Shown here: positions 1 to 64,000 of the stretch, in pieces
Numbering within the stretch: the stretch's first letter is position 1
Layout of the letters: each line of letters opens with the position of its first letter
NCBI GenBank assembly: GCA_036009365.1
Contig: DASYLY010000091.1
Location: forward strand, 556-64,555
Length of the DNA stretch: 64,000 nt
Direction: 5' to 3'
DNA from: Solirubrobacterales bacterium
GTDB lineage: Bacteria; Actinomycetota; Thermoleophilia; Solirubrobacterales; 70-9
Program-made: the position numbers and the translations under genes
The notes under the pieces: generated by a model
Told to the model about the DNA's origin: nothing
Database searches by the model: none
The model's input: the letters and a program-made list of their open reading frames with translations, nothing else

Positions 1-1
1 C

Positions 2-198
<197 letters not shown>

Positions 199-199
<1 letters not shown>

Positions 200-747
200 T
201 GCCCCGGCGACTGCAGACGAAGCTGGAGGGGGTCATCCTGCTGGAGCCGGAGGTCCACGGCGACGAGCGCGGCTTCATGGTCGAGACCTTTAGCCGCGAC
301 GCCTGGGCCGAGCTCGGGCTCGCCGGCGAGTTCGTTCAGCACAACCACTCGCGCTCCTCACAGGGGACCCTGCGTGGGATCCACTTCCAGACTTCGCCGG
401 GCCAGGCGAAGCTGGTGCGCTGCTCGCGCGGCTCCGTCCTCGACGTCGCCGTCGACCTGCGCCGCGGCTCGCCGACCTTCGGCCAGTGGGAGGCACACCT
501 GCTCGACGACGAGCGCCACCGCCAGCTCTACGTCCCGGTCGGCTTCGGTCACGGCTTCGCGGTGCTCAGCGAGGTCGCCGACTTCGCCTATCTGCTCTCC
601 AGCATCTATGACCCGGCGACCGAGGCCGGTATCGCCTGGGACGACCCCGATGTCGGGGTCGACTGGCAGATCCCCGATCCCATGCTCAGCGAGCGCGACA
701 AGGCGGCACCTAAGCTGGCCGAGGTTGTCGACAGCTTGCCTTTCTAG
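199..747 (+). CDS. rfbC: dTDP-4-dehydrorhamnose 3,5-epimerase
   Basis: RmlC-type motifs GDERGFMVETF, GTLRGIHFQ and KLVRCSRGSVLDVAVDLR. The in-frame ATG at 199 overlaps the rfbB stop (TGATG). Confidence 0.9.
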
Positions 748-751
748 CGCC

Positions 752-1546
752 GTGGAACCCAAGAGCATCAAGATCGACGCTGCCCTACGAGCCGAGCTCG
801 AGTCGGACCCGCCGTGGATGTACCCGTGGCAGCTCGCCGAGCGGGTCGTAGCGCCGAGTCCAGGAAGTGAACTGGCCGATGTCCACCGCACCCGCCTCGA
901 GATCATCGAGCCGACCTGCCGGCGCTGGCTGGCCGAGAACCCGGAGGCGACGGTGGTCGACCTCGGCTGCTGTGAGGGCTGGTTCGGCCACAAGCTGCTT
1001 GAGTGGGGGGCGAGCAGGGTCGTCGGCGTCGACGTTCGTGAGGTCAATATCCGCCGTGCCGAGCTGGTCCGCGACCATTTCGGGATCTCCTCCGATCGGC
1101 TCAGCTTCATCCGCGCCGGCGTCCACGACGTGCCGGAGATCGGCGAATTCGACATCGTCCTGATGCTGGGGCTGATCTACCATCTTGAGGACCCGGTCGG
1201 GGCGCTGCGTGTTTCCCGCCGTCTCTGCCGCGGCCACGTCCTAGTCGAGTCGCAGCTGACTGAGCTGAACGAGCCGATCGAGCACGGATGGGGGGTCGCC
1301 GGCGAGTTCCTGCGCAGTGAGGCCCACTGGGTGTCTTACCTGGAGCCGGCCGACTGGCAGGAGGACGAGGGCAATGTCACCGCCTCCTTCTCCGGCGTCC
1401 TCAGCCTAATCCCCAACCGCGCCGCGATGCTGCAGGCGATGGCGGTGGCCGGCTTCGATGAGCTCGAGGTGCTGGCGACCTCGCCGGGGCAGAACGAGCA
1501 GTTCGTCGGCGCCCATCGCGCCGTCGCGGCCGGCCGGGCCGCTTAG
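752..1546 (+). CDS. class I SAM-dependent methyltransferase
   Basis: VVDLGCCEGWFG (motif I-like) and DIVLMLGLIYHLEDP. GTG 752 was chosen because the upstream part of ORF 374.. overlaps rfbC out of frame. Confidence 0.7.
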   Translation: MEPKSIKIDAALRAELESDPPWMYPWQLAERVVAPSPGSELADVHRTRLEIIEPTCRRWLAENPEATVVDLGCCEGWFGHKLLEWGASRVVGVDVREVNIRRAELVRDHFGISSDRLSFIRAGVHDVPEIGEFDIVLMLGLIYHLEDPVGALRVSRRLCRGHVLVESQLTELNEPIEHGWGVAGEFLRSEAHWVSYLEPADWQEDEGNVTASFSGVLSLIPNRAAMLQAMAVAGFDELEVLATSPGQNEQFVGAHRAVAAGRAA

Positions 1547-1562
1547 GCGCGAGGATGCGCGC

Positions 1563-2273
1563 GTGAGCGACCGCGAGCTGCCCCCGCCGGTGCCGTCCCC
1601 GTTCACGGGCTCGGTCGCCGACTACTGGCGCGTGCGGGCCGAGCAACACACCCAGGACACCTACGCCGGGGTGCCGATCTCGAAGTTCCCCGAGGATCTG
1701 CGGGTTTACGAGCACCTGCTCTGGTTGGCGGCGCCGCAGGTGGTGATCGAGCTCGGCAGTCAATTTGGCGGTAGCGCCCTGTGGTTCCGCGACCGGCTCA
1801 ACGCGCTGGCCGCCTACGGTCGCGTCTCCGACCCGCATGTGATCGCCGTCGACCTCGAGATCGAGCGCGCGCGCGAGACCCTCGACAGCCACCACCACCC
1901 CGGCAGCCTCGGTCAGATTGATCTGCTCGGTGGCGACGTGCTCGACCCGGCGCTGCCGGCCAAGGTGGGAGAGCTGGTACGCCCGGGCGAGCGCTGCCTG
2001 GTGATCGAGGACTCTGCCCACGTGTACGACACCACCTACGCGGCCCTGGTCGGCTTCTCCAGCTTTATCCCGCCCGGCGGCTTCTTCATCGTCGAGGATG
2101 GCTGCGTCGATGTCGAGGAGATGCGGATCGAGCCAAGTTGGCCGCGCGGGGTGCTGCCCGCGGTGGGCGACTGGTTGGCGGCCGAGGCAGGATCTGGCTT
2201 CCAGCAGCGCCGGGAGTTGGAGCTGTACGGGCTCACTTGCCACCCGGGCGGCTTTTTGCAGCGGGTCTCGTGA
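1563..2273 (+). CDS. CmcI / rhamnosyl O-methyltransferase-family methyltransferase
   Basis: YAGVPISKFPEDL..YEHLLW..VIELGSQFGGSALWF..VIEDSAH pattern typical of the CmcI (cephalosporin hydroxylase / rhamnosyl O-MTase) family. In-frame GTG start at 1563. Confidence 0.65.
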   Translation: MSDRELPPPVPSPFTGSVADYWRVRAEQHTQDTYAGVPISKFPEDLRVYEHLLWLAAPQVVIELGSQFGGSALWFRDRLNALAAYGRVSDPHVIAVDLEIERARETLDSHHHPGSLGQIDLLGGDVLDPALPAKVGELVRPGERCLVIEDSAHVYDTTYAALVGFSSFIPPGGFFIVEDGCVDVEEMRIEPSWPRGVLPAVGDWLAAEAGSGFQQRRELELYGLTCHPGGFLQRVS

Positions 2274-2278
2274 CCGCG

Positions 2279-3091
2279 ATGCGGGCGAAGGCGATCTACC
2301 TGGCGAAGGCGTTGGCACGGCGGCTGCGCTACGGCCCTGGGGACCTATTGCGACGTCGCCGCGGCGAGCGGCCGCTGCCGCCGCGCCGCCTCTCCTTCGT
2401 CGGCGGCGGCGACTTCGAGGCGACCGGGCGCGAGTTCCTCGGCCACTTCACCGAGCTCGGCGGCCTCCGGCCCGGCGACCGGGTGCTCGACATCGGTTGC
2501 GGGATCGGCCGCATGGCGCTGCCGCTGACCGGCTACCTCGACAGCGGTTCCTACGCCGGCTTCGACGTAGGCCGCGAGATGGTGCGCTGGTGTAGCCGCA
2601 ACATTACCCCGCGCCACCCAAGCTTCGCCTTCACCTGGGCGCCGATCTACAACGCCAAGTACAACCCGTTCGGCGACGTCGCCGGCAGCGAGTTCCGCTT
2701 CCCCTACGACGACGGCAGCTTCGACTTCGCTTTCGCCACTTCGCTCTTCACCCACCTGCAGCGCGACGAGACCCGCCACTACCTCGCGGAGACCGCCCGG
2801 GTCCTGCGCCCGGGCGGCGCCTGTCTGCTGACCTTCTTCCTGCTCACCCCGGAGGCCGAAGCGGAGGTCGAGGCGGGCCGAGCCGACTTCGATTTCCGCC
2901 ACCCGGTCGAGGGCGGTCGCACGACCGACCCGCGCCAGCCCGAGGAGGCGATCGCCTTCCGTACCGAGGTCCTGCGCGAGCTCTTGGCCGAGGCTGGACT
3001 CCGCGTCCGCGAGCCACTGCACCTCGGCAGCTGGGCGAACGCGCCGGGGGCGCCGAGCATGCAGGACATCGTCGTGGCCGAGCGGGCTTAG
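2279..3091 (+). CDS. class I SAM-dependent methyltransferase
   Basis: VLDIGCGIGRMALPL (motif I) and ARVLRPGG. An alternative GTG at 2270 overlaps the upstream stop (GTGA). Confidence 0.75.
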   Translation: MRAKAIYLAKALARRLRYGPGDLLRRRRGERPLPPRRLSFVGGGDFEATGREFLGHFTELGGLRPGDRVLDIGCGIGRMALPLTGYLDSGSYAGFDVGREMVRWCSRNITPRHPSFAFTWAPIYNAKYNPFGDVAGSEFRFPYDDGSFDFAFATSLFTHLQRDETRHYLAETARVLRPGGACLLTFFLLTPEAEAEVEAGRADFDFRHPVEGGRTTDPRQPEEAIAFRTEVLRELLAEAGLRVREPLHLGSWANAPGAPSMQDIVVAERA

Positions 3092-3960
3092 CTTCGTTTG
3101 GTGGCGGTGATGGCGAGGCTGGTGGCGAGCTTGGCGGCGATGCCGGCGTAGACGGCGAGGTTCAGGAGTGGGTTGTGCTCGGGGGCGTCGAAGCGGCGGT
3201 AGAAGCGGGCCATGCCGCGGTGGAAGGCGATCTCCTGTTTGGGGCGGCGGCGAGCGCCACTGGATCCGCCCTTGACGTGGAGGGCGACGCCGGCCGGCTC
3301 GTAGAAGACCTCCCAGCCGGCGTCCCAGAAGCGGTGGCACCAGTCGAGGTCCTCCATGTAGAGCCAGTAGCCCTCGTCGAGCAGGCCGACCTCGCGCACT
3401 GCCTCGGCCCGGCAGAGCATGAAGGCCCCGTTGACCGCGTCGACCTTGCCCGGCTCGTTGTCGCCAAGGTGGGTCGCCCGGTACTGGCTGAGGGGGCCCG
3501 AGGCGCCGTCGTCGCGGCCGATCCCGGTGAAGTGGGCGAGGGCGCTGAGCGGGGTCGGGAAGGAGCGCTTGCAGGCGTGGTCCAGTTCGCCGCTCTCGGT
3601 TACCAACTTGATCCCGACCATGCCGATCCGCGGTTGCGAGCGCAGCCGCGCCAGTGCCGTGTCGAGGGCGCCGGCGTGGACCTCGGTGTCGGGATTGAGC
3701 AGTAGCACCGCCGCCGCCCCGCTCTCGCGCAGGATGAGGTTATTGGCGGCGGAGAAGCCGATGTTGCCGCGCCGCAGCAGCCGCACTTCGGGAAACTCGC
3801 GCTCGACCATGTCGGGGGTCGCGTCGAGGCTGCCGCTGTCGACCACGGTGACCCGGGTCGGCACGCCCGCCGGGTTGTCTTGCAGCGAGAGCAGACAGCG
3901 CCGTAGCAGCGCCTCGGCACCGTGGCTGACGATCGCCACCTCGAGCTCGGGCGGGGTCAT
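3088..3960 (-). CDS. family 2 glycosyltransferase (rhamnosyltransferase-like)
   Basis: VAIVSHG..VVDSGSLD..NIGFSAANN..LLNPD..YMEDLDWCHR, a GT2 (GT-A) layout. Confidence 0.85.
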   Translation of the reverse strand: MTPPELEVAIVSHGAEALLRRCLLSLQDNPAGVPTRVTVVDSGSLDATPDMVEREFPEVRLLRRGNIGFSAANNLILRESGAAAVLLLNPDTEVHAGALDTALARLRSQPRIGMVGIKLVTESGELDHACKRSFPTPLSALAHFTGIGRDDGASGPLSQYRATHLGDNEPGKVDAVNGAFMLCRAEAVREVGLLDEGYWLYMEDLDWCHRFWDAGWEVFYEPAGVALHVKGGSSGARRRPKQEIAFHRGMARFYRRFDAPEHNPLLNLAVYAGIAAKLATSLAITATKRS

Positions 3961-3970
3961 CTCGCAGCTG

Positions 3971-5452
3971 TCAGTGGGCGCCTTCGCCGCGGATGACCGC
4001 CCGCGGCGTGCGCATCAGGATCGCCAGGTCGCCGGCGATCGAGAGGTTGTCGAGATAGTCGCGCTCGATCGCCAGTCGCTCCTCGAAGGTGAGGTCGCTG
4101 CGGCCGTAGACCTGCATCGGCCCGGTCAGGCCGGGCTTGATCGCCAGCCGCGCCCGCTGGCGCTCGTCGTAGAGGGCGACGACGCTCTCCTCCTCCGGCC
4201 GCGGTCCGACCAGCGACATGTCGCCGCGCAGCACGTTGATCAGCTGAGGCAGCTCGTCGATGCTGGCTCGTCGCAGGAAGCGGCCGGCCCTGGTCACCCG
4301 CGGATCGTCGTGGATCTTGAAAGCCGGCTCCTTGAGTTTGGCGAGGTCGACCAACTCTCCCAGCCGCTCCTCGGCATCGGCGACCATGGTGCGGAACTTC
4401 AGCATCGTGAACGGCTTGCCGTCCTTGCCGGCGCGGCGCTGGCGGAAGAAGACCGGGGAGCCGGAGTCGGCGAAGATCAGCAGCGAGGTTGCAAGCAGCA
4501 GCGGCGACAGCAGGACGAGGAGGAAGCCGGAGGCGATCAGGTCCATCGTCCGCTTCAGCGCCACGGTCGAGCGCGAGGGGTCGGAGAAGCGGAAGTCGAG
4601 CACCGGCAGCTCGGCCAGCCGGTTGAGCTCGATTCCCGGGCCGAGCAGGCCGTAGTGCTGGGGGAGGAAGGTGAGTGCGAGGCCCTCGGCCTTGCACTCC
4701 TCGATTAACTGCTCGGCGTCGTGCTCGCTCATCTCCTGTTCGGTCACCACCACCCGCTCGATCTTCTGCTCACGGGCGACCCGAGAGATTTCCGCCGGCG
4801 TGCCCAGCCGCGGCAGCTCGGCCGAGGCGTCGTCGCCGGTGGAGAGGTAGCCGACCAGGGCAAGGCGGGCCTCGGGATGGGTCGAGATCCGGCGCGCGAC
4901 CATGTCGACGATCGTCGCGGGACCGATCGCGATCCCGATTGCCACCCCGGTCAGCCGGTGCCAGAGGAAGCGCAAGGTGCCGCGCAGGACGAAGCTTCCG
5001 AACAGGGTTCCGATCCCCAGTGCGATCGCGCTGGTCGGGGATAGCGGCCCGACCGGGCTCAGCGCCAGCAGGCCGTCGAGGCCGAGGGTGCCGAGGGCGC
5101 TGGCCGAGACCAGTGATGGCAGCTCGTCGAGGGTGCTGTGGCGGATCCGGCGGTGGTCGTTGTCGTAGAGCCCGTGCAGCTTGATCACCAGGATCCAGGC
5201 GGGGCTGAAAAGGACCGCCCAGAACAGCGTCGCCACGTCGGTGGTCGAGGTGGTGGCGGTGACCGCGCATAGCGTGCCCAGAAGCGCGGCCCAGTCGCCC
5301 ATCGCCAGCAGGCGGCGCAGCAAGGCGCCGCGGTGGCGCGACTCCTCGGCCCCGTTCGACCCCGACTGGCGCCGTCGTGGGCTTGGAGCCATCTGCGGTT
5401 TGGCGCTCGGGACGGCGGAGGTCGAGGCGGCTCGATCGGCTTTCTGGCTCAT
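3971..5452 (-). CDS. polyprenyl-phosphate glycosyl-1-phosphate transferase (bacterial sugar transferase, WbaP/EpsB-like initiating enzyme)
   Basis: N-terminal TM helices plus a C-terminal sugar-transferase domain: PVFFRQRRAGKDGKPFTMLKFRTM, DELPQLINVLRGDMSLVGPRP, KPGLTGPMQV. Confidence 0.85.
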   Translation of the reverse strand: MSQKADRAASTSAVPSAKPQMAPSPRRRQSGSNGAEESRHRGALLRRLLAMGDWAALLGTLCAVTATTSTTDVATLFWAVLFSPAWILVIKLHGLYDNDHRRIRHSTLDELPSLVSASALGTLGLDGLLALSPVGPLSPTSAIALGIGTLFGSFVLRGTLRFLWHRLTGVAIGIAIGPATIVDMVARRISTHPEARLALVGYLSTGDDASAELPRLGTPAEISRVAREQKIERVVVTEQEMSEHDAEQLIEECKAEGLALTFLPQHYGLLGPGIELNRLAELPVLDFRFSDPSRSTVALKRTMDLIASGFLLVLLSPLLLATSLLIFADSGSPVFFRQRRAGKDGKPFTMLKFRTMVADAEERLGELVDLAKLKEPAFKIHDDPRVTRAGRFLRRASIDELPQLINVLRGDMSLVGPRPEEESVVALYDERQRARLAIKPGLTGPMQVYGRSDLTFEERLAIERDYLDNLSIAGDLAILMRTPRAVIRGEGAH

Positions 5453-7449
5453 TCGGCTTCGGTCTGCAGCTCGGGGGCCAGCGGGTTCAGCTCGCGGGCC
5501 TTGGCAAGGTCGGCGCGCGCGGCCTCCTCGTTGCCCGCTTCTTCTTCAACCCTGGCGCGGAGGTAATAGAGCTGCCAGTTGCGGTCCTCGCGCTTGATCG
5601 CCTCCGACATCAGTTCCGAGGCGCGCGGATATTCGCTCTGCGCTTGGGCGATCAGCCCCAGCTCCTGGTAGGGGGAGGCAGCCCAGGGCTCGATTGAGCG
5701 AGCGCTCTCGGCGTCGTCGACGGCCACGGCGAAGTTCCCTCGTTCAGCGGCCTCACGGCTAGAGCGCAGCTCGTGATCGACCAACAGCGGCCCGATCAGG
5801 CCGAGCGCCGTCACCCAGGCGATCGCCAGACCGGCGATCGCCAGACCGAAGCGCCGCTCCTGTCCCCTCTCGTCGCGTGCCTGGGCGAGCTGCGAGCAGC
5901 GGGCAGCGGCCAGGGCGCCGCCGCAGAGGAAGAGGATTCCGCCGAGCAGGGGGAATTCCCAGAACCAGTCGAAGGCGGCGCCGATCGCGAAGGCGAGCAT
6001 CGCCGCCAGCAGCACCGCGTGGGTTTCGCGCCGGGCTCCGCCGGCCTCGCGCCAGGCGGCAAATCCGGTCCAGAGTAGCGTCCCGATCAGGCCCAACACC
6101 AGCACGCCGCCGATCACACCCAGCTCGGCGAACGCTTCCAGGTAGAGCGAGTGGGCGGTGTGGTTAGGCTGGGGGGTCGAGCGCAGCTGCTGCCAGGAGA
6201 ACTCGTAGGTGCCGGCGCCGTGCCCGGCGATCGGCTTTTCGCCGAAGGCGTCGACCGCGACCCGCCAGAAGTCGTGGCGACCGGCCCCACTGAGGTCGCC
6301 GAAGTGGTGCTGGGGGCTGCTGGGGAACTCGATATCGGAGCGGGAGAACTGGTCCCAGGCGCGGCCGCCGACCGCAACAGCGGCCCCCAGCGCCAGCAGC
6401 GCCCCGACCAGGGCGACGGCCTTCAGCGCCCGCGGATCGCGGGAGATCGCTACCGCCCGCCCGGTGAAGCGCCCCTGCCGTCCCTCGAGTAGTCGCAGCC
6501 CCGCGAACAACAGCAGTGCCAGGGCGATCCCGGCGAACAGGATCAGCAGGACTTCGTGCCCCTGGTCGGTCGTGGCCGCTTCGTTGAGGTTGTCGCTGAG
6601 GCTGTTGCGGGCCTGGACGGCGAGCAGCGCCGGCAGTGCCCCGAGGGAGCCGATCGCCAGCGTCGCCAGCAGCCAGAGGCGGTCGCGCGAGAGGGCGATC
6701 AGGCAGCCGCAGGCGACCAGCAGCGCCAGCAGGCCTCCGCGCGAGAAGGTGAAGTAGAGGGCGAGCAGGACGGCCGGCAGCGAGGCGAGGGCGAGCCAGC
6801 GCAGCCAGGCCATGCTGGAGCGCCGGCTGAGCCAGAGCAGCATCGCCGCCGCGACCCCGAAGGCGAGACCGTTGGCATTCCAGTACCCGAGCGGATAGCG
6901 CATCCGGGCCCCCGCACCGAGGCCGTTGCCGACTTCGATCAGGTCAGGGAGGAGGCGGGTGGCCAGCCCAAGCAGGGCGACCAGGGTGAGCGAAATTGCG
7001 ATGCCTTCAGCGAAACGTTTGCGCCTTTGGTCGGTTTGGGCGACCAGGAACGCGGCTAGGAAGATTCCGAGGTAGACCAAGACGCGATCTGCCTCGATGA
7101 CGCTCAGCTCGATAGACCCCGACCAGAGAGATGAGATTGCAGACCACAGCGCAAAAACGCCGATCAGCCCACTCGTCCAGTAGAACGGGCGTCCAATCTG
7201 CGCCCGGGAGGCGCCTCCCAGGGCGAGCAGGGCCACCACGATCATCCACACGGCCAGTCCGGCAATGTGGCGAGATCCCAGACCAAAACCGCCTTCGTAG
7301 AGGCCCAGGGCCACGATCAGCACGGCCGGAGCGATCAGCGCCGTTGTTTCCTCTAACCTTCCGCGCCATGCTTGGAAGCCGCCACCAGCCTGCCCGTAGC
7401 TCGGGCCCACTTCTCGTCGCGCTCTCGTCAGTGCTTGCTCTGCTGGCAT
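5449..7449 (-). CDS. O-antigen ligase/polymerase-like (Wzy_C) polytopic membrane protein with C-terminal TPR repeats
   Basis: At least 10 hydrophobic helices, a YFTFSRGGLLALLVACG Wzy_C-like segment, and a soluble C-terminal TPR-like tail. The start is uncertain: candidates are 7449 (ATG), 7410 (GTG) and 7512, and all overlap the divergent gene starting at 7368. Confidence 0.65.
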   Translation of the reverse strand: MPAEQALTRARREVGPSYGQAGGGFQAWRGRLEETTALIAPAVLIVALGLYEGGFGLGSRHIAGLAVWMIVVALLALGGASRAQIGRPFYWTSGLIGVFALWSAISSLWSGSIELSVIEADRVLVYLGIFLAAFLVAQTDQRRKRFAEGIAISLTLVALLGLATRLLPDLIEVGNGLGAGARMRYPLGYWNANGLAFGVAAAMLLWLSRRSSMAWLRWLALASLPAVLLALYFTFSRGGLLALLVACGCLIALSRDRLWLLATLAIGSLGALPALLAVQARNSLSDNLNEAATTDQGHEVLLILFAGIALALLLFAGLRLLEGRQGRFTGRAVAISRDPRALKAVALVGALLALGAAVAVGGRAWDQFSRSDIEFPSSPQHHFGDLSGAGRHDFWRVAVDAFGEKPIAGHGAGTYEFSWQQLRSTPQPNHTAHSLYLEAFAELGVIGGVLVLGLIGTLLWTGFAAWREAGGARRETHAVLLAAMLAFAIGAAFDWFWEFPLLGGILFLCGGALAAARCSQLAQARDERGQERRFGLAIAGLAIAWVTALGLIGPLLVDHELRSSREAAERGNFAVAVDDAESARSIEPWAASPYQELGLIAQAQSEYPRASELMSEAIKREDRNWQLYYLRARVEEEAGNEEAARADLAKARELNPLAPELQTEAE

Positions 7450-7937
7450 TGGTCTCGTTTCCAGTTCTCGTTCAGGCCGATGGTGCCGGCGTGATTTACG
7501 GCGAAGCCCCACCTACGGTGCCGGGCAAGAAGACGGCGACCCACAATGAAGATGGAACCCCGGCGCACAGCTCGAATACCGATACCGGCGGCTCGACCGC
7601 ACCAGGCGGTTCCGGCGGCTCGGGTGATTCTGGTGGGTCTTCTGCAGGCAGTCCATCGACGGGTGCGAACGACAATCCAAGCACGGGTGGCAGCGGCGAG
7701 GCCCGCCAGGGCGATCAAGGCAAGGCCTCGACCGGATCCCAGCAGAGTGGCTCGGTGCACTCAGGCCAGCCCGTGAGCACCACCCAGCCGGACGACCAAT
7801 CTTCTTCTTCGCCCCTGGTTCCGATCCTGATCGCGATTGCCGCGTTGGCGGCGATCTCGATCGGTGTGGTCGTAGCCAGGCAGCGCCGGCAGCGCGGTGG
7901 CGACCCGGATGCGGCCGTTTCGCCCAAGGTGGGCTAG
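7368..7937 (+). CDS. secreted Ser/Gly/Thr-rich low-complexity protein with C-terminal TM anchor
   Basis: Signal-peptide-like N-terminus (LLVALSSVLALLALVSFPVLVQA-DG), a long S/G/T/Q-rich segment, then LVPILIAIAALAAISIGVVVARQRRQRGG. No LPXTG motif. Confidence 0.5.
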   Translation: MLGSRHQPARSSGPLLVALSSVLALLALVSFPVLVQADGAGVIYGEAPPTVPGKKTATHNEDGTPAHSSNTDTGGSTAPGGSGGSGDSGGSSAGSPSTGANDNPSTGGSGEARQGDQGKASTGSQQSGSVHSGQPVSTTQPDDQSSSSPLVPILIAIAALAAISIGVVVARQRRQRGGDPDAAVSPKVG

Positions 7938-7961
7938 CTCGATGTCGAGAGAGAGGAAGCT

Positions 7962-9083
7962 ATGAGGACCGTTCGCGCCTGCTTTGCTGCCCTTCTCGTT
8001 GCTGCTGCGCTCGGCTGTGTCGCTTCGACCGCGGCCGCCGCTCCGGCCAAGTTCTGGGGCATCGTCCCGCAGGCGATCCCGAGCGATGAACAGTTTCAGC
8101 GCCTCGCCCGCGGTGGTGTCGAAAGCGTCCGCATCCCGGTCGGCTGGGCCCATGTGCAGCCTAGCCGTGGCGGCGCCCTGGACTGGGCAGGCCCGGACGC
8201 CTTGATCGGAGCGGCCTCAAGGGCCGGGCTCGATGTGCTGCCCTTCATCACGGGCGCTCCGGCCTGGGCGATCCAGGAACTCCCCGTTCCCGGCACCGGC
8301 GGCCAGCTCAAAGCCCCTGGCCACTTGCCGATCTCCGGCAGTGCTGCCGGAGCCTGGAAGAGCCTGCTGGGAGCCGCCATCGCTCGCTACGGCCCCAACG
8401 GGGTCTTCTGGGCAGCGAACCCGGGCATCCCGCCGCGCCCGGTCCGCGCCTGGCAGATCTGGAACGAGCCCAACTTCAAGTACTTTGTCGCCCGCCCGAA
8501 CCCGGTCGAGTACGGGAAGCTGGTGAAGCTCTCTTATGCGGCGGTCAAAGCCGTTGACCCAGCCGCTCAGGTGATCCTGGCTGGTCTCTACTCGCGGCCG
8601 ATCGAGGCGATCCACAATTACAAACCGCCCCGCGCCTTCTTCGCCACCGACTTCCTCGAACAGATGTACAAAAAAGTGCCGGGTCTGAAGGGGAAGTTCA
8701 ATGGCGTCGCCCTGCACCCCTACACCGGCCGCTATAGCGGGCTGATTTCCAACATAGAAGCGCTGCGGACGGTCCTCAAATCCAACCACGATGCCAGCAA
8801 GGGTCTCTGGATCACCGAGCTTGGTTGGAGCTCGAAACCACCGACCGACGGCAACAGCTACGCCAAGGGCGTCAAGGGACAGGCCGAACAGCTACGTGGC
8901 GCCTTCTCGCTGCTGGAGCGCAACCAGGCGAAATGGAAGATCAAGCGCCTCTACTGGTTCTCGGTCGACGACCAGGACGGCACCTGCAACTTCTGCGATG
9001 GCTCCGGCCTTTTCGGCGAGGGCTTCAAGCCGAAGAAGGCCTGGTACGAGTACGTGAAGTTCGCCGGCGGCACCCCGAACTAG
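7962..9083 (+). CDS. secreted glycoside hydrolase, clan GH-A (GH5/GH39-like)
   Basis: Signal peptide; WQIWNEPN (acid/base Glu of the NEP motif) and LWITELGWS (nucleophile Glu). RBS GAGAGGAAG upstream. Confidence 0.65.
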   Translation: MRTVRACFAALLVAAALGCVASTAAAAPAKFWGIVPQAIPSDEQFQRLARGGVESVRIPVGWAHVQPSRGGALDWAGPDALIGAASRAGLDVLPFITGAPAWAIQELPVPGTGGQLKAPGHLPISGSAAGAWKSLLGAAIARYGPNGVFWAANPGIPPRPVRAWQIWNEPNFKYFVARPNPVEYGKLVKLSYAAVKAVDPAAQVILAGLYSRPIEAIHNYKPPRAFFATDFLEQMYKKVPGLKGKFNGVALHPYTGRYSGLISNIEALRTVLKSNHDASKGLWITELGWSSKPPTDGNSYAKGVKGQAEQLRGAFSLLERNQAKWKIKRLYWFSVDDQDGTCNFCDGSGLFGEGFKPKKAWYEYVKFAGGTPN

Positions 9084-9104
9084 CCGCTGCGTAAGATCGG
9101 TGGG

Positions 9105-12100
9105 TTGACCACCGACGCGAACAAGAGCACCAAGTCCGACCCGCTGGCGCCGTTCAGCGATCCGGTCAGGCGCTGGTTTGAGGCCTCCTTCGAGGGGCCG
9201 ACGCCGGCTCAGACGGGTGGCTGGGAGGCGATCGCAGCCGGCGACAACGCCCTGATCTGCGCTCCCACCGGCTCCGGCAAGACGCTGGCCGCATTCCTTT
9301 GGGGAATCGACAGGCTGGCGCGTGAGCCGGCGCGTGGCGAGGGCGTGCGCCTGGTCTATATCTCGCCGCTGAAAGCGCTCTCCTACGACATCGAGCGCAA
9401 CCTACGGGCGCCGCTGCGCGGGATCGGCGCCGACATCTCCGTTGGCCTGCGGACCGGCGACACGCCGCAGTCGGAGCGGCGGGCGATGCAGAAAAACCCG
9501 CCCGACATCCTCATCACGACGCCGGAGTCGCTGTACCTGATGCTCTCCTCTCAGGTGCGGAGCATCCTCGGCACGGTCGAGGCGGTGATCGTCGACGAGA
9601 TTCATGCGGTGGCGCAGTCGAAGCGGGGGTCGCACTTGGCCCTGACGTTGGAGCGGCTTGAGCATCTGGCACAGGGAGATATCCAGAGGATCGGGCTTTC
9701 GGCTACGCAGCGGCCTTTGGAGCGGATTGCTCAGTTCCTGGTGGGGCCGAAGCGGGAGTGCAGGATTGTTGATGCCGGCCGCAAGAAGGCTCTCGACCTC
9801 GAGATCGTCGTGCCGGTCGAGGACATGGCGGAACCCGGAGCCCCAGCTTTCCCCAGCGAGGATGGGTTGCCGCCGACGGAAATCGAGCCCAGCGCTCACG
9901 TGCGCAGCATTTGGCCGGCGATCTACCCGGAGCTCGTCAAGCTGGTCAAGGAGCACACCTCGACGATCATCTTCGTCAACAACCGCCGCGCCGCAGAGCG
10001 CTTGGCTAAGCGCATCAACGAGCTGGCCAACGGCGAAGACGAGCAGGAGCTTCCCGCCACCGAGCACGCGGGGCACTCGGGGGAAAGCTCTGCCGAGCCC
10101 CCTGCTGAGATCGCCCGCGCCCACCACGGCTCCCTGTCGCACGAGGAGAGGACGCTTGTCGAGGAGTTGTTGAAGTCCGGTCAGCTGCCGTGCCTCGTTG
10201 CGACGTCTTCCTTGGAGCTTGGAATCGACATGGGGGCCCTCGATCTGGTCATCCAGGTCGAGTCGCCGAAGTCCGTGAGCCGCGGCCTGCAGCGGGTCGG
10301 GCGTGCCGGACACGGGCTTGGCGAGACCTCCAAAGGCCGCATCTTCCCCAAGTTTCGCGGCGACCTGCTCGAGTGCGCCGTGGTGGCGCGGCGGATGCGC
10401 GAAGGGGAGATCGAGGAGACGGTGATCCCCCGCAACCCGCTCGACGTGCTCGCCCAGCATCTGGTCTCGATGGCGGCCCTCGACGAGTGGGAGGTCGACG
10501 AGATCGAGCGGCTGGTCACCGCCGCCGACCCCTTCCACGAGCTCTCCCGCGAGCAGCTGGAGAACGTGCTCGACATGCTCGACGGGCGCTACCCGTCGGA
10601 CCGCTTCGCCGAGTTGCGGCCGCGGATCGTCTGGGACCGCACCGAGGGCACGATCCACGGCCGCAAAGGCGCCCGCACCCTGGTCGTCACCAACGCCGGC
10701 ACGATCCCCGACCGCGGCCTCTACGGCGTCCACCTGCCGGACGGGCGTCGGGTCGGCGAGCTCGACGAGGAGATGGTCTACGAGGCCCGCGCCGGCCAGA
10801 CCTTCCTGCTCGGCGCGACCAGCTGGCGGATTGAGGAAATCACCCGCGACCGGGTCATCGTCACCCCTGCCCCCGGCGCCCCCGGCGCCGTCCCCTTCTG
10901 GAAGGGCGACGGGATCGGCCGCCCGGCCGAGCTGGGCAAGGCGATCGGCGCCTTCGCCCGCGAGGCGGTCTCACGGGAGCCGGAGGAGCTGGCCGCCGAG
11001 TACGACCTCGACCCGCGCGCCGCCCGCAACCTCGTCTCCTACCTGCGCGAGCAGCAGCAGGCGACCAAAGTCGTCCCCTCCGACGAGACGATCGTTGTCG
11101 AGCGCTTCCGCGACGAGATCGGCGACTGGCGCCTCTGCATCCTCTCCCCCTACGGCGGCCGCGTCCACTCCGCCTGGGGCCTCGCTCTGGCCGCCAAGAT
11201 CCGCGCCGAGCGCGACCTCGAGGCCGACGCGATCTGGTCCGACGACGGCATCGTCATCCACCTCCCCGATGCCGACGAGCCGCCGCCGGCCGACCTCGTC
11301 CTGATCGACCCCGACGAGCTCGAGGACCTGGTCGTCAGCGAGCTCTCCGGCTCGCCCTTGTTCGGCGCCCGCTTCCGTGAGAACGCCTCGCGCTCGCTCT
11401 TGATCCCGCGCGCCTACCCTGGCAAGCGCACGCCGCTCTGGCAGCAGCGGCTGAAGTCGCAGAGCCTGCTCGAAGTTGCCCGCGACTTCCCCCGCTTCCC
11501 GGTCATCCTCGAGACCTATCGCGAGTGCCTGCAGGACGTCCTCGACCTGCCCTCGCTGGCCGAGCTGCTGCGCAAGCTGCACTCGCGCCAGCTCAGCCTG
11601 GTCGAGGTCGAGACCCCGACCGCCTCGCCCTTCGCCTCCTCGCTGCTGTTCGACTACGTCGCCACCTACATGTACGAGGGGGACACGCCGAATGCCGAGC
11701 GGCGGGCGGCGGCGCTGGCGCTCGACCGCGACCTGCTGCGCGAGCTGCTGGGCCAGGAGGAGCTGCGCGAGCTGATCGACCCGGAGGCGCTGGAAGAGGT
11801 CGAGGCACAGCTGCAGTACCGGACCGAGGTCGGCCGCCCCGAAGACCGCGATGGTCTGCAGCAGGTGCTGCGCGGGCTCGGCGATCTGACCGCGGCGGAG
11901 TGCGATGAACGGGTCGCCGAGGGCTACTCGGCTGCCTCGATGCTGGAGAAGCTGGTCGCTGAGCGGCGGGTGGCGAAGGTGCGGGTGGCGGGAGAGGAGC
12001 GCTACATCGCCGGCGAGGACGCCGGCCTGTACCGCGACGCGCTCGGGGTGCCGCCACCGCCGGGGCTGCCCGAGACCTTCCTCGAGGACCACCCCGATGC

Positions 12101-13565
12101 GATGCGGGCGTTGGTGCGGCGCTATGCACGCACCCATGGGCCCTTCCCGACCGTTCAGCTGGCCGGGCGCTATGGCGTCGACCCGACCCCGGCGCTGCGC
12201 GAGCTGGAGCGCGAAGGGGCGCTGGTCCGCGGTGAGCTGCTGCCGGGGGGAACCGAGCGCGAGTGGTGCGACTCCGAAGTCCTGCGGCGGGTCCGCCGCG
12301 CCAGCCTCGCCCGCCTGCGCAAGGAGGTCGAGGCCGCCGACCGCAGCCAGCTGGCCCGCTTCCTGCCGAGCTGGCAGAACGTCGACGCCTACCGCCCGGC
12401 CGGCGCCGGGCCCGACCGCCTACGTGAGGCCCTGGTCCCGTTACAGGGTGTAACGATAACGCCGAAGGTCTGGGAGACGGCAGTCCTGCCACGCCGCCTC
12501 GGCGCCTACTCGCCTGCCTGGCTCGACGAGCTCTGCACCAGCGGCGAGGTGGTCTGGATCGGCGCCGGCGCGCTCGGTCGCAGTGATGGGCGCGTTGCCC
12601 TCTACTTCCGCGAGGACGTGCGGCTGGCCGGCCCGCCGCCCGCCAACGGCAAGCTGGAGGCGGCCGAGGGCGCCATCCACGACGCGATCCGCGAGCGCCT
12701 CGCTGCCGGGCCCTCCTTCTGGCTCGACCTGCTCGCCGACCTCGATTTCTCGGCCGAGGAGCTGCACAACGCCCTCTGGGACCTGGCCTGGTCGGGCGAG
12801 GTGACCAGCGACTCCTTCGCGCCCTTGCGGGCGCCGAAACTACGCGCGGTGGCGCCACAGGAGCGCAGCGGCCGCCGTTTTGGCCGCCGCCGGGCCGCCG
12901 GAGCCGCGGTCCAGGGCCGCTGGTCGCTGACCGCGCCGCTCTTCGAGGGCGCCCCCGCTGCCGGCCCGCGCCTGCGCGCCCAGGCAGAGCTGATGCTGGA
13001 GCGCTACGGGATCGTCACCCGCGAGACCGTGCTCGCCGAGGGCGTTCCCGGTGGCTTCTCGACCCTCTACGGCGAGCTCGGCAACCTCGAGCTGCTGGGA
13101 ACGGCGCGCCGCGGCTACTTCGTCGAGGGCCTCGGCGGCGCCCAGTTCGCCCTGCCCGGCGCAGTCGAGCGGCTTCGCTCGATGCCCCGCGAGGACGGCT
13201 CCTACCTGCTGCTCGCCGCCACCGACCCGGCCAACCCCTACGGCGCCTCGCTGCCTTGGCCGAAGCTGGAGAGCGGCCGCCGGCCGGGACGGACGCCGGG
13301 CTCCCATCTGCTGCTGCGCGACGGCGAGCCGGTCGTCTTCGTCGAGCGCGGCGGCCGCGGCATCCTCCGCCTGAAGCCGCTCGAGGGCGCGGAGCTGCAG
13401 GCGGCGATGCAGGCTCTCGCCGACGCCGTCAGCGCCGGCCATCTCGCCAAGCTCGCGGTCGAGAAGCTCGATGGCGAGGCCGTGATCGGTTCCGGCCACG
13501 AGGAGGCGCTGATCGGCGCCGGCTTCAGCCGCGGCCCCCGCAAACTGACCGCCTCGGCGCGCTGA
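9105..13565 (+). CDS. lhr: Lhr-family large ATP-dependent DEAD/DEAH-box helicase
   Basis: 1486 aa. Walker A APTGSGKT, DEIH box, SAT-like LSAT, helicase C motifs (HHGSLS, QRVGRAGH), and the long Lhr-type C-terminal extension. Confidence 0.9.
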   Translation: MTTDANKSTKSDPLAPFSDPVRRWFEASFEGPTPAQTGGWEAIAAGDNALICAPTGSGKTLAAFLWGIDRLAREPARGEGVRLVYISPLKALSYDIERNLRAPLRGIGADISVGLRTGDTPQSERRAMQKNPPDILITTPESLYLMLSSQVRSILGTVEAVIVDEIHAVAQSKRGSHLALTLERLEHLAQGDIQRIGLSATQRPLERIAQFLVGPKRECRIVDAGRKKALDLEIVVPVEDMAEPGAPAFPSEDGLPPTEIEPSAHVRSIWPAIYPELVKLVKEHTSTIIFVNNRRAAERLAKRINELANGEDEQELPATEHAGHSGESSAEPPAEIARAHHGSLSHEERTLVEELLKSGQLPCLVATSSLELGIDMGALDLVIQVESPKSVSRGLQRVGRAGHGLGETSKGRIFPKFRGDLLECAVVARRMREGEIEETVIPRNPLDVLAQHLVSMAALDEWEVDEIERLVTAADPFHELSREQLENVLDMLDGRYPSDRFAELRPRIVWDRTEGTIHGRKGARTLVVTNAGTIPDRGLYGVHLPDGRRVGELDEEMVYEARAGQTFLLGATSWRIEEITRDRVIVTPAPGAPGAVPFWKGDGIGRPAELGKAIGAFAREAVSREPEELAAEYDLDPRAARNLVSYLREQQQATKVVPSDETIVVERFRDEIGDWRLCILSPYGGRVHSAWGLALAAKIRAERDLEADAIWSDDGIVIHLPDADEPPPADLVLIDPDELEDLVVSELSGSPLFGARFRENASRSLLIPRAYPGKRTPLWQQRLKSQSLLEVARDFPRFPVILETYRECLQDVLDLPSLAELLRKLHSRQLSLVEVETPTASPFASSLLFDYVATYMYEGDTPNAERRAAALALDRDLLRELLGQEELRELIDPEALEEVEAQLQYRTEVGRPEDRDGLQQVLRGLGDLTAAECDERVAEGYSAASMLEKLVAERRVAKVRVAGEERYIAGEDAGLYRDALGVPPPPGLPETFLEDHPDAMRALVRRYARTHGPFPTVQLAGRYGVDPTPALRELEREGALVRGELLPGGTEREWCDSEVLRRVRRASLARLRKEVEAADRSQLARFLPSWQNVDAYRPAGAGPDRLREALVPLQGVTITPKVWETAVLPRRLGAYSPAWLDELCTSGEVVWIGAGALGRSDGRVALYFREDVRLAGPPPANGKLEAAEGAIHDAIRERLAAGPSFWLDLLADLDFSAEELHNALWDLAWSGEVTSDSFAPLRAPKLRAVAPQERSGRRFGRRRAAGAAVQGRWSLTAPLFEGAPAAGPRLRAQAELMLERYGIVTRETVLAEGVPGGFSTLYGELGNLELLGTARRGYFVEGLGGAQFALPGAVERLRSMPREDGSYLLLAATDPANPYGASLPWPKLESGRRPGRTPGSHLLLRDGEPVVFVERGGRGILRLKPLEGAELQAAMQALADAVSAGHLAKLAVEKLDGEAVIGSGHEEALIGAGFSRGPRKLTASAR

Positions 13566-13592
13566 GCCAGGCAAGAGTCGGACTCGAATCGC

Positions 13593-13955
13593 TCAGCGGC
13601 TGCGACCGAGGCCGACGAGGATGCCAACCCGCTTTGCCACGGTTTCGACCGTGTCGGGGGAAGCATGACCTACCTTGCGTCCCAGGCGGCGCATCGAAAG
13701 CACCCGGACCATCTCTGGCATCGCGAAGCTCACCCTGCCCAGGCCGCCTTCGGGGGGATCCAAGCGAACATGCAATTCACTGCCGCGGTCGGTAGTCGTC
13801 AGAGGAACGGCGATGACGAGCTCAGCCGGGGAGGCATTCAACGGGTTGATCGAGATCACCAACACTGGCCGGGGCCCTGCTTGCTCGTGGCCGACCACCG
13901 GATCGAGACCTCCGATGAAAACGTCGCCGCGTCGTACGCGCGATTCAATCGTCAT
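13593..13955 (-). CDS. mazF: MazF/PemK-family type II toxin (endoribonuclease)
   Basis: RRGDVFIGGLDPVVGHEQAGPRPVLVIS...VIAVPLTT pattern. The start at the internal ATG (MTIESRV) overlaps the antitoxin stop by 11 nt. Confidence 0.85.
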   Translation of the reverse strand: MTIESRVRRGDVFIGGLDPVVGHEQAGPRPVLVISINPLNASPAELVIAVPLTTTDRGSELHVRLDPPEGGLGRVSFAMPEMVRVLSMRRLGRKVGHASPDTVETVAKRVGILVGLGRSR

Positions 13956-14184
13956 CAGGCCACCCGTCGGGGAGCGCATCCCAGGCCTTCATTTCCTCGT
14001 GGATCTCGTCCCCGTGCTTTGCATAGGACTCGTCCATTGAGGCTAGAAGCCGCTGCTCCTCCAACAGGTCCACGGCTGCCTCGAGCACCTCAACCACGCT
14101 CTTTCCCGCTTTCTGCGCCTCTTCGGCAAGGCGTCGTTGCGTGTCTCTCCTGACGCGGATCGTGGTCGTCTCGACTACAGCCAT
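13945..14184 (-). CDS. ribbon-helix-helix type II antitoxin (MazE-like partner)
   Basis: 79 aa. N-terminal TTIRVRRDTQRRLAEEAQKAGKSVVEVLEAAV (RHH) and an acidic C-terminus. Sits directly upstream of, and overlapping, the mazF-like gene. Confidence 0.7.
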   Translation of the reverse strand: MAVVETTTIRVRRDTQRRLAEEAQKAGKSVVEVLEAAVDLLEEQRLLASMDESYAKHGDEIHEEMKAWDALPDGWPDDD

Positions 14185-14197
14185 GGCCCCAGTCTAC

Positions 14198-14207
14198 AGA
14201 TATATCT
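14198..14207. promoter_or_regulatory. perfect 10-bp AT-rich palindrome AGATATATCT in the mazE / crp divergent intergenic region (candidate antitoxin operator)
   Basis: Read directly. Lies 14 nt upstream of the antitoxin start and is flanked by direct TCTACA repeats. Conspicuously AT-rich in a ~70% GC genome. Confidence 0.3.
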
Positions 14208-14285
14208 ACATCACATTCGTGAATTGGCATGGCTGTCTAAGGCCGGGACGGGCGATTCTCTTCCCCCCGGCGCGATAATCAGTTC

Positions 14286-14984
14286 ATGGCCACCAAGGAG
14301 GAGAGCCGCAGCGCGGTCGAGCTGCTGCGCAGCGTGCCGCTCTTCGCCGACCTCGAGGAGGACGAGCTGGAGCGGTTCTCGCGAGTTGCCGTCCAGCGGG
14401 CCTTCCCGGCCGGCACCCGCGTCTTCCACGAGGGCGACCGCTCTGATGCCTGTTACATCGTCAGCGAGGGCAGCTTTCGGGTCACTCGCGAGCACTCCGA
14501 CGGCCGCGCGATCACGCTCGCTACGCTCGGTCCCTGTGAGGTCTTCGGCGAGCTGGCGATGCTCGACGGCGACCTGCGCTCGGCCAGCGCCGAGGCACTC
14601 ACCGACGGCGAGCTGTTAGCGCTGCCGGCGGTCGACGTCAAGGCGCTGCTGGCCCGTCACCCGGAGATCTCGGTAAAGCTGGTGGCAGCGCTGGTGCGCC
14701 GGCTGCGCGCCGCCAACGAGCGGATCTCGCGCCAGTCCTTCCAGACGGTGCCGAGCCGGGTCGCCGGCGTCCTCTCCCAGCTGGTCTCGGAATCGCCACG
14801 CGGCGGTGAGAGCGGCGAGGTGACGATCCGCATGAATCAGGCCGATCTGGCGCAGCTGGCGGGCACCTCTCGGGAGAGCGTCAGCCGTTTCCTCGCCGAC
14901 CTCGAGCGGTCCGGGGTCGTCCGTTCCGGTCGCGGCCGGGTGACCGTCCTCGACCCGCCGAAGCTCCACAACTACATCTTCTAG
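14286..14984 (+). CDS. Crp/Fnr-family transcriptional regulator
   Basis: cNMP-binding domain (FGELAMLDG..RSASAEA) followed by a C-terminal HTH (ADLAQLAGTSRESVSRFLADLE). Confidence 0.85.
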   Translation: MATKEESRSAVELLRSVPLFADLEEDELERFSRVAVQRAFPAGTRVFHEGDRSDACYIVSEGSFRVTREHSDGRAITLATLGPCEVFGELAMLDGDLRSASAEALTDGELLALPAVDVKALLARHPEISVKLVAALVRRLRAANERISRQSFQTVPSRVAGVLSQLVSESPRGGESGEVTIRMNQADLAQLAGTSRESVSRFLADLERSGVVRSGRGRVTVLDPPKLHNYIF

Positions 14985-14986
14985 TT

Positions 14987-15625
14987 GTGACCGACTTCGC
15001 CGACCTCCGGGAGCGGATGGTCGAGCGACAGCTGCGGCGGCGCGGCATCGGCGACGAACGGGTACTGGGGGCGATGGGTTCGGTGCCGCGCGAGGAGTTT
15101 GTCTCTTCGCAGCTGCGCCGCCGCGCCTACGCCGACTCGGCCTTGCCGATTGGTGCCGGGCAGACGATCTCGCAGCCGTGGATAGTCGCGGCGATCTGCC
15201 AGGCGCTGGAGCTGCAGGGGCCGGAGCGGGTGCTCGAGGTTGGCACCGGCTCCGGCTACTCGGCCTGCGTGCTGGCTCAACTCGCAGCCGAGGTGATCAG
15301 CGTCGAGCGCCAGGAGGACCTTTCGCGCCGCGCCGACGGGACTCTGGCGGCGCTGGGCATCGGTAACGTCGAGCTCGTCGTTGGCGACGGTAGCCGCGGC
15401 GTCCCCGAGCGAGCCCCGTACGAGGCGATCGCCGTCCACGCCGCCGCGCCGGCGCCGCCACCGGCGCTGCTCTCCCAGCTCGCCGACGGCGGCCGCATGG
15501 TGGTGCCGATCGCTGGCGAGAGGGAGGAGGCGCTGACCGTCCTACACCGCCACGGCAGCGAGGTCGCCAGCAAGGTGATCGCCCCCTGCCGCTTCGTCCC
15601 CCTGATCGGCGAGGAGGGCTTCTAG
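14987..15625 (+). CDS. pcm: protein-L-isoaspartate O-methyltransferase
   Basis: GAGQTISQPWIVAAICQAL and VLEVGTGSGYSACVLAQLA motifs. Confidence 0.9.
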   Translation: MTDFADLRERMVERQLRRRGIGDERVLGAMGSVPREEFVSSQLRRRAYADSALPIGAGQTISQPWIVAAICQALELQGPERVLEVGTGSGYSACVLAQLAAEVISVERQEDLSRRADGTLAALGIGNVELVVGDGSRGVPERAPYEAIAVHAAAPAPPPALLSQLADGGRMVVPIAGEREEALTVLHRHGSEVASKVIAPCRFVPLIGEEGF

Positions 15626-15632
15626 CGGCCGC

Positions 15633-17426
15633 TCAGCAGCTGATCGGGTGCGGGTCGGAGCCGTCGGTGGCGGCTTCATCGCCTCCACCGCCGCAGTCGA
15701 TCCGCTTGTCCCGGTGCCCGTCGATCGCTTCGATGAAGTCGTCGCCGCCCTTGCCGATGAAGGTGTCCGCACCGAGGTGGCCGAGGAAGCTGTTGGGCTG
15801 GTTGTCGCCGGTCAACACGTCGGGCCCGTCGGAGCCCTCGAGGCTGTCGTTGGTGCCGAGGACGTGATCCGGGGTGCCGCAGCCGCCGGGACCGCCGCTG
15901 CCGCCGAGGGTCACCTGCAGGGCGTCGTTGGAGCGCGCGTAGGAGACCGTGTCGTCGCCTGGTCCACCGTCATAGGTGTGGCCTTGGCAGGTGACGACGG
16001 AGGAGACGAGCAGGTCGTTGCCGGCTCCTCCCTGCAGCACGTCGCCGCCGGGATCGGCGTAGAGGACGTCGCTGCCGCCATTGCCGATCAAGGTGTCGTT
16101 GCCGTTGTCGGGCCCGTTGTAGTTCTCGCCCGATTCGAGCACGTCGTCGCCAGGACCGCCGGAGATCGCGTCGTTGCCGGCGTTGCCGTTGACCCGCACC
16201 TTGGCATTGCCGGGGACGCTGGCGTCGATCGCGATGTTGTCGTCGCCACCGCTGCCGGTGACCACGATCAGCGCCAGCTGGGTGTTGCCGGGGCAAGCGA
16301 CGCTGTTGCCCGCGGCGACGCAACCGTCGCCGGCGAAGACCGGACCGTTATCGGAGACCGTCCAGCTATCGCCGCTGCGGGCGACCCGCAGTTCATCGGG
16401 GCCCTGGCTGCCCTGGACGACGAGGCTGGCGCCAGCGAGGCCCTTGTTGAGGATCGCGAAGGCGTTGTCCGCGGGCGGCGGTTGTTCGGGCCCGCAGGAG
16501 CTCTCGGTCGCGAAGTTACGGCAGGTATCGGTGCCGGAGCCGCCGAAGGCTTCGTCGCCGCCCCCGCCGCCGTCGAGTTTGTCGTCGCCGACCCCGCCGT
16601 CGAGCCGGTTGGCGCCACCGTCGCCGACCAGCGTGTCCGGCTGCGGCGAGCCGACCATGTCCTCGAAGCCGGCGATCGTGTCGTGGCCGTCGCCTTTGGC
16701 CTGGCCGCTGCCGAGGTCGATCTGGACGCCATCGCGGGAGGCGCTTTCGTAGGAGACGATGTCCTGGGCGCCCGGGCCGCCGTCGAGCGCGTCGGTGCCG
16801 GCATCGCCGCGGACGATGTCGCGGTCGCCGGGCCCGCCGCTGACCTTGTCGGTGCCGGCGCCGCCGTAGAGGGTGTCGCTGCCCGGCCCGCCATCGATCG
16901 CCTTCTCATCGCCCGGCCCGCCGTCGAGTTTGTCGTCTCCGGAGCCACCGCCGAGGTCGTCGTTGCCCTTGTCGCCGAGCACGGTGTCGGTGCCGGCGCC
17001 GCCGTCGACGTCGTCGCTGCCCTGCTCCCCGTTGAGGTAGTCGTCGCCGGCGCCACCGCCGAGCCGGTCTGGGCCCTTGCCACCGGTGATCGTGTCGACG
17101 CCACCACCACCCTCGACGCTGTCGACACCTTTTTCGCCGGCGATCGTGTCTTCGCCCGATCCGCCGCAGATCTTGTCGTTGCCGCCCATGCCCTTGACGG
17201 TGTGCTTGCCGCCGCCCAGGACCACGATCACGTCCGGCGCCTTGCCGCCGACGATTTTGGCGGCGCCGGAGACGATCGTCGCCTTCTTGCCGAGGCAGCT
17301 GGAGGCGGCAGGCGCGCTCGTGGTCAGCGCCAGGCCGGCGATCAGCACCGTGGCCAGGGTCGAGGCCGCAAGCAGGAGAAGCTTCCCGCCGGGGGAGGAG
17401 TGGTGACCGATCATGCCCTGCATCAT
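15633..17426 (-). CDS. secreted RTX-like calcium-binding repeat protein (paralog 1)
   Basis: N-terminal signal peptide and dozens of GGxGxD / GxGNDxL nonapeptide-type repeats. 10 Cys, including one just after the signal peptide and one as the last residue. Confidence 0.8.
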   Translation of the reverse strand: MMQGMIGHHSSPGGKLLLLAASTLATVLIAGLALTTSAPAASSCLGKKATIVSGAAKIVGGKAPDVIVVLGGGKHTVKGMGGNDKICGGSGEDTIAGEKGVDSVEGGGGVDTITGGKGPDRLGGGAGDDYLNGEQGSDDVDGGAGTDTVLGDKGNDDLGGGSGDDKLDGGPGDEKAIDGGPGSDTLYGGAGTDKVSGGPGDRDIVRGDAGTDALDGGPGAQDIVSYESASRDGVQIDLGSGQAKGDGHDTIAGFEDMVGSPQPDTLVGDGGANRLDGGVGDDKLDGGGGGDEAFGGSGTDTCRNFATESSCGPEQPPPADNAFAILNKGLAGASLVVQGSQGPDELRVARSGDSWTVSDNGPVFAGDGCVAAGNSVACPGNTQLALIVVTGSGGDDNIAIDASVPGNAKVRVNGNAGNDAISGGPGDDVLESGENYNGPDNGNDTLIGNGGSDVLYADPGGDVLQGGAGNDLLVSSVVTCQGHTYDGGPGDDTVSYARSNDALQVTLGGSGGPGGCGTPDHVLGTNDSLEGSDGPDVLTGDNQPNSFLGHLGADTFIGKGGDDFIEAIDGHRDKRIDCGGGGDEAATDGSDPHPISC

Positions 17427-17519
17427 TCTCTAGACCCCCTGCTTCCCGTTGGGTGCGGTTCGATGCAACAACCAGCGTCTTTTCGACGAATGGCTTAGCG
17501 CAAGAGAGGAAAGTACCGG

Positions 17520-19403
17520 TCAGCAGCTACTGGGCGCTGGATCGACGGGATCCTTGGTCACATCGTCGCCCCCGCCGCCGCAGGAGATCAGCTTGTCGCG
17601 ACCGCCGTCGATCGCGTCGATGTAGTCGTTGCCGGCCTTGCCGATGAAGGTGTCGGCGCCGAGGTGGCCGAGGAAGCTGTTCGCGCCACCGTCGCCGATC
17701 AGGGTGTCGGGGCCGTCTGAGCCCTCGAGGCTCTCGTTGACCCCCAGGACCTTGTCCGGTCGGCCGCAGCCAGGTGGGCCACCGCTGCCGCCGAGTGCGA
17801 CCCGCAGGGTGGCATTGGAGCGACCGTAGGAGACGGTGTCGTCACCGGCGCCGCCGTCGTAGGCATGCCCCTGGCAGACCGCCACCGAGGAGACGAGCAG
17901 GTCGTTGCCGGGACCGCCGAAGAGGCGGTCGGCGCCGGGGTCGGCGTAGAGGACGTCGCTGCCACCGTTGCCGGTCAGAGCGTCGTTGCCATTGTCGGGG
18001 CTGTTGTAGTTCTCGCCCGCCTCCAGCACGTCGTTGCCGGGACCGCCGCTGAGCGCGTCGGAGCCGGCGTTGCCGTTGGCGCGAACCTTGACGCTGGCGG
18101 GCACGCCGCCGTCGATCGCGACGCTGTCGTCGCCGGCCCCGCCGGTGATCACCAGCAGCCCGGTCGGAGCAGGCGTCGGGCAACTGGCCGCGGCGCCGCC
18201 GGCGTTGCCGCAACCGTCGCCGCCGAAAACGCCGCTGCCGTCGGTCACGGTCCAGCCCCCACCGCCATAGGCGATGTGGATGTCGTCGTTGGAGGGGCCG
18301 CCCTGGACGACCAGGCTGGCGCCGTCGAGCCCCTGGTTGAGGATCACCAGGGTGCCGTCGCCGGGAGGGTTCTCCTCTGGCCCGCAAGAGGTCTCCGCGG
18401 CGAAGTTGTTGCAGTCGTCGCTGCCGGCGCCGCCGAAGGCGGAGTCGCCGCCGCCCGCTCCGTTGAGGTCGTCGTCGCCGACGCCGCCATCGAGCCGGTT
18501 GGCGCTGCCATCGCCCACCAAGTCATCTCCCTGGGGCGAGCCGACCACGTCCTCGAAGCCGCTCAGGGTGTCGTGTCCGTCGCCTTTCGAGCGACCGGCC
18601 CCGAGGTCGACGACGATGCCGCCGCGGGTGGCGCTGGCGTAGGAGACGATGTCGAGGGCGCCCGGGCCACCGTCGAGGCTGTCGGTGCCGCTGTCGCCGC
18701 GGACGACGTCGCCGTCACCGGCGCCACCGCTGACGTCGTCGATGCCGGTGCCACCGAAGACGGCGTCGCTGCCAGCGCCGCCGTCAACCGCTTTCTCGTC
18801 GCCCGGCCCTCCGTCGACCTCGTCGTCGCCACTGCCGCCGTCGAGGGCATCGTTGCCCTTGTCGCCGCGCAAGGTGTCGTTGCCGCCACCGCCATCGGCG
18901 ACGTCGCTGCCTTTCTTGCCGTCGATGTGGTCGTCGCCGCCGCCGCCGAGCAGGTTGTCGGGGCCTTTGTCGCCGATCATGAAGTCGTCACCCTCGTCGC
19001 CGAGCAGGTTGTCCTTGCCCTGGGCGCCGTTGAGGCGGTCGTCGCCGCTGCCGCCCTCGAGGCGATCGGAGCCGGTCGAGCCGGACAGCCCGTCGTCACC
19101 CTCGTCGCCGTAGAGCTTGTCGAAGCCGCGGCCGCCCGAAAGCGAGTCGTTGCCGGCCCCACCGCAGATCGTGTCGTTGCCGTTGGGCCCGCCGGAGATG
19201 CGGTCGTCGCCACCGCCGCCGTAGATCACGTCGCTGGCCTTCTTGCCGACGAGCGTGTCGTTGCCGGGGGTGCCGACGATCGTCGCCGTCTTGCCGGCGC
19301 AGGTGGCCGCGGCGGCGCTGGCCCAGGTCGGCACGAGCAGCAACAGGGCGACCGCGGCAAGGGCAGGCACGAGCTTGCGCAGGAATGGCGAGGCGTCTTG
19401 CAT
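17520..19403 (-). CDS. secreted RTX-like calcium-binding repeat protein (paralog 2)
   Basis: Same architecture as 15633-17426 and collinear with it, including the central non-repeat module and the C-terminal ...CGGGGD...SC end. Confidence 0.8.
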   Translation of the reverse strand: MQDASPFLRKLVPALAAVALLLLVPTWASAAAATCAGKTATIVGTPGNDTLVGKKASDVIYGGGGDDRISGGPNGNDTICGGAGNDSLSGGRGFDKLYGDEGDDGLSGSTGSDRLEGGSGDDRLNGAQGKDNLLGDEGDDFMIGDKGPDNLLGGGGDDHIDGKKGSDVADGGGGNDTLRGDKGNDALDGGSGDDEVDGGPGDEKAVDGGAGSDAVFGGTGIDDVSGGAGDGDVVRGDSGTDSLDGGPGALDIVSYASATRGGIVVDLGAGRSKGDGHDTLSGFEDVVGSPQGDDLVGDGSANRLDGGVGDDDLNGAGGGDSAFGGAGSDDCNNFAAETSCGPEENPPGDGTLVILNQGLDGASLVVQGGPSNDDIHIAYGGGGWTVTDGSGVFGGDGCGNAGGAAASCPTPAPTGLLVITGGAGDDSVAIDGGVPASVKVRANGNAGSDALSGGPGNDVLEAGENYNSPDNGNDALTGNGGSDVLYADPGADRLFGGPGNDLLVSSVAVCQGHAYDGGAGDDTVSYGRSNATLRVALGGSGGPPGCGRPDKVLGVNESLEGSDGPDTLIGDGGANSFLGHLGADTFIGKAGNDYIDAIDGGRDKLISCGGGGDDVTKDPVDPAPSSC

Positions 19404-19481
19404 CGTCCGTCCCTCATCGGCCGGGAGGCGCGAAACCTTCAGTCCTCACCGACAGACGTCCGGTCGAGTACTCTCGCCGCG

Positions 19482-19886
19482 ATGAAGGGCGGCATCTACG
19501 TTCTCAACTTCTACTCGGCGGTCTTCGGCGACCAGTTGAAGCGCGGTCGCAAGACGGCAACGATCCGGCTCGGCGACAAGAGCGGCAAGTACGAGCGCGG
19601 TCAGGTCGTCTGGATCACGGTCGGCTTCCGCCACAGCCCGCGAGAGAAGATCTTCACGGCGGTAATCGACGACGTCGAGGTGAAGCCGCTGAGCGAGCTC
19701 TCGCGCCGCGACATCGAGCACGACAACCCCGAGTTCCGCCGCATCGAGGAGACCACCAAGTTCCTCGAACAGATCTACAGCCGCTCGATCTCCGAGGACG
19801 ACGCGGTGACGGTGATCCGCTTCTCGCAGATCGTCGAGCCGCCGCGCGCCCATCTCGGCAACGGGGAGACCCCGCACCACAACTGA
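19482..19886 (+). CDS. ASCH (PUA-like) domain protein
   Basis: LNFYSAVFGDQLKRGRKTATIRLGD... is a typical ASCH N-terminus. ATG at 19482 lies within the longer shadow ORF 17865-19886. Confidence 0.7.
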   Translation: MKGGIYVLNFYSAVFGDQLKRGRKTATIRLGDKSGKYERGQVVWITVGFRHSPREKIFTAVIDDVEVKPLSELSRRDIEHDNPEFRRIEETTKFLEQIYSRSISEDDAVTVIRFSQIVEPPRAHLGNGETPHHN

Positions 19887-19887
19887 T

Positions 19888-20048
19888 GCGTCCTGCCTTG
19901 TGACGTCGGCCAGGAAATGACGAGGTCCAGGCGGCGCCAGGCAAGGACGCAGGGAGCCCGAATGGCAGAGCCATTTGGGCGACTGAGGACGCCGCATGGC
20001 GGCGATCTGGGGCGGTCATTTTTGGCCGGACGTCGCGAGGCAGGACGC
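19888..20048. repeat. 161-nt intergenic module closed by 24/25-nt imperfect inverted repeats (structured RNA or MITE-like element)
   Basis: 19888-19911 GCGTCCTGCCTTGTGACGTCGGCC pairs with 20024-20048 GGCCGGACGTCGCGAGGCAGGACGC: 24 pairs including 2 G-U, plus 1 bulge. Internal hairpins AATGGC-aga-GCCATT and GCCGC-atg-GCGGC. Confidence 0.35.
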
Positions 20049-20050
20049 TA

Positions 20051-20527
20051 GTGGCCGAGTACGCCTTCCTGACCACCTGGCTGCTCGACTCCCCACGCCA
20101 ACCGGTCTGGGAGGCGATCTACGACCAGGAGCGCTGGCCGCAATGGTGGCGCGGGGTCGAGGAGGCGGTGGAACTGCGCCCTGGCAACGGCGGCGGCGAC
20201 GTCGGCAGCGTCGCCCGGATGGTCTGGAAGAGCCTGCTGCCCTACCGGGTCGAGTTCGAGGTGACGACGACGCGGGTCGAGCACCCGCATCTGTTGGAGG
20301 GCCATGCGGTCGGCGGGCTGGAAGGGACCGGCCGCTGGCGCTTCTACGAGCAGGGGGGAGTCACGGCCGTCCTCTACGAGTGGAACGTCGCCACCACGAA
20401 GCCGTGGATGAACCTGCTGGCGCCGGCCCTGCGGCCGGCCTTCGAGTGGAACCACAACTGGGTGATGGCACGCGGTGGCGAGGGTCTCGCCCGCCTGCTG
20501 GGCTGCCGCCTGCTCGCAAGCGACTAA
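20051..20527 (+). CDS. SRPBCC (START/polyketide cyclase-like) family protein
   Basis: 158 aa. VWEAIYDQERWPQWW... is typical of the SRPBCC/AHSA1-like fold. GTG start. Confidence 0.65.
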   Translation: MAEYAFLTTWLLDSPRQPVWEAIYDQERWPQWWRGVEEAVELRPGNGGGDVGSVARMVWKSLLPYRVEFEVTTTRVEHPHLLEGHAVGGLEGTGRWRFYEQGGVTAVLYEWNVATTKPWMNLLAPALRPAFEWNHNWVMARGGEGLARLLGCRLLASD

Positions 20528-20579
20528 CCGCCGGCGCCGGTGGGGCCTCGACCGGCGCGGCAATCTCGCTATCTTTCCC

Positions 20580-20606
20580 TTGGCACTCAGGCCAGTGGAG
20601 TGCCAA
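20580..20606. promoter_or_regulatory. CIRCE-type HrcA operator (TTGGCACTC-N9-GAGTGCCAA)
   Basis: Perfect 9-bp inverted repeat with a 9-nt spacer, 84 nt upstream of groES. One position per arm differs from the canonical TTAGCACTC-N9-GAGTGCTAA. Confidence 0.75.
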
Positions 20607-20689
20607 GCCCCCAGCCAATGTCGCAAACGGCTCTGGAATGGGGTTTCCCGACTTTCCAGTAACTACACACCGATAACGGAGGTTCACGA

Positions 20690-20977
20690 ATGAAGCTGAA
20701 GCCCCTCGGGGACCGGCTGATCGTCAAGCCGATCGAGGAGGAGGAGACGACCGCAAGCGGCATCGTCCTCCCCGACACGGCCAAAGAGAAGCCGCAGAAG
20801 GGCAAGGTCGTCGCCGTCGGCGACGGCGCGATCAACGAGGACGGCACTCGCCGCCCGCTCGACGTCGCGGAGGGCGATGAGGTCCTCTACTCCAAATACG
20901 GAGGCACCGAGGTAACCGTCGAGGGCGACGACCTGCTCGTGCTGCGCGAGTCGGACGTTCTCGCGAAGCTCAGCTAG
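20690..20977 (+). CDS. groES: co-chaperonin GroES
   Basis: [44 protein letters not shown]... Confidence 0.97.
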
Positions 20978-21024
20978 CCCGCCTGTCCACAGGACTTAGA
21001 AGAACCAAGGAGGACTGAATACAC

Positions 21025-22665
21025 ATGGCTCATAAGGAGCTGAAGTACGCAGAGGAGGCCAGGGGGGCATTGCAGGCGGGCGTCGACGCCGTCGCCAATG
21101 CCGTCAAGGTCACCCTTGGCCCCAAAGGCCGTTACGTCGTGCTCGACAAAAAGTTCGGCGCGCCGACGATCACCAACGACGGAGTCACCATCGCCCGCGA
21201 GGTCGAGGTCGAGGATGTCTTCGAGAACCAGGGCGCCCAGCTCGTCCGCGAGGTCGCCACGGCGACCAACGACGTTGCCGGTGACGGCACCACGACGGCG
21301 ACCCTGCTGGCGCAGATCATCGTCCGCCAGGGCCTCAAGAACGTCGCCGCCGGGGCCAACCCGCTGGCGCTGCGCCGTGGCATCGAGAAGGCTGTCGACG
21401 AGGTCGTCGAGAACCTCCGCGAGAAGCAGTCCAAGGAGGTTGCCGGCAAGGAGCAGATCGCCCGTGTCGCAGCCATCTCCGCCGGTGACGACGAGATCGG
21501 CAACGTCATCGCCGACGCGATCGAGAAAGTCGGCAAAGACGGCGTCGTCAACGTCGAGGAGGGCCAGACCTTCGGCATGGAGCTGGAGTTCACCGAGGGG
21601 ATGCAGTTCGACAAGGGCTACATCTCCCCGTACATGGTCACCGATCAGGACCGCATGGAGGCAGTGCTGGAGGACCCCTACATCCTCATTGCCAACCAGA
21701 AAATCGGCTCCGTGCGGGACATCCTGCCGGTGCTCGAGCAGGTCATGCAGGGCGGCAAGCCGCTGCTGATCGTCGCCGAGGACGTCGAGGGCGAGTGCCT
21801 GGCGACCCTGGTTGTCAACAAGCTGCGGGGTACCTTCACCGGTGTCGCCGTCAAGGCCCCCGGCTTTGGCGACCGCCGCAAGCGGATGCTCGAGGACATC
21901 GCGATCCTCACCGGTGGCGAGGTCATCACCGAGGAGATGGGCCTGAAACTGGAGAACACCCAGCTGGCTCAGCTCGGCAAGGCCCGCCGCGTCGTCGTCT
22001 CCAAGGACACGACCACGATCATCGACGGTGGCGGTAGCGCCGACGACATCAAGGGTCGCATCAAGCAGATCAAACAGGAGGTCGAGAACACCGACTCCGA
22101 CTTCGATCGCGAGAAGCTCCAGGAGCGCCTCGCGAAGCTGTCCGGAGGTGTCGCCGTGGTCAAGGTAGGCGCCGCCACCGAGACGGAGATGAAGGAGAAA
22201 AAGCACCGCGTCGAGGACGCGCTGCAGGCGACCCGCGCTGCGCTCGAGGAGGGCGTCGTCCCGGGTGGCGGTGTGGCACTGCTTAACGCTCAGGCCGGGT
22301 TGGACCCGGAGAAGCTGGCCAGCGACCCCGACGAGGTCACCGGTGCCCGGATCATCCACCGCTCGCTCGAGGAGCCGGTCCGCCAGATCGCCGAGAACTC
22401 CGGCGAGGAGGGCTCGGTCGTGGTCAACAAGGTCCGCGAGCTGAAGGCCGGCGAAGGCCTCAACGCGGCCAACGGCGAGTACGGCGACCTGATCAAGGCC
22501 GGCGTCATCGACCCGACCAAAGTGACGCGTTCGGCACTGGAGAACGCGGCCTCGATCGCCAAGAACATCCTCGTTACCGAGGCGATCATCGCCGAGCCGC
22601 CCGAAGAGGGTGGCGCCGGTGGCGGCATGCCCGGCGGTATGCCGGACATGGGCGGCATGATGTAA
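21025..22665 (+). CDS. groEL: chaperonin GroEL
   Basis: 546 aa with canonical GroEL sequence ([22 protein letters not shown]-terminal GGM repeats). Confidence 0.97.
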
Positions 22666-22691
22666 CCCACGCCTTCTGGCGTGTGATTTCC

Positions 22692-22725
22692 GAGAGGCCC
22701 GGGGAGACCCGGGCCTCTCTTTTTT
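22692..22725. terminator. bidirectional intrinsic terminator
   Basis: GAGAGGCCCGGG-gaga-CCCGGGCCTCTC followed by T6, between convergent groEL and the GH26-like gene. Confidence 0.7.
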
Positions 22726-23875
22726 AGGGTTGCTTCGCCGAGACCGGTTCCGGCGTCGGCACGGGTTCGGGCGTCGGCGTTGGCACCGGGGCCGGTTTCG
22801 TTTTCTTCGGCTTCGGCGGCAGCGCCGGCAGCAGGCCGGCGTTGTAGTCGGCGTAGGAGAGGAAGTTGGCGCGGCGGATCTTCAGGCGCAGGGTGTTGGC
22901 CGTGCGCGGATAGAGGTTGAGGTCGTACTGGTTGCCGGCTCCGAAGCCGACGTAGTAGACGAGCATCCGCACCCTGGGCCGCTTGACGACCCAGGCGATC
23001 AGGTCTTTGACGAAGCGCGGTTCGTCCTCGACGTGTGCGGCCCACTCGGTGACCGCGACCGGCTTGCCGCGCCACTGCTTGGCCGCGTAGAAGCGGTTGA
23101 GGTCTTTCCAGACGGGATATTGCGAGTAGAAGTCGGTGCCGACCCAGTCGACCCAGCGGCTGCCAGGCCAGTAGTTGCCGGGGAAGTTGCCTTTGACCCG
23201 CGGCGAGCCGCCCGGCAGCGGACTCCAGACCATGCTCACCGGTGCGGGCGGCAGGGTTTCCGGGTTCGGGCCTTTGGTCCGGTTCAGGGGTGGCAGGCCG
23301 ATCTCGGCCAGGGTCAGGTTGATTCCTTCCAGGGTCTGCCCGCCGCGGACGATCGCGGCGATCCGGCGGAAGGCCTGCTTGTACCAACCAGTGGTGTGCT
23401 CGCCGCCTTTCTGGCTGCCGTCGCAGTAGACCGCCGACCAGGCATTGAGGCAGCGGTTGGGCTCGCCGAGCGGGCGGATGTAGGCCGGCAGGCCGCGTTT
23501 GTAGAAGAAGTCATTGAGCTGCAGCAGGTAGTCGTCTCCCGCTCCGAGCGCGATCTGCGCCGGGGTGATCAACTCGGCCAGAGTCTGATCGTCGGCCGTC
23601 GAGATCGCCAGGATCGGCCGCGTCCCGGTTTCGCGCCAGCGTTCGTAGGCGGCGTTGAGGCTGTTGCCCCAGGGGTGGAAGGTCTCCAGCAGCGCCGGGT
23701 GCTTGGCGGTGAACGCCGCGAATTCGTTGAACTCGGCGGTGCTGCCGCGATCGCTGACGCCGAGGAAGACGTTCGGCTTCGGCGGCACCAGGCTGATCGC
23801 CGATGCCTGCGTGGCGAACAGCGTCGCACTCAAAACCCCCAACGCGAGTGCTCTATTCAGGACCTTCCAGGACAT
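22724..23875 (-). CDS. secreted glycoside hydrolase, GH26-like, with Pro/Lys/Thr-rich C-terminal tail
   Basis: Signal peptide; IRPLGEPN (compare GH26 RPLHEMN) and VAVTEWA (nucleophile-like). C-terminal PPKPKKTKPAPVPTPTPEPVPTPEP linker. Confidence 0.5.
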   Translation of the reverse strand: MSWKVLNRALALGVLSATLFATQASAISLVPPKPNVFLGVSDRGSTAEFNEFAAFTAKHPALLETFHPWGNSLNAAYERWRETGTRPILAISTADDQTLAELITPAQIALGAGDDYLLQLNDFFYKRGLPAYIRPLGEPNRCLNAWSAVYCDGSQKGGEHTTGWYKQAFRRIAAIVRGGQTLEGINLTLAEIGLPPLNRTKGPNPETLPPAPVSMVWSPLPGGSPRVKGNFPGNYWPGSRWVDWVGTDFYSQYPVWKDLNRFYAAKQWRGKPVAVTEWAAHVEDEPRFVKDLIAWVVKRPRVRMLVYYVGFGAGNQYDLNLYPRTANTLRLKIRRANFLSYADYNAGLLPALPPKPKKTKPAPVPTPTPEPVPTPEPVSAKQP

Positions 23876-24737
23876 CGCTCATCCTTCTCGGCTCGACTCC
23901 GAGCGCCTGCACGTCGGCTGTCCCGCGCTCGCTGACCATGGAGACCTCCATCAACTCAGCCTCCTCCCAGGTTGCAAACACGGCCTCGCCGAAAACGGAG
24001 CGCAGGGCGATCAGGCCGGAGCGGACCAGCGGCAGCGGCAGGTGGACGAGCGGGCGCGGCCGGCCGGCGGCGCGGCTGACCAGGTCCGACATCTGGTCGT
24101 AGGTGAGCGTTTCCGGCCCGGCCAACTCGTAGCGCGTCTGCCCCTCGCGCCCGAGCGCGGCGGTCACGCAGCGGGCGACGTCGTCGGCCCAGATCGGCTG
24201 GAAGGCCGCCCGGCCGCGGCCGGAGACCGGCAGCACTGGCAGGAAGGAGAAGCGCCGCAGCAGGGTGATCCAGGGGTCGCTGTGGTCGTAGACGATCGAC
24301 GGAGCGAAGACGGTCGTCTCCAGCGAGGAGGACTGCACTGCCTGCTCGGCCAGCCACTTGGCGCGGAAGAAGCGGGTGCGCTGGGCAGCGTAGGCATCGA
24401 GGGCGCTGAAGAAGACGAAGCGCCGCACGCCGCTGCGCTCGGCCGCCCGCAGCAACCGGATCGTCGCCAGCCCGTTCAGCTCCTCCAGCCGCCGCGGCGG
24501 CTGGTCGCGGATCGTCGCCGCCAGGTGGACCACGGTGTCGACTCCGCGCAGCGCCTGGCGCACCAGGTAGGGGTCCGACATCTCGCCGAGGTCGCCGAGG
24601 GCGATCTGCACGTCGACCCGCCGCTCGCCCAGCCGTCGCGGCTCGCGCACCAAGCAGCGCACGTCGGTGCCGCCCTCCAGCAGCAGCGGCAGCAACCGCG
24701 ATCCAACGCTTCCAGTGGCCCCCGTCAGCAGCAGCAT
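23853..24737 (-). CDS. NAD(P)-binding atypical SDR (NmrA/NDUFA9-like) oxidoreductase
   Basis: MLLLTGATGSVGSRLL Rossmann motif at the chosen ATG (24737). The upstream part of the ORF is Arg/Ser-rich and probably noncoding. Confidence 0.75.
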   Translation of the reverse strand: MLLLTGATGSVGSRLLPLLLEGGTDVRCLVREPRRLGERRVDVQIALGDLGEMSDPYLVRQALRGVDTVVHLAATIRDQPPRRLEELNGLATIRLLRAAERSGVRRFVFFSALDAYAAQRTRFFRAKWLAEQAVQSSSLETTVFAPSIVYDHSDPWITLLRRFSFLPVLPVSGRGRAAFQPIWADDVARCVTAALGREGQTRYELAGPETLTYDQMSDLVSRAAGRPRPLVHLPLPLVRSGLIALRSVFGEAVFATWEEAELMEVSMVSERGTADVQALGVEPRRMSDVLEGPE

Positions 24738-24750
24738 CTCGCCGCCGATG

Positions 24751-24936
24751 CTAGCGGCGGTGTTTTTTCCGCTTCTTTTTCGGCTTCGGACCGAGTTTGA
24801 GGTCGACCGCGCCGGCGGTGCTCGCGTTCGCATCGGGAGTTGAGGATTTGACAATCAGCGAGGGCAGTTTTTTGCCTTTTTTCGCTTTCGGTTTCGTCAC
24901 TTTGCCGAGCGTGCAATGCGCGGCGGTCAGCGCCAT
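24751..24936 (-). other. Lys-rich 61-codon ORF in the -1 frame, overlapping the S8 protease stop; probably the displaced C-terminus of that protease
   Basis: MALTAAHCTLGKVTKPKAKKGKK... continues the CKVPKLAGLKLPAAK... module that the protease frame truncates at 24927. See the corresponding finding. Confidence 0.35.
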
Positions 24937-27227
24937 TTCGCCGCAGGGAGCTTTAGCCCGGCGAGTTTCGGGACCTTGCAGGAAGGCAGCGGCGGCGGTG
25001 GGGGCGCTGAAACGCTCCACGAGCGCGTCGCCGGCGTCGGGTCGACGAGGCCGCTCGGAACCTTTGCCCGGACCTGGAACTGGTGGCTGCCCGGGGCCAC
25101 CGTGAACGAGGCGGGGCTGGCACAGGGCGAGAAGGCACCGGAGTCGACCTGGCATTCGAAGGCCCCCACGTCGGCGTCGGTGCGGGCGAACTGGAAGCTC
25201 GCCGCGGTGCTGGCGGTCGTGCCTTCCGGGCCGGAGATGATCGCAGTCTCAGGGAGCACCGTCTCGGTGCCCACAGGCACCAGGTGACCGAGCGCGTCGG
25301 CAACGTCGAGGCGGCCGCCGGTGACGGTTTTGCCGCTCAGCGAGGCGATCGGGTCGACGCTGTTCAGCAGCGCGCTGCGGACCTGCGTCACCGTCGCCGA
25401 CGGTTTCATCGAGAACAGCAGCCCCGCCGCACCGGTCACGTGGGGCGCCGCCATTGAGGTGCCCTGGAGGAACTCGTAGCTCGCGCCCATGCCGACGGGC
25501 TCGGCGCACTCGAGTTCGATGTCGTCGAGCCAGACGCCGTCCCCCAATCCTGGTGCGGAACCGGCGGTGTAACGGAAGCGAACCTGGACGGCGCCGCCGG
25601 GGGAGAGTTTGGTCGTGAGTTCCCGGGAGAACCGCCCCGCGGTGGTGGACGTGGAAGTGAAGCTGTCGACCAGAACGCCGTTGAGGAGGACGGAGTACGT
25701 GTAAGAGCCCCCCGTTCCAGGCACCACGTTGCGGCTTTGCAGGAGGTTGCAGGGAGCCAGGCCGGCAGGGATGGACGCCGCCGCTGACGTCGACTCACGG
25801 ACTGCGTTTGCGGTGGGTGCGGCGCCTGGAGAGTCCGTCATCCCGAATGAGGTCAGTGGTGCCTCGCTGCTTCGCTGGAAGCCCCCGTTCGTACCGGTCG
25901 CCGTCCATTTCGAAGAGAAGTCATCGACTTGGAAGCTCTCGTCGATCGGAGCATTGAAGGGGTAGGTGCTGAGCGTCTCGGTGCCAGGTGCCCCAAGGTC
26001 GACCGATACCGCTCCCCAGTCGGAGAAGCCGGCGAGGCCGTCGGCCTGGTTGGTAGCGGCGACACAGATGATGTTGTCGACCGTGCCGTCCGGGTTTGCG
26101 TCGGTCGGAACATAGTCGCAGGGGTAGTGGTGGCCTTTCGGCGCAGCTCCGCCGCCATCGTTGTCGCCGCCGTCGTTGCCCGCTGAGATCACGAAGAGGA
26201 CGTGTGGGTTGGCGGCGATCGCGTTGATGACCGTCTGGTTGAAGCTATTTCCGCCCAGTGACATGTTGGCTACCCGTGCTCCCTTCAGGCCCGCGTAGTT
26301 GATCGCGTTGATTTGGGAGGAGATCGGGCAGCGGCTGCCGCTGAGGCTGGGGAAGCGGGAGCAAACGCGCAGCGGCATGACCCGCACGTTCCGGGCTACC
26401 CCGGTGATGCCGATGCCGTTGTTGCCCGCCGCGCCCATGGTGCCTGCCGTGTGGACGCCGTGGCCGCCGGAGAGCAGGTCGTCGTCCGTGGGGTCGCCGT
26501 CGACCGGCAGAACCGACAGTTCGCTGTTTGACCCCACGAAGTCAGCGCCATGGAGGTCGTCGACGATCCCGTTGCCGTCGTCGTCGGCTCCGTTGGCGAT
26601 CTCGCCGGGGTTCGTCCAGGCGACTGGGCCGAGGTCGGGATGCTCGAAGCGGTAGCCGCTGTCGAGGTCCGCGATTACCGTCGAGGGAGTGCCGACCGCG
26701 CGGTCCCAGGCGGCAACGACGTTGGCGTCGTCACCGGCGATGGCACCGAGGAAGCCATTGACTCCCAGGCCCAGGTTCTGCAACCCCCAGAGCTGGTTGA
26801 AGAAAGGATCGTTCGGGATCCCGTGGGGTGCGCTGTAGCTGTCGCGTTCGGCGACCGCGACAGCCGGGTCGGCTTCCAGCTCCGCGACTGCGCTGCCCGG
26901 AGCCTGGCCAGGCTCCACCTCAACGAGTTGGAAGTCGGGGCTGCCGAGGTTGGTCTCGTAGTCCACATCGGCATCGGTGCGGGCGGCGACTTTGTCGCCC
27001 CGGTCGGCGCCCGGTGCCCACTGCACGATCACTCGGGCCTCGGAAAAGAGCGGCGGTGGGGTGGCCGGTGCGCCGTTCGGCACGGCTTGCTCTCCCTGCG
27101 CGGATGCGGCGGGGGCAGCCAGTAGCAGCGTCAGCAGCGCGCCGACGAAGGGGAGGCGGAGACGGGACACCGGCAGGAAGATAGGGATCTGGCACGGCAA
27201 GCTCAAACCCACTTTTGGGATTTTCAT
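24927..27227 (-). CDS. secreted subtilisin-like serine protease (peptidase S8)
   Basis: Catalytic triad contexts DSGY (Asp), HGVHTAGTMGA (His) and GTSMAAPHVTGAAGLLFS (Ser). Signal peptide. Alternative start at 27266. Confidence 0.85.
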   Translation of the reverse strand: MKIPKVGLSLPCQIPIFLPVSRLRLPFVGALLTLLLAAPAASAQGEQAVPNGAPATPPPLFSEARVIVQWAPGADRGDKVAARTDADVDYETNLGSPDFQLVEVEPGQAPGSAVAELEADPAVAVAERDSYSAPHGIPNDPFFNQLWGLQNLGLGVNGFLGAIAGDDANVVAAWDRAVGTPSTVIADLDSGYRFEHPDLGPVAWTNPGEIANGADDDGNGIVDDLHGADFVGSNSELSVLPVDGDPTDDDLLSGGHGVHTAGTMGAAGNNGIGITGVARNVRVMPLRVCSRFPSLSGSRCPISSQINAINYAGLKGARVANMSLGGNSFNQTVINAIAANPHVLFVISAGNDGGDNDGGGAAPKGHHYPCDYVPTDANPDGTVDNIICVAATNQADGLAGFSDWGAVSVDLGAPGTETLSTYPFNAPIDESFQVDDFSSKWTATGTNGGFQRSSEAPLTSFGMTDSPGAAPTANAVRESTSAAASIPAGLAPCNLLQSRNVVPGTGGSYTYSVLLNGVLVDSFTSTSTTAGRFSRELTTKLSPGGAVQVRFRYTAGSAPGLGDGVWLDDIELECAEPVGMGASYEFLQGTSMAAPHVTGAAGLLFSMKPSATVTQVRSALLNSVDPIASLSGKTVTGGRLDVADALGHLVPVGTETVLPETAIISGPEGTTASTAASFQFARTDADVGAFECQVDSGAFSPCASPASFTVAPGSHQFQVRAKVPSGLVDPTPATRSWSVSAPPPPPLPSCKVPKLAGLKLPAAKWR

Positions 27228-27346
27228 CGCCAGACCCTGTCTCAAGCTCCGCCGCCGCTCCGACAATCCCTAGAATGTGAATTCGCGTTTGGCGGGGGCC
27301 TCCGGGCCTCCGCCACGCATCGAAACCGACTTAGGAGAACGCCCGT

Positions 27347-27619
27347 ATGACCTACGTCATCGCCGAGCCGTGCATTGGCCAGAAGGACAACTCGTGTGTC
27401 GAGGTCTGCCCGGTCGACTGCATCCACCCGACGCCGGATGAGCCCGACTACGACTCGGTCGAGATGCTCTACATCGACCCGGACGAGTGCATCGACTGCG
27501 ACGCCTGCGTCGAGGCCTGCCCCGTGGACGCTTGCTTCGCCGAGGACCAGCTGCCCGCCGAGTGGGCCAAATACGCCGAGATCAACGCGAACTACTTCAA
27601 GAGCGGCCAGGCGGCCTAG
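27347..27619 (+). CDS. fdxA: 7Fe ferredoxin
   Basis: MTYVIAEPCIGQKDNSCVEVCPVDCIHP...CIDCDACVEACPVDA Cys pattern. RBS AGGAGA. Confidence 0.9.
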   Translation: MTYVIAEPCIGQKDNSCVEVCPVDCIHPTPDEPDYDSVEMLYIDPDECIDCDACVEACPVDACFAEDQLPAEWAKYAEINANYFKSGQAA

Positions 27620-27642
27620 CGCCGGCTGGCGAGGAGCTTCGA

Positions 27643-27668
27643 AAGGGCCGCCTCCGGCGGCCCTTTTT
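27643..27668. terminator. bidirectional intrinsic terminator
   Basis: AAGGGCCGCC-tcc-GGCGGCCCTT followed by TTT, between convergent fdxA and mrp. Confidence 0.6.
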
Positions 27669-27683
27669 CGTGCCCGGTCCCGG

Positions 27684-28835
27684 TTACTGGACGACCGGCA
27701 GTGGCGTACCGCTGACCGGAGGTGCTTCGGCCGCGTTCGGGGTCGCCTGCAGCACCGGTAGCTCCTGCGGCGTCATCGCGACGATGCCGCGGGCAGCCTG
27801 GCGGATTGCCTGTGAGGCTGGCGCGTCCGGTTCGGCGGTGACCAGCGGCGTGCCCGTGTCGGCGTGCTCGCGCAGCGCCTCGGAGAGCGGAACCTTGCCG
27901 AGCAGCGGCACGTCGAGCTCGTCGGCGAGTTGCTGGCCGCCGCCCTCGCCGAAGATCGTGAAGCGATCGCCATCGGGGGTGGTGAAGCCGGACATGTTCT
28001 CGATCGTGCCGAGGATCTCGAGATCGAATTTGCGCGCCATGTCGGCGCCGCGACGGGCGACCGACTGGGCCGCCGGCTGCGGCGTGGTGACGACCAGGAA
28101 CTTGGCTTGCGGCAGTAGCTGAGCCAGCGTCATCGAGACGTCGCCGGTCCCCGGTGGCAGGTCCAGCAGCAGGTACTCCAGCTCGCCCCAGGCGACGTCC
28201 TCGAGGAACTGCTGGATCGCCTTGTGCAGCATCGGGCCGCGCCAGACCACGGCCGCGTTCTCCTCGACGAAGAAGCCGATCGACATCACCTTGACGCCGC
28301 TGGGGGAATCCAGCGGCAGGATCTTGCGCTCGCCGTTGACGTCGGGCTTGGCGTTGACGCCGAGCATGCGCGGGATCGAGTAGCCATAGACGTCCGCGTC
28401 GAGAGCGCCGGTGGAGTGGCCTTCAGCGGCCAGGGCCGCGGCGAGGTTCGCGGTCATCGTCGACTTGCCGACGCCGCCCTTGCCGGAGGAGACGCAGATC
28501 ACATTTTTGACCTGAGCCAGCGCGCCCTGCGGCAGCTTGCCGCGGCCGAGAGTTTTCTGCAGGTCGCCTTTCTCCTCGTCGGAGAGGACGTCGAAGCCGA
28601 CCGCTACCTCAGTGACCCCGTCCAGCTCGCGGATCTGGGCGGCCACCGCCTGTTCGAAGTGGGAGCGGATCGGGCAGCCGGCGGTGGTCAGAGAGACGAC
28701 CACCTCGACCCGGCCGCTGTCGTGGATCTCGATCGAGCGCACCATGCCCAGCTCGACGATCGAGCGGCGCAGCTCGGGATCGATGACGGCACGCAGCTTC
28801 TCGGTGATCTGGTCTTTGGTCGGCATTAGGGCCAT
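27684..28835 (-). CDS. mrp: Mrp/NBP35 (ApbC) Fe-S cluster carrier ATPase with N-terminal DUF59-like domain
   Basis: Deviant Walker A SGKGGVGKST, CPxC-like region, and an N-terminal ITEKLRAVIDPEL...AGCP domain. Confidence 0.9.
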   Translation of the reverse strand: MALMPTKDQITEKLRAVIDPELRRSIVELGMVRSIEIHDSGRVEVVVSLTTAGCPIRSHFEQAVAAQIRELDGVTEVAVGFDVLSDEEKGDLQKTLGRGKLPQGALAQVKNVICVSSGKGGVGKSTMTANLAAALAAEGHSTGALDADVYGYSIPRMLGVNAKPDVNGERKILPLDSPSGVKVMSIGFFVEENAAVVWRGPMLHKAIQQFLEDVAWGELEYLLLDLPPGTGDVSMTLAQLLPQAKFLVVTTPQPAAQSVARRGADMARKFDLEILGTIENMSGFTTPDGDRFTIFGEGGGQQLADELDVPLLGKVPLSEALREHADTGTPLVTAEPDAPASQAIRQAARGIVAMTPQELPVLQATPNAAEAPPVSGTPLPVVQ

Positions 28836-28934
28836 TCTCGCAAAGGCGTCCCGGCGGCACCCTTCATCTATTCAGCCGGCCAGGGGGGAGAGATTGCCGC
28901 GCCCGGCACTTGACCGTCGACAGGCAGGCAAGCG

Positions 28935-31208
28935 ATGGGAGGCTGGATGTCAGGCACGCGCGGTGGTTTGGGAAGGATCGTGGCGATGGGGATCGGCTTG
29001 GCGGTGGCGCTGCTGTTGCTCGTCGCCGGCGAGGCGCGGGCCGGCAAGTACGCGGTTGCCCAGTGCGGTTGGTATGTCGGCGCCGATGCCGCCTGGTTCG
29101 ACACCACCGGTGGGGTTAAGTTCCGGCCCGACGGCTATTGCGTGCCGCCTCCAGGTGCCGATCCCTTCGACGGCGCTCATATCAAGAGCTTCACCCGCGA
29201 CGGCCAGGCAACGGTCTCCGGAACGCGCTTCGCACGCTGGCGCTGGACGGCGCCCCCCGGCACCGGCATCACCCAGGTTAGGGGCACCTGGTGGCACGCC
29301 CTTCACGACGGCCTCGAGCAGCGGCTCGGGACCGATCCCGGCAACGGCGTCCTCGACGTCTTCGCCGCCGCCACCACCACCGACGTGACGCCGCGTGAGT
29401 TCGTCGCCGGGTTTCCGACGCCGCGGGTGGCCTTCGAAGATCGCCTCCTCTGCGCCCGCGGGGAGAGCAAGTGGTGCAGCCTCGACGCGACCTCGTGGTC
29501 GGCGGTGCGGGCGTTGACGATCACCCTCGAAGACGGCTCCCCGCCCGCGGCGGGGATCGGCGGCGAACTGATCGCGCCCGGCTGGCACCGCGGCAACCAG
29601 GTCGTCGGTTTCTGGGGCGGCGAGCTCGGCGCCGGAATTCGCTTCGGCGAGACGATCGTCGACGGTGCCCGCGTCAATCTGACCGAGTACCCGTGCGCGA
29701 AAGCGTTGATCAGCGGCGAGTGGCGGGCGACCCAGATGCAGCCCTGCCCGCTTGGGCCCTCCGGCAGCGCCGTCGTCGACACCACCCGCTTCAGCGACGG
29801 CCCCCACAGCGCCCATCACTGCGCCACCGACTTCTCCGGCAACGTCGGCTGCACCGGCGCCACCACGATTGCCATCGACAACAACCCGCCGGCACACCCG
29901 CGCTCCCTGGCGGCGGCCGGAGACGAGCGGTGGCGGCGGATCAACGACTTTGATCTCTCCTGGGTCAATCCCGACCAGGGTCCGGCGAGCCCGATCTGGG
30001 GTGCCTACTGGCGGATCGTCGGTCCCGCCGGCTACGACAGCGGAGTCCAGTTCGCCGCCGGCCGCGACGTCGCCGCCGTGCCGGACCGCTCGCTGCCGGC
30101 CCCTGGCTCTTACTCCATCTATCTCTGGCTGCGCGACGAAGCCGGCAACTCCTCGTCCGCGACCGCGGTCGACGTGCCGCTGCGCTTCGACGACGTGCCG
30201 CCCGCGGTCGTTTTCGCCGTGAGTGCCGAGGCCGAGATCCCCGACCAGCTTCGCGCCACGGTGGCGGATGCGCACTCCGGGCCCGCGACGGGCGGGATGA
30301 TCTCCTACCGCCGGCTCGGCGTCGATGCCTGGACCGAGCTGCCGACCAAGACGCAGCCCGATGCCGAGCCGGGCAAGGCGAGCCTGCTCGCCCGCATCCC
30401 GGATCTCGGCCCCGGCACCTACGTCTTCCGTGCCGAGGCTGTGGATGAGGCCGGCAACACGGCGTCGACCACGCTGCGGGCAGACGGCACGCAGATGGCG
30501 ATTCGCAAGACGGGACCGGTGGCGCCGGCAGTGGCGCCGAGGCAGCCGCTGCCGCCGCGGGGCAAGGCGCGGCTGTTTGCGCGGCTGCGCGGCGGTCACG
30601 GTCGTGGCGATGCGCTGACCGTCGCCTTCGGTGCGCCGGCACTGCTCAGCGGCCGGCTCACCCGTGCCGACGGGGCGGGTGTCGGCGGGCGCGAGATCAG
30701 GGTCGTCTCCCGGTCTTCTCGCGGCGCGCTCACCCCGGTTGCCAGGGCTGGTGCCATTACCGGGGACAAGGGTGGCTTCGAGCTCCGCCTCGCTCCCGGC
30801 CCGTCGCGGCGGGTCGCCGTCGTCTTCCCCGGCGATGCCGGCCTTGCCCCCGCCACCCGGCCTTCGCTGGAGCTCCGGGTGCGCTCCGGGATCTCTTTGC
30901 GGGCGGTGCCGTCGGCTCTGCGTACGGGGCAAGCGGTGCGGCTGAGTGGCAGGGTCCGCGGGCGCGGAGCCCCGATCCCCCGCCGCGGCAAGCTGGTGGC
31001 GATCGAGTACCTCGAGGCGGCAACCGGCCGCTGGCGCCCGGTCCTGGTCACTCGCAGCGACCACCATGGTCGTTTCCGTGCCCACTATCGCTTCCGCTAC
31101 GTCGAGGGCGTCGCTTCGATTCGACTGCGCGCCACCGCGCTCGCAGAGGAGCGCTGGCCCTATGCGCCGGGCTCCTCACAGCCTGCCACCGTGCGGGTGC
31201 GGGGCTGA
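28935..31208 (+). CDS. large secreted protein of unknown function
   Basis: 757 aa with a signal/TM segment ([22 protein letters not shown]). I recognise no motif. The antisense 711-aa ORF is Arg/Gly/Pro shadow. Confidence 0.6.
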
Positions 31209-31248
31209 CAGCTCATCGGCGCGCGGGCGATCGGTAGGGTGCGGGGAG

Positions 31249-31707
31249 ATGTCGCGAGCGACGCTTCACACCAACGCCGGACCGATCGTCTTCGAGCTGC
31301 ACGACGAGGACGCGCCGAAGACGGTTGAGAACTTCCGCAAGCTCGCCGCCGACGGTTTCTATGACGGCCTGGTCTTCCACCGGATCATCCCCGACTTCAT
31401 GGTCCAGGGCGGCTGCCCGCAGGGCACCGGCACCGGTGGTCCGGGCTACACCTTCGAGGACGAGTTCAATGACCACAAGGTGGCGCGCGGGGCGCTGGCG
31501 ATGGCAAATGCCGGGCCCAACACCAACGGCTCGCAGTTCTTCATCGTCACCACCGAGGCTGCCCCCTGGCTCGATGGCAAGCACACCGTCTTCGGCGAAG
31601 TCGTCGAGGGGATGGACTTCGTGGACGCGATCGAGGCTGTCGAGACCGACGCTTCCGATCGTCCGCTCGAGCCGCAGGGCATCGAGCGGGTCGAGCTCTC
31701 CGAGTAG
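31249..31707 (+). CDS. cyclophilin-type peptidyl-prolyl cis-trans isomerase
   Basis: [25 protein letters not shown]...[15 protein letters not shown]. Confidence 0.92.
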
Positions 31708-31708
31708 C

Positions 31709-32245
31709 TCAGTCCCCCTCGCTCGGCTCTGGGCCCGGGATGAGCATTCGAGACCAGAAGTTCAGCCACTCCCGCTGGTGGGCGAGCCCGATCCGGAGCG
31801 TGAGCAGCATGCCCTCCGGGACGTTTCCTTCGATGTTCCGCTCCAGCTCCTCGAATTCGGTCACTTTGGCTTGGCACACCGGAAGCTGGGCTTCCGCCAT
31901 CTGTCGGGGATCGGCACCGAAGAAGATCTTCAGCATCGCCGGGTTCCGTAGCTCGGCCATCTGCTCCGTCGGCTGGGCCAGCCACTCTCGCAGGACCTCC
32001 TTGCCCCGCTCGGTCAGCCGGTAGTAGCGCCGGTGCCGTCCACCCTCCTCGCGCCGCTCGGACAGGTAGCCGCCCTTGCTCAGCCGTACCGGCTCGGCAT
32101 AGAGCTGGGCGTGGGGAAGTGACCAGAAGTTGCCGAGGCTGATCGCGACTATTCGCTTCAGGTCATAGGGGGTGGCCTCGCCGGCCGCCTCGAGTAGGCC
32201 GAGGACGATGTAGGAGGTGGGAGTTAGGCGCGGTTCGCTTGACAT
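31709..32245 (-). CDS. PadR-family transcriptional regulator (long form)
   Basis: YIVLGLLEAAGEATPYDLKR...RRYYRLTERGKEVL. ATG at 32245. Confidence 0.8.
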   Translation of the reverse strand: MSSEPRLTPTSYIVLGLLEAAGEATPYDLKRIVAISLGNFWSLPHAQLYAEPVRLSKGGYLSERREEGGRHRRYYRLTERGKEVLREWLAQPTEQMAELRNPAMLKIFFGADPRQMAEAQLPVCQAKVTEFEELERNIEGNVPEGMLLTLRIGLAHQREWLNFWSRMLIPGPEPSEGD

Positions 32246-32301
32246 AGCTTCTGAAAATGATATTTGTTGCACGGTCCGAAGCAGACCATCAGGGAGGTGC
32301 T

Positions 32302-33735
32302 GTGGTGACGACGCTGGAGGCGGAGACAGTAACCAGGCCCGGATACCTGGCGGGCTTCGCTTCCCTCGATTCCGAGATCGAGCTCGACTCCCTGCCGGTC
32401 GAGGGCGAGATACCTGCGTGGCTGAGTGGGACGCTGCTGCGCAACGGCCCGGCAAAGTTCGAGGCAGGGGAGAGGGCGCTGCGGCACTGGTTCGACGGCC
32501 AGGCGATGCTGCACCGCTTCTCCTTCGACGGCGGCCGGGTCTCCTACGCCAATCGTTTCCTGCGCACCGATGCCTACCGCGAGGTCGAGGCGGGACGGAT
32601 CTCCTACAGCGAGTTCGCCACCGATCCTTGCCGCTCGGTCTTCAAGCGGGCGGCGACGATGTTCCGCCCCAACCCCACCGACAACTGCAACGTCAACCTG
32701 ACCAGGCTGGGGGACGAGTACGTGGCGATGACCGAGACGCCACTACCGATCGCCTTCGACCCGGTCACGCTTGAGGGGCTCGGAGTCGCCTACACACCGC
32801 CGGGGACGCACGCCACCGCGCATCCCCACCATGACCCCGGGCGCGACGAGCTGATCGCCTATGCCACCCACTTCGGGCCGCGCTCCGAGTACCGGCTGTT
32901 CGCCCAGCGGGGTCGCTCTAGCCAGCGGCGGATCGCCTCGTCGCAGGTTTGCGAACCCTCTTACATGCACTCCTTCGCGCTGACCGAGCGCTACATCGTG
33001 CTCGTCGCCTTCCCCTTCGTCGTCAACCCGCTTCGTCTTGGCCTCGGCAGCCGGCCGTTCATCGAGAACTACCGCTGGAAGCCGGAGCTGGGGACGAAGA
33101 TCCTCGTCTTCGACCGCGAGGACGGCAGCATGCGCGGCACCTATGAGGCCGAGCCGCGCTTCGCCTTCCACCACGTCAACGCCTTCGAGCGTGGCGACGA
33201 GCTGACGATCGACATGGTCGCCTACGACGACCCCACGATCGTCGAGGCGCTGCACCTGGATCGGCTGCGGACGGCAGCTCCTCTCGCAGCGGGGCGGCTG
33301 CTGCGCTACCGGGTCTCGCTCGGGTCCGGCGCCGTCGCCGAGGAAGAGCTGAGCGGGGCGAGATTGGAGCTGCCGCGAATCGACTATCGCGAGCGCAACG
33401 GCCGGCCCTACCGCTATGTCTACGGCGCCGGTATCCACTGCGCAGGTGGGGGCGAGCCGGGCGACTTCCTCAACCAGGTCGTCAAGGTCGACGTCGAGAG
33501 CGGCGGGGCGACGACATGGTGGGAACCGGGCACCTATCCGGGCGAGCCCGTCTTCGTGCGCTCGCCACAACCCGATCGCTCCGAGGATGTCGGGGTCCTG
33601 CTCTCGGTTGTCCTCGACGGCCGCAGTGCCAGCTCCTACCTGTTGGTGCTGGACGCCGTGACCATGGAGGAGCTGGGGCGGGCGCGGGTGCCGCACCACA
33701 TTCCCTTCGGCCTTCACGGCCAGTACTTCGCTTAA
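32302..33735 (+). CDS. carotenoid/apocarotenoid cleavage oxygenase (RPE65/CCD family)
   Basis: LRNGPAKFEAG..HWFDGQAMLHRF.., FHHVNAFE and further conserved His contexts. RBS GGGAGG before GTG 32302/32305. Confidence 0.85.
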   Translation: MVTTLEAETVTRPGYLAGFASLDSEIELDSLPVEGEIPAWLSGTLLRNGPAKFEAGERALRHWFDGQAMLHRFSFDGGRVSYANRFLRTDAYREVEAGRISYSEFATDPCRSVFKRAATMFRPNPTDNCNVNLTRLGDEYVAMTETPLPIAFDPVTLEGLGVAYTPPGTHATAHPHHDPGRDELIAYATHFGPRSEYRLFAQRGRSSQRRIASSQVCEPSYMHSFALTERYIVLVAFPFVVNPLRLGLGSRPFIENYRWKPELGTKILVFDREDGSMRGTYEAEPRFAFHHVNAFERGDELTIDMVAYDDPTIVEALHLDRLRTAAPLAAGRLLRYRVSLGSGAVAEEELSGARLELPRIDYRERNGRPYRYVYGAGIHCAGGGEPGDFLNQVVKVDVESGGATTWWEPGTYPGEPVFVRSPQPDRSEDVGVLLSVVLDGRSASSYLLVLDAVTMEELGRARVPHHIPFGLHGQYFA

Positions 33736-33782
33736 CGCCAGGCGCATGAGCTCCGCGGCCGGCTTGGCTCGGTCGCGGAGAC

Positions 33783-34502
33783 TCAGCCTTCCGCGCGCTC
33801 GGCGCGGCGGCGGCGCAGTGCCTCGCCCGGCCGCCAGAGGCTGACCAGGCCAGCGACCAGGGTGACGAGGAAGATCTGGCCGATCATCATCTCCAGCCCG
33901 GCCAGCATGCGACCGGGCTGTCCGCCAGGGACGAGGTTGCCGTAGCCGGTCGTGGTCAGCGTCGTGTAGCTGAAGAAGAGGAAGTCGTTGCCCTGCGGGC
34001 TGGGTATGCCTTCGAAGAAGGGACCGCCCTGGATCCGCTCGATCATCCCGTAGGCGAAGGTGAAGAGGATGCCGAGCACGGTGTAGACGCTGATCGCGCC
34101 GAGGATCGTCCGTGAGCCGACCTCGGCAGTGGTGATCACCCGGCGCAGGACCGCGGCCATCGCCAGGGTCAGCAGCCCGATCTGGATTACCGAGGCGAGG
34201 TTGAGAAAGGTGCGCTCGTCGCTGACCGCGGCGATCGCCGCCAGGCCGATCGTCAGGGCCGAGAGCCAGATTGCGCCCCGGACCAAACCGGGCTTGACAT
34301 GGGAGCTGGTCAGGGCGACGACCGACGTGGCACTGGTGGCGATGGTCAGGATCACTGCCGACCAGCCGTGGTTGTCGAGCAGGGAGGTGAGGACGTAGGT
34401 CGTCAGCACCAGGAGGAGCACCAGTCCGAAGGCGTCCCGGACCCTCTCCGCCCTCTGCACCCAGCGCTCGCGTCGGCGCGCGCTGCTCTCAGCCCTGTTC
34501 AT
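33783..34502 (-). CDS. two-TM-type potassium channel (ion_trans_2)
   Basis: Selectivity filter TTLTTTGYGN. Confidence 0.75.
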   Translation of the reverse strand: MNRAESSARRRERWVQRAERVRDAFGLVLLLVLTTYVLTSLLDNHGWSAVILTIATSATSVVALTSSHVKPGLVRGAIWLSALTIGLAAIAAVSDERTFLNLASVIQIGLLTLAMAAVLRRVITTAEVGSRTILGAISVYTVLGILFTFAYGMIERIQGGPFFEGIPSPQGNDFLFFSYTTLTTTGYGNLVPGGQPGRMLAGLEMMIGQIFLVTLVAGLVSLWRPGEALRRRRAERAEG

Positions 34503-34585
34503 TCCTCGCTCGTTCGTTCGGCCGCCGCCGTTTCCTGCTGTCGCACTGCGACGTCCTCTAACCGAGGATGCGAACGCACGCGTAA

Positions 34586-34672
34586 CGGAGGGGGTGGGAT
34601 TCGAACCCACGAGCCCCTTGCAGGGCCACCGGTTTTCAAGACCGGCGCATTCAACCGCTCTGCCACCCCTCC
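34586..34672 (-). tRNA. tRNA-Ser (anticodon TGA)
   Basis: Cloverleaf read by eye: acceptor GGAGGGG/CCCCTCC, anticodon loop CTTGAAA, long variable arm, TPsiC GGTTCGAATCC. No encoded CCA. Confidence 0.9.
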
Positions 34673-34693
34673 GGGGGTTGATTGGATGGTGTC

Positions 34694-35854
34694 ATGCGCA
34701 GATTGGTCTTGCTCGCCTCCGCGATGGTCTTCATCGACGTCGCTTTCTTCTCGGCGATCGCGCCGCTGCTGCCGGACTACGTCGATGATCTCGGGCTGAG
34801 CGAGGCCGAGGCGGGGGTGCTCTCCGCTTCTTATGCGGCAGGCACGTTGCTCGCCTCGTTGCCGGCGGGCCTGGTCGCCAGCCGCTTCGGGCCGCGCCGC
34901 AGCGTCATCGTCGGTCTGCTGCTGCTCGGTTGCACCAGCGTCGTCTTCGGCTTCGCGGAGCAGATCGTCCTGCTCGACGCGACCCGTTTCGCCCAGGGCG
35001 TGGCGGGGGCGCTGATCTGGTCGGGGGCGCTGACCTGGTTGGTGACGACGGCGCCGCCTGAGCGGCGCGGTGCTGTGATCGGCACCGCCCTCGGGACCGC
35101 GGTTGCCGGCGCCCTGCTGGGACCGGCGCTCGGCGCTGTGGCGGGCACCGTCGGCACTGAGCCCGTTTTCGCCTCGGTCCTGCTGGTCACCCTGGCCCTG
35201 GCCTTCGCCGCCTCGCGCTTTCCCGAGGCGCCGGTGAGCGAGCGCCAGGACCTGCGCCAGGTGCTGGCGGCGATGCTGAGCCGCCCGGTCCGCAACGCCT
35301 TCGTCTTCGTCGCCGTGCCCTCGCTGATGTTCGGCGCGATCGAGGTGCTGGTGCCGCTGCGGATCGACGATCTTGGCGGCGGCCACGGCGTGATCGCCGC
35401 CGGCTTCATCGCCGGGGCGGCACTGGAGGCGGTGCTGGCGCCGCTGGCCGGTCGCTACTCGGATCAGGTCGGCCGCCGGCTGCCCTATGTCAGCGGCATG
35501 ACGATCTGCGCCCTGGCGATGGTGGCGATCGGTGTCGCGGGTTCGCTGGGTGGGGTGTTGGCGACGCTGGTCACGATCTCGCTGGGCGCCGGCTTCTGCT
35601 TCGCGCCGGCGATGACGATGCTCTCCGACGCGGCGACCGCGACGGACCTCCACCAGGGCTTTGCGGCCGGCCTCTCCAACATGTCCTGGGCGACTGGACA
35701 GGTGCTGGGTGGAATCGGCGGCGGCGTTGTCGCCAGCCTCTACGGCTTCGCCCTCCCCAGCTACCTGATCGCGGCGCTGCTGCTGGCCACCGTGCTCTAC
35801 GCCCTGCGGGCGCTGGCGCCGCGGCCGGACCTCGACGTCTCCGCATTAGGCTGA
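34694..35854 (+). CDS. MFS transporter
   Basis: 12-TM-like hydrophobic profile. Alternative TTG start at 34682. Confidence 0.8.
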   Translation: MRRLVLLASAMVFIDVAFFSAIAPLLPDYVDDLGLSEAEAGVLSASYAAGTLLASLPAGLVASRFGPRRSVIVGLLLLGCTSVVFGFAEQIVLLDATRFAQGVAGALIWSGALTWLVTTAPPERRGAVIGTALGTAVAGALLGPALGAVAGTVGTEPVFASVLLVTLALAFAASRFPEAPVSERQDLRQVLAAMLSRPVRNAFVFVAVPSLMFGAIEVLVPLRIDDLGGGHGVIAAGFIAGAALEAVLAPLAGRYSDQVGRRLPYVSGMTICALAMVAIGVAGSLGGVLATLVTISLGAGFCFAPAMTMLSDAATATDLHQGFAAGLSNMSWATGQVLGGIGGGVVASLYGFALPSYLIAALLLATVLYALRALAPRPDLDVSALG

Positions 35855-35859
35855 GGCCG

Positions 35860-37182
35860 ATGTCGGGGGGGCGAGAATCCGGCGGGGCGGATACCTGGAC
35901 CAACTGGGCCGGGGATCAAACCTGCCGCCCGGTCGAGGTGGTGCGCCCGCGCGGGCGCGAGGAGCTGGCGGAGGCGATCGCCGCGGCCGCCGCGGCCGGG
36001 CGCAAGGTCAGCGTCGCCGGCTCCGGACACTCCTTCACCGAGGCGGCGATGACCGACGGCACGATGCTGCGGATCGAGGCGCTGAGCGGGGTGATCGACG
36101 CCGACCCCGGCTCGGGCCTGGTCAAGGTCGCCGGCGGCACGGTGCTCGCCGATTTAAACGAGGAGCTGAGTCGGCTGGGGCTGGCGATGGAGAACCTCGG
36201 CGACATCGACACTCAGACGATCTCCGGGGCGATCTCGACCGGTACCCACGGGACCGGGGCGAGGCTGCGCAACATCTCCGCCCAGGTCGAGGGGCTGGAG
36301 CTGGTCCTCGGCGACGGCAGCGTCCGCCAGCTCGGCGCCGCCACGCACCCGGAGCTGCTGCGGGCGGCCCGGGTCGGGGTCGGCGCCCTCGGCGCGATCT
36401 CGGCGGTGACGTTGCGCTGCGTGCCCGCCTTCGTCTTGGAGCGGGTCGACACGCCGCGCCCGCGCGAGGAGGTGCTCGACTCCTTCCAGGAGCGGGCCGA
36501 CGCCAACGACCACTACGAGCTCTTCACCTTCCCTTACGCCGACACCGCCCTGGTGCTGGAACGCAACCGCACCGAGGCACCCCCGCACCCCCGCGGCCGG
36601 GTCCCCGTCTACCTCAACGACGTCGTGCTGGAGAACTGGGCGTTGGGCGCCCTCTCGGCAACCGGCAGGCGCTTTCCGGGACAGATCCCGCGGCTGGCGC
36701 GGCTGGCGGCCCGGGTCGCCTCGGGTAGTCGCGCAGTCGATCGCAGCGACCGGATCTTCGCCAACGAGCGCCGGGTCCGCTTCACCGAGATGGAGTACGG
36801 GGTGCCGCGCGAGCACGGCCCGGAGGCGGTGCGGCGGGTGGTCGAGTGGGTGCGGTCGAACCGCTACCCGGTCTTCTTCCCGATCGAGATGCGGGTTGCG
36901 GCGGGTGACGACGCCCTGCTCAGCCCCTCGCACCAGCGCGACACCGTCTACATCGCCGTCCACCAGTACCAGGGGATGGAGTGGCGGCCGTATTTCGAAG
37001 CGATCGAGGCGATCATGGACTCCTACGGCGGCCGCCCCCACTGGGGCAAGCGCCACTTCCAGACCGCCGCCACCTTGGCGCCGCGTTACCCCGCCTGGGC
37101 GGAGTTCCAGCGCGCCCGCGACGAGCTCGACCCGGGTCGCACTTTCACCAACGAGTACGCCGAGCGCGTTCTAGGTCCCTAG
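35860..37182 (+). CDS. FAD-linked sugar-1,4-lactone oxidase/dehydrogenase (GULO / D-arabinono-1,4-lactone oxidase family)
   Basis: WTNWAGDQTCRP..., VAGSGHSF (FAD-binding PCMH), and a C-terminal ALO-type region ending GRPHWGK. Confidence 0.85.
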   Translation: MSGGRESGGADTWTNWAGDQTCRPVEVVRPRGREELAEAIAAAAAAGRKVSVAGSGHSFTEAAMTDGTMLRIEALSGVIDADPGSGLVKVAGGTVLADLNEELSRLGLAMENLGDIDTQTISGAISTGTHGTGARLRNISAQVEGLELVLGDGSVRQLGAATHPELLRAARVGVGALGAISAVTLRCVPAFVLERVDTPRPREEVLDSFQERADANDHYELFTFPYADTALVLERNRTEAPPHPRGRVPVYLNDVVLENWALGALSATGRRFPGQIPRLARLAARVASGSRAVDRSDRIFANERRVRFTEMEYGVPREHGPEAVRRVVEWVRSNRYPVFFPIEMRVAAGDDALLSPSHQRDTVYIAVHQYQGMEWRPYFEAIEAIMDSYGGRPHWGKRHFQTAATLAPRYPAWAEFQRARDELDPGRTFTNEYAERVLGP

Positions 37183-37190
37183 CTGCGGGC

Positions 37191-38393
37191 CTACAAAAAT
37201 GACTTGCCATCGCCGCGATACGTCGGCACCACGTCGACGATCTCGTTGCCTTCGACCAGGTGGAGAGCGTCGAAGTGCTCGCAGAGCTCGCCGGCTTTGG
37301 CGTGGCGAAGGTAGGCACGATCGCCGATCTCCAACGCTGCGGCGGCATCGCCGATCAGCGGCGTCTGCACCTCGCCGGCCCCCTCCTCGGGGTCGAACTC
37401 GAGACCCGGCGGCAGCCAGGGCGCGGGCAGCCGTCCCGCGTCGCCGCTGCCAGAGGCGAGGTAGCCGCCGCCGAGCGCGGTTGCGACTTTCGCCGCTGGC
37501 TTGCGGACGATCGGCAGCGCGAAACCGGCGGCGGGCCTGAGGCTGAAGCGGCTGTAGTGGTCGAAGAGGGCGGGGGCGTAGAAGCCCGAACCGGCGGTCA
37601 CCTCCGTCACGGCCGGCTCGGCAGCGGTCAGTTCGAGGCTGCCGGTGCCGCCGCCGTTGACGATCTGCAGGTTGGCGTGCTCGCCGATCGCGGCGATGAC
37701 CGCGGCCCGTCGCTCGGCGATCTCGGCGGCGGAGCGGCGCTGCATGAAGCGGATCGCCGTCCCGCGCAGGCGGCGGCCTGGGGGACGGTCGCCGACGCCG
37801 GAGATCTGACCCTCGTAGGCCATCAGCGCCACCAGTTGCAGCTGTGGCCGGCGGGCGATCTCGGCGGCGAGCGCGACCGCCTGCTCGGCCGTGTGCACGG
37901 GGGAGCGCTTCGGTCCGATCTTGACCCGGTCGGCAAATGCCCACCAGCTGGCGTCGAGGTCGATGCAGACCCGCACCGGCGCCGCCCCGGCGCCCAGCAC
38001 CGACTCGATCGCGTCGAGGTGCTCGATGCAGTCGACCATCACGATTGGGGCGCCGGCCGGGTTGGCGACCGAGCGCAGCGCCAGCTCTCCGAGCGCGCCC
38101 GTGTCGGCGGTCGGGTAGGCGAGTAGCAGGTCCTCGAATCCCTGCTCGGCCAGCCACAGCGTCTCCGGCAGCGTGTAGGTCATCAGTCCGGCAAAGCGCC
38201 GGTCGCGAGCGAGGATCGCCTCGATCAGTGCCCGGCAGCGCAGCGACTTGCTCGCCACCCGCACCGTCTTCTCGCCCGCCCGCTCCAGCATCGAGTCGGC
38301 GTTGGCCCACATCGCGTCGAGGTCGACGAAGGCGAACGGCGCCTCGACCTCGGCGAAGATCTCCTCGAGCTGGACGTGCGAGCGAGCGGGCAT
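37191..38393 (-). CDS. PLP-dependent alanine-racemase-fold enzyme (amino-acid deaminase/aldolase, D-Ser dehydratase-like family)
   Basis: N-terminal TIM-barrel region with VRVASKSLRC (PLP Lys context); about 400 aa. Confidence 0.7.
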   Translation of the reverse strand: MPARSHVQLEEIFAEVEAPFAFVDLDAMWANADSMLERAGEKTVRVASKSLRCRALIEAILARDRRFAGLMTYTLPETLWLAEQGFEDLLLAYPTADTGALGELALRSVANPAGAPIVMVDCIEHLDAIESVLGAGAAPVRVCIDLDASWWAFADRVKIGPKRSPVHTAEQAVALAAEIARRPQLQLVALMAYEGQISGVGDRPPGRRLRGTAIRFMQRRSAAEIAERRAAVIAAIGEHANLQIVNGGGTGSLELTAAEPAVTEVTAGSGFYAPALFDHYSRFSLRPAAGFALPIVRKPAAKVATALGGGYLASGSGDAGRLPAPWLPPGLEFDPEEGAGEVQTPLIGDAAAALEIGDRAYLRHAKAGELCEHFDALHLVEGNEIVDVVPTYRGDGKSFL

Positions 38394-38452
38394 GGCCCCG
38401 AGACTAACCGCGCGGTCGCCGGTTACTTCCTACAATCGAGGCCGAAGTGCCC

Positions 38453-38541
38453 GGAGAGGTGGCCGAGTGGCTGAAGGCACTCGCCTGCTAAGCGAGTAGG
38501 GGGCGCAAGCTCTCTCGAGGGTTCGAATCCCTCCCTCTCCG
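38453..38541 (+). tRNA. tRNA-Ser (anticodon GCT)
   Basis: GGAGAGGTGGCCGAGTGG..., anticodon loop CTGCTAA, long variable arm, GGTTCGAATCC. Confidence 0.9.
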
Positions 38542-38550
38542 TCGTCGTTC

Positions 38551-39231
38551 TCAGGGTCGCGCTCTGCGTCTCGGCGAGTCGGCGGCGGCACTTCGGCCGG
38601 GGGTTCGCGTGAGATTGGCGCGCCTTCTCCGAGAGCGGGCAAGCTTTTCCATCTTGCCGGCCGCCAGTGCCAGGCCGATATACGGCCCGACAACGACAAC
38701 GAACAGAAGCAGCACTGCGCACGTCCGCGCATGCCTTGCCATGGCAAGGCCGTTGCGCAGGCGCAAACGCACTGCATGTGTCAAGAGTGGCAGCACGAAC
38801 CTGACCGGATCGAGCACCGTCTTCCCCGAGCGGAGGTCTGCTTGCAGCTCCGCGATCGCCGCGGCGGGAGAGCTCCAGGCAATCGGCTCGCGCCGCAGTT
38901 GGAATTTCCCTTCCGCCGGATCCTCGAAGTCGTCGTCCAGGCTCCGCAGGATGTCGGCCCAGAATTCAGAGCTCGCAGCGGTGCTCGGTGCGAGCATGCC
39001 GGCCAGCCGAGCGATCCCGCAAGCAAGTCGGAAAGTCGGCGACTGTGACTCGGGCCACAGCCAACTGACCGCTCGCTCCGCGAGCCGCTTCCGCAGGGCT
39101 TGCATGACCCCGGTCAGGAGCCAGAGGGCAGCGACTCCGGTTGCTGCCAGGACAAGCAAGGCGGCGTCTATGCGAACGCCTCCCTCATCGAGCCCGACGC
39201 GCCTCGATCCTCCTTGACGGCCTGTCGCCAC
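38551..39231 (-). CDS. hypothetical membrane protein downstream of PadR
   Basis: Two hydrophobic segments. The start is uncertain because the ORF overlaps the PadR gene by 64 nt; a TTG at 39159 is an alternative. Confidence 0.4.
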   Translation of the reverse strand: MATGRQGGSRRVGLDEGGVRIDAALLVLAATGVAALWLLTGVMQALRKRLAERAVSWLWPESQSPTFRLACGIARLAGMLAPSTAASSEFWADILRSLDDDFEDPAEGKFQLRREPIAWSSPAAAIAELQADLRSGKTVLDPVRFVLPLLTHAVRLRLRNGLAMARHARTCAVLLLFVVVVGPYIGLALAAGKMEKLARSRRRRANLTRTPGRSAAADSPRRRARP

Positions 39232-39509
39232 TCCTCGAGAGTCGCTTCCGTCGCGGAGAGCTGCTTGGTGTCAAGCCGATACAGGCGTCTCGGCCGGCGT
39301 CCGGCTGCTACCGCGACCTCCTGCGGCTCCCACGCGGATGTGAGGAACCCGCGCTCCTCGAAGCGATGCAGGATGGGGTAGAGGAGTCCGGACTTTAGAT
39401 TGGCTTCGCGGATGATCTCCAGTCCATAGCGCTCTCGCTCCGGGTCTTGGAGGAACAGCAGCAGGACCGCTGCTGCCTGGTCGCTTAAACGCCGTGCTCT
39501 CTTTGCCAT
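39168..39509 (-). CDS. PadR-family transcriptional regulator (short form)
   Basis: YGLEIIREANLKSGLLYPILHRFEERGFL...RRLYRL. Confidence 0.75.
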   Translation of the reverse strand: MAKRARRLSDQAAAVLLLFLQDPERERYGLEIIREANLKSGLLYPILHRFEERGFLTSAWEPQEVAVAAGRRPRRLYRLDTKQLSATEATLEEWRQAVKEDRGASGSMREAFA

Positions 39510-39577
39510 CCCAATAAATCTACCATGGAAGACTTTATAGATAGAGAGTCCGAAGGTCCTCCCTCTAAAGTCAAGCG

Positions 39578-41032
39578 ATGGAGGCCGCCTCGAATCCCCT
39601 GCGCGCCGCTCACATCGGGCGGCGGACGAAGATCATCGCCACGGTTGGCCCGGCGAGCTGGGAGCCGGCGGTCCTGGAGCAGCTGATCGAGGCCGGCGCC
39701 GACGTCTTCCGCCTCAACTTTTCCCACGCCGGCAGGGATCGCCACGCGCAGACGATCGAGGACGTCCGTGCTGCCGCTCAGAAGGTCGGGCGCGAGGTCG
39801 CGGTGCTCGGTGACCTGCCGGGGCCGAAGCTGCGCATCGGCGAGCTGCGCGACGACTTCGCCGAGCTGAAAACGGGGATGCACGTGACCCTGACGCCGCG
39901 TGAGGTGGAGGGTGACGGCGAGACGATCCCGGTCTCCTGGCCCGGCGTTACCGACCTGCGTGAGGACCAGCTCGTCTACCTTGCCGACGGGGCGATCCGC
40001 CTGCGGGTCAACGACCCCGAGCCCGACGGCGTCGACTGCGAGATCGAGGTGGGCGGGACGCTCTCCTCCCACAAGGGCATGAACATCCCTGGCGGCGCTG
40101 ATCTGCCGGCGACTACCGGCGTCGACCTCGGCTGGGTTGAGTTCGCGGTCGCCCATGGCGTCGACCTGCTGGCCGTCTCCTTTGTCTCCACCGCCGCCGA
40201 CCTGGCGCCGGTCGCGGCGCGGCTGCGCGAGCTCGACTCCAACATCCCGCTAATCGCCAAGATCGAGAAGCGGGAGGCGGCGGCCAACGCCGAGGAGATC
40301 GTCCGCGTCGCCGGCGGCGGGATCATGGTCGCGCGCGGGGACCTCGGCATCGAAGTGCCGCTGGAGAAGGTGCCGGTCGAGCAGAAGCGGCTGATCCGCG
40401 TCGCCGGGCAGCGCTCCAAGCCGGCGATCACGGCGACCCAGATGCTGGCCTCGATGGTCACCGCTCGCCGCCCGACTCGGGCTGAGGTGACCGACGTCGC
40501 CAACGCGATCTACGACGGCACCGACGCGATCATGCTCTCCGAGGAGACCGCGGTCGGCCAGAACCCGATCGAGGCGGTGCGGGTGATGGACCGGATCGCC
40601 CGCGCCACTGAGCCCGACCTGCGCTACGGCGAGTGGCTGTTCACCCGCACCGACCAGACGACCCAGGACGTCGCCGACTCGGTTGCCCAGGGCGCCGTCG
40701 GCGCGGTCTACCGGCTCGGCCTGAAGGCGCTGGTGGTGCCGACCAACAGCGGTCGCACCGCTCGCCTCGTCTCCGCCCACCGCCCCAACGTGCCGGTGCT
40801 GGCGATCTCGCCGTACATCGAGACGGTGCGGCGCCTCAACCTTCTCTTCGGCATTACCGCGGTGCAGAGCGACTTCGGCAGCGAGCTGCGCAGCCTGCTC
40901 GGCCACTGCGCGGGCCTGGCCGCCACTTACGGCGTCGCCGCACCTGGTGAGCTGATCGCGATCACCGCCGGGCTCGACGGCCAGGAAATGGGCACCAACC
41001 TGTTCGAGGTCCACAGGGTGCCGGAGCTGTGA
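39578..41032 (+). CDS. pyk: pyruvate kinase
   Basis: RRTKIIATVGPAS, FRLNFSHA, MVARGDLGIEVP, MLSEETA. Confidence 0.95.
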   Translation: MEAASNPLRAAHIGRRTKIIATVGPASWEPAVLEQLIEAGADVFRLNFSHAGRDRHAQTIEDVRAAAQKVGREVAVLGDLPGPKLRIGELRDDFAELKTGMHVTLTPREVEGDGETIPVSWPGVTDLREDQLVYLADGAIRLRVNDPEPDGVDCEIEVGGTLSSHKGMNIPGGADLPATTGVDLGWVEFAVAHGVDLLAVSFVSTAADLAPVAARLRELDSNIPLIAKIEKREAAANAEEIVRVAGGGIMVARGDLGIEVPLEKVPVEQKRLIRVAGQRSKPAITATQMLASMVTARRPTRAEVTDVANAIYDGTDAIMLSEETAVGQNPIEAVRVMDRIARATEPDLRYGEWLFTRTDQTTQDVADSVAQGAVGAVYRLGLKALVVPTNSGRTARLVSAHRPNVPVLAISPYIETVRRLNLLFGITAVQSDFGSELRSLLGHCAGLAATYGVAAPGELIAITAGLDGQEMGTNLFEVHRVPEL

Positions 41033-41808
41033 GCTCCCCGGTCCGAGTCGAGCGCGAGGAGGGTCTGGCGGTGCTGACCCTCGACAGCCCACCGCTGAAC
41101 CTCTTCGACCAGGCGATGATCGACGGCATCGAGGCGGCGATCGAGGCCGTCGTCGCCGAGCCGCCTCGGGCGCTGCTGATCCGGGCCGAGGGGCGCGCTG
41201 TTTCAGGCGGCGTCGACGTCCACGTCTTCGAGGGGCTCAGCCCCGAGCAGGCGAGCGCGCTCTGGGGCCGGCTGCTGGGGATGATCGACACGCTCGAGGC
41301 GCTGCCGCTGCCCACCGTCTTCGCCGCGCACGCCCTGACTCTGACCGCGGCCTTCGAGATCTCGCTCGCCTGCGACCTGATCGTCGCCGCGCCGGTAGCG
41401 AAGTTCGGCCTGGTCGAGAAAGTGGTCGGGCTGACGCCTTCGATGGGCGGCACCCAACGCCTCGCCGAGCGTGCCGGCAGCGGCCGGGCGCGGCAGTTGG
41501 TGATGACTGGCGAGCTGTTCTCGGCTGAGGAACTGGAGCGCTGGGGCGCCGTCAACCTGATTTTCGACGGCGAGGACTTCGACGCCCAGGCCCGCGCCTT
41601 CGCCGCCGAGTTGGCGACGGGGCCAACCAAGGCCCACGCGATGACCAAGCACATCCTTGCCCGCTTCCGCCAGGGCGGTGTACCGGCCGCCGATGAGGCG
41701 GTGCGGCGGGATGCAGGTGACCTCTTCGCAACCGAGGATCTGCAGGGCGCCGTCCGCACCTTCCTCGAGCGGGGGGGTCCGGGGCACGCGACCTTCGAGG
41801 GGCGTTAG
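41029..41808 (+). CDS. enoyl-CoA hydratase/isomerase (crotonase) family protein
   Basis: LTLDSPPLNL..., crotonase-fold oxyanion segments. The GTG start overlaps the pyk stop (GTGA). Confidence 0.85.
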   Translation: MSSPVRVEREEGLAVLTLDSPPLNLFDQAMIDGIEAAIEAVVAEPPRALLIRAEGRAVSGGVDVHVFEGLSPEQASALWGRLLGMIDTLEALPLPTVFAAHALTLTAAFEISLACDLIVAAPVAKFGLVEKVVGLTPSMGGTQRLAERAGSGRARQLVMTGELFSAEELERWGAVNLIFDGEDFDAQARAFAAELATGPTKAHAMTKHILARFRQGGVPAADEAVRRDAGDLFATEDLQGAVRTFLERGGPGHATFEGR

Positions 41809-41818
41809 GGTCTCGACC

Positions 41819-42274
41819 ATGACCGACTTCGACGCAATTGCACAAGGTATGACCCAGGCTGTTCCCTTCGCCGGGAACCTGGGTCTCGAGATCACCGGCA
41901 TCAGCGAGGGCGAAGCGACCGTCGTCCTCCCCGATCGCCCCGAGCTCGGCAACCACGTCGGCTCCCAGCACGCCGGCGCTCTCTTCACCGTCGCCGAGAC
42001 GGCATCGGGCGCGGCCTTCGTCGGCGCCTTCGCCGAGCGCATGGGCGACGTCACGCCGCTCGCCCGCAGCGCTGAGATCGCCTACGAGAAGATCGCCAAG
42101 GGCCCGATCACCGCAACCGCCACCCTCGGCGTCGCCAAAGACGACGCTCTTGCCGCCCTCGACGCCGACGGCAAGGTCGAGTTCCCCTGCGAGGTAAAGC
42201 TCGCGGACGAGTCCGGCCTCCAGGTGGCCACCGCCACCGTCCACTGGCACGTCCGGCTCAAAACGCCGGCCTAG
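41819..42274 (+). CDS. hotdog-fold thioesterase (PaaI/DUF4442-like)
   Basis: NHVGSQHAGALFTVAETASGAA is a typical PaaI-like segment. ATG 41819. Confidence 0.65.
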   Translation: MTDFDAIAQGMTQAVPFAGNLGLEITGISEGEATVVLPDRPELGNHVGSQHAGALFTVAETASGAAFVGAFAERMGDVTPLARSAEIAYEKIAKGPITATATLGVAKDDALAALDADGKVEFPCEVKLADESGLQVATATVHWHVRLKTPA

Positions 42275-42343
42275 CCCCCGGCTCCCTCCCCGCGCATCAA
42301 AGCCCGTAGAATCGCCCGTCCGGGGACCCCAAGCCCCTAGCTT

Positions 42344-42417
42344 GCGCCAGTAGCTCAGCCGGATAGAGCGTCGGTCTACGAAACCGAAGGTCACAGGTTC
42401 GAATCCTGTCTGGCGCA
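42344..42417 (+). tRNA. tRNA-Arg (anticodon ACG)
   Basis: GCGCCAGTAGCTCAGCCGGATAGAGC, anticodon loop CTACGAA, GGTTCGAATCC, acceptor CTGGCGC + A. Confidence 0.92.
42376..42416 (+). repeat. attL core (3' 41 nt of tRNA-Arg)
   Basis: ctacgaaaccgaaggtcacaggttcgaatcctgtctggcgc, identical to 51964-52004. Confidence 0.85.
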
Positions 42418-42488
42418 TAGACGTGATCCCGCTTGGGAAGCGGGTTTGCGGGGATTTGAGGCTCGGCCGGGAAGGCCGAAAAGAGCGC

Positions 42489-42509
42489 TGGGGCAACGCC
42501 TGGGGCAAC
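42489..42509 (+). repeat. two direct TGGGGCAAC boxes, 12-bp period (candidate recombinase arm-type sites, attL side)
   Basis: tggggcaac at 42489-42497 and 42501-42509. The same doublet is found at 50041-50061 and 51846-51866. Confidence 0.5.
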
Positions 42510-42644
42510 ACGAGGTCCGGGTAGAGGTTCGGCCTGGCCCTTGAGAGGGCGCTTCCCTCCACCTACGTTCGCCGCCGAAAGCACCCAACAAGCACCCCCG
42601 CGCTGCGCAAACAGCCGGGGGCATGGCACAGAAGGCGAGCTCCC

Positions 42645-42935
42645 ATGCACGACAAGGTTATGGGCGCGGGCGAGCAGAAGCTCGACTCGACCGCGGCCGA
42701 AGACGCACGCGACCAGGCGCAGGTTCTCCGCACGGCTCTGGACCTCTACCCGGCGACGCTGACGCTCGACGAGCTGGTCCGCGAGTTGACTGTTGCCTCG
42801 CCCGATTTCTCAGAGCAGGATCGAATCCAGCGAGCTGTCCGCGACCTGACCGCGGGCGGCCTGGTCCAGCGGATCGGCGATCTCGTCATGCCGACGAGGG
42901 CCGCGGTGAACTTCAACGCCCTGCCCCGCGAATGA
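42645..42935 (+). CDS. small winged-helix-like protein, island-associated (paralog of 52652-52936)
   Basis: Clear paralogy over about 65 aa with 52652-52936 (..LTLDELVRELT...RIQRAVRDLTAGGLVQRIGDLVMPTRAA.. vs ..LTMPELVEEMC...AVERAVRELIATGLVLRQGAFVVPTPAA..). ATGA overlap with the next gene. Confidence 0.6.
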   Translation: MHDKVMGAGEQKLDSTAAEDARDQAQVLRTALDLYPATLTLDELVRELTVASPDFSEQDRIQRAVRDLTAGGLVQRIGDLVMPTRAAVNFNALPRE

Positions 42936-43552
42936 CGGGCGGCGGAGGAAAGGTCGGGCGGGGGAAGCTGCGGCTCTTCGTCGCACTCGACCTGCCCGTG
43001 GCGGTGCGCCGCGATCTGAACGTGTGGCGACGGGCGGCGCTGACCGATCCGGCCCTTCGCTTCACCGAGGGGCCGCGAATGCTCCTTCTCTTCCTCGGCC
43101 ACCGACCGCAGCGGGAGGTCGTCCCATGCCTGGAGGCGATCCGAGAGCTGTGCGCAAGGGCGCCCGCGCCCCTGATCGAGCTGGCCGATGTCGAAGCGAG
43201 GGGCCGCCGGCCCACTCGCCCCCGGCTGTTCGCGCTGCCGGCAAGGTTGCCTGGCGTGGAAGTTCTCCAACTCGCCCTGCGCTCTGCTTTCGAGTCGCAG
43301 GGGCTGGCCTTCCACGAACCCAGGCAGCGGTCGTTCTGGCCGCACCTGACCGTCGCCAGGGTGGCGACCGAGCAGCGCCCGTCGCGCTGTCCGCTGCTGG
43401 TTCACGATCTGCCCGACCGCCCGCTCCCGGCTGGACTGCGAGAGCCGTTCAGAGCGGAGAGCGTCGGCCTCTACTTGTCTGAGCTGTGGCCGGACGGAGC
43501 GCGTCACCGGCTGCTGGGAAGGGCCGAGCTGGCGGCTGTTCCTGGTCGTTGA
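42932..43552 (+). CDS. 2H-phosphoesterase (LigT/ThpR)-like protein with degenerate first HxT motif
   Basis: N-terminus LRLFVALDLP (ThpR-like), second motif WPHLTVARV intact (43343-43354), but the first motif position reads PRMLLLFLG (43073-43099) instead of xHxTLxFLG. Confidence 0.6.
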   Translation: MTGGGGKVGRGKLRLFVALDLPVAVRRDLNVWRRAALTDPALRFTEGPRMLLLFLGHRPQREVVPCLEAIRELCARAPAPLIELADVEARGRRPTRPRLFALPARLPGVEVLQLALRSAFESQGLAFHEPRQRSFWPHLTVARVATEQRPSRCPLLVHDLPDRPLPAGLREPFRAESVGLYLSELWPDGARHRLLGRAELAAVPGR

Positions 43553-43612
43553 CGACGGGGTTGTCGCTGGGGTTTACCGGGGGGTTTCCACCGGGGTTGA
43601 CACGCGATTTGA

Positions 43613-43684
43613 GTTCGCACTGCGGCTCGCTCTGCACTTCGCTCTGTGGTTCGCACTGCACTTCGCACTGCAGTTCGCATCGCG
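43613..43684. repeat. 6 x 12-bp tandem repeat, consensus (G/C)TTCGC(A/T)CTG(C/T)(A/G)
   Basis: Units gttcgcactgcg / gctcgctctgca / cttcgctctgtg / gttcgcactgca / cttcgcactgca / gttcgcatcgcg, read directly. Located 310 bp upstream of the integrase start. Confidence 0.85.
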
Positions 43685-43992
43685 CCGCTCGGCAAAGCCC
43701 GCCTGGCCTCGTCCAGCCTCGCTTTCCGGCGCTTCCGGCGCGCTGACTTCTATATCCCGACGGGGGTTGGTCTCGAATCGCTCCTCCGTGGTGGCCTCCA
43801 CCGATCGCGGGAATCGTCCCGCCGCCGTCAGCCTCGCCGTGGCCTCTGCTGACCTTCGCCTTGTTGCCGTCGCGCTCCCATTCGGTCGCGCTCCGGCCTC
43901 CGGCATTCGTCCTGTTAACGTTTTGTCCGCGAACGTCAAACGGGGCGGCGTCGCGCAAACGACCCGCCCCACGGCTCACGAGGTGGAATCTC

Positions 43993-45177
43993 ATGAGCGT
44001 TTCCCAGGATACGTCGGCCCCCGCGGCCGAGCAGGGCTGCGGCGACAAGCGGCGGCTCGTCAAGACCAAGACCCCCAGCGTCTTCAAGCGCATCGACGGC
44101 ACGGGGAAGACCATCGGCTACGCCTGCGTCTCCGCAGCGCCGGCAGGCAGCGAAAGCGCCACGCCCGCACCTACGCAGAGGCGAAGCGGATCAAGCGCGA
44201 GAGCGAGACCGACCGCGATCGCGGCGAGCTGCAGGAGCGCAGCGCGATCACCCTCCGCCGCTACCTGGACGAGTGGGTCGAGCGCTATCGCGGCCAGGGC
44301 CGCCGCGGCTTCCGCGAGAACACCCGCGACGAATACCGCCGCCTGATCCACGTCTACGCCCGTCCCTACTTCCCGGCCCGCCTCAAGCTGGTCCACCTAC
44401 GCGCTGGCCCGCTTCGTGGATTGGCTGGCCGACGAGCAGGCGCAGGGCAAGCGCCTGGGCGACCGCACCATCGCCAACGCGACGATGCCGCTCCGCGCGG
44501 CGCTATCGACGGCGAAGCGCGAGGGCCTGATCCGCCACAACCCGGCGCAGGGGTTGTCGCTGTCGCCGCGCGAGCAGCTCCCCAGCGACGAGATCAAGGT
44601 CTTCACGCCCGAGCAGCTCGCGACCGTCATCGAGACAGCCCCAGAGCGCCACAGGCTGCTCTTGGAGCTGCTGGCGGCGACCGGCCTGCGGATCAGCGAG
44701 GCGATCGCCCTGCAGCGCCTCCACGTCCAGTTGGACAGCCCCGCGCCCGAGGTCTGCGTCCGCCGCGCGATCGTCAACGGCCGCACCGAGCCGCCGAAGA
44801 CCAAATACGGCCGTCGCGAGGTCCGCCTCCCGGCCTCACTGGCCACCAGGCTCCGCGCCCACCTCGCCGCCGAGCCCGATCAGGACTCCACGGCGATCCT
44901 CTTCCCCAACGACGCCGGCGCCCCGCTCGACCCCAGCAACCTCCGCCCCCGCGTCCTCAAGCCCCTCGTCAAGCGGGCCGGCGCCCCCTGGGCGGGCTTC
45001 CACACGTTCCGCCACACCTTCGCCTCGCTCCATCTCAGCCGGGGCACCAACCTCCTCCAGCTAAGCCGCGCCCTCGGCCACCACTCGCCCGCCTTCACGC
45101 TCACTCGCTATACGCATCTGTTGCCGGGCGATGAGGCGCCAGCACTGGACCTTCCGGCCATGAGTCCAACCGCGTAA
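43993..45177 (+). pseudogene. tyrosine recombinase/phage-type integrase interrupted by two compensating frameshifts
   Basis: N-terminus MSVSQDT..KTKTPSVFKRIDGTGKTIGY (frame 1), SAM-like core RSAGRQRKRHARTYAEAKRIKRESE...RRYLDEWVERY...ARLKLV (frame 0, about 44120-44397), catalytic domain ALARFVDWLADEQ...TGLRISEA...HTFRHTFAS...LGHHSPAFTLTRYTHL (frame 1). The frame-1 stop at 44344-44346 lies inside the shifted segment. Confidence 0.8.
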
Positions 45178-45382
45178 CGCCTTTCAAGAGCGCTCAAGCT
45201 CGGAGAGATGTTGGGCGGGAGGCCCGGGGGCGACCCGGACCTCCCTAAATGCTGGCCTCCCGATCAAGGGGCGCCCTACATGGGGGACAGCCACTCTGGG
45301 GCGGAGAATACCAACTATCCCATCTTCTTCAACCTGACTCAAAACGGACTCAAACCATAGCTTATCGCCTTCTAGGGGAGAA

Positions 45383-45437
45383 AGCACCTATATAGCACCT
45401 ATAAAGCATTTGCTTTGGACCCTAAGATCGCTATACT
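45383..45437 (+). promoter_or_regulatory. AT-rich promoter region with AGCACCTATA x2 (11-bp period) and a TATACT -10 box 6 nt before the ATG (leaderless-type)
   Basis: agcacctata at 45383-45392 and 45394-45403; TATACT at 45432-45437; ATG at 45444 with no RBS. Confidence 0.4.
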
Positions 45438-45443
45438 TAGCTA

Positions 45444-45863
45444 ATGAGCTTGCCCTATCAAAGCCAAGAGTTCGTATATGTCCCGGTTCCCGCTGTAAGA
45501 GTGGCAGAGGTTTTCCGGCTCCTAGCAGGCCTCCCAGAGGACACGGCAGAGGCGCCGGATTCGAAGCGGGTAGTCCGGCGCGTCTTTCTCGAAAGCGAAG
45601 AGAACTTCCGGGCCTTGCTGCGCTTCCTCGCGAGCCGTCCGGGGCAGTCGATTAGCACCGCGGAAGCGGCCGAGGCGCTGGGCCTGCCCAATGGCGCAGC
45701 GTCCGTAGCGGGCATGCTGGGTGCCTTTGCCCGGCGATCGAAGAACCGCTACGACGGCTTTTGGCCCTTTGAGCGCCTCTATAACCCTGCTCAAGACAGG
45801 GCCGAGTTGATGATGGAGGGCAATATTGCTGCGATCGTGGATGGCCTCGATCTGCCCTCGTAG
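45444..45863 (+). CDS. hypothetical protein with probable HTH segment (island cargo)
   Basis: 139 aa. SISTAEAAEALGLPNGAASVAGMLGAF is HTH-like. I recognise no family. Confidence 0.5.
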   Translation: MSLPYQSQEFVYVPVPAVRVAEVFRLLAGLPEDTAEAPDSKRVVRRVFLESEENFRALLRFLASRPGQSISTAEAAEALGLPNGAASVAGMLGAFARRSKNRYDGFWPFERLYNPAQDRAELMMEGNIAAIVDGLDLPS

Positions 45864-45903
45864 GCCGCCGGTTCAGGTAGATGTTGCCGAGCTAGCGGGG
45901 AGA

Positions 45904-46377
45904 TCATCGCGCGAGGATCCGAGCGATCCTTTCTGCGGCATCCGCAGACGTCTCATGCTCCCAGACCCTAACCACGGCCCATCCTGCCTCACCCAGCGCA
46001 GCATTGTTGAATCGATCACGCTCCATATTTCGAGCGAGCTTGGCGCTCCAATAGGAGACGTTGGTCTTGGGGCTCGTTCCGTGGTCTGGGCATCCGTGCC
46101 AAAAGCAGCCATCCATGAAGACGGCGACCTTCTGGCGGCGAAAGACGATGTCCGCTTTGCAGCGCAGTCCCTTCAGCGGCTTCTGGTCGACGCGATACCG
46201 CAAGCCGCGCCGGTGAAGCTCCGAGCGAAGGGCCAGCTCGGGGCGGGTATCGCGCTTGCGGTTGCCCTGCATGGCTGCTTTGACGGCAGGAGAAGAGGCC
46301 GAAGGAGCCTTGGGAACGACGGTGGTGGGCCGCTTGCCGCCCGTTCCATCGGGGGGACTTTCTAGGTTGGCGGGCAT
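45904..46377 (-). CDS. vsr: very-short-patch repair endonuclease
   Basis: RKRDTRPELALRSELHRRGLRYRV...ADIVFRRQKVAVFMDGCFWHGCP...YWSAKLARNMERD...GWAVVRVWEHE. The start is ATG 46377 or the internal ATG 46272. Confidence 0.85.
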   Translation of the reverse strand: MPANLESPPDGTGGKRPTTVVPKAPSASSPAVKAAMQGNRKRDTRPELALRSELHRRGLRYRVDQKPLKGLRCKADIVFRRQKVAVFMDGCFWHGCPDHGTSPKTNVSYWSAKLARNMERDRFNNAALGEAGWAVVRVWEHETSADAAERIARILAR

Positions 46378-47506
46378 GGATGCGATCTCCCTCTTCTCAG
46401 GAGCGGGCGGGCTTGACCTTGGTTGCGAGGCGGCCGGTTTCGAGACGCGTGCGGTCGTGGAGATGGAGGAGATCGCACGCAAGACGATCCTCTCAAACCG
46501 CCCCGAGTTCTTTCCCCAGCTTCGAGACGAGGCGGTGTTTGCCGACATTCTCGAGACCGATCCTCAGGACCTTCTTGAGCGGTCTGGGCTAAGTCAAGGA
46601 GAGGCGTCCCTACTGCACGGGGGGCCACCTTGCACGCCCTTCTCCAAGTCTGGCTATTGGCTTGCTTACAAGCGAGCTGGAGAAGATCCTCGGGCAAGCC
46701 TTCTCGACGAGTACGTGCGGATGCTGCGGGGCCTTCAGCCGAAGGCATTCCTCATGGAGAACGTCTACGGCCTCGCGTACCGCAATCAGAACCGCGCTGT
46801 GCTTGAGCGGTTCTTGCGACGGACCCGCGCGGCGGGCTATGTCGTCGAGTTCCGGATAATTCTCGCGGCGGACCTCGGCATCCCTCAGCTTCGTCAAAGG
46901 CTCTTCTGTGTAGGGATACGGCGCGATCTGATTCCGGGCGCCGGAAAAGGTTGGGAGTTCCCATGGCCCGAGCCCACTCATTCGGGTCCGCACGAGACGC
47001 GGACCGGCTGGGACAAGGAGTTGCCGCTCCACATAAGCGCTGGGCAGGCATTGGCGTCTCTGCCCGATGATGCGAATCCGCCTGAGCCCGAGGAGGTTGT
47101 CTCAGGCACTTACGCGGAAGCTCTTAAAGCCGTTCCCAGCGGCGAGAACTACCTGTTCTGGACGGCTGAGCGTGGTCACGACAAGCCCCGTTTCAAATGG
47201 CGCTCGCGCTATTGGAGCTTCCTGCTGAAGCTCCATCCGGATAAGCCATCCCCGACGATCCAGGGTCAGCCTGGACCGTGGGTGGGGCCTTTCCATTGGG
47301 ACAACAGGCGCCTGCGTGTTGCCGAGGTCAAGAGGCTGATGACCTTTCCCGATGCTTTTACGGTCTTGGGGTCTCGAAGGGAGCAGCAACTCCAGCTCGG
47401 CAACGCCGTGCCGCCGGAGCTTGGACGGGCGGTCGCAACTGCCGTGGCAGGCGAGCTAAGGCGCTTGGACTGTGCTCCCTCGCCAGAGCTCGCCCTGGCT
47501 GCCTAG
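46376..47506 (+). CDS. DNA (cytosine-5)-methyltransferase
   Basis: Motif I FSGAGGLDLG, motif IV GGPPCTPFS, motif VI LMENV, motif VIII QLRQRLF, motif X GNAVPPEL. Confidence 0.9.
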   Translation: MDAISLFSGAGGLDLGCEAAGFETRAVVEMEEIARKTILSNRPEFFPQLRDEAVFADILETDPQDLLERSGLSQGEASLLHGGPPCTPFSKSGYWLAYKRAGEDPRASLLDEYVRMLRGLQPKAFLMENVYGLAYRNQNRAVLERFLRRTRAAGYVVEFRIILAADLGIPQLRQRLFCVGIRRDLIPGAGKGWEFPWPEPTHSGPHETRTGWDKELPLHISAGQALASLPDDANPPEPEEVVSGTYAEALKAVPSGENYLFWTAERGHDKPRFKWRSRYWSFLLKLHPDKPSPTIQGQPGPWVGPFHWDNRRLRVAEVKRLMTFPDAFTVLGSRREQQLQLGNAVPPELGRAVATAVAGELRRLDCAPSPELALAA

Positions 47507-47564
47507 AACTCACCCCACAAGTCTGAGGTTTCCGAGTGTCGGGACGCGCGGTTAGCTTTCCGGC

Positions 47565-48632
47565 ATGGGGATCAGGCTCGAAGACCAAGCTTTGCTTCTA
47601 ACGCTCGATGACGCGCTCGCGCTGGCGCGATCACCCGAGGAGCTGCCGGCGGTGTGGATCGCCCGCGTGGAGCGGCTCGGCAGCCTGGGAATCAAGACCT
47701 ACATCGCCGCGCTGGGTGGCGCGCTCCTCGCGAAGGCGACTGATCCTCGAGTGGACAGTCTCGCCCAGGATGGAGCCGCGGGGCCGCGCGGATACAGCCT
47801 GCGGAAGGCGGCGGAGTTCCTAGCCGAGCAGAACAACAGTCGCTATGACCTGGGTGCGAGGGGGCGGTGGCCCCTTAACAACAGGCCCTTCCTTGGGGGG
47901 CCAGCGCGAATCGACGAATTCACGAAGATCTCTGGAAGGGCGCGACCGGCGTATGAAGCCTTTCTCGACGCGCTTCGAGATCTAAATCGCCTCGAGCGTC
48001 CCGAAGCCCTTTCAGCCCTGTCGTCTTTCCTCCGCGTGCGGATGGATGTCCAAGAGGTCGAGCGAACGGAAGCCCGCGCAACCCGGCAACTGGAAAGCGA
48101 TGTTGCGCTCGGGGATCTCGTCGGAATTGTCGATCGGTTTGTTCGATCTGCCCCAGAAGGGGGACGACGCGCGCAAGCCCTGGCTGCTGCCGTCTTGGAT
48201 TGTGCGTTCGATGAGGTTGATCTTCAGCCGATCAACAGCCCCCATCCGGGCGATGTCCGGGTAATGCTGGATGGCCAGATTGTCCTCGCGGTTGAGGCAA
48301 AGCAGCTTCCGGTCGGCGAGGCTGTGGCGTCAGAGCTGTCGCGAGAGGCGGCCGAGCTTGGCGCCGACTTGGCGCTGCTCGTGGTGATCGCCGAGAAGCA
48401 CGCGCCCCTTGATCGTGATCGCGTCCAAAGAGAGGCGCTGCATAGCGACGGAACGCTGCTCGTCGTCTGCGAGAGCGTGTTGGAGTTGATCTGTTCTGCT
48501 GCGGTTCTTTCTGGAACGCCAGCCGCTCGAATAGAGGAGGATCTACCCGGCGCATTCGCTGGGCGGTTGCGAGAGATCGGGACTAGCAAGCAAGGTCAAG
48601 ATGAGTGGAGGCAACTGGTCGAGGATCGATGA
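47565..48632 (+). CDS. putative type II restriction endonuclease (PD-(D/E)xK-like) cognate to the m5C methyltransferase
   Basis: Sits immediately downstream of the MTase. HPGDV-x13-EAK (..PGDVRVMLDGQIVLAVEAKQ..) fits a PD...ExK nuclease core. I recognise no other family. Confidence 0.5.
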   Translation: MGIRLEDQALLLTLDDALALARSPEELPAVWIARVERLGSLGIKTYIAALGGALLAKATDPRVDSLAQDGAAGPRGYSLRKAAEFLAEQNNSRYDLGARGRWPLNNRPFLGGPARIDEFTKISGRARPAYEAFLDALRDLNRLERPEALSALSSFLRVRMDVQEVERTEARATRQLESDVALGDLVGIVDRFVRSAPEGGRRAQALAAAVLDCAFDEVDLQPINSPHPGDVRVMLDGQIVLAVEAKQLPVGEAVASELSREAAELGADLALLVVIAEKHAPLDRDRVQREALHSDGTLLVVCESVLELICSAAVLSGTPAARIEEDLPGAFAGRLREIGTSKQGQDEWRQLVEDR

Positions 48633-48635
48633 CGG

Positions 48636-49991
48636 TTGGTCAGCAGCCCCGTCTGCGTTCATCTCACTCCTCTAATGTCCACCGCTCGTATCGAACCCAT
48701 CTACCGTCCCTTCGATGAGGGGCGATTTCTCTTGTTTGATGGGCCCCTTGCCCTTCAGGGCCAGGGCGAGTCGCGGTCGCCGGCTCCTGGGCAGATCGAA
48801 CTCCAGCTAGATCTTGCTCCAAGGCTACGCGCCCATTTCTTCGATTCGGGCGCGGTGAGAGCCCTCTTCTTTGCTCAGGAGGGCGACTCCATCCTCACCG
48901 TCTCTCTGCCGGAAGGGGCGGATCTGATGCCTCCTTCGCCTTCGGCTGTTGGGAGCAGAGAGCGGCGTTCTCGCGGGGAGTTCCCCACTGCTTCGATGCG
49001 GGTCGGCGATCTCGATTCCGTTACGCGAATCGTCTTCCACATCAGCGGTGCCCTGAAGGTAATGGGCCTAGCTCGCGAGCTGGACGATGGAGGTCGACAG
49101 GTTCAGGTCGACTTCGCCCTGCCCGGTTGGGATCTGGCGATCGCCCCTCATAGTCCGGAGACAGATCAAGACGCCGACTTTGTAGCGGTTGTTAGGGCGA
49201 CGCCCACCTCATTGCCGATTTCAGCTGACGATGTCGATCGCCTGAAGCGGCGTCTCTTTCTTCTCCTGAGCTTTCTTGCCAATCGTGAGATCGGGGTCGG
49301 GCCGATCTGCGGCATGACAGGGGAGCGGGTCGTGTGGGCAGAGTGGGGGGCGCCGCGCTTGATGCCCGGGAGACCGGGTATCAAGTGGTGCCCCGATCTG
49401 CTCGTCCCCGATGCGCTCCCCGTCCTGGCCAAGGGGTGGACGTCGCTCTCTGCGGACGCGGCGATGGAGAAGATCCTCGACCGCGCGATCGGGCTATCGC
49501 TGGGTGCGAATGCCCGGGAAGTTCTCGACGTGAGGATTCCGATTGCATGTGCCGGTGCTGAGCTACTTGCTTGGACCGTTCTGCAGCGTGAAGGCTGGCT
49601 TGTTCGGGGTGATGAGCAGCGCGCTCTCCGCGCTGCCGGAACCCTTCGCCTGATGCTGCGATGGGCAGGAATCGCGACCGAGATTCCAGCGCACTTCGAC
49701 CAGCTTCGAGAGCGCCGTGACAAACGCACCCGTGAAGGTCAGAAGGGCTGGGAGGGCCCAGAGCTTCTTTTCGACATTCGAAATCGGCTCATGCACCCGC
49801 CCAAGAACCTGGATGACCCAGAGTGGCCCGATGGAGGCGAACTCCTCGAGGCATGGCAGCTCGGGACTTGGTATCTCGATCTCGCCTTGCTCCGCTTGTT
49901 GAACTACCAAGGCGAGTACTGGTCAAGACTGCGCTTGAATCGATATGACACGGATCTTGAGCCAGTGCCTTGGAATCAATCCACTAGCTGA
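48636..49991 (+). CDS. unknown 451-aa protein with C-terminal RNxxxH (HEPN-like) motif, coupled to the R-M operon
   Basis: Starts 4 nt after the REase stop (TTG 48636; alternative ATG 48675). FDIRNRLMHPP (R382-H387, nt 49779-49796) is followed by a predicted amphipathic helix [21 protein letters not shown]. Confidence 0.55.
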   Translation: MVSSPVCVHLTPLMSTARIEPIYRPFDEGRFLLFDGPLALQGQGESRSPAPGQIELQLDLAPRLRAHFFDSGAVRALFFAQEGDSILTVSLPEGADLMPPSPSAVGSRERRSRGEFPTASMRVGDLDSVTRIVFHISGALKVMGLARELDDGGRQVQVDFALPGWDLAIAPHSPETDQDADFVAVVRATPTSLPISADDVDRLKRRLFLLLSFLANREIGVGPICGMTGERVVWAEWGAPRLMPGRPGIKWCPDLLVPDALPVLAKGWTSLSADAAMEKILDRAIGLSLGANAREVLDVRIPIACAGAELLAWTVLQREGWLVRGDEQRALRAAGTLRLMLRWAGIATEIPAHFDQLRERRDKRTREGQKGWEGPELLFDIRNRLMHPPKNLDDPEWPDGGELLEAWQLGTWYLDLALLRLLNYQGEYWSRLRLNRYDTDLEPVPWNQSTS

Positions 49992-50040
49992 TTTGGCAAC
50001 CCGCAAGCAGATTGACACCCTGAGCCTTGAGCTTCGCCCA

Positions 50041-50202
50041 TGGGGCAACAAATGGGGCGACATGCCCCACAGATTCCAGCCGATCCCAGCGGGACTCGAT
50101 CCGCCGCAAACCGCTTGAACCCACGCCCCACGTAGCCCAGCCGACCCACCGTCTAGGGCTACAAAGCCGATCGTGACCTTCCCAGTGGGAACCGAAGGTC
50201 AC
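50041..50202 (+). repeat. copy A of the 130-bp right-arm repeat plus a degenerate att core (internal attR')
   Basis: 50041-50170 is about 92% identical (10 mismatches by hand) to 51846-51975. The att core is broken by a GTGACCTTC(50173-50181)...GAAGGTCAC(50194-50202) inverted duplication. Confidence 0.75.
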
Positions 50203-50341
50203 TTCTTCGACAATTGCCATGGTCGCGGCGCCTCAGGTCGGGCGAAACTTCTCCCACGAGAGACCGGATGCCTCTTCTTCTCCCTCCGTCCCAGTTTTCG
50301 CTCCGGCAGCTCGGTTTTGACCCGGAGGAGGAGATGAGCTG

Positions 50342-50557
50342 ATGGACATCGCAGAGGCGAAAGCAAAGCTCGAAGCGGTCCTTGACGAGCTCGCGGAGGC
50401 TGGCTTCTCGGTTTGGGGGTGGGACGATGGGTCGATCCAGATCGCGCACCTGAATGAGCCGAGCATCGCCTGTGCCCCCCGTCACGTATCGCTCGATGTG
50501 GGCCGCGACGTCAACGGGGATTCCGAGGAGGTTCGGGAGGGGCGGGAGCGCTTGTGA
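50342..50557 (+). CDS. small hypothetical acidic protein
   Basis: 71 aa with a strong RBS GGAGGAGGAG 6 nt upstream. It competes with the antisense ORF 50159-50593, which lacks an RBS. Confidence 0.4.
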   Translation: MDIAEAKAKLEAVLDELAEAGFSVWGWDDGSIQIAHLNEPSIACAPRHVSLDVGRDVNGDSEEVREGRERL

Positions 50558-50573
50558 GTGCCGCGCAGCCCCT

Positions 50574-50599
50574 TGTTTCATGTATCGAAACATGAAACA
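50574..50599. promoter_or_regulatory. perfect 10-bp inverted repeat TGTTTCATGT-n6-ACATGAAACA upstream of the AbiEi-like gene (candidate operator, or terminator of the upstream ORF)
   Basis: Read directly. Ends 9 nt before ATG 50608. Confidence 0.45.
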
Positions 50600-50607
50600 A
50601 TAGCCTT

Positions 50608-51114
50608 ATGTTGAAGGGGCAGGACGTGGTTGTGTTGCTGAAGCTGCTCGGCTTGGACGAGCCGTTTCCCGTGCGCGACCTTGCAAGCCAGCTTGGCTTC
50701 GACGTGGCGGGCACCCACCGTGCCATGCGTCGCCTCGACGAAGCCGGTCTCTATTCGGTTGAGCGGCGGAGGGTCTATCGAGCTGCGGCCGAGGAGTTCC
50801 TGATCCACGCCGCCAAGTTCAGCTTCCCCCCACGCTGGGGGTCCGAAGTGCGGGGTGTACCCACGTCCTGGGCTGCTGAGCCGCTGAGGGCAGAGCTCGC
50901 CGAGTCCGGTGGCTTGCCTCCGGTGTGGCCCTATGCCAAGGGAACGGTGCGCGGTCTCGGGTTGGAGCCGCTGCACGCGATGGCTCCCGGGGCAGCGCTC
51001 GCCGATCACGCGCTGTGGCAGCGCCTGGCATTGGTCGATGCGCTCCGGAGCAACGACAGCGCCCGCATAACCCAGCTCGCGGAGAAGCTCCTGAAGGAGA
51101 GGGTCGGGTCGTGA
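50608..51114 (+). CDS. winged-helix (MarR/AbiEi-like) putative antitoxin/regulator
   Basis: VVVLLKLLGLDEPFPVRDLASQLGFDVAGTHRAMRRLDEAGLY is a wHTH. The stop overlaps the start of the nucleotidyltransferase gene (GTGA). Confidence 0.6.
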   Translation: MLKGQDVVVLLKLLGLDEPFPVRDLASQLGFDVAGTHRAMRRLDEAGLYSVERRRVYRAAAEEFLIHAAKFSFPPRWGSEVRGVPTSWAAEPLRAELAESGGLPPVWPYAKGTVRGLGLEPLHAMAPGAALADHALWQRLALVDALRSNDSARITQLAEKLLKERVGS

Positions 51115-51818
51115 GCATCGCGATGCTTGAGCGGGCCGCGCAGGAGTTGGCCCCGTTCCTCGACGAAGTTGCCTTCGTCGGTGGAGCGACCATCGCACTC
51201 TGGATCACCGACCAGGCGGCTCCTGAGCCACGGGTGACGAAGGATGTGGACCTCGTAGTCGAGGTTGCCTCGCGTGCTGCCTGGTACCGCTTCGAGGAGC
51301 GCCTTCGCGACCACGGACTTCGCAACGACGCATCGAGCCGCGTGATCTGCAGGTGGAGAGCCGGTAGCGACGGCGACGAACTCCTGGTCGACGTGATGCC
51401 AGCCGATGCAGCGATCCTCGGTTTTGAAAACCGATGGCTGGGCTTGGCGCTTGAGTACGCAGAAACGCTGCCGCTGCCGTCTGGCCAGCGGATACGAGCG
51501 ATCTCGCCGCCCTACCTGCTTGCGACGAAGCTGGAGGCATGGAGCGGCCGCGGAGGCGGCGATCACCTCCGCAGCCACGACCTCGAGGACGTGATCCGGC
51601 TGGTCGACGGGCGAGCCGAGGTCGTCGGGGAAGTCAGTGACGCTTCCGATGATCTCCGCTCTCTTCTATCCGGAGAGATCGCGACTCTCCTCGACCAGCC
51701 TAGGTTTCTGGACGCGATCGACGGAACTGTCATCGGCTTCGGACGCGGGAGCTCTGGAGGCGGGGATCGCGTCGAGGAGATTGTCTTGCCCCGTCTCCGT
51801 GCCCTCGCGGGACAGTGA
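51111..51818 (+). CDS. nucleotidyltransferase-fold protein (AbiEii/DUF1814-like putative toxin)
   Basis: FVGGATIAL-x17-TKDVDLVV (NTase G[GS]...DxD) and LLATKLEAW...SHDLEDVIRL (AbiEii-like motif III context). Confidence 0.65.
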   Translation: MSIAMLERAAQELAPFLDEVAFVGGATIALWITDQAAPEPRVTKDVDLVVEVASRAAWYRFEERLRDHGLRNDASSRVICRWRAGSDGDELLVDVMPADAAILGFENRWLGLALEYAETLPLPSGQRIRAISPPYLLATKLEAWSGRGGGDHLRSHDLEDVIRLVDGRAEVVGEVSDASDDLRSLLSGEIATLLDQPRFLDAIDGTVIGFGRGSSGGGDRVEEIVLPRLRALAGQ

Positions 51819-51845
51819 TCCCGACTCGCGGGAGGGCAGTCTTCC

Positions 51846-51963
51846 TGGGGCAACAAATGGGGCAACATGCCCCACAGATCCCAGCCGATCCCAGCGGGAC
51901 TCGATCCCCCGCAAACCGCTTGAACCCGCGCCCCACGTAGCCCAGTCGACCCACCGCCTCAGG
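51846..51963 (+). repeat. copy B of the 130-bp right-arm repeat (includes the TGGGGCAAC doublet and the GGGGCA-aca-TGCCCC palindrome)
   Basis: See copy A. Directly abuts attR. Confidence 0.75.
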
Positions 51964-52004
51964 CTACGAAACCGAAGGTCACAGGTTCGAATCCTGTCTG
52001 GCGC
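51964..52004 (+). repeat. attR core (41-bp copy of the tRNA-Arg 3' half)
   Basis: 41/41 identical to 42376-42416. The preceding bases differ from the tRNA, so it is not a second tRNA gene. Confidence 0.85.
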
Positions 52005-52254
52005 GTCTCTTGTCGTTGTGCTTGTCCTGATCGGCCAGCTCCTCAGCCAGCCGGGCAAGCTCGGAGATCTCGACGTCGAGGCTGCGGGCGATTGCAGCTA
52101 GGACCTTCCAGGTCGGGTTGCGCCGGCCGCGCTCGATGCCGGAGAGGTAAGTCCAGTGGATGCCGGCGGTGGCGGCGAGACCCTCGACGGTTAGTTCCCG
52201 CTTGGTCCGCAGGTGGCGGATGACGGCGCCGAGCTGGGCTTGCGTTGGTTCCAC
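51979..52254 (-). CDS. XRE-family HTH regulator
   Basis: LGAVIRHLRTKRELTVEGLAATAGIHWTYLSGIERGRRNPTWKVLAAIARSL. The last 8 codons and the stop lie inside the att repeat. Confidence 0.7.
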   Translation of the reverse strand: MEPTQAQLGAVIRHLRTKRELTVEGLAATAGIHWTYLSGIERGRRNPTWKVLAAIARSLDVEISELARLAEELADQDKHNDKRRARQDSNL

Positions 52255-52269
52255 GCGATGGACTCAGGG

Positions 52270-52554
52270 TCAGCTTGAGGTGGGGTCCGTCGGGCTGGGC
52301 CGAGAGCTTTCCCGCTGTCGGTCGGCCAGTTCCTCCGCTAGAAGCACAACCGCCGAGACTTCGATGTCAAGCGCCTCGGATAGGGAGCGAACGATGTTCC
52401 AGCTCGGGTTGCGCTGCCCTAGCTCGATGCCCGAGAGATAGGTGGTGTGGATTTCCGCCTTGCCCGCTAGCTCTTCGATGCTGAGGTCGCGCCGTTTGCG
52501 AAACCAGCGGATGGCATTGCCGAGCCGGGCTGGAGTTGGCGTCGTGGTCGGCAC
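52270..52554 (-). CDS. XRE-family HTH regulator (tandem paralog)
   Basis: LGNAIRWFRKRRDLSIEELAGKAEIHTTYLSGIELGQRNPSWNIVRSLSEAL. GTG 52554 was chosen; the longer ORF to 52737 overlaps the divergent gene. Confidence 0.7.
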   Translation of the reverse strand: MPTTTPTPARLGNAIRWFRKRRDLSIEELAGKAEIHTTYLSGIELGQRNPSWNIVRSLSEALDIEVSAVVLLAEELADRQRESSRPSPTDPTSS

Positions 52555-52651
52555 GCCCGGGAGCCTTCCGCCGCCGTGTCGATCTGACCATAGCCTATAG
52601 TCTTGGTCCGTCGAGGGGGCGAATTTATGGCTCCCACGACTTGGACTTCCT

Positions 52652-52936
52652 ATGCACGACGAACAACGTCGGCGGCGCGATCTGCCATCCGCCCGCAGGG
52701 ACGCGATGGTCGAAGGGGCTGCCCTCGCGCTCCTCATCGAGTGCCACCCGGATCTGCTGACGATGCCGGAGCTGGTCGAGGAGATGTGCAGCGGCTCGAA
52801 GGATTCCGATAGGCGCGATGCCGTCGAGCGCGCCGTCCGCGAGCTGATAGCTACCGGTCTTGTGCTCCGCCAGGGCGCCTTCGTGGTCCCGACCCCGGCG
52901 GCACTCCGAGTCGGCGAACTCGAGCTCGGGCTGTGA
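52652..52936 (+). CDS. small winged-helix-like protein (paralog of 42645-42935)
   Basis: Paralogy as described for 42645-42935. GTGA overlap with the downstream RHH ORF. Confidence 0.6.
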   Translation: MHDEQRRRRDLPSARRDAMVEGAALALLIECHPDLLTMPELVEEMCSGSKDSDRRDAVERAVRELIATGLVLRQGAFVVPTPAALRVGELELGL

Positions 52937-52962
52937 GCAGATATCTAGGCCATATTCAGGGC

Positions 52963-53193
52963 ATGGCCAAGGTGCTTGTCTCCTTCGACGATGACCTACT
53001 GCGGCGTATTGATCTCGCCGCCTGGGCCGCCGGTCAGTCGCGCAGTGCGTACCTTTCGGTGCTCGCGGAACGCGACTGGAGTGCGGGGCCTGGAGGAACT
53101 TCCGCGGCGCTTCTAGAGCTTGATCGACTCTTTGCCGACGCTCTCGCTGATGATGTCACCGCCGCCATTCGGGCTGAGCGGGACGCACGGTGA
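52963..53193 (+). CDS. ribbon-helix-helix (CopG/VapB-like) antitoxin-type protein, apparently orphan
   Basis: MAKVLVSFDDDLLRRIDLAAWAAGQSRSAYLSVLAERD is a typical RHH N-terminus. Only a 12-codon ORF (53190-53228) follows. Confidence 0.6.
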   Translation: MAKVLVSFDDDLLRRIDLAAWAAGQSRSAYLSVLAERDWSAGPGGTSAALLELDRLFADALADDVTAAIRAERDAR

Positions 53194-53224
53194 ACCAATC
53201 TCGGTTCGCGACCGCGCTCGGCTA

Positions 53225-53749
53225 CTAGCCGAGTCCTGCCTGCGCTTCCGAGAGCCAGTGCGAGGCGACCTGCCATTCACGCTGCAGCTCGGGTTCGACC
53301 ACTTCGCCGTTGCAGCCGGCGTCGGCGAGGCATTCGCCCCAGTTGTTGGCGGCCTCGATGTAGCGGTTGAAGGCTTTCTCGCCGGGGGTGCCGGCGGCGA
53401 TCAGGCAGTCGGGGGAGAGGGTGTCGATCGGGAGGTCTTCGTAAGTGGTCCTGATTCGCTTTACGGCGGCGGCGTATTGCTGATAGCTGAGGCCGGATGC
53501 GAGGCGGATGCGGAGGCGGTCCAGGGAGTCGAGGAAGTCGCCCAGTTGGGTCTCGCAGGGGGCGGCATGGGCCGGACTCTTCGGATGCTGCTTGGCGACG
53601 TCAGTGGTCGTCGTCTCTTGCTCGGAGGCGACGTTTCCCTTCCCGGGCGCCGCAGGGCTGCTGGAACCGCAGGCCGGCAAGGCGAGGGCGGCGATCAGTG
53701 CGCAGACGGCAAGCAAGCGCCTGGTGGCGGCGGGCGACGTCGGTCTCAT
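53225..53749 (-). CDS. lipoprotein of unknown function
   Basis: Signal peptide with lipobox LALPAC-G; four further Cys. Confidence 0.6.
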   Translation of the reverse strand: MRPTSPAATRRLLAVCALIAALALPACGSSSPAAPGKGNVASEQETTTTDVAKQHPKSPAHAAPCETQLGDFLDSLDRLRIRLASGLSYQQYAAAVKRIRTTYEDLPIDTLSPDCLIAAGTPGEKAFNRYIEAANNWGECLADAGCNGEVVEPELQREWQVASHWLSEAQAGLG

Positions 53750-53799
53750 CGGGCCGGCAACGCTACCTGTCTCGGTACCGGGTCATGTAGAAATCGCCG

Positions 53800-54597
53800 A
53801 TGCGGAAGAAGGTCAGGTCAGCCGGGATCGCGATCGCCGTGGCAATGTTGACGCTCCTCCTGGTCGTGGCGCCGGCGAGCGCCAGGCCGGAAGGCGGCGT
53901 CCTCGTTGTTGGCGACAGCCTCGAGGAGCTGACCTCGCCCTACATCGCCCAGTTCCTGCCCCCGGGCGTGGAGCTGACCGTCAACGCGGTCGGCGGCTAC
54001 AACAGCTTCCAGATCTTCGATCTCTTCGAGGAAAGCTACGATCCCTCGCACTCGGTGATCGTCTTCGACGCCGGCACCAACGACAATCCGGCCTATCCCG
54101 AGATCCTCGCCGGCAACCTGGCCAAGGTGGCGGCGATTGTCGGCGACAGCTGCATGGTCGTGCCGACCATCCACGGCTTTACCGTGGATGGCGTAAGCAA
54201 CGACGGCAAGAACCGGGTGGTGAGGGAATTCGCGGCGTCGCGGCCGGGAACGCAGGTGCCGGACTGGGCCGGCTTCGAGGTCGCCCACCCCGAGCTGATG
54301 CAGGCCGACGACCTCCATCCGATCGAAGCCGGCGCCGAAGCGCGGGCCGAACTGATCGCGCAGGGGGTCCTCGGCTGCCTCTCCGGAGCCTCAACCCAGT
54401 TCGGAGCTGCGCCCGGCGCCGGTCCGAGTGCCAGTGCCAGCGCCCAGAGCGCGCCGCTGCTGGCGTCCGCGCCGGCGCACATGCCACCGGTCGGCAGGTT
54501 GGCCCGCCGCCAGACCCAACTGCTGCGCGCCGCCGGCGCGGCGGTGCTGGGTCAGGGCGCCGTCCTGCTGGCCCGTGGGGTCTTTCCGCGCCGATGA
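53800..54597 (+). CDS. secreted SGNH/GDSL-family hydrolase
   Basis: Block I VVGDSL, block III AGTNDN, block V DDLHP. Signal peptide. Confidence 0.75.
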   Translation: MRKKVRSAGIAIAVAMLTLLLVVAPASARPEGGVLVVGDSLEELTSPYIAQFLPPGVELTVNAVGGYNSFQIFDLFEESYDPSHSVIVFDAGTNDNPAYPEILAGNLAKVAAIVGDSCMVVPTIHGFTVDGVSNDGKNRVVREFAASRPGTQVPDWAGFEVAHPELMQADDLHPIEAGAEARAELIAQGVLGCLSGASTQFGAAPGAGPSASASAQSAPLLASAPAHMPPVGRLARRQTQLLRAAGAAVLGQGAVLLARGVFPRR

Positions 54598-54624
54598 GAG
54601 CGCCGCCGACTTACAGCGGTCGAG

Positions 54625-56577
54625 ATGCCTGAGCCAGTAGGGCGCGGACAGCGCTACATGCCGGGCCTCGACGGCCTGCGGGCGATCGCCGTGCTCGGCG
54701 TCATCGCTTACCACCTCGGCTGGGGCTGGGCCCAGGGCGGCCTGCTCGGCGTGGGCGTCTTCTTCACCCTCAGCGGCTACCTGATCACCGACATCCTCTT
54801 GAACCAGGTGCGGCGGGGAGGGATCAAGCTGCTGCCGTTCTGGCTCGCCCGCGCCCGGCGGCTGTTGCCGGCCCTGTTCCTGATGCTGATTGTCGTCACC
54901 GCCTGGGTGACCGTGATCGGCCCCCATCAGCCCGGCGACTTCAGGACCGCGGTGCTGAGCGCCGCCGGCTACGTCAACAACTGGTGGCTGATCTTCCACG
55001 ACGTCTCCTACTTCACCCGCTTCCAGGCGCCGGCGCCGCTCAACCACCTCTGGTCGCTCTCGATCGAGGAGCAGTTCTACATCGTCTGGCCGTTCCTGCT
55101 TTTGCTGGGGACGCGGCTCTTCAAGGAGGCGAAGGGCGACTCGGCCGTACGCCCCCGGCTCGCCGCCCTGACCCTGGCGGCGGCGTTTGCCTCGGCGATC
55201 CTGATGGCGGTCCTCTACCACCCGTCGCTGGACCCTTCGCGCGTCTACTACGGGACCGATACCCGCGCCCAGGAGCTGCTCTTCGGTGCCGCTCTGGCGA
55301 TGGTCTGGCCGAGCCGGCAGCTGCGGACGCGGATCCGCCCTCAGGCGCGGCTGACGATCGACGCCGCCGGCGTCCTCGGTCTGGGCATGATCGCGCTGAT
55401 GTTCTGGCAGGCCAGCGAGTTCTCGCCCTTCCTCTATCGCGGCGGCTTCGCCCTGCTGGCGATCGGCACCGCCCTCGCAGTCGCCGCCTTCGCCCACCCG
55501 GCCTCCAGGCTCGGCCCGATCATCGGCTGCCGGCCGATGCGCTGGGTCGGCGAACGCTCCTACGGGATCTACCTCTGGCACTTCCCGGTGATCGTGCTGA
55601 CCTCGCCCAGCGGCCCCCACAGCGCCAGCGTGCTGCGCTCGATCTACCAGGTGGCATTGATCTTCGCCATCTCCGAGCTGTCCTGGCGCTTCGTCGAGAA
55701 CCCGATTCGCCACGGCGCCATCGGCAGGCTCTGGAAGCGGCTGCGGAGCGCCCGCTCCTTCTGGGAAGTCGTCCCCCGCAACCGCTGGACGTTCGCCGCC
55801 GGCGCCACGATCGGCCTCGTCCTGGCGCTGGCGCTGGCGGGCATGGCCGGCGTCGGGGTTTCCAACGAGGAAGCGGTTGGCTCGAAGCTGGTCGCGAAAA
55901 CCGTCAAGAGCGACAAGGTGGCTGCCGCCGATGCCAACCGCGCCACCTGCGAAGCGGTCGTCCACATCGGCGACTCGACCTCGGAGGGGCTCGTGTCCTC
56001 GGAATACCTGCCGGATCCGAAACAGCTGATCAGCGCCCAGTACGCCCGGGTCGGCGCCACCGAACAGCACCTCGAGGTCTCCGGGGCCCGCTCGATCTAC
56101 GAGCAGTTCGAAGGCCTGCCCAACGCCCAGGAAGTTGCCGAAGCCTGGAAAAACGAAGGCTTCGCGGGCTGCTGGGTGCTGGCGATGGGGACCAACGAGG
56201 CGGCCAATGTCGCCGCCGGCTCGACCGTCACCTACGACGACCGGATCGACAGCATGATGGCGACGATCGGCCGCGACGAGCCGGTGATGTGGGTCAACGT
56301 CAAGTCGCTGCTCGACAGCAGCCCCTACGCCGAGTCGGGGATGAAGAGCTGGGACGAGGCGTTGCTCGAAGCCTGCGATCGCTACCCGAACATGCGGGTC
56401 TACGACTGGGCCGGCGAGGTCAAGGACGTCTGGTTCATCGAAGACGGGATCCACTTCACGACCCCCGGCTACGCCGCCCGCGGTCGCAAGATCGCCGATG
56501 CCCTGCGCAACGCCTTCCCGGCCTCCGAAAAGACGCTGAAGATGACCGACAGCGACGACTGCCTCGTCAACAGCTGA
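54625..56577 (+). CDS. acyltransferase-3 membrane O-acyltransferase with C-terminal SGNH domain (OafA/YrhL-like)
   Basis: GLDGLRAIAVLGVIAYHL, FFTLSGYLIT, about 10 TM, and a C-terminal soluble domain with HIGDSTSEG. Confidence 0.85.
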   Translation: MPEPVGRGQRYMPGLDGLRAIAVLGVIAYHLGWGWAQGGLLGVGVFFTLSGYLITDILLNQVRRGGIKLLPFWLARARRLLPALFLMLIVVTAWVTVIGPHQPGDFRTAVLSAAGYVNNWWLIFHDVSYFTRFQAPAPLNHLWSLSIEEQFYIVWPFLLLLGTRLFKEAKGDSAVRPRLAALTLAAAFASAILMAVLYHPSLDPSRVYYGTDTRAQELLFGAALAMVWPSRQLRTRIRPQARLTIDAAGVLGLGMIALMFWQASEFSPFLYRGGFALLAIGTALAVAAFAHPASRLGPIIGCRPMRWVGERSYGIYLWHFPVIVLTSPSGPHSASVLRSIYQVALIFAISELSWRFVENPIRHGAIGRLWKRLRSARSFWEVVPRNRWTFAAGATIGLVLALALAGMAGVGVSNEEAVGSKLVAKTVKSDKVAAADANRATCEAVVHIGDSTSEGLVSSEYLPDPKQLISAQYARVGATEQHLEVSGARSIYEQFEGLPNAQEVAEAWKNEGFAGCWVLAMGTNEAANVAAGSTVTYDDRIDSMMATIGRDEPVMWVNVKSLLDSSPYAESGMKSWDEALLEACDRYPNMRVYDWAGEVKDVWFIEDGIHFTTPGYAARGRKIADALRNAFPASEKTLKMTDSDDCLVNS

Positions 56578-56598
56578 GCCTTTGCGGGCCGGCTGAGC

Positions 56599-56994
56599 TC
56601 AGGTGCCGAGCCGGTGCCAGGCCCAGGTACCCGCAACCGCCGCGGCGCTCCCTGAGAGCACGCCGCTGATGCCCGCTCGCCGCAGCCGCGGGTCGCGCCC
56701 GGCGAGTGCGAATGCGAGGGCGTCGGCAGCATCGACCGCAGCGGCGACCACTGCCGCCGTCCGGATCGCCTCGCGGTCCTCGCGGGCGGCGAAGGCGAGC
56801 AGGCCGAGAGCGATGTCGCGGCTGCCGGCGATCCGCGCCAGCGAGCTGGCGGCGGTGTCGGGGGGTGGGAAGCCCAGGGCCCGCAGTGCCGGCTTGGTGG
56901 CAAGCAGCGCCCCGACGCCGATCCCGATCCGGCCGGCGGCGATCGCCAGCACCGTGTCGCGGCCGAGCGGGTCGATCTTGCGGCGCCGGCGCAT
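56599..56994 (-). CDS. small hydrophobic membrane protein (DUF4267-like)
   Basis: 131 aa, Ala/Gly-rich, 4 TM-like segments. Confidence 0.45.
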   Translation of the reverse strand: MRRRRKIDPLGRDTVLAIAAGRIGIGVGALLATKPALRALGFPPPDTAASSLARIAGSRDIALGLLAFAAREDREAIRTAAVVAAAVDAADALAFALAGRDPRLRRAGISGVLSGSAAAVAGTWAWHRLGT

Positions 56995-56999
56995 CGAGG

Positions 57000-57437
57000 T
57001 CAGCTCGCTTCGCCGCCGCCGAGCTCCGGCGGCAGTGCTTTCGGCCCGTCCGGGTACAGCTCGCGCAGCCGCTCCTCGCTCATCTCCAGCGTGTTCGCCG
57101 CTTCCGGCGGCGCCCCGACGACGAGCCAGAGCTGGTCGGCGTCACTGTCGTTGAAGAGCTGGCGCACCGTCGCCGGTTCGATCAGCAGTGAGTCGAGCGG
57201 CTCCAGGGTGAGCACTTCCTCGCCGATCCGGATCCGGCCGCTGCCCTCGAGCAGCACGTAGAGCTCCTCCTCTTCACGGTGATGGTGCTTGGTCGAGGCC
57301 TGTCCCGGCTCCAGGCGCCAGAGCCGTGCCCCGAGCGAAGTGGCACCGAGCTGCTTGGCGAGGTCGGTGTTCAACGTCTTCATCTGGTTCGACCGCCGCC
57401 AGTAAGCGTCGGCAGCTCTCAGCAGACGGAAGGCCAC
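57000..57437 (-). CDS. cupin-domain protein
   Basis: ARLWRLEPGQASTKHHHREEEELYVLLEGSG.. is a cupin_2 motif. The start is GTG 57437 or ATG 57383. Confidence 0.7.
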   Translation of the reverse strand: MAFRLLRAADAYWRRSNQMKTLNTDLAKQLGATSLGARLWRLEPGQASTKHHHREEEELYVLLEGSGRIRIGEEVLTLEPLDSLLIEPATVRQLFNDSDADQLWLVVGAPPEAANTLEMSEERLRELYPDGPKALPPELGGGEAS

Positions 57438-57453
57438 CGGGGAATTATCGCGG

Positions 57454-59028
57454 CTAGGCGGGGGTCGGTTCGGCTGGGGCGTCTTCCCCATGGAAGCGAT
57501 CGAGCAGCCGCAGCTCCTCGTCGCGCTTCGGGAAGAGGAAGAAGACGACGGCGATGCCGAGGGCGATCGCGATCATTCCCGCCGCGTAGGTCCAGTCGCC
57601 GCCGTCGAGGAACGAGTTGCGGGCGGCGGCGATGATCTGCGGGGCGAATTCGGGGTACTGCTCGGCCGTGTTGGCGGCGCTGGAGAAGGACTTGGTCAAC
57701 TCGTTCTGGACCTTTTCGCTGACGTCGGCGGCCTGTGGCGAGGCGGCGATCTGCGAGCTGAAGCTGGCCGCGTAGCCGGCGGTCAGCAGGGCGCCGAAGA
57801 TCGACTGCATGATCGCGCCTCCAAGGTCGCGCTGTAGATCGGCGGTGCCGGAGGCCATGCCGGCGCGGGTGACCGGGACCGAGCCGGTCAGCGAGCGCGA
57901 GGCGGGGGTGCCGGCGAAGCCGACGCCGATGCCGACCAGCAGGTAGCCGAGCCCGACCGCCCAGTAGCCGACGCCCTCGTCCCAGAGCAGGAACATCTCC
58001 AGGAAGGCGACCAGGCAGAAGACGAAACCGAGCAGCAGCGTGAAGCGGGAACCGCGCGACTCGACCAGATGGGCCGAGCGCGGCGCCACGACGATCATCC
58101 CCACCGCCCCCGGCAGGATCGCCATGCCGGCCTGCAGGGTCGAGTAGCCGAGCACGTTCTGGACGAACTGCTGGCCGATGAACATCGCCCCCATCAGCGA
58201 GCCGAAGACGATGATCCCGGCCAGGGCGGCGACCCAGAAGGTGCTGCGGGCAGCGATCTTGAGGTCGTAGAGCGGGTTGGCGACGCGGCGCTGGCGCAGC
58301 AGGAAGGCGCCGGTCGCCGCCAGGGCGACGACGCCGAGGGCGATCGCCGTGGTGCCCTTGCCCGGTTCCGGCGCCAGGTTGATCGCCAGCACCAACGTCG
58401 CCACCAGGGCGATCGAGAGGATGCCGCCGAGGTGGTCGACCGGCTTGGTCGTCTCGTTGACGTGGGCGGGGATCAGTTTCCAGGCGAAGAACAGGGCGAT
58501 CGCCGCCAGCGGCGCGCTGACGATGAAGACCGAGCCCCACTCGAACCCTTCCAGCAGCGCCCCGGCCAGCAGCGGCCCGAGCGCCGAGACGCCGCCGCCG
58601 AGGGCCGACCAGAGGGCGTTCGATTTGGTTCGCGCCGGTCCCGACCACAGCGCCGTGATCAGCGCCAGCGTCGTCGGGTAGGCCATGCCGGCGGCGACGC
58701 CGCCGAGGACCCGGGCGGCGAACAGTGCCGTGGCGGAGGGGGCGAGGGCGGCGAAGACGGAGATCGGGATCGTCAGTCCCATGCCGAGCAGGAGCAGCGA
58801 CTTGCGCCCGTAGCGGTCGCCGACGGCGCCGAGGTAGAGGACCGAGGCGGCGAGCCCGAGCGAGTAGCCGACGGCGATCAGGTCGACCGTGGTCTGCCCG
58901 GCGCTGAAGGCCTGGCCGATGTCCGGCAGCGCCACGTTGGCGACCGCCAGGTTGAGGTTGGCGACCCCGGCGACGAGGATCAGCGTCGCCAGGACCAGCC
59001 CGGCGCGCTTGGGGCTGCTCGACTCCAC
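57454..59028 (-). CDS. MFS transporter, DHA2 (EmrB/QacA, 14-TM) family
   Basis: 524 aa, 14 TM-like segments, LPDIGQAF and GDRYGRK motifs. Confidence 0.85.
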   Translation of the reverse strand: MESSSPKRAGLVLATLILVAGVANLNLAVANVALPDIGQAFSAGQTTVDLIAVGYSLGLAASVLYLGAVGDRYGRKSLLLLGMGLTIPISVFAALAPSATALFAARVLGGVAAGMAYPTTLALITALWSGPARTKSNALWSALGGGVSALGPLLAGALLEGFEWGSVFIVSAPLAAIALFFAWKLIPAHVNETTKPVDHLGGILSIALVATLVLAINLAPEPGKGTTAIALGVVALAATGAFLLRQRRVANPLYDLKIAARSTFWVAALAGIIVFGSLMGAMFIGQQFVQNVLGYSTLQAGMAILPGAVGMIVVAPRSAHLVESRGSRFTLLLGFVFCLVAFLEMFLLWDEGVGYWAVGLGYLLVGIGVGFAGTPASRSLTGSVPVTRAGMASGTADLQRDLGGAIMQSIFGALLTAGYAASFSSQIAASPQAADVSEKVQNELTKSFSSAANTAEQYPEFAPQIIAAARNSFLDGGDWTYAAGMIAIALGIAVVFFLFPKRDEELRLLDRFHGEDAPAEPTPA

Positions 59029-59037
59029 AGCGTGCCG

Positions 59038-59634
59038 CTAGAGCTCGATCCAGGTGCCGGTCGGGCCGAGGTTGCGGATCGGCGTTGCGCCGATCTCGCT
59101 CGCGCAGCCCCACGACTCGTGGATGTGCCCGCAGACCGCCAGCCGCGGCTGCTTCTCCTCGATCGCCCGCCGCAGCGCCGGACTACCGAAGTGCATGCCG
59201 TCGCCGCTGCTGTCGCAGTGGCCCTTGGGCGGCGAGTGGAGGACGAGCACGGCACCATCGGGGCAGGCGGCGAGCATCTCGGTCGCCGTATCGTCGTCGA
59301 GGTCGAAGCTCCAGTCCCAGGGGGTGACCGGGATGCCGGCGCCGAGGCCGAAGAACTCGGTGCCCGCGATCGTCGCGCCCTCGCCGTGCAGGACCGTCGC
59401 CGCACTCCAGCCGGCGGCGGCTTCGCGCAGCGCATCGATCGTCTCGTTGTTGCCGGGGACCAGCACGGTCGGCGTCGCAATCGCCGCCAGCGCATCGATC
59501 GTCTCTCCCAGCCCGTTGTGGACGGAGGCGAAGTCGCCGGCGCCGACCACGACGTCGGCCTCGGTGGCCATCTCGACCAGGGTTGCCGCCTGATCGAGGT
59601 CACAGTGCAGGTCGCTGAAGGCGAGCAGCTTCAC
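59038..59634 (-). CDS. metallophosphoesterase
   Basis: VKLLAFSDLHCD, GAGDF, PGNNE, GHIH motifs. GTG 59634 was chosen because the longer ORF overlaps the upstream MFS gene. Confidence 0.8.
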   Translation of the reverse strand: MKLLAFSDLHCDLDQAATLVEMATEADVVVGAGDFASVHNGLGETIDALAAIATPTVLVPGNNETIDALREAAAGWSAATVLHGEGATIAGTEFFGLGAGIPVTPWDWSFDLDDDTATEMLAACPDGAVLVLHSPPKGHCDSSGDGMHFGSPALRRAIEEKQPRLAVCGHIHESWGCASEIGATPIRNLGPTGTWIEL

Positions 59635-59653
59635 GCCCGCAAACCTACCGCTG

Positions 59654-61195
59654 CTACTCCTCGACCTGCTCCTCGACTTTGCCGCCCGGCATCGCGACCA
59701 GGGCGACGACGAAGGCGACCGCCATCGCCGCCGCCATCCCGTAGAAGACGGTCTGGGTGGCGAGGGCGAAGTCGTGGGGGACGGTGGCGAAGAGCTTGGC
59801 GGCGCCGCTGCCGGCGCCTTGGGCGACGCTTTCGCAGCCGGAGGCCGAGCCGCCGCTGATGCAGGCGGCCACTTCGTCGGCCTGCGCCTTCGGCACGCCC
59901 TGGGCACCGAGACTGGCCTCCAGGTTCGACTTGTTCTCGAGGATGAGGATCGAGCCGAGGACGGCGAGGCCGAGGCTGGAGCCGAAGTTCCGCACCGTCT
60001 GGGTTATCCCGGTTGCCTCGCCGTAGCGGCTTTTCGGCACCCGGTTGAGGGCGTCGGTGTTGGCCGGGCTGAGGACTAGGCCGACGCCGGCGCCGGCGAG
60101 GACGATGTAGGGCCACTGGGAATCGACGGAGAGGTCGGTCATCTTCTTCGCCCAGAGGTAGAAGCCGACGGCGGCGACCGCGCAGCCGAGCACGACCGAT
60201 GGGCGGGCCCCGACCCTGTCGAGGATTTTGCCGCCGTACTGCGAGGCGACGGCGAAGCCGGCGAAGAAGATCAGCAGGTAGAGCCCCGTTTCCGAGGCGC
60301 TTTCGCCGAGCGAGATCTGCGCGTACATGCTGGCGAAGAAGAACAGCGGCACGAAGGCGATCATCAGCAAGAAGAGGACGGCGTTGTCGACCGCGAAGGC
60401 GCGGTCCTGGAAGATGCGGATTTGCAGCAGCGGGTTGGCGACGCGCAGCTCGAAGACGACGAAGGCGCCGATCAAGGCCAGGCCGGCGGCGATGCAGATC
60501 CAGGTCGCGGCGCCGCCCCAGCCCCAGACGCTTGACTGCTGCAGCCCCAGCACGGCCAGGCCCATGCCGCCGGAGATCAGCACGGTGCCGCGGTAGTCGA
60601 GTGGCGCCGGGTGCTTCTCGTTGTCGGGCTTGGCTTTGGCGGTGAGAATCAGGGCGATGATCGCGACTGGGATGTTGACCCAGAAGATCGCCCGCCAGGT
60701 CCACTCGGTCAGGTAGCCGCCGGCGAGCGGGCCGACCGAGGTGAGGCCGCCGGCAGCGGCGAAGAAGATCGCCATCGCGCGACCGCGCTCGCGCAGCGGG
60801 AAGGCGTTGAGGACGATCGCCAGCGCGGCCGGGAACATGATCGCGGCGCCGGCGCCCTGGATGATCCGGAAGACGATCAGCCAGATCTCGTCGAGCGAGC
60901 CGGTCGGGGTGAGGCCGCACATCGCCGAGGCGGTGGCGAAGACGACCACGCCGATTACAACCATGCGGCGGTGGCCGGCGATGTCGGCAAGGCGCCCGCC
61001 GAAGGCGAACAGCGCCGAGAGCGAGAGCAGGTAGCCGTTGATGATCCACTGCACCCCGGTCGAGGAGAGCGAGAGGTCTTCCTGGATGCTGGGGATGGCG
61101 ATCGCGACGATCGTCTGGTCGATGAAGGTCATCGAGACCGCGAAGATCATCGCCGCCAGGATCAGCTTGCTGCTCTTGCCGTCGTTGGAGCTCAT
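59654..61195 (-). CDS. MFS transporter, DHA2 family (second copy)
   Basis: 513 aa, IPSIQEDL, GGRLADIAGHRR, 14 TM-like segments. Confidence 0.85.
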   Translation of the reverse strand: MSSNDGKSSKLILAAMIFAVSMTFIDQTIVAIAIPSIQEDLSLSSTGVQWIINGYLLSLSALFAFGGRLADIAGHRRMVVIGVVVFATASAMCGLTPTGSLDEIWLIVFRIIQGAGAAIMFPAALAIVLNAFPLRERGRAMAIFFAAAGGLTSVGPLAGGYLTEWTWRAIFWVNIPVAIIALILTAKAKPDNEKHPAPLDYRGTVLISGGMGLAVLGLQQSSVWGWGGAATWICIAAGLALIGAFVVFELRVANPLLQIRIFQDRAFAVDNAVLFLLMIAFVPLFFFASMYAQISLGESASETGLYLLIFFAGFAVASQYGGKILDRVGARPSVVLGCAVAAVGFYLWAKKMTDLSVDSQWPYIVLAGAGVGLVLSPANTDALNRVPKSRYGEATGITQTVRNFGSSLGLAVLGSILILENKSNLEASLGAQGVPKAQADEVAACISGGSASGCESVAQGAGSGAAKLFATVPHDFALATQTVFYGMAAAMAVAFVVALVAMPGGKVEEQVEE

Positions 61196-61298
61196 GGACG
61201 AGGAGTTTGTTCAGAACGACTCGTCTCCTGCAAGTGCAAGAGGACGAAAAGGCGCCTCCCGTCCTGCTGCCCCAGGCGTTCGGTATTGTCGCGCCCGC

Positions 61299-61472
61299 AT
61301 GCCTCCCGTCTTCTGGATCGGCCTCGGAATCGCTGGCTTCATCTTCCTCGTCGGCGCCATCACCGGCGCCCGTTCGCGCACAGCCAGTCTCGGCAGCGGC
61401 GCCGCGATGGGGGCCTACCTCGGCGTAATGGCGGCCTTCCCGCTGCTGGCCGTCGGCCTCGCCACCAGCTGA
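61299..61472 (+). CDS. 57-aa two-TM peptide (hypothetical)
   Basis: MPPVFWIGLGIAGFIFLVGAITGA...MGAYLGVMAAFPLLAVGLA. Weak support only. Confidence 0.35.
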   Translation: MPPVFWIGLGIAGFIFLVGAITGARSRTASLGSGAAMGAYLGVMAAFPLLAVGLATS

Positions 61473-61494
61473 CCCGCGCCGTCCCCTTCCGCCG

Positions 61495-62295
61495 ATGAGC
61501 CGGAAACCCACGCATATCGTGGGAAATCGGCCCGTCGATCCTGTCGTCGACCGCAGGACGATGCGCAAGCGCGGTGTGCTGGCCGTCGCCGGCGACGGTG
61601 GCGCGACCGTCCTCGCTCGTGCCGAGGGGGCGACGGCGCAACGCCTGCGGCGCATCAACGCGATCTCCGCCACCGCCTTCATCCTCGGTGGCTCGCTGTT
61701 TGCGCTGGGGGCGGCGCTGTCGCAGGGCGACGTCGGCGGGCCGTACTTGTGCGCGGCGGTCTTCCTCGCCGGCGGCGTCTTCTTCACCACCGGCGCCTAC
61801 GCGGCGCTGCTGCAGGTCGCCAACGCGCCCCGCGGCGCCGACCCCGACGGCCTCCTGCGCACCGCCCCCTGGCGCTGGTGGTCGCTGGAGCCCGGCCGGC
61901 TCGACTGGTCGAGCGCCGTCACCCTCTTCGTCGGCACCCTGTTCTTCGCCGTCAGCCTGCTCAGCGCCCTGATCGGCGACCTCACCGTCGCCCAGGAGCA
62001 TCGCCTGGTCTGGTCGCCGGAAGTTGTCGGCTGCGTCCTCTTCCTCGTCTCCGGCCACCTCGCCCTGACCGAGCTTCACCACGACCGCCCGCGCGGGCGG
62101 CGGCTCGACCTCGGCTACTGGATCGTCGTCGTCAACCAGCTTGGCTCGGTCCTCTTCATGGTCGCCGCGGTGGCGGCCTTCGTGCGCCCCGAGACCGGCG
62201 ATGCGCTCGCCGTCGGCATTGCCAACTGGGGCACTCTGACCGGTGCCCTCTGCTTCGCCATCGCCGGTGTCATGCAGGAGTTCGAGCGCCCCTGA
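61495..62295 (+). CDS. hypothetical polytopic membrane protein (YrhK-like)
   Basis: About 6 hydrophobic helices. I recognise no catalytic motif. Confidence 0.55.
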   Translation: MSRKPTHIVGNRPVDPVVDRRTMRKRGVLAVAGDGGATVLARAEGATAQRLRRINAISATAFILGGSLFALGAALSQGDVGGPYLCAAVFLAGGVFFTTGAYAALLQVANAPRGADPDGLLRTAPWRWWSLEPGRLDWSSAVTLFVGTLFFAVSLLSALIGDLTVAQEHRLVWSPEVVGCVLFLVSGHLALTELHHDRPRGRRLDLGYWIVVVNQLGSVLFMVAAVAAFVRPETGDALAVGIANWGTLTGALCFAIAGVMQEFERP

Positions 62296-62359
62296 GGGCC
62301 GTCGACGGCACGTCGACCGTGGGGTTCGTCACGGTAGGGCGGCTGGCGGGGGTGGGAGG

Positions 62360-63373
62360 ATGCACCCGATGAGCGCTGCCGAGCGGGCCGATGCACCGCG
62401 CACCGAAAAGACCCTGCCGGGGGTATGGCGCCTGCGCCTGCCGCTGCCCTGGCCCGGCGTTCCTCATGGCAATGCCTGGGCTGTAGCCGCCGACGACGGC
62501 ATCGTTCTCTTCGACACCGGGATGGGCGGCAAGGGGCGGCTGCGCCAGCTCGACCTCGCCCTCGCCCAGGCCGACTTCGGGCTCGAAGACGTGCGCCTCG
62601 TCGTCTGCACCCACTCCCACACCGACCACTACGGTCTTGCCGCCTCGATCTGCGAGAAGGCCGGCTGCGAGCTCTGGATGCATCCGCGCTGGGGCCACGT
62701 GCGGCTGATGGCGGATGACCCGGCGGCGGCTCTGGAGCACCGGATCGAGGTGGCGCGGCAGAGCGGCGTCCCCGCTCGAGCGCTGGAGCGCTACCGGGAG
62801 ATGCGCGAAGGCGACGAAGAGACCGGGATCGACGCGATCCGCGAGCCCGACCGCGAGCTGCTGCCCGGGGCCGAGGTCGAGACCGACCTCGGCAACTGGC
62901 AGGTCTACGAGACCCCGGGCCACGCCCCCTCGCACGTCGTCCTGCACCAGCCCGAGCGCAAGCTGCTGATCTCCGGCGACCACCTGCTCGGCCGGGTGGT
63001 GTTGTTCTTCGACTACGGCCACTCGCCCGACCCGGTCGGCGAATTCAGCCGCAGCCTCGACACGGTCGAGCCGCTCGTCGTCGACCGCGTCATCCCCGGC
63101 CACGGCCGGCCCTTCCGCGACCCCGAGGTGAAGATCGCCGAGGCGCGGCGCCAGGTTGACGAGCTGCTGGGCAAAGTCCGGCGCTCCCTCGGCGAGGGCG
63201 AGAAGCCCGCCTTCGACGTCGTCGCCGACATCCTCGGCGAGGAGAACGTCAACACTCCGGCCAGCGCCTGGGCCCTGCAGATCGTCCTCTCCTGCCTCGA
63301 CCACATGGCGCTGGAAGGCGAGGCGACCGTGGTCGCGGACACCGACCCCCAGCGCTGGCGGCTGGGCGCGTGA
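62360..63373 (+). CDS. MBL-fold metallo-hydrolase
   Basis: THSHTDHYG (HxHxDH), later GH and HG ligand contexts. Alternative ATG at 62369, 9 nt after GGGAGG. Confidence 0.8.
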   Translation: MHPMSAAERADAPRTEKTLPGVWRLRLPLPWPGVPHGNAWAVAADDGIVLFDTGMGGKGRLRQLDLALAQADFGLEDVRLVVCTHSHTDHYGLAASICEKAGCELWMHPRWGHVRLMADDPAAALEHRIEVARQSGVPARALERYREMREGDEETGIDAIREPDRELLPGAEVETDLGNWQVYETPGHAPSHVVLHQPERKLLISGDHLLGRVVLFFDYGHSPDPVGEFSRSLDTVEPLVVDRVIPGHGRPFRDPEVKIAEARRQVDELLGKVRRSLGEGEKPAFDVVADILGEENVNTPASAWALQIVLSCLDHMALEGEATVVADTDPQRWRLGA

Positions 63374-63388
63374 GTAGCCTCTCCCGTC

Positions 63389-63832
63389 ATGGCTAGCTTC
63401 AGGCTTGAAAAGCAGGTGGCGGCGCCGCCGGAGACCGTCTTCGGCGTGCTCACCGACCACCGCGGGTACGCGAAGCTGACGTTGTTGCGCCGCTCGGTCT
63501 TGGAGCGGGAGGGGGAGCCGGCGCCGAACGGGGTCGGAGCGATCCGCAGGCTCAGCCTCGCCGGGCCACCGCTGCGCGAGGAAGTGCTCGCCTACGAGCC
63601 GTCGACCCGCTTCTCCTACAAGGTGCTCTCCGGGCTGCCGGTCCGCGACCACGTCGGCACGGTCAGCCTCGAGCCGCGGGACGGCGGCACCAAGGTCGTC
63701 TACACGGTGCGGACGATCCCGACCGTGCCGCTCGGCGGCTTCGCGGTCGCCGCCGCGTTGAAGCTGGGGGTCTCGCAGCTGCTGTCGGGCATCGTCAAAG
63801 AGTCCGAGCGTCTCGCCGCCCTCGATGGCTGA
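63389..63832 (+). CDS. SRPBCC family protein
   Basis: FRLEKQVAAPPETVFGVLTDHRGY.. is a START-like N-terminus. Confidence 0.7.
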   Translation: MASFRLEKQVAAPPETVFGVLTDHRGYAKLTLLRRSVLEREGEPAPNGVGAIRRLSLAGPPLREEVLAYEPSTRFSYKVLSGLPVRDHVGTVSLEPRDGGTKVVYTVRTIPTVPLGGFAVAAALKLGVSQLLSGIVKESERLAALDG

Positions 63833-64000
63833 GGGCGGGCCCAAGGCCCGCCTCTCGACCGCCTGGGCCCTCCTGCGCGACCCGAAGCGGCTCTGGCGCG
63901 AGCACCGGCGGCTGGTGATCGCCGCCGCGATCACCCTCGTCCTCGTCGCCGTCGGCGCGGTCGTCGCCTACGACTCGCTGAAACGGCCGGCCGACGTCCA
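63825..64000 (+). CDS. hypothetical membrane-anchored protein, N-terminal fragment (3' end outside window)
   Basis: ATG overlaps the upstream stop (ATGGCTGA). One TM (LVIAAAITLVLVAVGAVVA). Confidence 0.4.
   Translation, partial: MAEGGPKARLSTAWALLRDPKRLWREHRRLVIAAAITLVLVAVGAVVAYDSLKRPADV

Follow-up and report, generated by a model that had tools for sequence, protein, structure and literature searches.

We interpret positions 42417-52004 of the 64-kb window (the whole stretch of DNA analysed) as a genomic island put into tRNA-Arg(ACG) by a lambda-type integrase, mosaic and composite in structure and probably fixed, a reading to which we give a probability of roughly 0.85. A heterobivalent (lambda-type) tyrosine integrase would have inserted the island into the tRNA-Arg(ACG) gene of a soil actinobacterium, an uncultured member of the Solirubrobacterales. 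The attP that it used would have brought a tRNA copy starting at the anticodon loop and reaching the acceptor end, and strand exchange within or beside that loop would have split the tRNA gene, with the element's copy rebuilding the tRNA (attL) and the original 3′ fragment being moved 9.6 kb away (attR). The two ends comprise the following features.

42343-42418, + strand: tRNA-Arg(ACG), the integration target (ARAGORN)
42376-42416, + strand: 41-nt attL core, anticodon loop (CTACGAA) through to the acceptor-stem end (exact repeat)
42417-42580, + strand: P′ arm, with a hairpin (42428-42444) and an inverted-repeat arm (42443-42465)
51845-51963, + strand: P arm, with an inverted-repeat arm (51895-51917)
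51964-52004, + strand: attR core, the original tRNA's 3′ fragment, now displaced (exact repeat, differing 5′ bases)

The window contains the 41-mer CTACGAAACCGAAGGTCACAGGTTCGAATCCTGTCTGGCGC exactly twice, each time on the + strand (42376-42416 and 51964-52004), with no third copy at up to three mismatches and no match in 100 dinucleotide-preserving shuffles, which bears out the exact recurrence of the tRNA end reported in the initial annotation. Its view of the second copy as a scar and not a second tRNA also holds, as the bases 5′ of this copy (…CCACCGCCTCAGG) differ from those of the tRNA (…GAGCGTCGGT) and ARAGORN calls no tRNA at 51964-52004; the left flank is likewise metabolic as described, carrying pyruvate kinase, enoyl-CoA hydratase and a DUF4442 thioesterase. 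These sequence features support reading the copies as attL and attR, left by site-specific insertion into the tRNA gene, whose 3′ 41 nt now come from the element. The earlier description of a tRNA 3′-end insertion needs rewording, however, since a repeat that starts in the anticodon loop places the site, by its sequence, in the anticodon-centred att class (defined in PMC4383910), a common class, and not among '3′-end' sites in the narrow sense.

Site-specific insertion itself is borne out by related loci. The order from the thioesterase gene to the same tRNA-Arg is kept in 77 of 80 of these, at least two core copies lie within 10 kb in 32 of the 77 synteny-keeping loci, and members of the island's own family (family A) sit at the same tRNA in about 20 related genomes of the Solirubrobacterales, with the same 41-nt repeat, which is exactly 41 nt long in 10 other family-A islands. 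Occupancy and cargo differ between relatives, and the site is an insertion hot spot common to the bacterial order. The closest relative found, L090, lacks a family-A element and is collinear with the window on both sides at 81-87% nucleotide identity, its order being a single core, XRE1 (84% amino acid identity), XRE2, orf94, a lipoprotein, SGNH and acyltransferase. The empty site looked for in relatives is seen in gene order but not base for base: L090 is ~14% diverged, its tRNA and XRE1 are separated by 1.05 kb of unrelated DNA, none of the relatives gave an empty site matching at every base, and an exact search of metagenome contigs for the predicted empty junction gave no match. The genes that adjoin the island on the right, shared in part with L090, are these.

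52005-53200, no strand: probable family B remnant (Pfam HTH matches; G+C 0.65)
51979-52254, - strand: XRE1 (Pfam HTH match)
52270-52737, - strand: XRE2 (Pfam HTH match)
52652-52936, + strand: orf94, 40% identical to orf96 at the left end of the island
52933-53193, + strand: orf86, RHH-like

To judge from its gene content, the stretch that follows 52004, as far as about 53200, is not plain host DNA but probably what is left of a second element family (family B) that uses the same tRNA. The module is common to the window, L007 and L090, and XRE plus orf94-like genes form the left end of islands with 44-48-nt repeats at other loci; neither an integrase nor a right-hand repeat was found in 52005-53200. 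A compositional break does exist, with G+C falling from ~0.70 to 0.61-0.65 across 45000 to 53500, but its edges are offset from both island ends. The drop therefore begins within the island and overshoots the right end by ~1.5 kb, and as the left 2.6 kb of the island have a host-like G+C, the left boundary is unmarked by composition alone.

The arms of the element provide a second line of evidence. The 9-mer TGGGGCAAC is found twice in the P′ arm (42489-42497 and 42501-42509) and twice in the P arm (51846-51854 and 51858-51866), at offsets from the core start (+113 and +125 in the P′ arm, -118 and -106 in the P arm) that are fixed in 16 elements; in the 16 reconstructed attP sites the core, the post-tRNA hairpin and the 9-mer positions are invariant or nearly so. 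The arms are conserved over ~120 nt in the family, the P′ arm at 72-90% among relatives and the P arm at 79-93% identity in ~20 of them, always with the distal core directly adjoining, and 10 related loci share with the window both an exactly 41-nt repeat and TGGGGCAAC pairs in both arms. From their arrangement, the paired 9-mers, short motifs repeated in both arms ~70-120 bp from the core, are likely but putative arm-type integrase sites of the lambda kind. Mycobacteriophage L5 Int, which acts at tRNA-Gly, is a comparable lambda-type heterobivalent integrase with arm-type sites.

Between the arms lie the following genes and repeats.

42645-42935, + strand: orf96, a small protein; leftmost gene of the element (gene call)
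42932-43552, + strand: 2H-phosphoesterase-like (LigT/ThpR-like) protein, a weak match (TIGR02258, E 1.7e-11, under the curated cut-off)
43612-43679, no strand: 12-nt tandem repeat AGTTCGCACTGC, 5.7 copies (TRF)
43993-45177, + strand: tyrosine integrase pseudogene (three-frame translation; DNA alignment; PF00589 in the C-terminal frame)
45444-45863, + strand: DUF6416-like protein (domain match, gene call)
45904-46377, - strand: Vsr very-short-patch repair endonuclease (PF03852; TIGR00632, E 1.2e-39; PADLOC Vsr)
46376-47506, + strand: C-5 cytosine DNA methyltransferase, Dcm (PF00145, E 5e-52; TIGR00675; PADLOC type II MTase)
47565-48632, + strand: SacI-family type II restriction endonuclease (PF09566, E 5e-18; PADLOC REase_II, E 2e-29)
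48675-49991, + strand: 438-aa protein (YopA_C domain in precomputed annotation only)
50040-50210, + strand: internal att-like site, a P-arm copy plus a rearranged, truncated core ('core*')
50342-50557, + strand: orf71, small gene or leader ahead of the PDC-M21 pair (gene call)
50608-51114, + strand: winged-helix protein PDC-M21A (PADLOC PDLC04515, E 2.7e-33; weak wHTH Pfam matches)
50925-51818, + strand: AbiEii-like nucleotidyltransferase PDC-M21B, start codon uncertain (PDLC04516, E 1.1e-63; PF08843, E 2e-8)

The cargo is defence, namely Vsr, Dcm, the SacI-like restriction enzyme and PDC-M21, and all cargo genes look intact; PDC-M21A is a PADLOC candidate defence protein in an AbiEi-like antitoxin position. 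The family to which the island belongs is built on a common frame of P′ arm, orf96-like gene, integrase gene (int), variable slot, usually a toxin-antitoxin (TA)-like pair, and P arm, with intact members of 6-8 kb, and in this widespread family defence genes fill the variable slot that follows int directly. The slot carries the same Vsr-Dcm-SacI module in L085-L087, which are otherwise similar elements lacking the DUF6416-like gene, AIPR plus MNT/HEPN in L082, SIR2 in L084 and SEC-C plus HEPN in L088. Outside the slot, orf96 has homologues at the same position in relatives, and could be a regulator or directionality factor; no Xis-like (HTH_17) gene was seen in the element family. The 2H-phosphoesterase-like protein also has a weak Pfam 2_5_RNA_ligase2 match and is 94% identical to its L082 homologue, L025, L049, L066, L075 and L088 keep the orf71 DNA ahead of their wHTH gene, and the 438-aa protein has no match in the local Pfam, PHROGs, PADLOC and NCBIfam libraries. 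The 12-nt tandem repeat, ~320 nt upstream of int and kept upstream of int in 10 relatives, may offer candidate regulatory sites.

The initial annotation saw a tyrosine recombinase gene and only accessory cargo between the copies, but the 9.6 kb do not form one simple unit. The 137 nt of 50041-50177, which take in the core's first 19 nt, match 51846-51982 at 91% identity, and this internal site divides the integrase and restriction-modification part from the TA-like PDC-M21 cassette. The closest relatives differ by part (L082 for the int region, L085-L087 for the restriction-modification module, L070 for the PDC-M21 cassette), and the island is a composite mosaic, in which the rearranged inner site would mark an old junction. 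An unlikely alternative is that two insertions took place in this host, a small PDC-M21 element first and an int-restriction-modification element later on the tRNA-proximal side. Tandem arrays are indeed common at this tRNA (L023, L049, L052, L061, L085 and L088), small int-less PDC-M21 or TA islands sit alone beside it (L070, L071 and L020), and a general accretion model exists (PMC5704250). A recent junction should have a good core, however, whereas here the inner one is rearranged and truncated and the outer one, which would be the older on this view, is perfect. Moreover, the same core* is found in seven other genomes (L013, L029, L066, L071, L075, L083 and L087) and is therefore older than this insertion. 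We favour instead a composite most likely made elsewhere via tandem accretion that would have come as a single unit, an order of events that we read from the perfect outer repeats as against the rearranged inner site.

The tyrosine recombinase gene noted earlier between the copies does encode a PF00589 domain but is broken by two deletions. In DNA alignment with five intact homologues, 1 nt is gone after 44131 and 8 nt after 44393, as read from one metagenome-assembly consensus sequence, and the frame from the ATG ends at a stop at 44344-44346 after 118 aa. An 8-nt deletion is atypical as a sequencing error. Repair gives a 397-aa protein, with which more than 120 full-length integrases (PF13102 plus PF00589) share 75-92% identity. 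Like lambda Int it would be a three-domain protein, as the AlphaFold model of the 92% homologue has a predicted N-terminal four-strand sheet plus helix and aligns with full-length lambda Int over 377-382 columns, although no phage integrase in the collection exceeds 31% identity. Both deletions would have arisen after arrival, and since the gene now yields no more than a 118-aa fragment, the island is probably fixed, unless a related integrase acts in trans.

It is rather improbable that the island is active and self-excising, the frameshifts being assembly errors or a family-A integrase elsewhere in the genome acting in trans. The attL and attR cores are identical, all four 9-mers are kept across the arms, the catalytic-motif residues are all intact in the C-terminal frame, the cargo genes look undamaged, and relatives' tandem arrays at the locus carry several integrases. 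Against this stand two independent lesions relative to the five intact homologues; the genes adjoining int are intact and the other contig genes full length, and no second integrase was found in the 64-kb window. Broken or missing integrase genes are also common in the family, int being intact at 10 loci, broken at 5 and absent from 6.

No transfer, replication or phage genes were found in the island. That it is a remnant prophage or phage satellite is accordingly very improbable, even if the nearest named relatives of the integrase, at ~30% identity, are actinophage integrases (Arthrobacter phages). The sole PHROGs match among the ten ORFs scanned between 42645 and 53193 is a weak one to a transcriptional repressor, in orf86, outside the island; capsid, terminase, primase and packaging genes are absent from the island and the intact relatives examined; no relative was found among IMG/VR viral contigs; and the intact family members are only 6-8 kb. 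[quoted passage not shown] A chance repeat or assembly artefact, which a metagenome contig might suggest, is effectively refuted by the shuffles and by the same tRNA-plus-fragment architecture, seen in dozens of assemblies made independently from short or long reads, a recurrence because of which the repeat is not the assembly duplication that the initial annotation had considered.

Uncultured Solirubrobacterales are probably under-represented in complete-genome collections such as Islander's. The island is like Islander-type tRNA islands of the 'A' att class (PMC4383910) in its intact tDNA and displaced 3′ fragment in direct orientation, internal PF00589 integrase, anticodon-loop repeat start and tandem arrays at one tDNA, whereas here the integrase is a pseudogene and the internal fragment is rearranged and not a clean tDNA fragment. 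In CIMEs and tandem accretion of the ICESt1/ICESt3 type, likewise, integration genes decay while att sites stay, and CIME/ICE composites are able to move as a unit (PMC5704250), but no conjugative partner is known here and the rearranged inner att site can probably no longer be used. The variable slot, with restriction-modification, AIPR, SIR2 or HEPN, recalls defence-carrying chromosomally integrated mobile elements (PMC10201445). The TA-like pair beside attR is comparable to sgiAT of SGI1, a TA stabilisation system as cited in PMC5704250, and a stabilising role for PDC-M21 or other TA pairs may be suggested from position; in L020, such a pair is the last survivor of decay, its 1.5-kb island retaining just the arms, a Dcm fragment and an MNT/HEPN pair.

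Islander rests on the textbook principle that integration splits a tRNA gene, the island restores the gene, and the displaced fragment marks the far end (PMC4383910). ARAGORN calls three tRNA genes in the window, one of which is tRNA-Arg(ACG) (42343-42418, plus strand), and the 41 nt running from its anticodon loop to the end of the acceptor stem (42376-42416) recur exactly at 51964-52004 on the same plus strand. The initial annotation had reported this exact repeat, and it holds: there are exactly two copies, with no third in the window even at up to three mismatches and no match in 100 shuffles. It had also read the second copy as an att scar and not a tRNA, which agrees with a 5' sequence unrelated to the 5' half of the tRNA and with the lack of an ARAGORN call there. 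A complete tRNA gene and a direct-orientation fragment of the same tRNA therefore lie on one replicon. The target is a tRNA gene as first described, but the narrow 3'-end class proposed for it is not the right one, the att class being that of the anticodon loop; the anticodon-centred class makes up about half of Islander's 3,919 islands, and tandem arrays are on record (PMC4383910).

The window is part of the JGI metagenome contig Ga0372945_0000005 (sample 3300035669), from which the source gene calls were taken, and the genes flanking the island share 62-84% identity (best segment) with their counterparts in Solirubrobacterales metagenome-assembled genomes (MAGs). The left flank consists, as previously noted, of ordinary metabolic genes, encoding pyruvate kinase, enoyl-CoA hydratase and a DUF4442 thioesterase. 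The G+C fraction falls from about 0.70 to 0.61-0.65 over 45000-53500, a drop that sets in 2.6 kb inside the island and extends 1.5 kb past its right end. Two tRNA-Ser genes lie nearby (34585-34673 and 38452-38543), a fragment of neither being repeated in the window, and the order tRNA-Ser, tRNA-Ser, pyk, ech, thioesterase, tRNA-Arg is kept in several relatives. The features between the repeats are as follows.

42645-42935, plus: orf96, a 96-aa protein
42932-43552, plus: 2H-phosphoesterase-like protein (weak match), 206 aa
43612-43679: 12-nt tandem repeat
43993-45177, plus: tyrosine integrase (frameshifted)
45444-45863, plus: DUF6416 protein
45904-46377, minus: Vsr
46376-47506, plus: m5C methyltransferase (PF00145 above cut-off)
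47565-48632, plus: SacI-family restriction endonuclease (PF09566 above cut-off)
48675-49991, plus: 438-aa protein, its sole annotation a precomputed YopA_C match
50342-50557, plus: 71-aa ORF
50608-51114, plus: PDC-M21A, winged helix (PADLOC)
about 50925-51818, plus: PDC-M21B, AbiEii-like nucleotidyltransferase (PADLOC)

The m5C methyltransferase adjoining the RE_SacI endonuclease, together with Vsr, makes up a type II restriction-modification (RM) system of the SacI family, and the PDC-M21 pair is a candidate defence pair in PADLOC. Avoidance of the SacI site as a mark of an active SacI-like system was dropped as uninformative, GAGCTC occurring 48 times in the window against 58 expected; the most under-represented 6-bp palindromes in the window are ATCGAT, AAGCTT, CACGTG, AGGCCT and TGATCA (observed/expected 0.39-0.58). 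The YopA_C domain (PF27216) of the 438-aa protein comes from precomputed annotation, and the protein has no match in the local Pfam, PHROGs, PADLOC and NCBIfam libraries; orf96 and the DUF6416 protein likewise match nothing in PHROGs, PADLOC and NCBIfam. A 309-aa ORF at 42623-43552 was rejected as a single gene in favour of orf96 and the phosphoesterase-like protein, because the source gene calls divide it and its first part is homologous to orf94-like genes. A minus-strand ORF at 50159-50593 (orf144) is probably spurious, the conserved DNA there corresponding to a 71-aa ORF or leader on the plus strand, ahead of the PDC-M21 pair. The 12-nt tandem repeat (AGTTCGCACTGC, 5.7 copies) lies about 320 nt upstream of the integrase start, and similar repeats precede the integrase gene in 10 related elements. 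Since the unit is close to a palindrome centred on CTGCAG, some of these match on the other strand; the array may serve as a regulatory operator.

A tyrosine recombinase does lie between the repeats, with a PF00589 match at E 1e-18, but its gene is broken. The N-terminus and the PF00589 catalytic domain share one frame and the segment between them lies in another; alignment with five intact homologues places a missing base after 44131 and eight missing bases after 44393. Translated from its ATG (43993), the gene as it stands yields 118 aa before a stop at 44344-44346; with the nine bases put back it encodes a 397-aa integrase that shares 75-92% identity with over 120 full-length integrases, all with PF13102 and PF00589, found in Solirubrobacterales MAGs and soil metagenomes. 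The integrase scores far under the cut-offs of all Xer and integron entries in NCBIfam. In the collections searched, its identity does not exceed 31% for phage integrases or 29% for plasmid integrases, and a search of IMG/VR found no relative of it. The catalytic residues of tyrosine recombinases, read from the C-terminal frame (LRISE, KTKYGRR, HTFRH, GHHS, RYTH), are all kept, so the inactivation looks recent. The intact integrase ORF of a functional mobile element is thus missing, the 64-kb window holds no other integrase, and the island is a decaying, probably immobile copy and not an active element.

In 16 elements of the island's own family, termed family A, attP was rebuilt as P arm, core and P' arm; the core is invariant in all 16, as are several P-arm blocks. 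The 9-mer TGGGGCAAC stands at -118, -106, +113 and +125 from the core start in these elements, so that both arms carry repeated, putative arm-type sites distinct from the core, as in lambda-type systems. The AlphaFold model of P0001, an integrase homologue 92% identical to the window's, has an N-terminal four-strand sheet and helix (residues 44-106, pLDDT 70-87) preceding the core-binding and catalytic domains; its alignment with full-length lambda Int covers 377-382 columns at a global TM of only about 0.38 (pTM 0.42). The model would fit a heterobivalent integrase that binds arm sites. A hairpin, CCCGC-TTGGGAA-GCGGG, is supplied by the element directly after the tRNA (42428-42444), is invariant in the 16 rebuilt attP and could be a tRNA processing or termination signal carried by the island. 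There is also a 23-nt inverted repeat, 78% complementary, between 42443-42465 in the P' arm and 51895-51917 in the P arm (also at 50090-50112), whose arms would flank the core in attP at about ±47 bp, inside the TGGGGCAAC pairs.

The occupancy of this locus was examined in the 10-kb flanks of 80 fetched loci coding for relatives of the thioesterase. The same tRNA-Arg gene lies downstream of the thioesterase in 77 of them, and 32 have a second (sometimes third) core copy within the flank, enclosing intervals of 0.7-8.5 kb. Two families of elements recur: family A has a repeat of exactly 41 nt, paired TGGGGCAAC motifs in each arm and an integrase that shares 76-89% identity with that of the window; family B has repeats of 44-48 nt, an XRE regulator together with an orf94-like gene at its left end, and a distinct integrase (24% identical). 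At least two integrase families use the tRNA-Arg gene downstream of pyk-ech-thioesterase, which is a hot spot throughout the order. One tRNA can also carry elements of both families in tandem, whichever comes first (L085 1188-15477, L061, L023), the order being tRNA-B-A in L085 and L061 and tRNA-A-(B remnant) in the window, so insertion can use the tRNA-proximal or the distal core.

No same-species genome was found. The best flank match (86% nucleotide identity) and closest relative found is the metagenome contig L090, which aligns collinearly to the window with 81-87% nucleotide identity over 36460-42416, up to the core end, and again over 52033-58800. It has a single core followed by XRE1 (84% aa identity), XRE2, orf94, a lipoprotein, an SGNH hydrolase and an acyltransferase, and a second related locus, L007, has the same order. 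In neither does the island separate the tRNA from the XRE1-XRE2-orf94 module, and both are family-A-empty sites at the level of gene order, at which a presence/absence polymorphism is thereby seen. The empty-site check proposed in the initial annotation thus succeeds for gene order but not for a base-perfect junction: an exact search of metagenome contigs for the tRNA end joined to the sequence right of 52004 gave 0 matches, the collection apparently lacking the source contig. The outcome it had set against insertion, that all relatives carry the identical 9.6 kb, was not seen, as occupancy varies among the 80 loci. Variable occupancy, the conserved attP and the family-A-empty sites support its reading of the repeats as attL and attR of a site-specific insertion.

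Right of 52004 lie two XRE regulators on the minus strand, orf94 (40% identical to orf96) and the RHH-like orf86. This gene set matches the left end of family-B elements at other loci, and its G+C is still low. We infer that 52005-53200 is an older family-B remnant that adjoined the tRNA, as in L090 and L007, before the family-A composite inserted; neither an integrase nor a right-hand repeat was found for it, and a degenerate core at 53230-53245 was rejected as its right end because it scores below a random match elsewhere. XRE1 (51979-52254, minus) has its stop codon at 51979-51981, inside the attR core, so that the displaced tRNA fragment supplies the final eight codons of the gene.

Among family-A loci the integrase gene has a single intact frame in 10, is frameshifted or shortened in five and is absent from six, and the copy in the window stands early in this series of decay. 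Full minis resembling CIMEs occur in three relatives (L020, L018, L071). At L020 (10748-12262) a 1.5-kb mini-island with exact 41-nt repeats at its ends contains nothing more than both arms, part of a methyltransferase gene and an MNT/HEPN pair, and seems to be a CIME-like remnant of family A flanked by att sites. In L088 there are two successive attR sites, the distal one simply decayed. The toxin-antitoxin (TA)-like pair beside attR is the last module to survive, which by analogy would fit the way such pairs are known to stabilise other islands, an instance being sgiAT of SGI1, as cited in PMC5704250.

The nearest neighbours of its blocks make clear that the island is a mosaic: 42993-45158 is closest to L082 (92% identical), whose cargo is AIPR and MNT/HEPN; the Vsr-Dcm-REase block is 79-80% identical to that of L085-L087, where the integrase is intact; and the PDC-M21 block is 83% identical to that of L070, where it adjoins the tRNA without an integrase. 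Within the island, 137 nt (50041-50177) match 51846-51982 at 91% identity, a stretch that takes in the P arm and the beginning of the core. After CTACAAA this internal core is interrupted, reading GCCGATCGTGACCTTCCCAGTGGGAACCGAAGGTCAC and then unrelated sequence; its T-arm part is missing and GAAGGTCAC is duplicated in inverted form. The same rearranged core, here core*, occurs in L013, L029, L066, L071, L075, L083 and L087, and so predates the insertion seen in the window. The cassettes between it and the terminal P arm and core differ, being PDC-M21 in the window, L071, L087 and L029 and VapBC in L083. Perfect outer repeats around an old inner site are most simply explained by movement of the composite as a unit: elements would first have accreted in tandem, the inner junction would then have been rearranged, and the composite would finally have moved as one unit into the window's tRNA-Arg. 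Two separate insertions in this host could also have produced a composite, but they are less likely, since the outer repeats are perfect while the inner site is old. The conserved core* is the one unexplained feature of the island, and a 7-bp hairpin predicted in it, without covariation, is not used for any claim. That core* and its P-arm copy act as a working secondary recombination site, bracketing with the terminal P arm and core a swappable TA or defence cassette, is improbable; if true, it would amount to integron-like exchange of the attR-proximal module in family A.

An identity as AICE, ICE or IME, or as prophage or satellite, was rejected because the defining genes are absent: unlike the first three, which carry FtsK/TraB-like, relaxase and (in AICEs) replication genes, the island has none of these, no conjugation, mobilisation or replication gene being matched by Pfam, NCBIfam or PHROGs in the window or its annotated relatives, and no such function or phage structural function being found between the repeats. 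A PHROGs scan of 10 ORFs for phage structural, packaging and replication genes gave as its sole match a weak one of orf86, outside the island, to a transcriptional repressor. CIMEs keep their att sites and have lost the genes for integration and transfer, whereas the window has both att sites intact and an integrase gene that is inactivated yet present. Decay to att-flanked remnants and tandem accretion are described for streptococcal and other elements (PMC5704250). The island represents an undescribed family of a well-known kind, with no departure from established mechanisms; a literature search found no papers on integrative elements of Solirubrobacterales.

The Solirubrobacterales, actinobacteria that are abundant in soil, are almost entirely uncultured, and to our knowledge there are no genetic tools for them. 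Family A may be a useful source of integration tools and defence genes for this clade, offering as parts for an integrating vector a compact attP with clear limits, some 300 bp long, and an attB conserved within tRNA-Arg(ACG). The slot directly after the integrase gene is a place to seek defence systems, holding RM, AIPR, SIR2, HEPN and several unannotated proteins: close relatives have there AIPR and MNT/HEPN (L082), an unannotated 626-aa protein (L083), SIR2_2 (L084) or SEC-C and HEPN_LA2681 (L088). In the int-RM elements L085 and L086 the position of the 438-aa protein is taken by two different unannotated proteins (219 and 213 aa).

Follow-up and report, generated by a model that had tools for sequence, protein, structure and literature searches.

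The question raised by this locus is what a predicted 451-aa protein with a HEPN-type motif close to its C-terminus may be doing directly behind a type II restriction endonuclease gene, and whether both genes form one defence module. The locus lies in a 64,000-nucleotide stretch of Solirubrobacterales DNA (contig DASYLY010000091.1), which was analysed as a whole and is called the window hereafter. The original prediction had read the gene as an abortive-infection layer appended to restriction-modification (R-M), with a new sensor domain. The observation behind this proposal was confirmed and its interpretation was partly supported. Judged from its sequence, the gene product is a member of the large uncharacterised YopA family, and we consider it probable (about 0.6) that it represents a stand-alone ApeA-like RNase defence gene carried on a tRNA-Arg island, and not a dedicated partner of the restriction genes. 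The features on which the argument draws are collected below; amino acid positions refer to the 451-aa numbering.

Table. Coordinates of the island, its genes and the segments of the YopA-family protein in the window
Feature	Position	Strand	Basis or remarks
tRNA-Arg(ACG), integration site	42343..42418	+	ARAGORN, Rfam; 3' 49 nt (42368-42416) repeated distally
Island tyrosine integrase	43990..45177	+	Pfam Phage_integrase; two frameshifts relative to intact homolog
Vsr very-short-patch repair endonuclease	45904..46548	-	Pfam Vsr, E 3.7e-18; divergent from methylase gene
C5 cytosine DNA methyltransferase	46256..47506	+	Pfam DNA_methylase, E 5e-52, aa 41-397
Type II restriction endonuclease, SacI-like	47565..48632	+	Pfam RE_SacI, E 5e-18; PADLOC REase_II, E 2.3e-29
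YopA-family ORF	48636..49991	+	451 aa from TTG 48636; stop TGA 49989-49991
N-terminal beta-rich domain, aa 14-190	48675..49205	+	Least conserved part; putative sensor
Central segment, aa 191-250	49206..49385	+	Helix 197-215 and beta-hairpin 220-237 (AF2)
C-terminal all-helical HEPN-like domain, aa 251-425	49386..49910	+	AF2 models; weak Foldseek and HEPN_Apea matches
E309 codon	49560..49562	+	Invariant; candidate HEPN helix-2 acidic residue, in helix 297-318
RNRLMH motif (R382, N383, H387)	49779..49796	+	Predicted HEPN catalytic motif; followed by invariant P388-P389
C-terminal tail, aa 426-451	49911..49988	+	Invariant P445-W446 (EPVPW), family alignments
Internal island-end copy	50041..50210	+	137-nt repeat and degenerate tRNA 3' fragment 50190-50210 (repeats D1, D3)
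Distal island end	51846..52004	+	Second 137-nt repeat copy and 49-nt tRNA-Arg 3' repeat

The ORF is intact and of full length and, as had been proposed, begins just after the stop of the endonuclease ORF (TGA 48630-48632), the two being separated by the three bases CGG; the ORF listing and the sequence agree on this point. An identical database protein, P0001, has 438 aa and begins at ATG 48675, and the N-termini of homologs line up at the same codon (M14), which appears to be a likelier start than TTG 48636. Taken together, the database start and the homolog alignment place the gap to the endonuclease gene at either 3 or 42 nt. No terminator-like site was seen in this same-strand gap of at most 42 nt. 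Transcription of the endonuclease and YopA-family genes as one unit, which the original prediction had taken for granted, is on these grounds plausible.

The endonuclease gene, directly upstream and on the same strand, follows a methyltransferase ORF that opens at TTG 46256 and in which translation likely starts at M41, near 46376. All these genes are part of a tRNA-Arg-integrated islet of ~7.8 kb, which comprises a frameshifted integrase, Vsr, the C5 methylase, the SacI-like endonuclease and the YopA-family gene; the frameshifts were found by tblastn with the intact L004 integrase. The distal tRNA-Arg 3' repeat (D2) at 51956-52004 is 94% identical. Since the internal end copy begins 50 nt past the stop of the target ORF, the first islet ends with the target as its last gene.

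The N-terminal region had been described as matching nothing recognisable, a statement that needs to be corrected for the protein as a whole, as it belongs to a catalogued family. P0001 and all but one of 50 homologs carry the precomputed Pfam annotation PF27216 (YopA_C), which, together with PF26308 (YopA_M), was named after YopA of the Bacillus prophage SPbeta. In tblastn searches against phages, SPbeta yopA was the sole match (E 3e-8), and pairwise BLASTP aligned the target with SPbeta YopA over 252 aa at 26% identity (E 7e-23), with RNxxxHP present in both. The family counts at least 2,790 representatives of 50%-identity clusters (E<=1e-3) and spans Actinomycetota, Bacillota and Pseudomonadota. 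The target itself gave no match in Pfam, NCBIfam, PADLOC (E<=1) or PHROGs, and a pattern-limited scan of IMG/VR viral contigs revealed no close relatives. No experimental data for any YopA-family member were found in the literature searched.

The stretch FDIRNRLMH occupies aa 379-387, with the R382 codon at 49779-49781 and the H387 codon at 49794-49796, and the sequence thereby bears out the motif coordinates initially given. The presence of such a motif is by itself compatible with chance: among 20,000 shuffles of the target protein, 83% contained at least one Rx4-6H and 16% at least one R[NDH]x3-5H. The motif is meaningful because it is conserved, not because it is present. RNxxxHPP is invariant in 35 homologs, and Rx4H is kept in 128/128 full-length YopA-family members (with RN in 120/128). 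Moreover, E309, R382 and H387 do not vary among 86 diverse members, SPbeta YopA included, N383 is nearly invariant in the family, and aa 373-425, the region around the motif, form the best-conserved segment of the protein. Conservation of the R/H pair, on which the initial reading depended, thus holds throughout the members compared. RNRLMH has the features of a HEPN motif, namely Rx4-6H with a polar residue (N/D/H) after the Arg, retained family-wide.

AlphaFold (AF2) models were confident, with pLDDT of 90.5 for the full-length protein and 93.4 for the C-terminal part modelled separately. Strands span residues 25-190 with high pLDDT. Mean identity to the target in this N-terminal domain amounts to 0.34-0.35 for close homologs and drops to 0.17-0.21 for diverse ones, and profile matches of distant relatives begin only at about position 186. 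The conserved module starts in the central segment, with the BLASTP match to SPbeta YopA running from aa 197, and we infer that aa 191-250 correspond to Pfam YopA_M (PF26308). The uncharacterised N-terminal part, estimated initially at ~370 aa, is shorter, about 190-250 aa, and a conserved helical domain extends from near aa 251. Its modelled helices are 254-271, 275-291, 297-318, an insert (326-366), 374-386 and 400-421; the insert parts putative helix-2 from helix-3.

In HEPN proteins, the motif marks the passage from a helix end into the loop that leads to the last long helix, and a conserved acidic residue of helix-2 is located upstream of the motif and spatially close to it (PMC3710099). 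In the models of the target, the motif caps helix 374-386 and is followed by the loop 387-399 and the long helix 400-421, in agreement with the long helix expected after it in the initial reading and with a HEPN-like position of the motif; the invariant Glu E309 sits in a long helix upstream. The modelled topology supports assignment to the HEPN layout described in PMC3710099, and E309, R382 and H387, together with N383, may be placed like the active site of a HEPN ribonuclease.

None of the searches with sequences, profiles or folds reached statistical significance for a HEPN protein. The PDB sequence-profile search with the target yielded chance matches to ribosomal protein S7 only, and Foldseek with the full-length model (PDB, BFVD) gave nothing significant (best E 0.055). 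With the C-terminal model, the best PDB match had E 2.6 and all probabilities were <=0.15, i.e. below threshold; 10 of the 25 matches, the top-ranked ones among them, were nevertheless to HEPN proteins (AbiV, HepT and Csm6), equally non-significant, with target-normalised TM-scores of 0.51-0.54 for HepT. The structural check suggested along with the original prediction hence did not deliver a significant HEPN fold match. It should also be mentioned that ApeA cryo-EM entries were not among the fold-search matches and were probably absent from the PDB copy searched.

The likeness to ApeA held up, at sub-threshold level throughout. Pfam HEPN_Apea was matched by 20 of 140 scanned members (2/86 and 18/54; best E 0.0013), and in one protein, P0196, a match to ApeA_NTD1 (aa 59-266, E 0.0082, 16.1 bits, profile positions 54-251 of 271) is collinear with one to HEPN_Apea (aa 316-406). 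A further ApeA_NTD1 match was found in 1 of the 86 members (E 0.049). Of the consensus sequences compared with Pfam, those of sub-clusters included, the overall family consensus alone gave a weak match, with HEPN_Apea as the only family hit (11.8 bits). Against the Pfam gathering scores of 24.4 bits for HEPN_Apea (PF18739) and 25.5 bits for ApeA_NTD1 (PF18862), the HEPN_Apea matches reached 11.8 and 13.2 bits in the two cases with scores shown, and all ApeA-type matches stayed at about 16 bits at most. PADLOC gave no ApeA match for the target (E<=1) or for the 86 family members (E<=0.1). Since the source sequences are related, the HEPN_Apea and ApeA_NTD1 matches do not count as independent of one another, and the motif with the helix behind it may account for most of their signal. 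In the about 130 kb inspected of Pelobacter plasmids pPRO1/pPRO2 no ApeA-like gene was seen.

Genomic neighbourhoods, in which the island genes are of lower GC, were compared by all-ORF clustering over 26 loci, the target and 25 others. The sole recurrent neighbour was a homologous tyrosine integrase, found <=6 kb away in 15 of the 26 loci, on either side, in variable orientation and at distances from 20 nt to 5.7 kb; none of the 26 loci points to an obligate partner gene. These loci share no conserved small partner gene either, and a toxin-antitoxin reading was rejected for this reason. Genes adjoining the relatives included Gabija (GajA, GajB), Mrr, GmrSD, methylases, AbiGi and PIN, in a survey run without a matched control. 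In SPbeta, yopA is located in the accessory region of the prophage, with a RES-domain gene and a gene for superinfection exclusion as neighbours, and a homolog from Oceanobacillus travels as cargo in a Tn7-like transposon. The proposed association with defence is supported for relatives of the actinobacterial clade, which reside in integrase-borne islands beside defence genes. The Paraclostridium and Romboutsia homolog has housekeeping neighbours, and its surroundings out to 8 kb contain neither mobile nor defence genes.

These neighbourhoods also bear on the proposal that the gene is a dedicated, operon-bound second layer of the SacI-like R-M system, triggered e.g. by inhibition or overload of restriction, as in PrrC/EcoprrI. 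The arrangement at the locus itself would suit such a role, the gene lying on the same strand, 3 or 42 nt past the endonuclease stop, with a gap in which no terminator-like site was seen; HEPN families, ApeA included, have been reported inside R-M operons (PMC3710099), and several homologs adjoin restriction-type genes (N6_N4_Mtase with ResIII; Mrr_cat; DNA_methylase with Vsr and GmrSD; N6_Mtase with a DpnII-type endonuclease). However, no homolog of the target's endonuclease or methylase stands beside the gene in any of the 25 other loci, the relatives nearest in sequence (77% and 65% identity) have GmrSD and an OLD-family ATPase beside them or come immediately after an integrase, and R-M genes are missing from the surroundings of many family members. 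We thus consider a dedicated restriction partnership improbable, and the idea of R-M and abortive infection as one module, central to the original prediction, was not borne out. In functional terms the gene rather resembles a self-contained single-gene system that has restriction genes beside it by coincidence, and its adjacency to the restriction operon would reflect the stacking of independent cargo on a small island instead of a conserved two-layer module.

Another reading, unlikely in our view though weightier than the operon-bound one, is that of a non-defence HEPN-like or helical protein engaged in maintenance or regulation of mobile elements or in cellular RNA processing, where RNxxxH would serve binding or another chemistry. 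It draws on the integrase as the one recurrent neighbour, at times directly adjoining, on the stable chromosomal position among housekeeping genes in Paraclostridium and Romboutsia (the family member P0216 has entries in 86 blocks of the collection), and on fold and sequence matches that leave an RNase function unproven, none being significant. On the other side, the spacing and orientation of the integrase are inconstant, SPbeta yopA is surrounded by accessory, toxin and exclusion genes, sub-threshold similarity to ApeA recurs and covers both ApeA domains, and a variable N-terminus joined to a conserved catalytic-looking triad would be the usual pattern of a defence effector. Finally, the motif could be a chance occurrence and the ORF just a hypothetical gene, ordinary or in decay, on an island that is itself degraded, in line with the frequency of bare Rx4-6H in shuffles and with the frameshifted integrase. 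The ORF, though, is intact, its predicted fold is confident, and none of the residues invariant in a family thousands strong is missing from it; the conservation data effectively refute this reading, to which we give next to no weight.

Under the preferred reading of a stand-alone ApeA-like RNase, the mode of action may be outlined by analogy with ApeA, the mechanism of which was taken from 10.64898/2026.01.26.701840 and 10.64898/2026.03.20.713152, and with other HEPN defence RNases. Two copies of the protein would pair via their HEPN domains and so create a composite RNase site that works independently of metal, and the variable N-terminal part, along with the HEPN domain, might sense a cue derived from infection. 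Once activated, the enzyme would cut RNA, most likely anticodon loops of tRNA, whereupon translation would stop and phage growth be aborted.

A broader proposal, which we put forward tentatively and at slightly less than even odds, is that the YopA family constitutes an unrecognised single-gene anti-phage system, a miniature sister of ApeA that combines a fast-evolving N-terminal sensor with a HEPN RNase, travels as edge cargo on integrase islands, Tn7-like transposons and prophages, and is missed by current defence-finder models. If this were true, a large family annotated as "hypothetical" or "YopA domain-containing", including the SPbeta gene, would gain a testable function, and single-protein RNase immunity with ligand sensing of the ApeA type would reach a branch that is smaller, much more diverged and frequent in soil Actinomycetota. 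New infection sensors would furthermore become available from the poorly conserved N-terminal domain.

Among known proteins, SPbeta YopA is the most direct reference. It shares with the target the length of 438 aa (counted from ATG 48675), the motif and the similarity over the C-terminal 252 aa, and is likewise cargo of a mobile element among accessory genes; it differs in sequence, at 26% identity, in the N-terminal ~185 aa, which lack a BLAST alignment, in the phylum of the host and in its residence in a prophage instead of a tRNA island. PrrC/RloC, AbiV, HepS, DARNA (PD-T7-3) and HepT resemble the target in the Rx4H motif and in a logic of sensor plus effector, which for the target is a putative one, and HEPN abortive-infection RNases are, like it, carried on prophages or islands, sometimes beside R-M (PrrC). 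None of these proteins gave a significant sequence or fold match (PDB profile, Foldseek), AbiV and HepT being the top-ranked, non-significant fold matches of the C-terminal model. PrrC, unlike the target, has an ABC ATPase and binds EcoprrI, and HepT needs the antitoxin MntA. Identity with DARNA was rejected, as its HEPN domain is N-terminal, and so was identity with HepS, a small HEPN-only protein.

ApeA, a single-gene anti-phage HEPN RNase of ~600 aa versus about 440 aa in the target, is placed by Pfam in ApeA_NTD1 and HEPN_Apea, separately from the family of the target with YopA_M and YopA_C. It has insertions in its HEPN domain, assembles into decameric rings, possesses a deoxydinucleotide pocket and cleaves tRNA (10.64898/2026.01.26.701840). 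Like the YopA family, ApeA is found in defence and R-M neighbourhoods, and in both ApeA and, by prediction, the target, one polypeptide runs from a non-catalytic N-terminal part through a middle segment to a HEPN-type domain at the C-terminus. Their RN-x3-H motifs can be read side by side as RNKITH in Ec1ApeA (10.64898/2026.03.20.713152), RNRLMH in the target and RNKIVH in SPbeta YopA.

The gene of interest was recovered in the ORF listing at 48636..49991 (+), with a TTG start and a product of 451 aa, and the stretch FDIRNRLMH occupies aa 379-387 (R382, nt 49779-49781; H387, nt 49794-49796), both as originally predicted. Reading of the sequence placed the TGA stop of the upstream ORF at 48630-48632, with three bases between it and the TTG. 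An identical database protein of 438 aa (P0001), derived from a Solirubrobacterales MAG, begins at ATG 48675, where the N-termini of homologs also line up, which leaves either 3 or 42 nt between the upstream gene and the actual start. No terminator-like site was found between the REase gene and the target, and their co-transcription is plausible.

The target gave no match in the Pfam, NCBIfam, PADLOC and PHROGs libraries; it should be added that the scanned Pfam library was without the PF27216 and PF26308 models, for which precomputed assignments were used. Word-indexed search returned 51 relatives with identities of 40-100%; PF27216 is assigned to each of them except one and PF26308 to some, the two being named YopA_C and YopA_M in gene tables. 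Searching 50,697 phage records with the target (tblastn) gave a sole match, yopA of Bacillus prophage SPbeta (E 3e-8); pairwise, the two proteins aligned over 252 aa with 26% identity (E 7e-23), and SPbeta YopA has the same motif (FRNKIVHP). The protein, whose large N-terminal part had not been recognised at first, is thus no orphan but a member of the YopA family. In an exhaustive profile search the family numbered 2,790 cluster representatives (50% clusters) with E<=1e-3, of which 2,110 reached E<=1e-10. Named relatives are all labelled 'hypothetical' or 'YopA central domain-containing protein'; Pfam catalogues the family without known function, and no report on YopA function was found in the literature searched.

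The gene lies in a region (45-53 kb) where G+C drops from about 0.70 to 0.61-0.65. The tRNA repeat and the two copies of the end sequence (Table) therefore define two tandem islets (42343-52004). In the first, a tyrosine integrase is joined by a small winged-helix-like ORF, Vsr (-), a C5 methylase, a SacI-like endonuclease and the YopA-like gene, which comes last and stops 50 nt short of the internal end copy (50041). The integrase of L004, a locus with a target homolog, aligned to that of the window in frames +2, then +1, then +2, reflecting either a pseudogene or a MAG assembly error; given these frameshifts, the small tRNA-Arg island is probably immobilised. The 139-aa ORF may be an island regulator. 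The second islet harbours a two-gene AbiE-like PDC-M21A/B pair, whose nucleotidyltransferase probably starts at M67, near 51123. Furthermore, small paralogous genes follow each tRNA/att copy: the ORFs 42645-42935 and 52652-52936 (~95 aa each) are 40% identical (E 6e-16), and the adjacent XRE-type HTH genes 51979-52254(-) and 52270-52737(-) are 48% identical (E 1e-25), hinting at remnants of further related elements past the distal att.

Table. Features of the island in the window and neighbours of YopA-like genes at related loci (L handles)
Feature	Position or locus	Remarks
tRNA-Arg(ACG)	42343-42418	
tRNA-Arg(ACG) 3' 49 nt, recurring copy	51956-52004	94% identity
137-nt island-end sequence, two copies	50041-50177 and 51846-51982	
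Degenerate tRNA/att fragment	50190-50210	after first 137-nt copy
Tyrosine integrase	43990-45177	two frameshifts vs intact 413-aa homolog from L004
139-aa ORF between integrase and Vsr	45444-45863	weak DUF6416 and winged-helix matches, E 1.5e-4 and weaker
Winged-helix protein, AbiE-like pair	within 50608-51818	PADLOC PDC-M21A, E 2.7e-33
Nucleotidyltransferase, AbiE-like pair	within 50608-51818	PADLOC PDC-M21B, E 1.1e-63; Pfam AbiEii
Gabija (GajA + GajB)	L001, L011, L015, L018	directly upstream of YopA-like gene, same strand
Mrr	L012	
Methylase, Vsr, OLD-family ATPase, GmrSD	L013	77% relative
Integrase	L014	65% relative; directly upstream
N6_N4 methylase, ResIII	L005	
PIN_12	L007	

When all ORFs up to 6 kb from the gene were clustered over 26 non-redundant loci, a homologous tyrosine integrase emerged as the only widely shared neighbour (15 of 26), on one side or the other and at distances of 20 nt to 5.7 kb. 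Linkage to R-M genes was not conserved in these loci, which speaks against the proposed two-layer module of R-M and Abi; a role as dedicated partner of the R-M system is improbable. The expected association of homologs with defence, which is qualitative, stood for the actinobacterial loci, where the neighbours other than the integrase vary, and failed in Paraclostridium and Romboutsia (Peptostreptococcaceae; L037, L038, L039), where the homolog occupies a conserved position between housekeeping genes with no mobile or defence genes within 8 kb. The Gabija genes matched PADLOC GajA (best E 2.5e-193) and GajB in L015 and L018, and Pfam OLD-like_TOPRIM and UvrD-type models in L001 and L011; some of these four actinobacterial loci are related islands, and independent events are fewer than four. 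Outside the actinobacterial phylum, SPbeta yopA is surrounded by accessory genes, namely yonT, one for a RES-domain protein and one for superinfection exclusion, and the Methylophaga plasmid copy is followed by an integrase and IS elements. The Oceanobacillus chungangensis homolog (L040, contig 1-9287), preceded by a DUF5986 gene and an HTH/Peptidase_M78 gene, belongs to the cargo of a Tn7-like transposon that encodes TnsA, TnsB, an AAA_22/TniB-like ATPase and a TniQ/TnsD-like protein. The Peptostreptococcaceae homolog is also common in metagenomes, with P0216 appearing in 86 blocks of the collection. A HEPN-like protein with a role outside defence is regarded as unlikely. Separately, in a joint scan of 119 neighbouring ORFs from 16 actinobacterial loci (L015-L033), two matched Pfam YaaC (PF14175, best E 3.3e-14).

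A motif arisen by chance was also considered, since at least one bare Rx4-6H occurred in 83% of 20,000 shuffles of the target, and R[NDH]x3-5H in 16%; RNRLMH taken alone is weak evidence. Against chance, Rx4H is kept in 128/128 full-length family members in hand, bearing out the conservation of the R/H pair on which the original prediction depended, and such an origin is scarcely credible. The residue after the arginine is N in 120 of these members, R in four and D or H in the remainder. R382, N383, H387, P388 and P389 are invariant in 35 close homologs, while 86 diverse members, SPbeta YopA and the Methylophaga plasmid protein included, share five invariant columns only (E309, R382, H387, P445 and W446). 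Conservation is highest at aa 373-425 and lowest at N-terminal aa 14-190, and for many distant relatives the alignment to the profile of the family does not begin until about position 186.

The full-length AlphaFold2 model with homolog alignment (pLDDT 90.5, pTM 0.90) predicted a mainly beta part (aa 25-190), a helix (197-215), a hairpin (220-237) and an all-helical domain with helices 254-271, 275-291, 297-318, short ones within 326-366, 374-386 and 400-421; aa 250-451 modelled alone were equally confident (pLDDT 93.4). The motif closes helix 374-386 and opens the loop that leads to the long last helix, a predicted placement exactly as described for HEPN domains, in which an insert also separates helix 2 from helix 3 and an acidic residue is conserved in helix 2 (Anantharaman et al., PMC3710099); E309, in helix 297-318, fits as a candidate for the latter. 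Foldseek gave nothing significant for the full-length model (best E 0.055 vs PDB and 0.037 vs BFVD, TM-scores <0.15) or the C-terminal one (best E 2.6). Among the 25 non-significant matches listed for the latter, ten were HEPN proteins, with AbiV at ranks 1-5, 8 and 9, HepT at target-normalised TM-scores of 0.51-0.54, and Csm6.

More was learned from sequence-to-profile scans of family members against 24,736 Pfam models. A set of 86 members yielded seven weak matches in total at E<=0.1, two to HEPN_Apea and one to ApeA_NTD1; at E<=0.5, 54 further members yielded HEPN_Apea 18 times (best E 0.0013) and HEPN_RiboL-PSP and ApeA_NTD1 once each. In P0196, a member 48% identical to SPbeta YopA, aa 59-266 matched ApeA_NTD1 (profile 54-251 of 271) and, collinearly, aa 316-406 matched HEPN_Apea (35-124 of 136). 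The family consensus matched HEPN_Apea as its sole Pfam family, with motif and last helix on positions 84-133 of 136. That the same two models recur in the correct order can hardly be put down to chance; because all ApeA-model bit scores shown are below the Pfam cut-off and the matching sequences are mutually related, these data point at remote kinship with ApeA rather than membership. It should also be added that P0177, a metagenomic representative of 792 aa, has its YopA-like module at aa 352-779 and an N-terminal extension resembling pieces of class I Glu/Gln tRNA synthetases (tRNA-synt_1c and the anticodon-binding Anticodon_2), which could be either a true fusion, and then a hint of tRNA binding, or the product of gene calls that were merged.

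The best-supported reading, with a probability of about 0.6, is that the target is a stand-alone ApeA-like HEPN ribonuclease, an anti-phage effector stacked with but independent of the type II R-M genes. From the conserved E/R/N/H signature and the predicted topology we infer a HEPN fold and RNase chemistry; the protein would dimerise in HEPN fashion, its variable N-terminal part may act as a sensor, and once activated it might cut tRNA, with abortive infection as the putative outcome. No HEPN or ApeA link to the YopA family was found in the searchable literature, and PADLOC models did not match the family here. ApeA itself, a single-protein defence system that has been studied experimentally, has N-terminal, Mid and HEPN domains and the motif RNKITH; its HEPN dimers build rings, the N-terminal and HEPN domains have a pocket between them that binds deoxydinucleotides, and tRNA anticodon loops or phage RNA are cut (10.64898/2026.01.26.701840; 10.64898/2026.03.20.713152). 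The concept of single-protein HEPN immunity is already established, and what the predicted function of the target may add is a possible YopA variant of this ApeA-type system.
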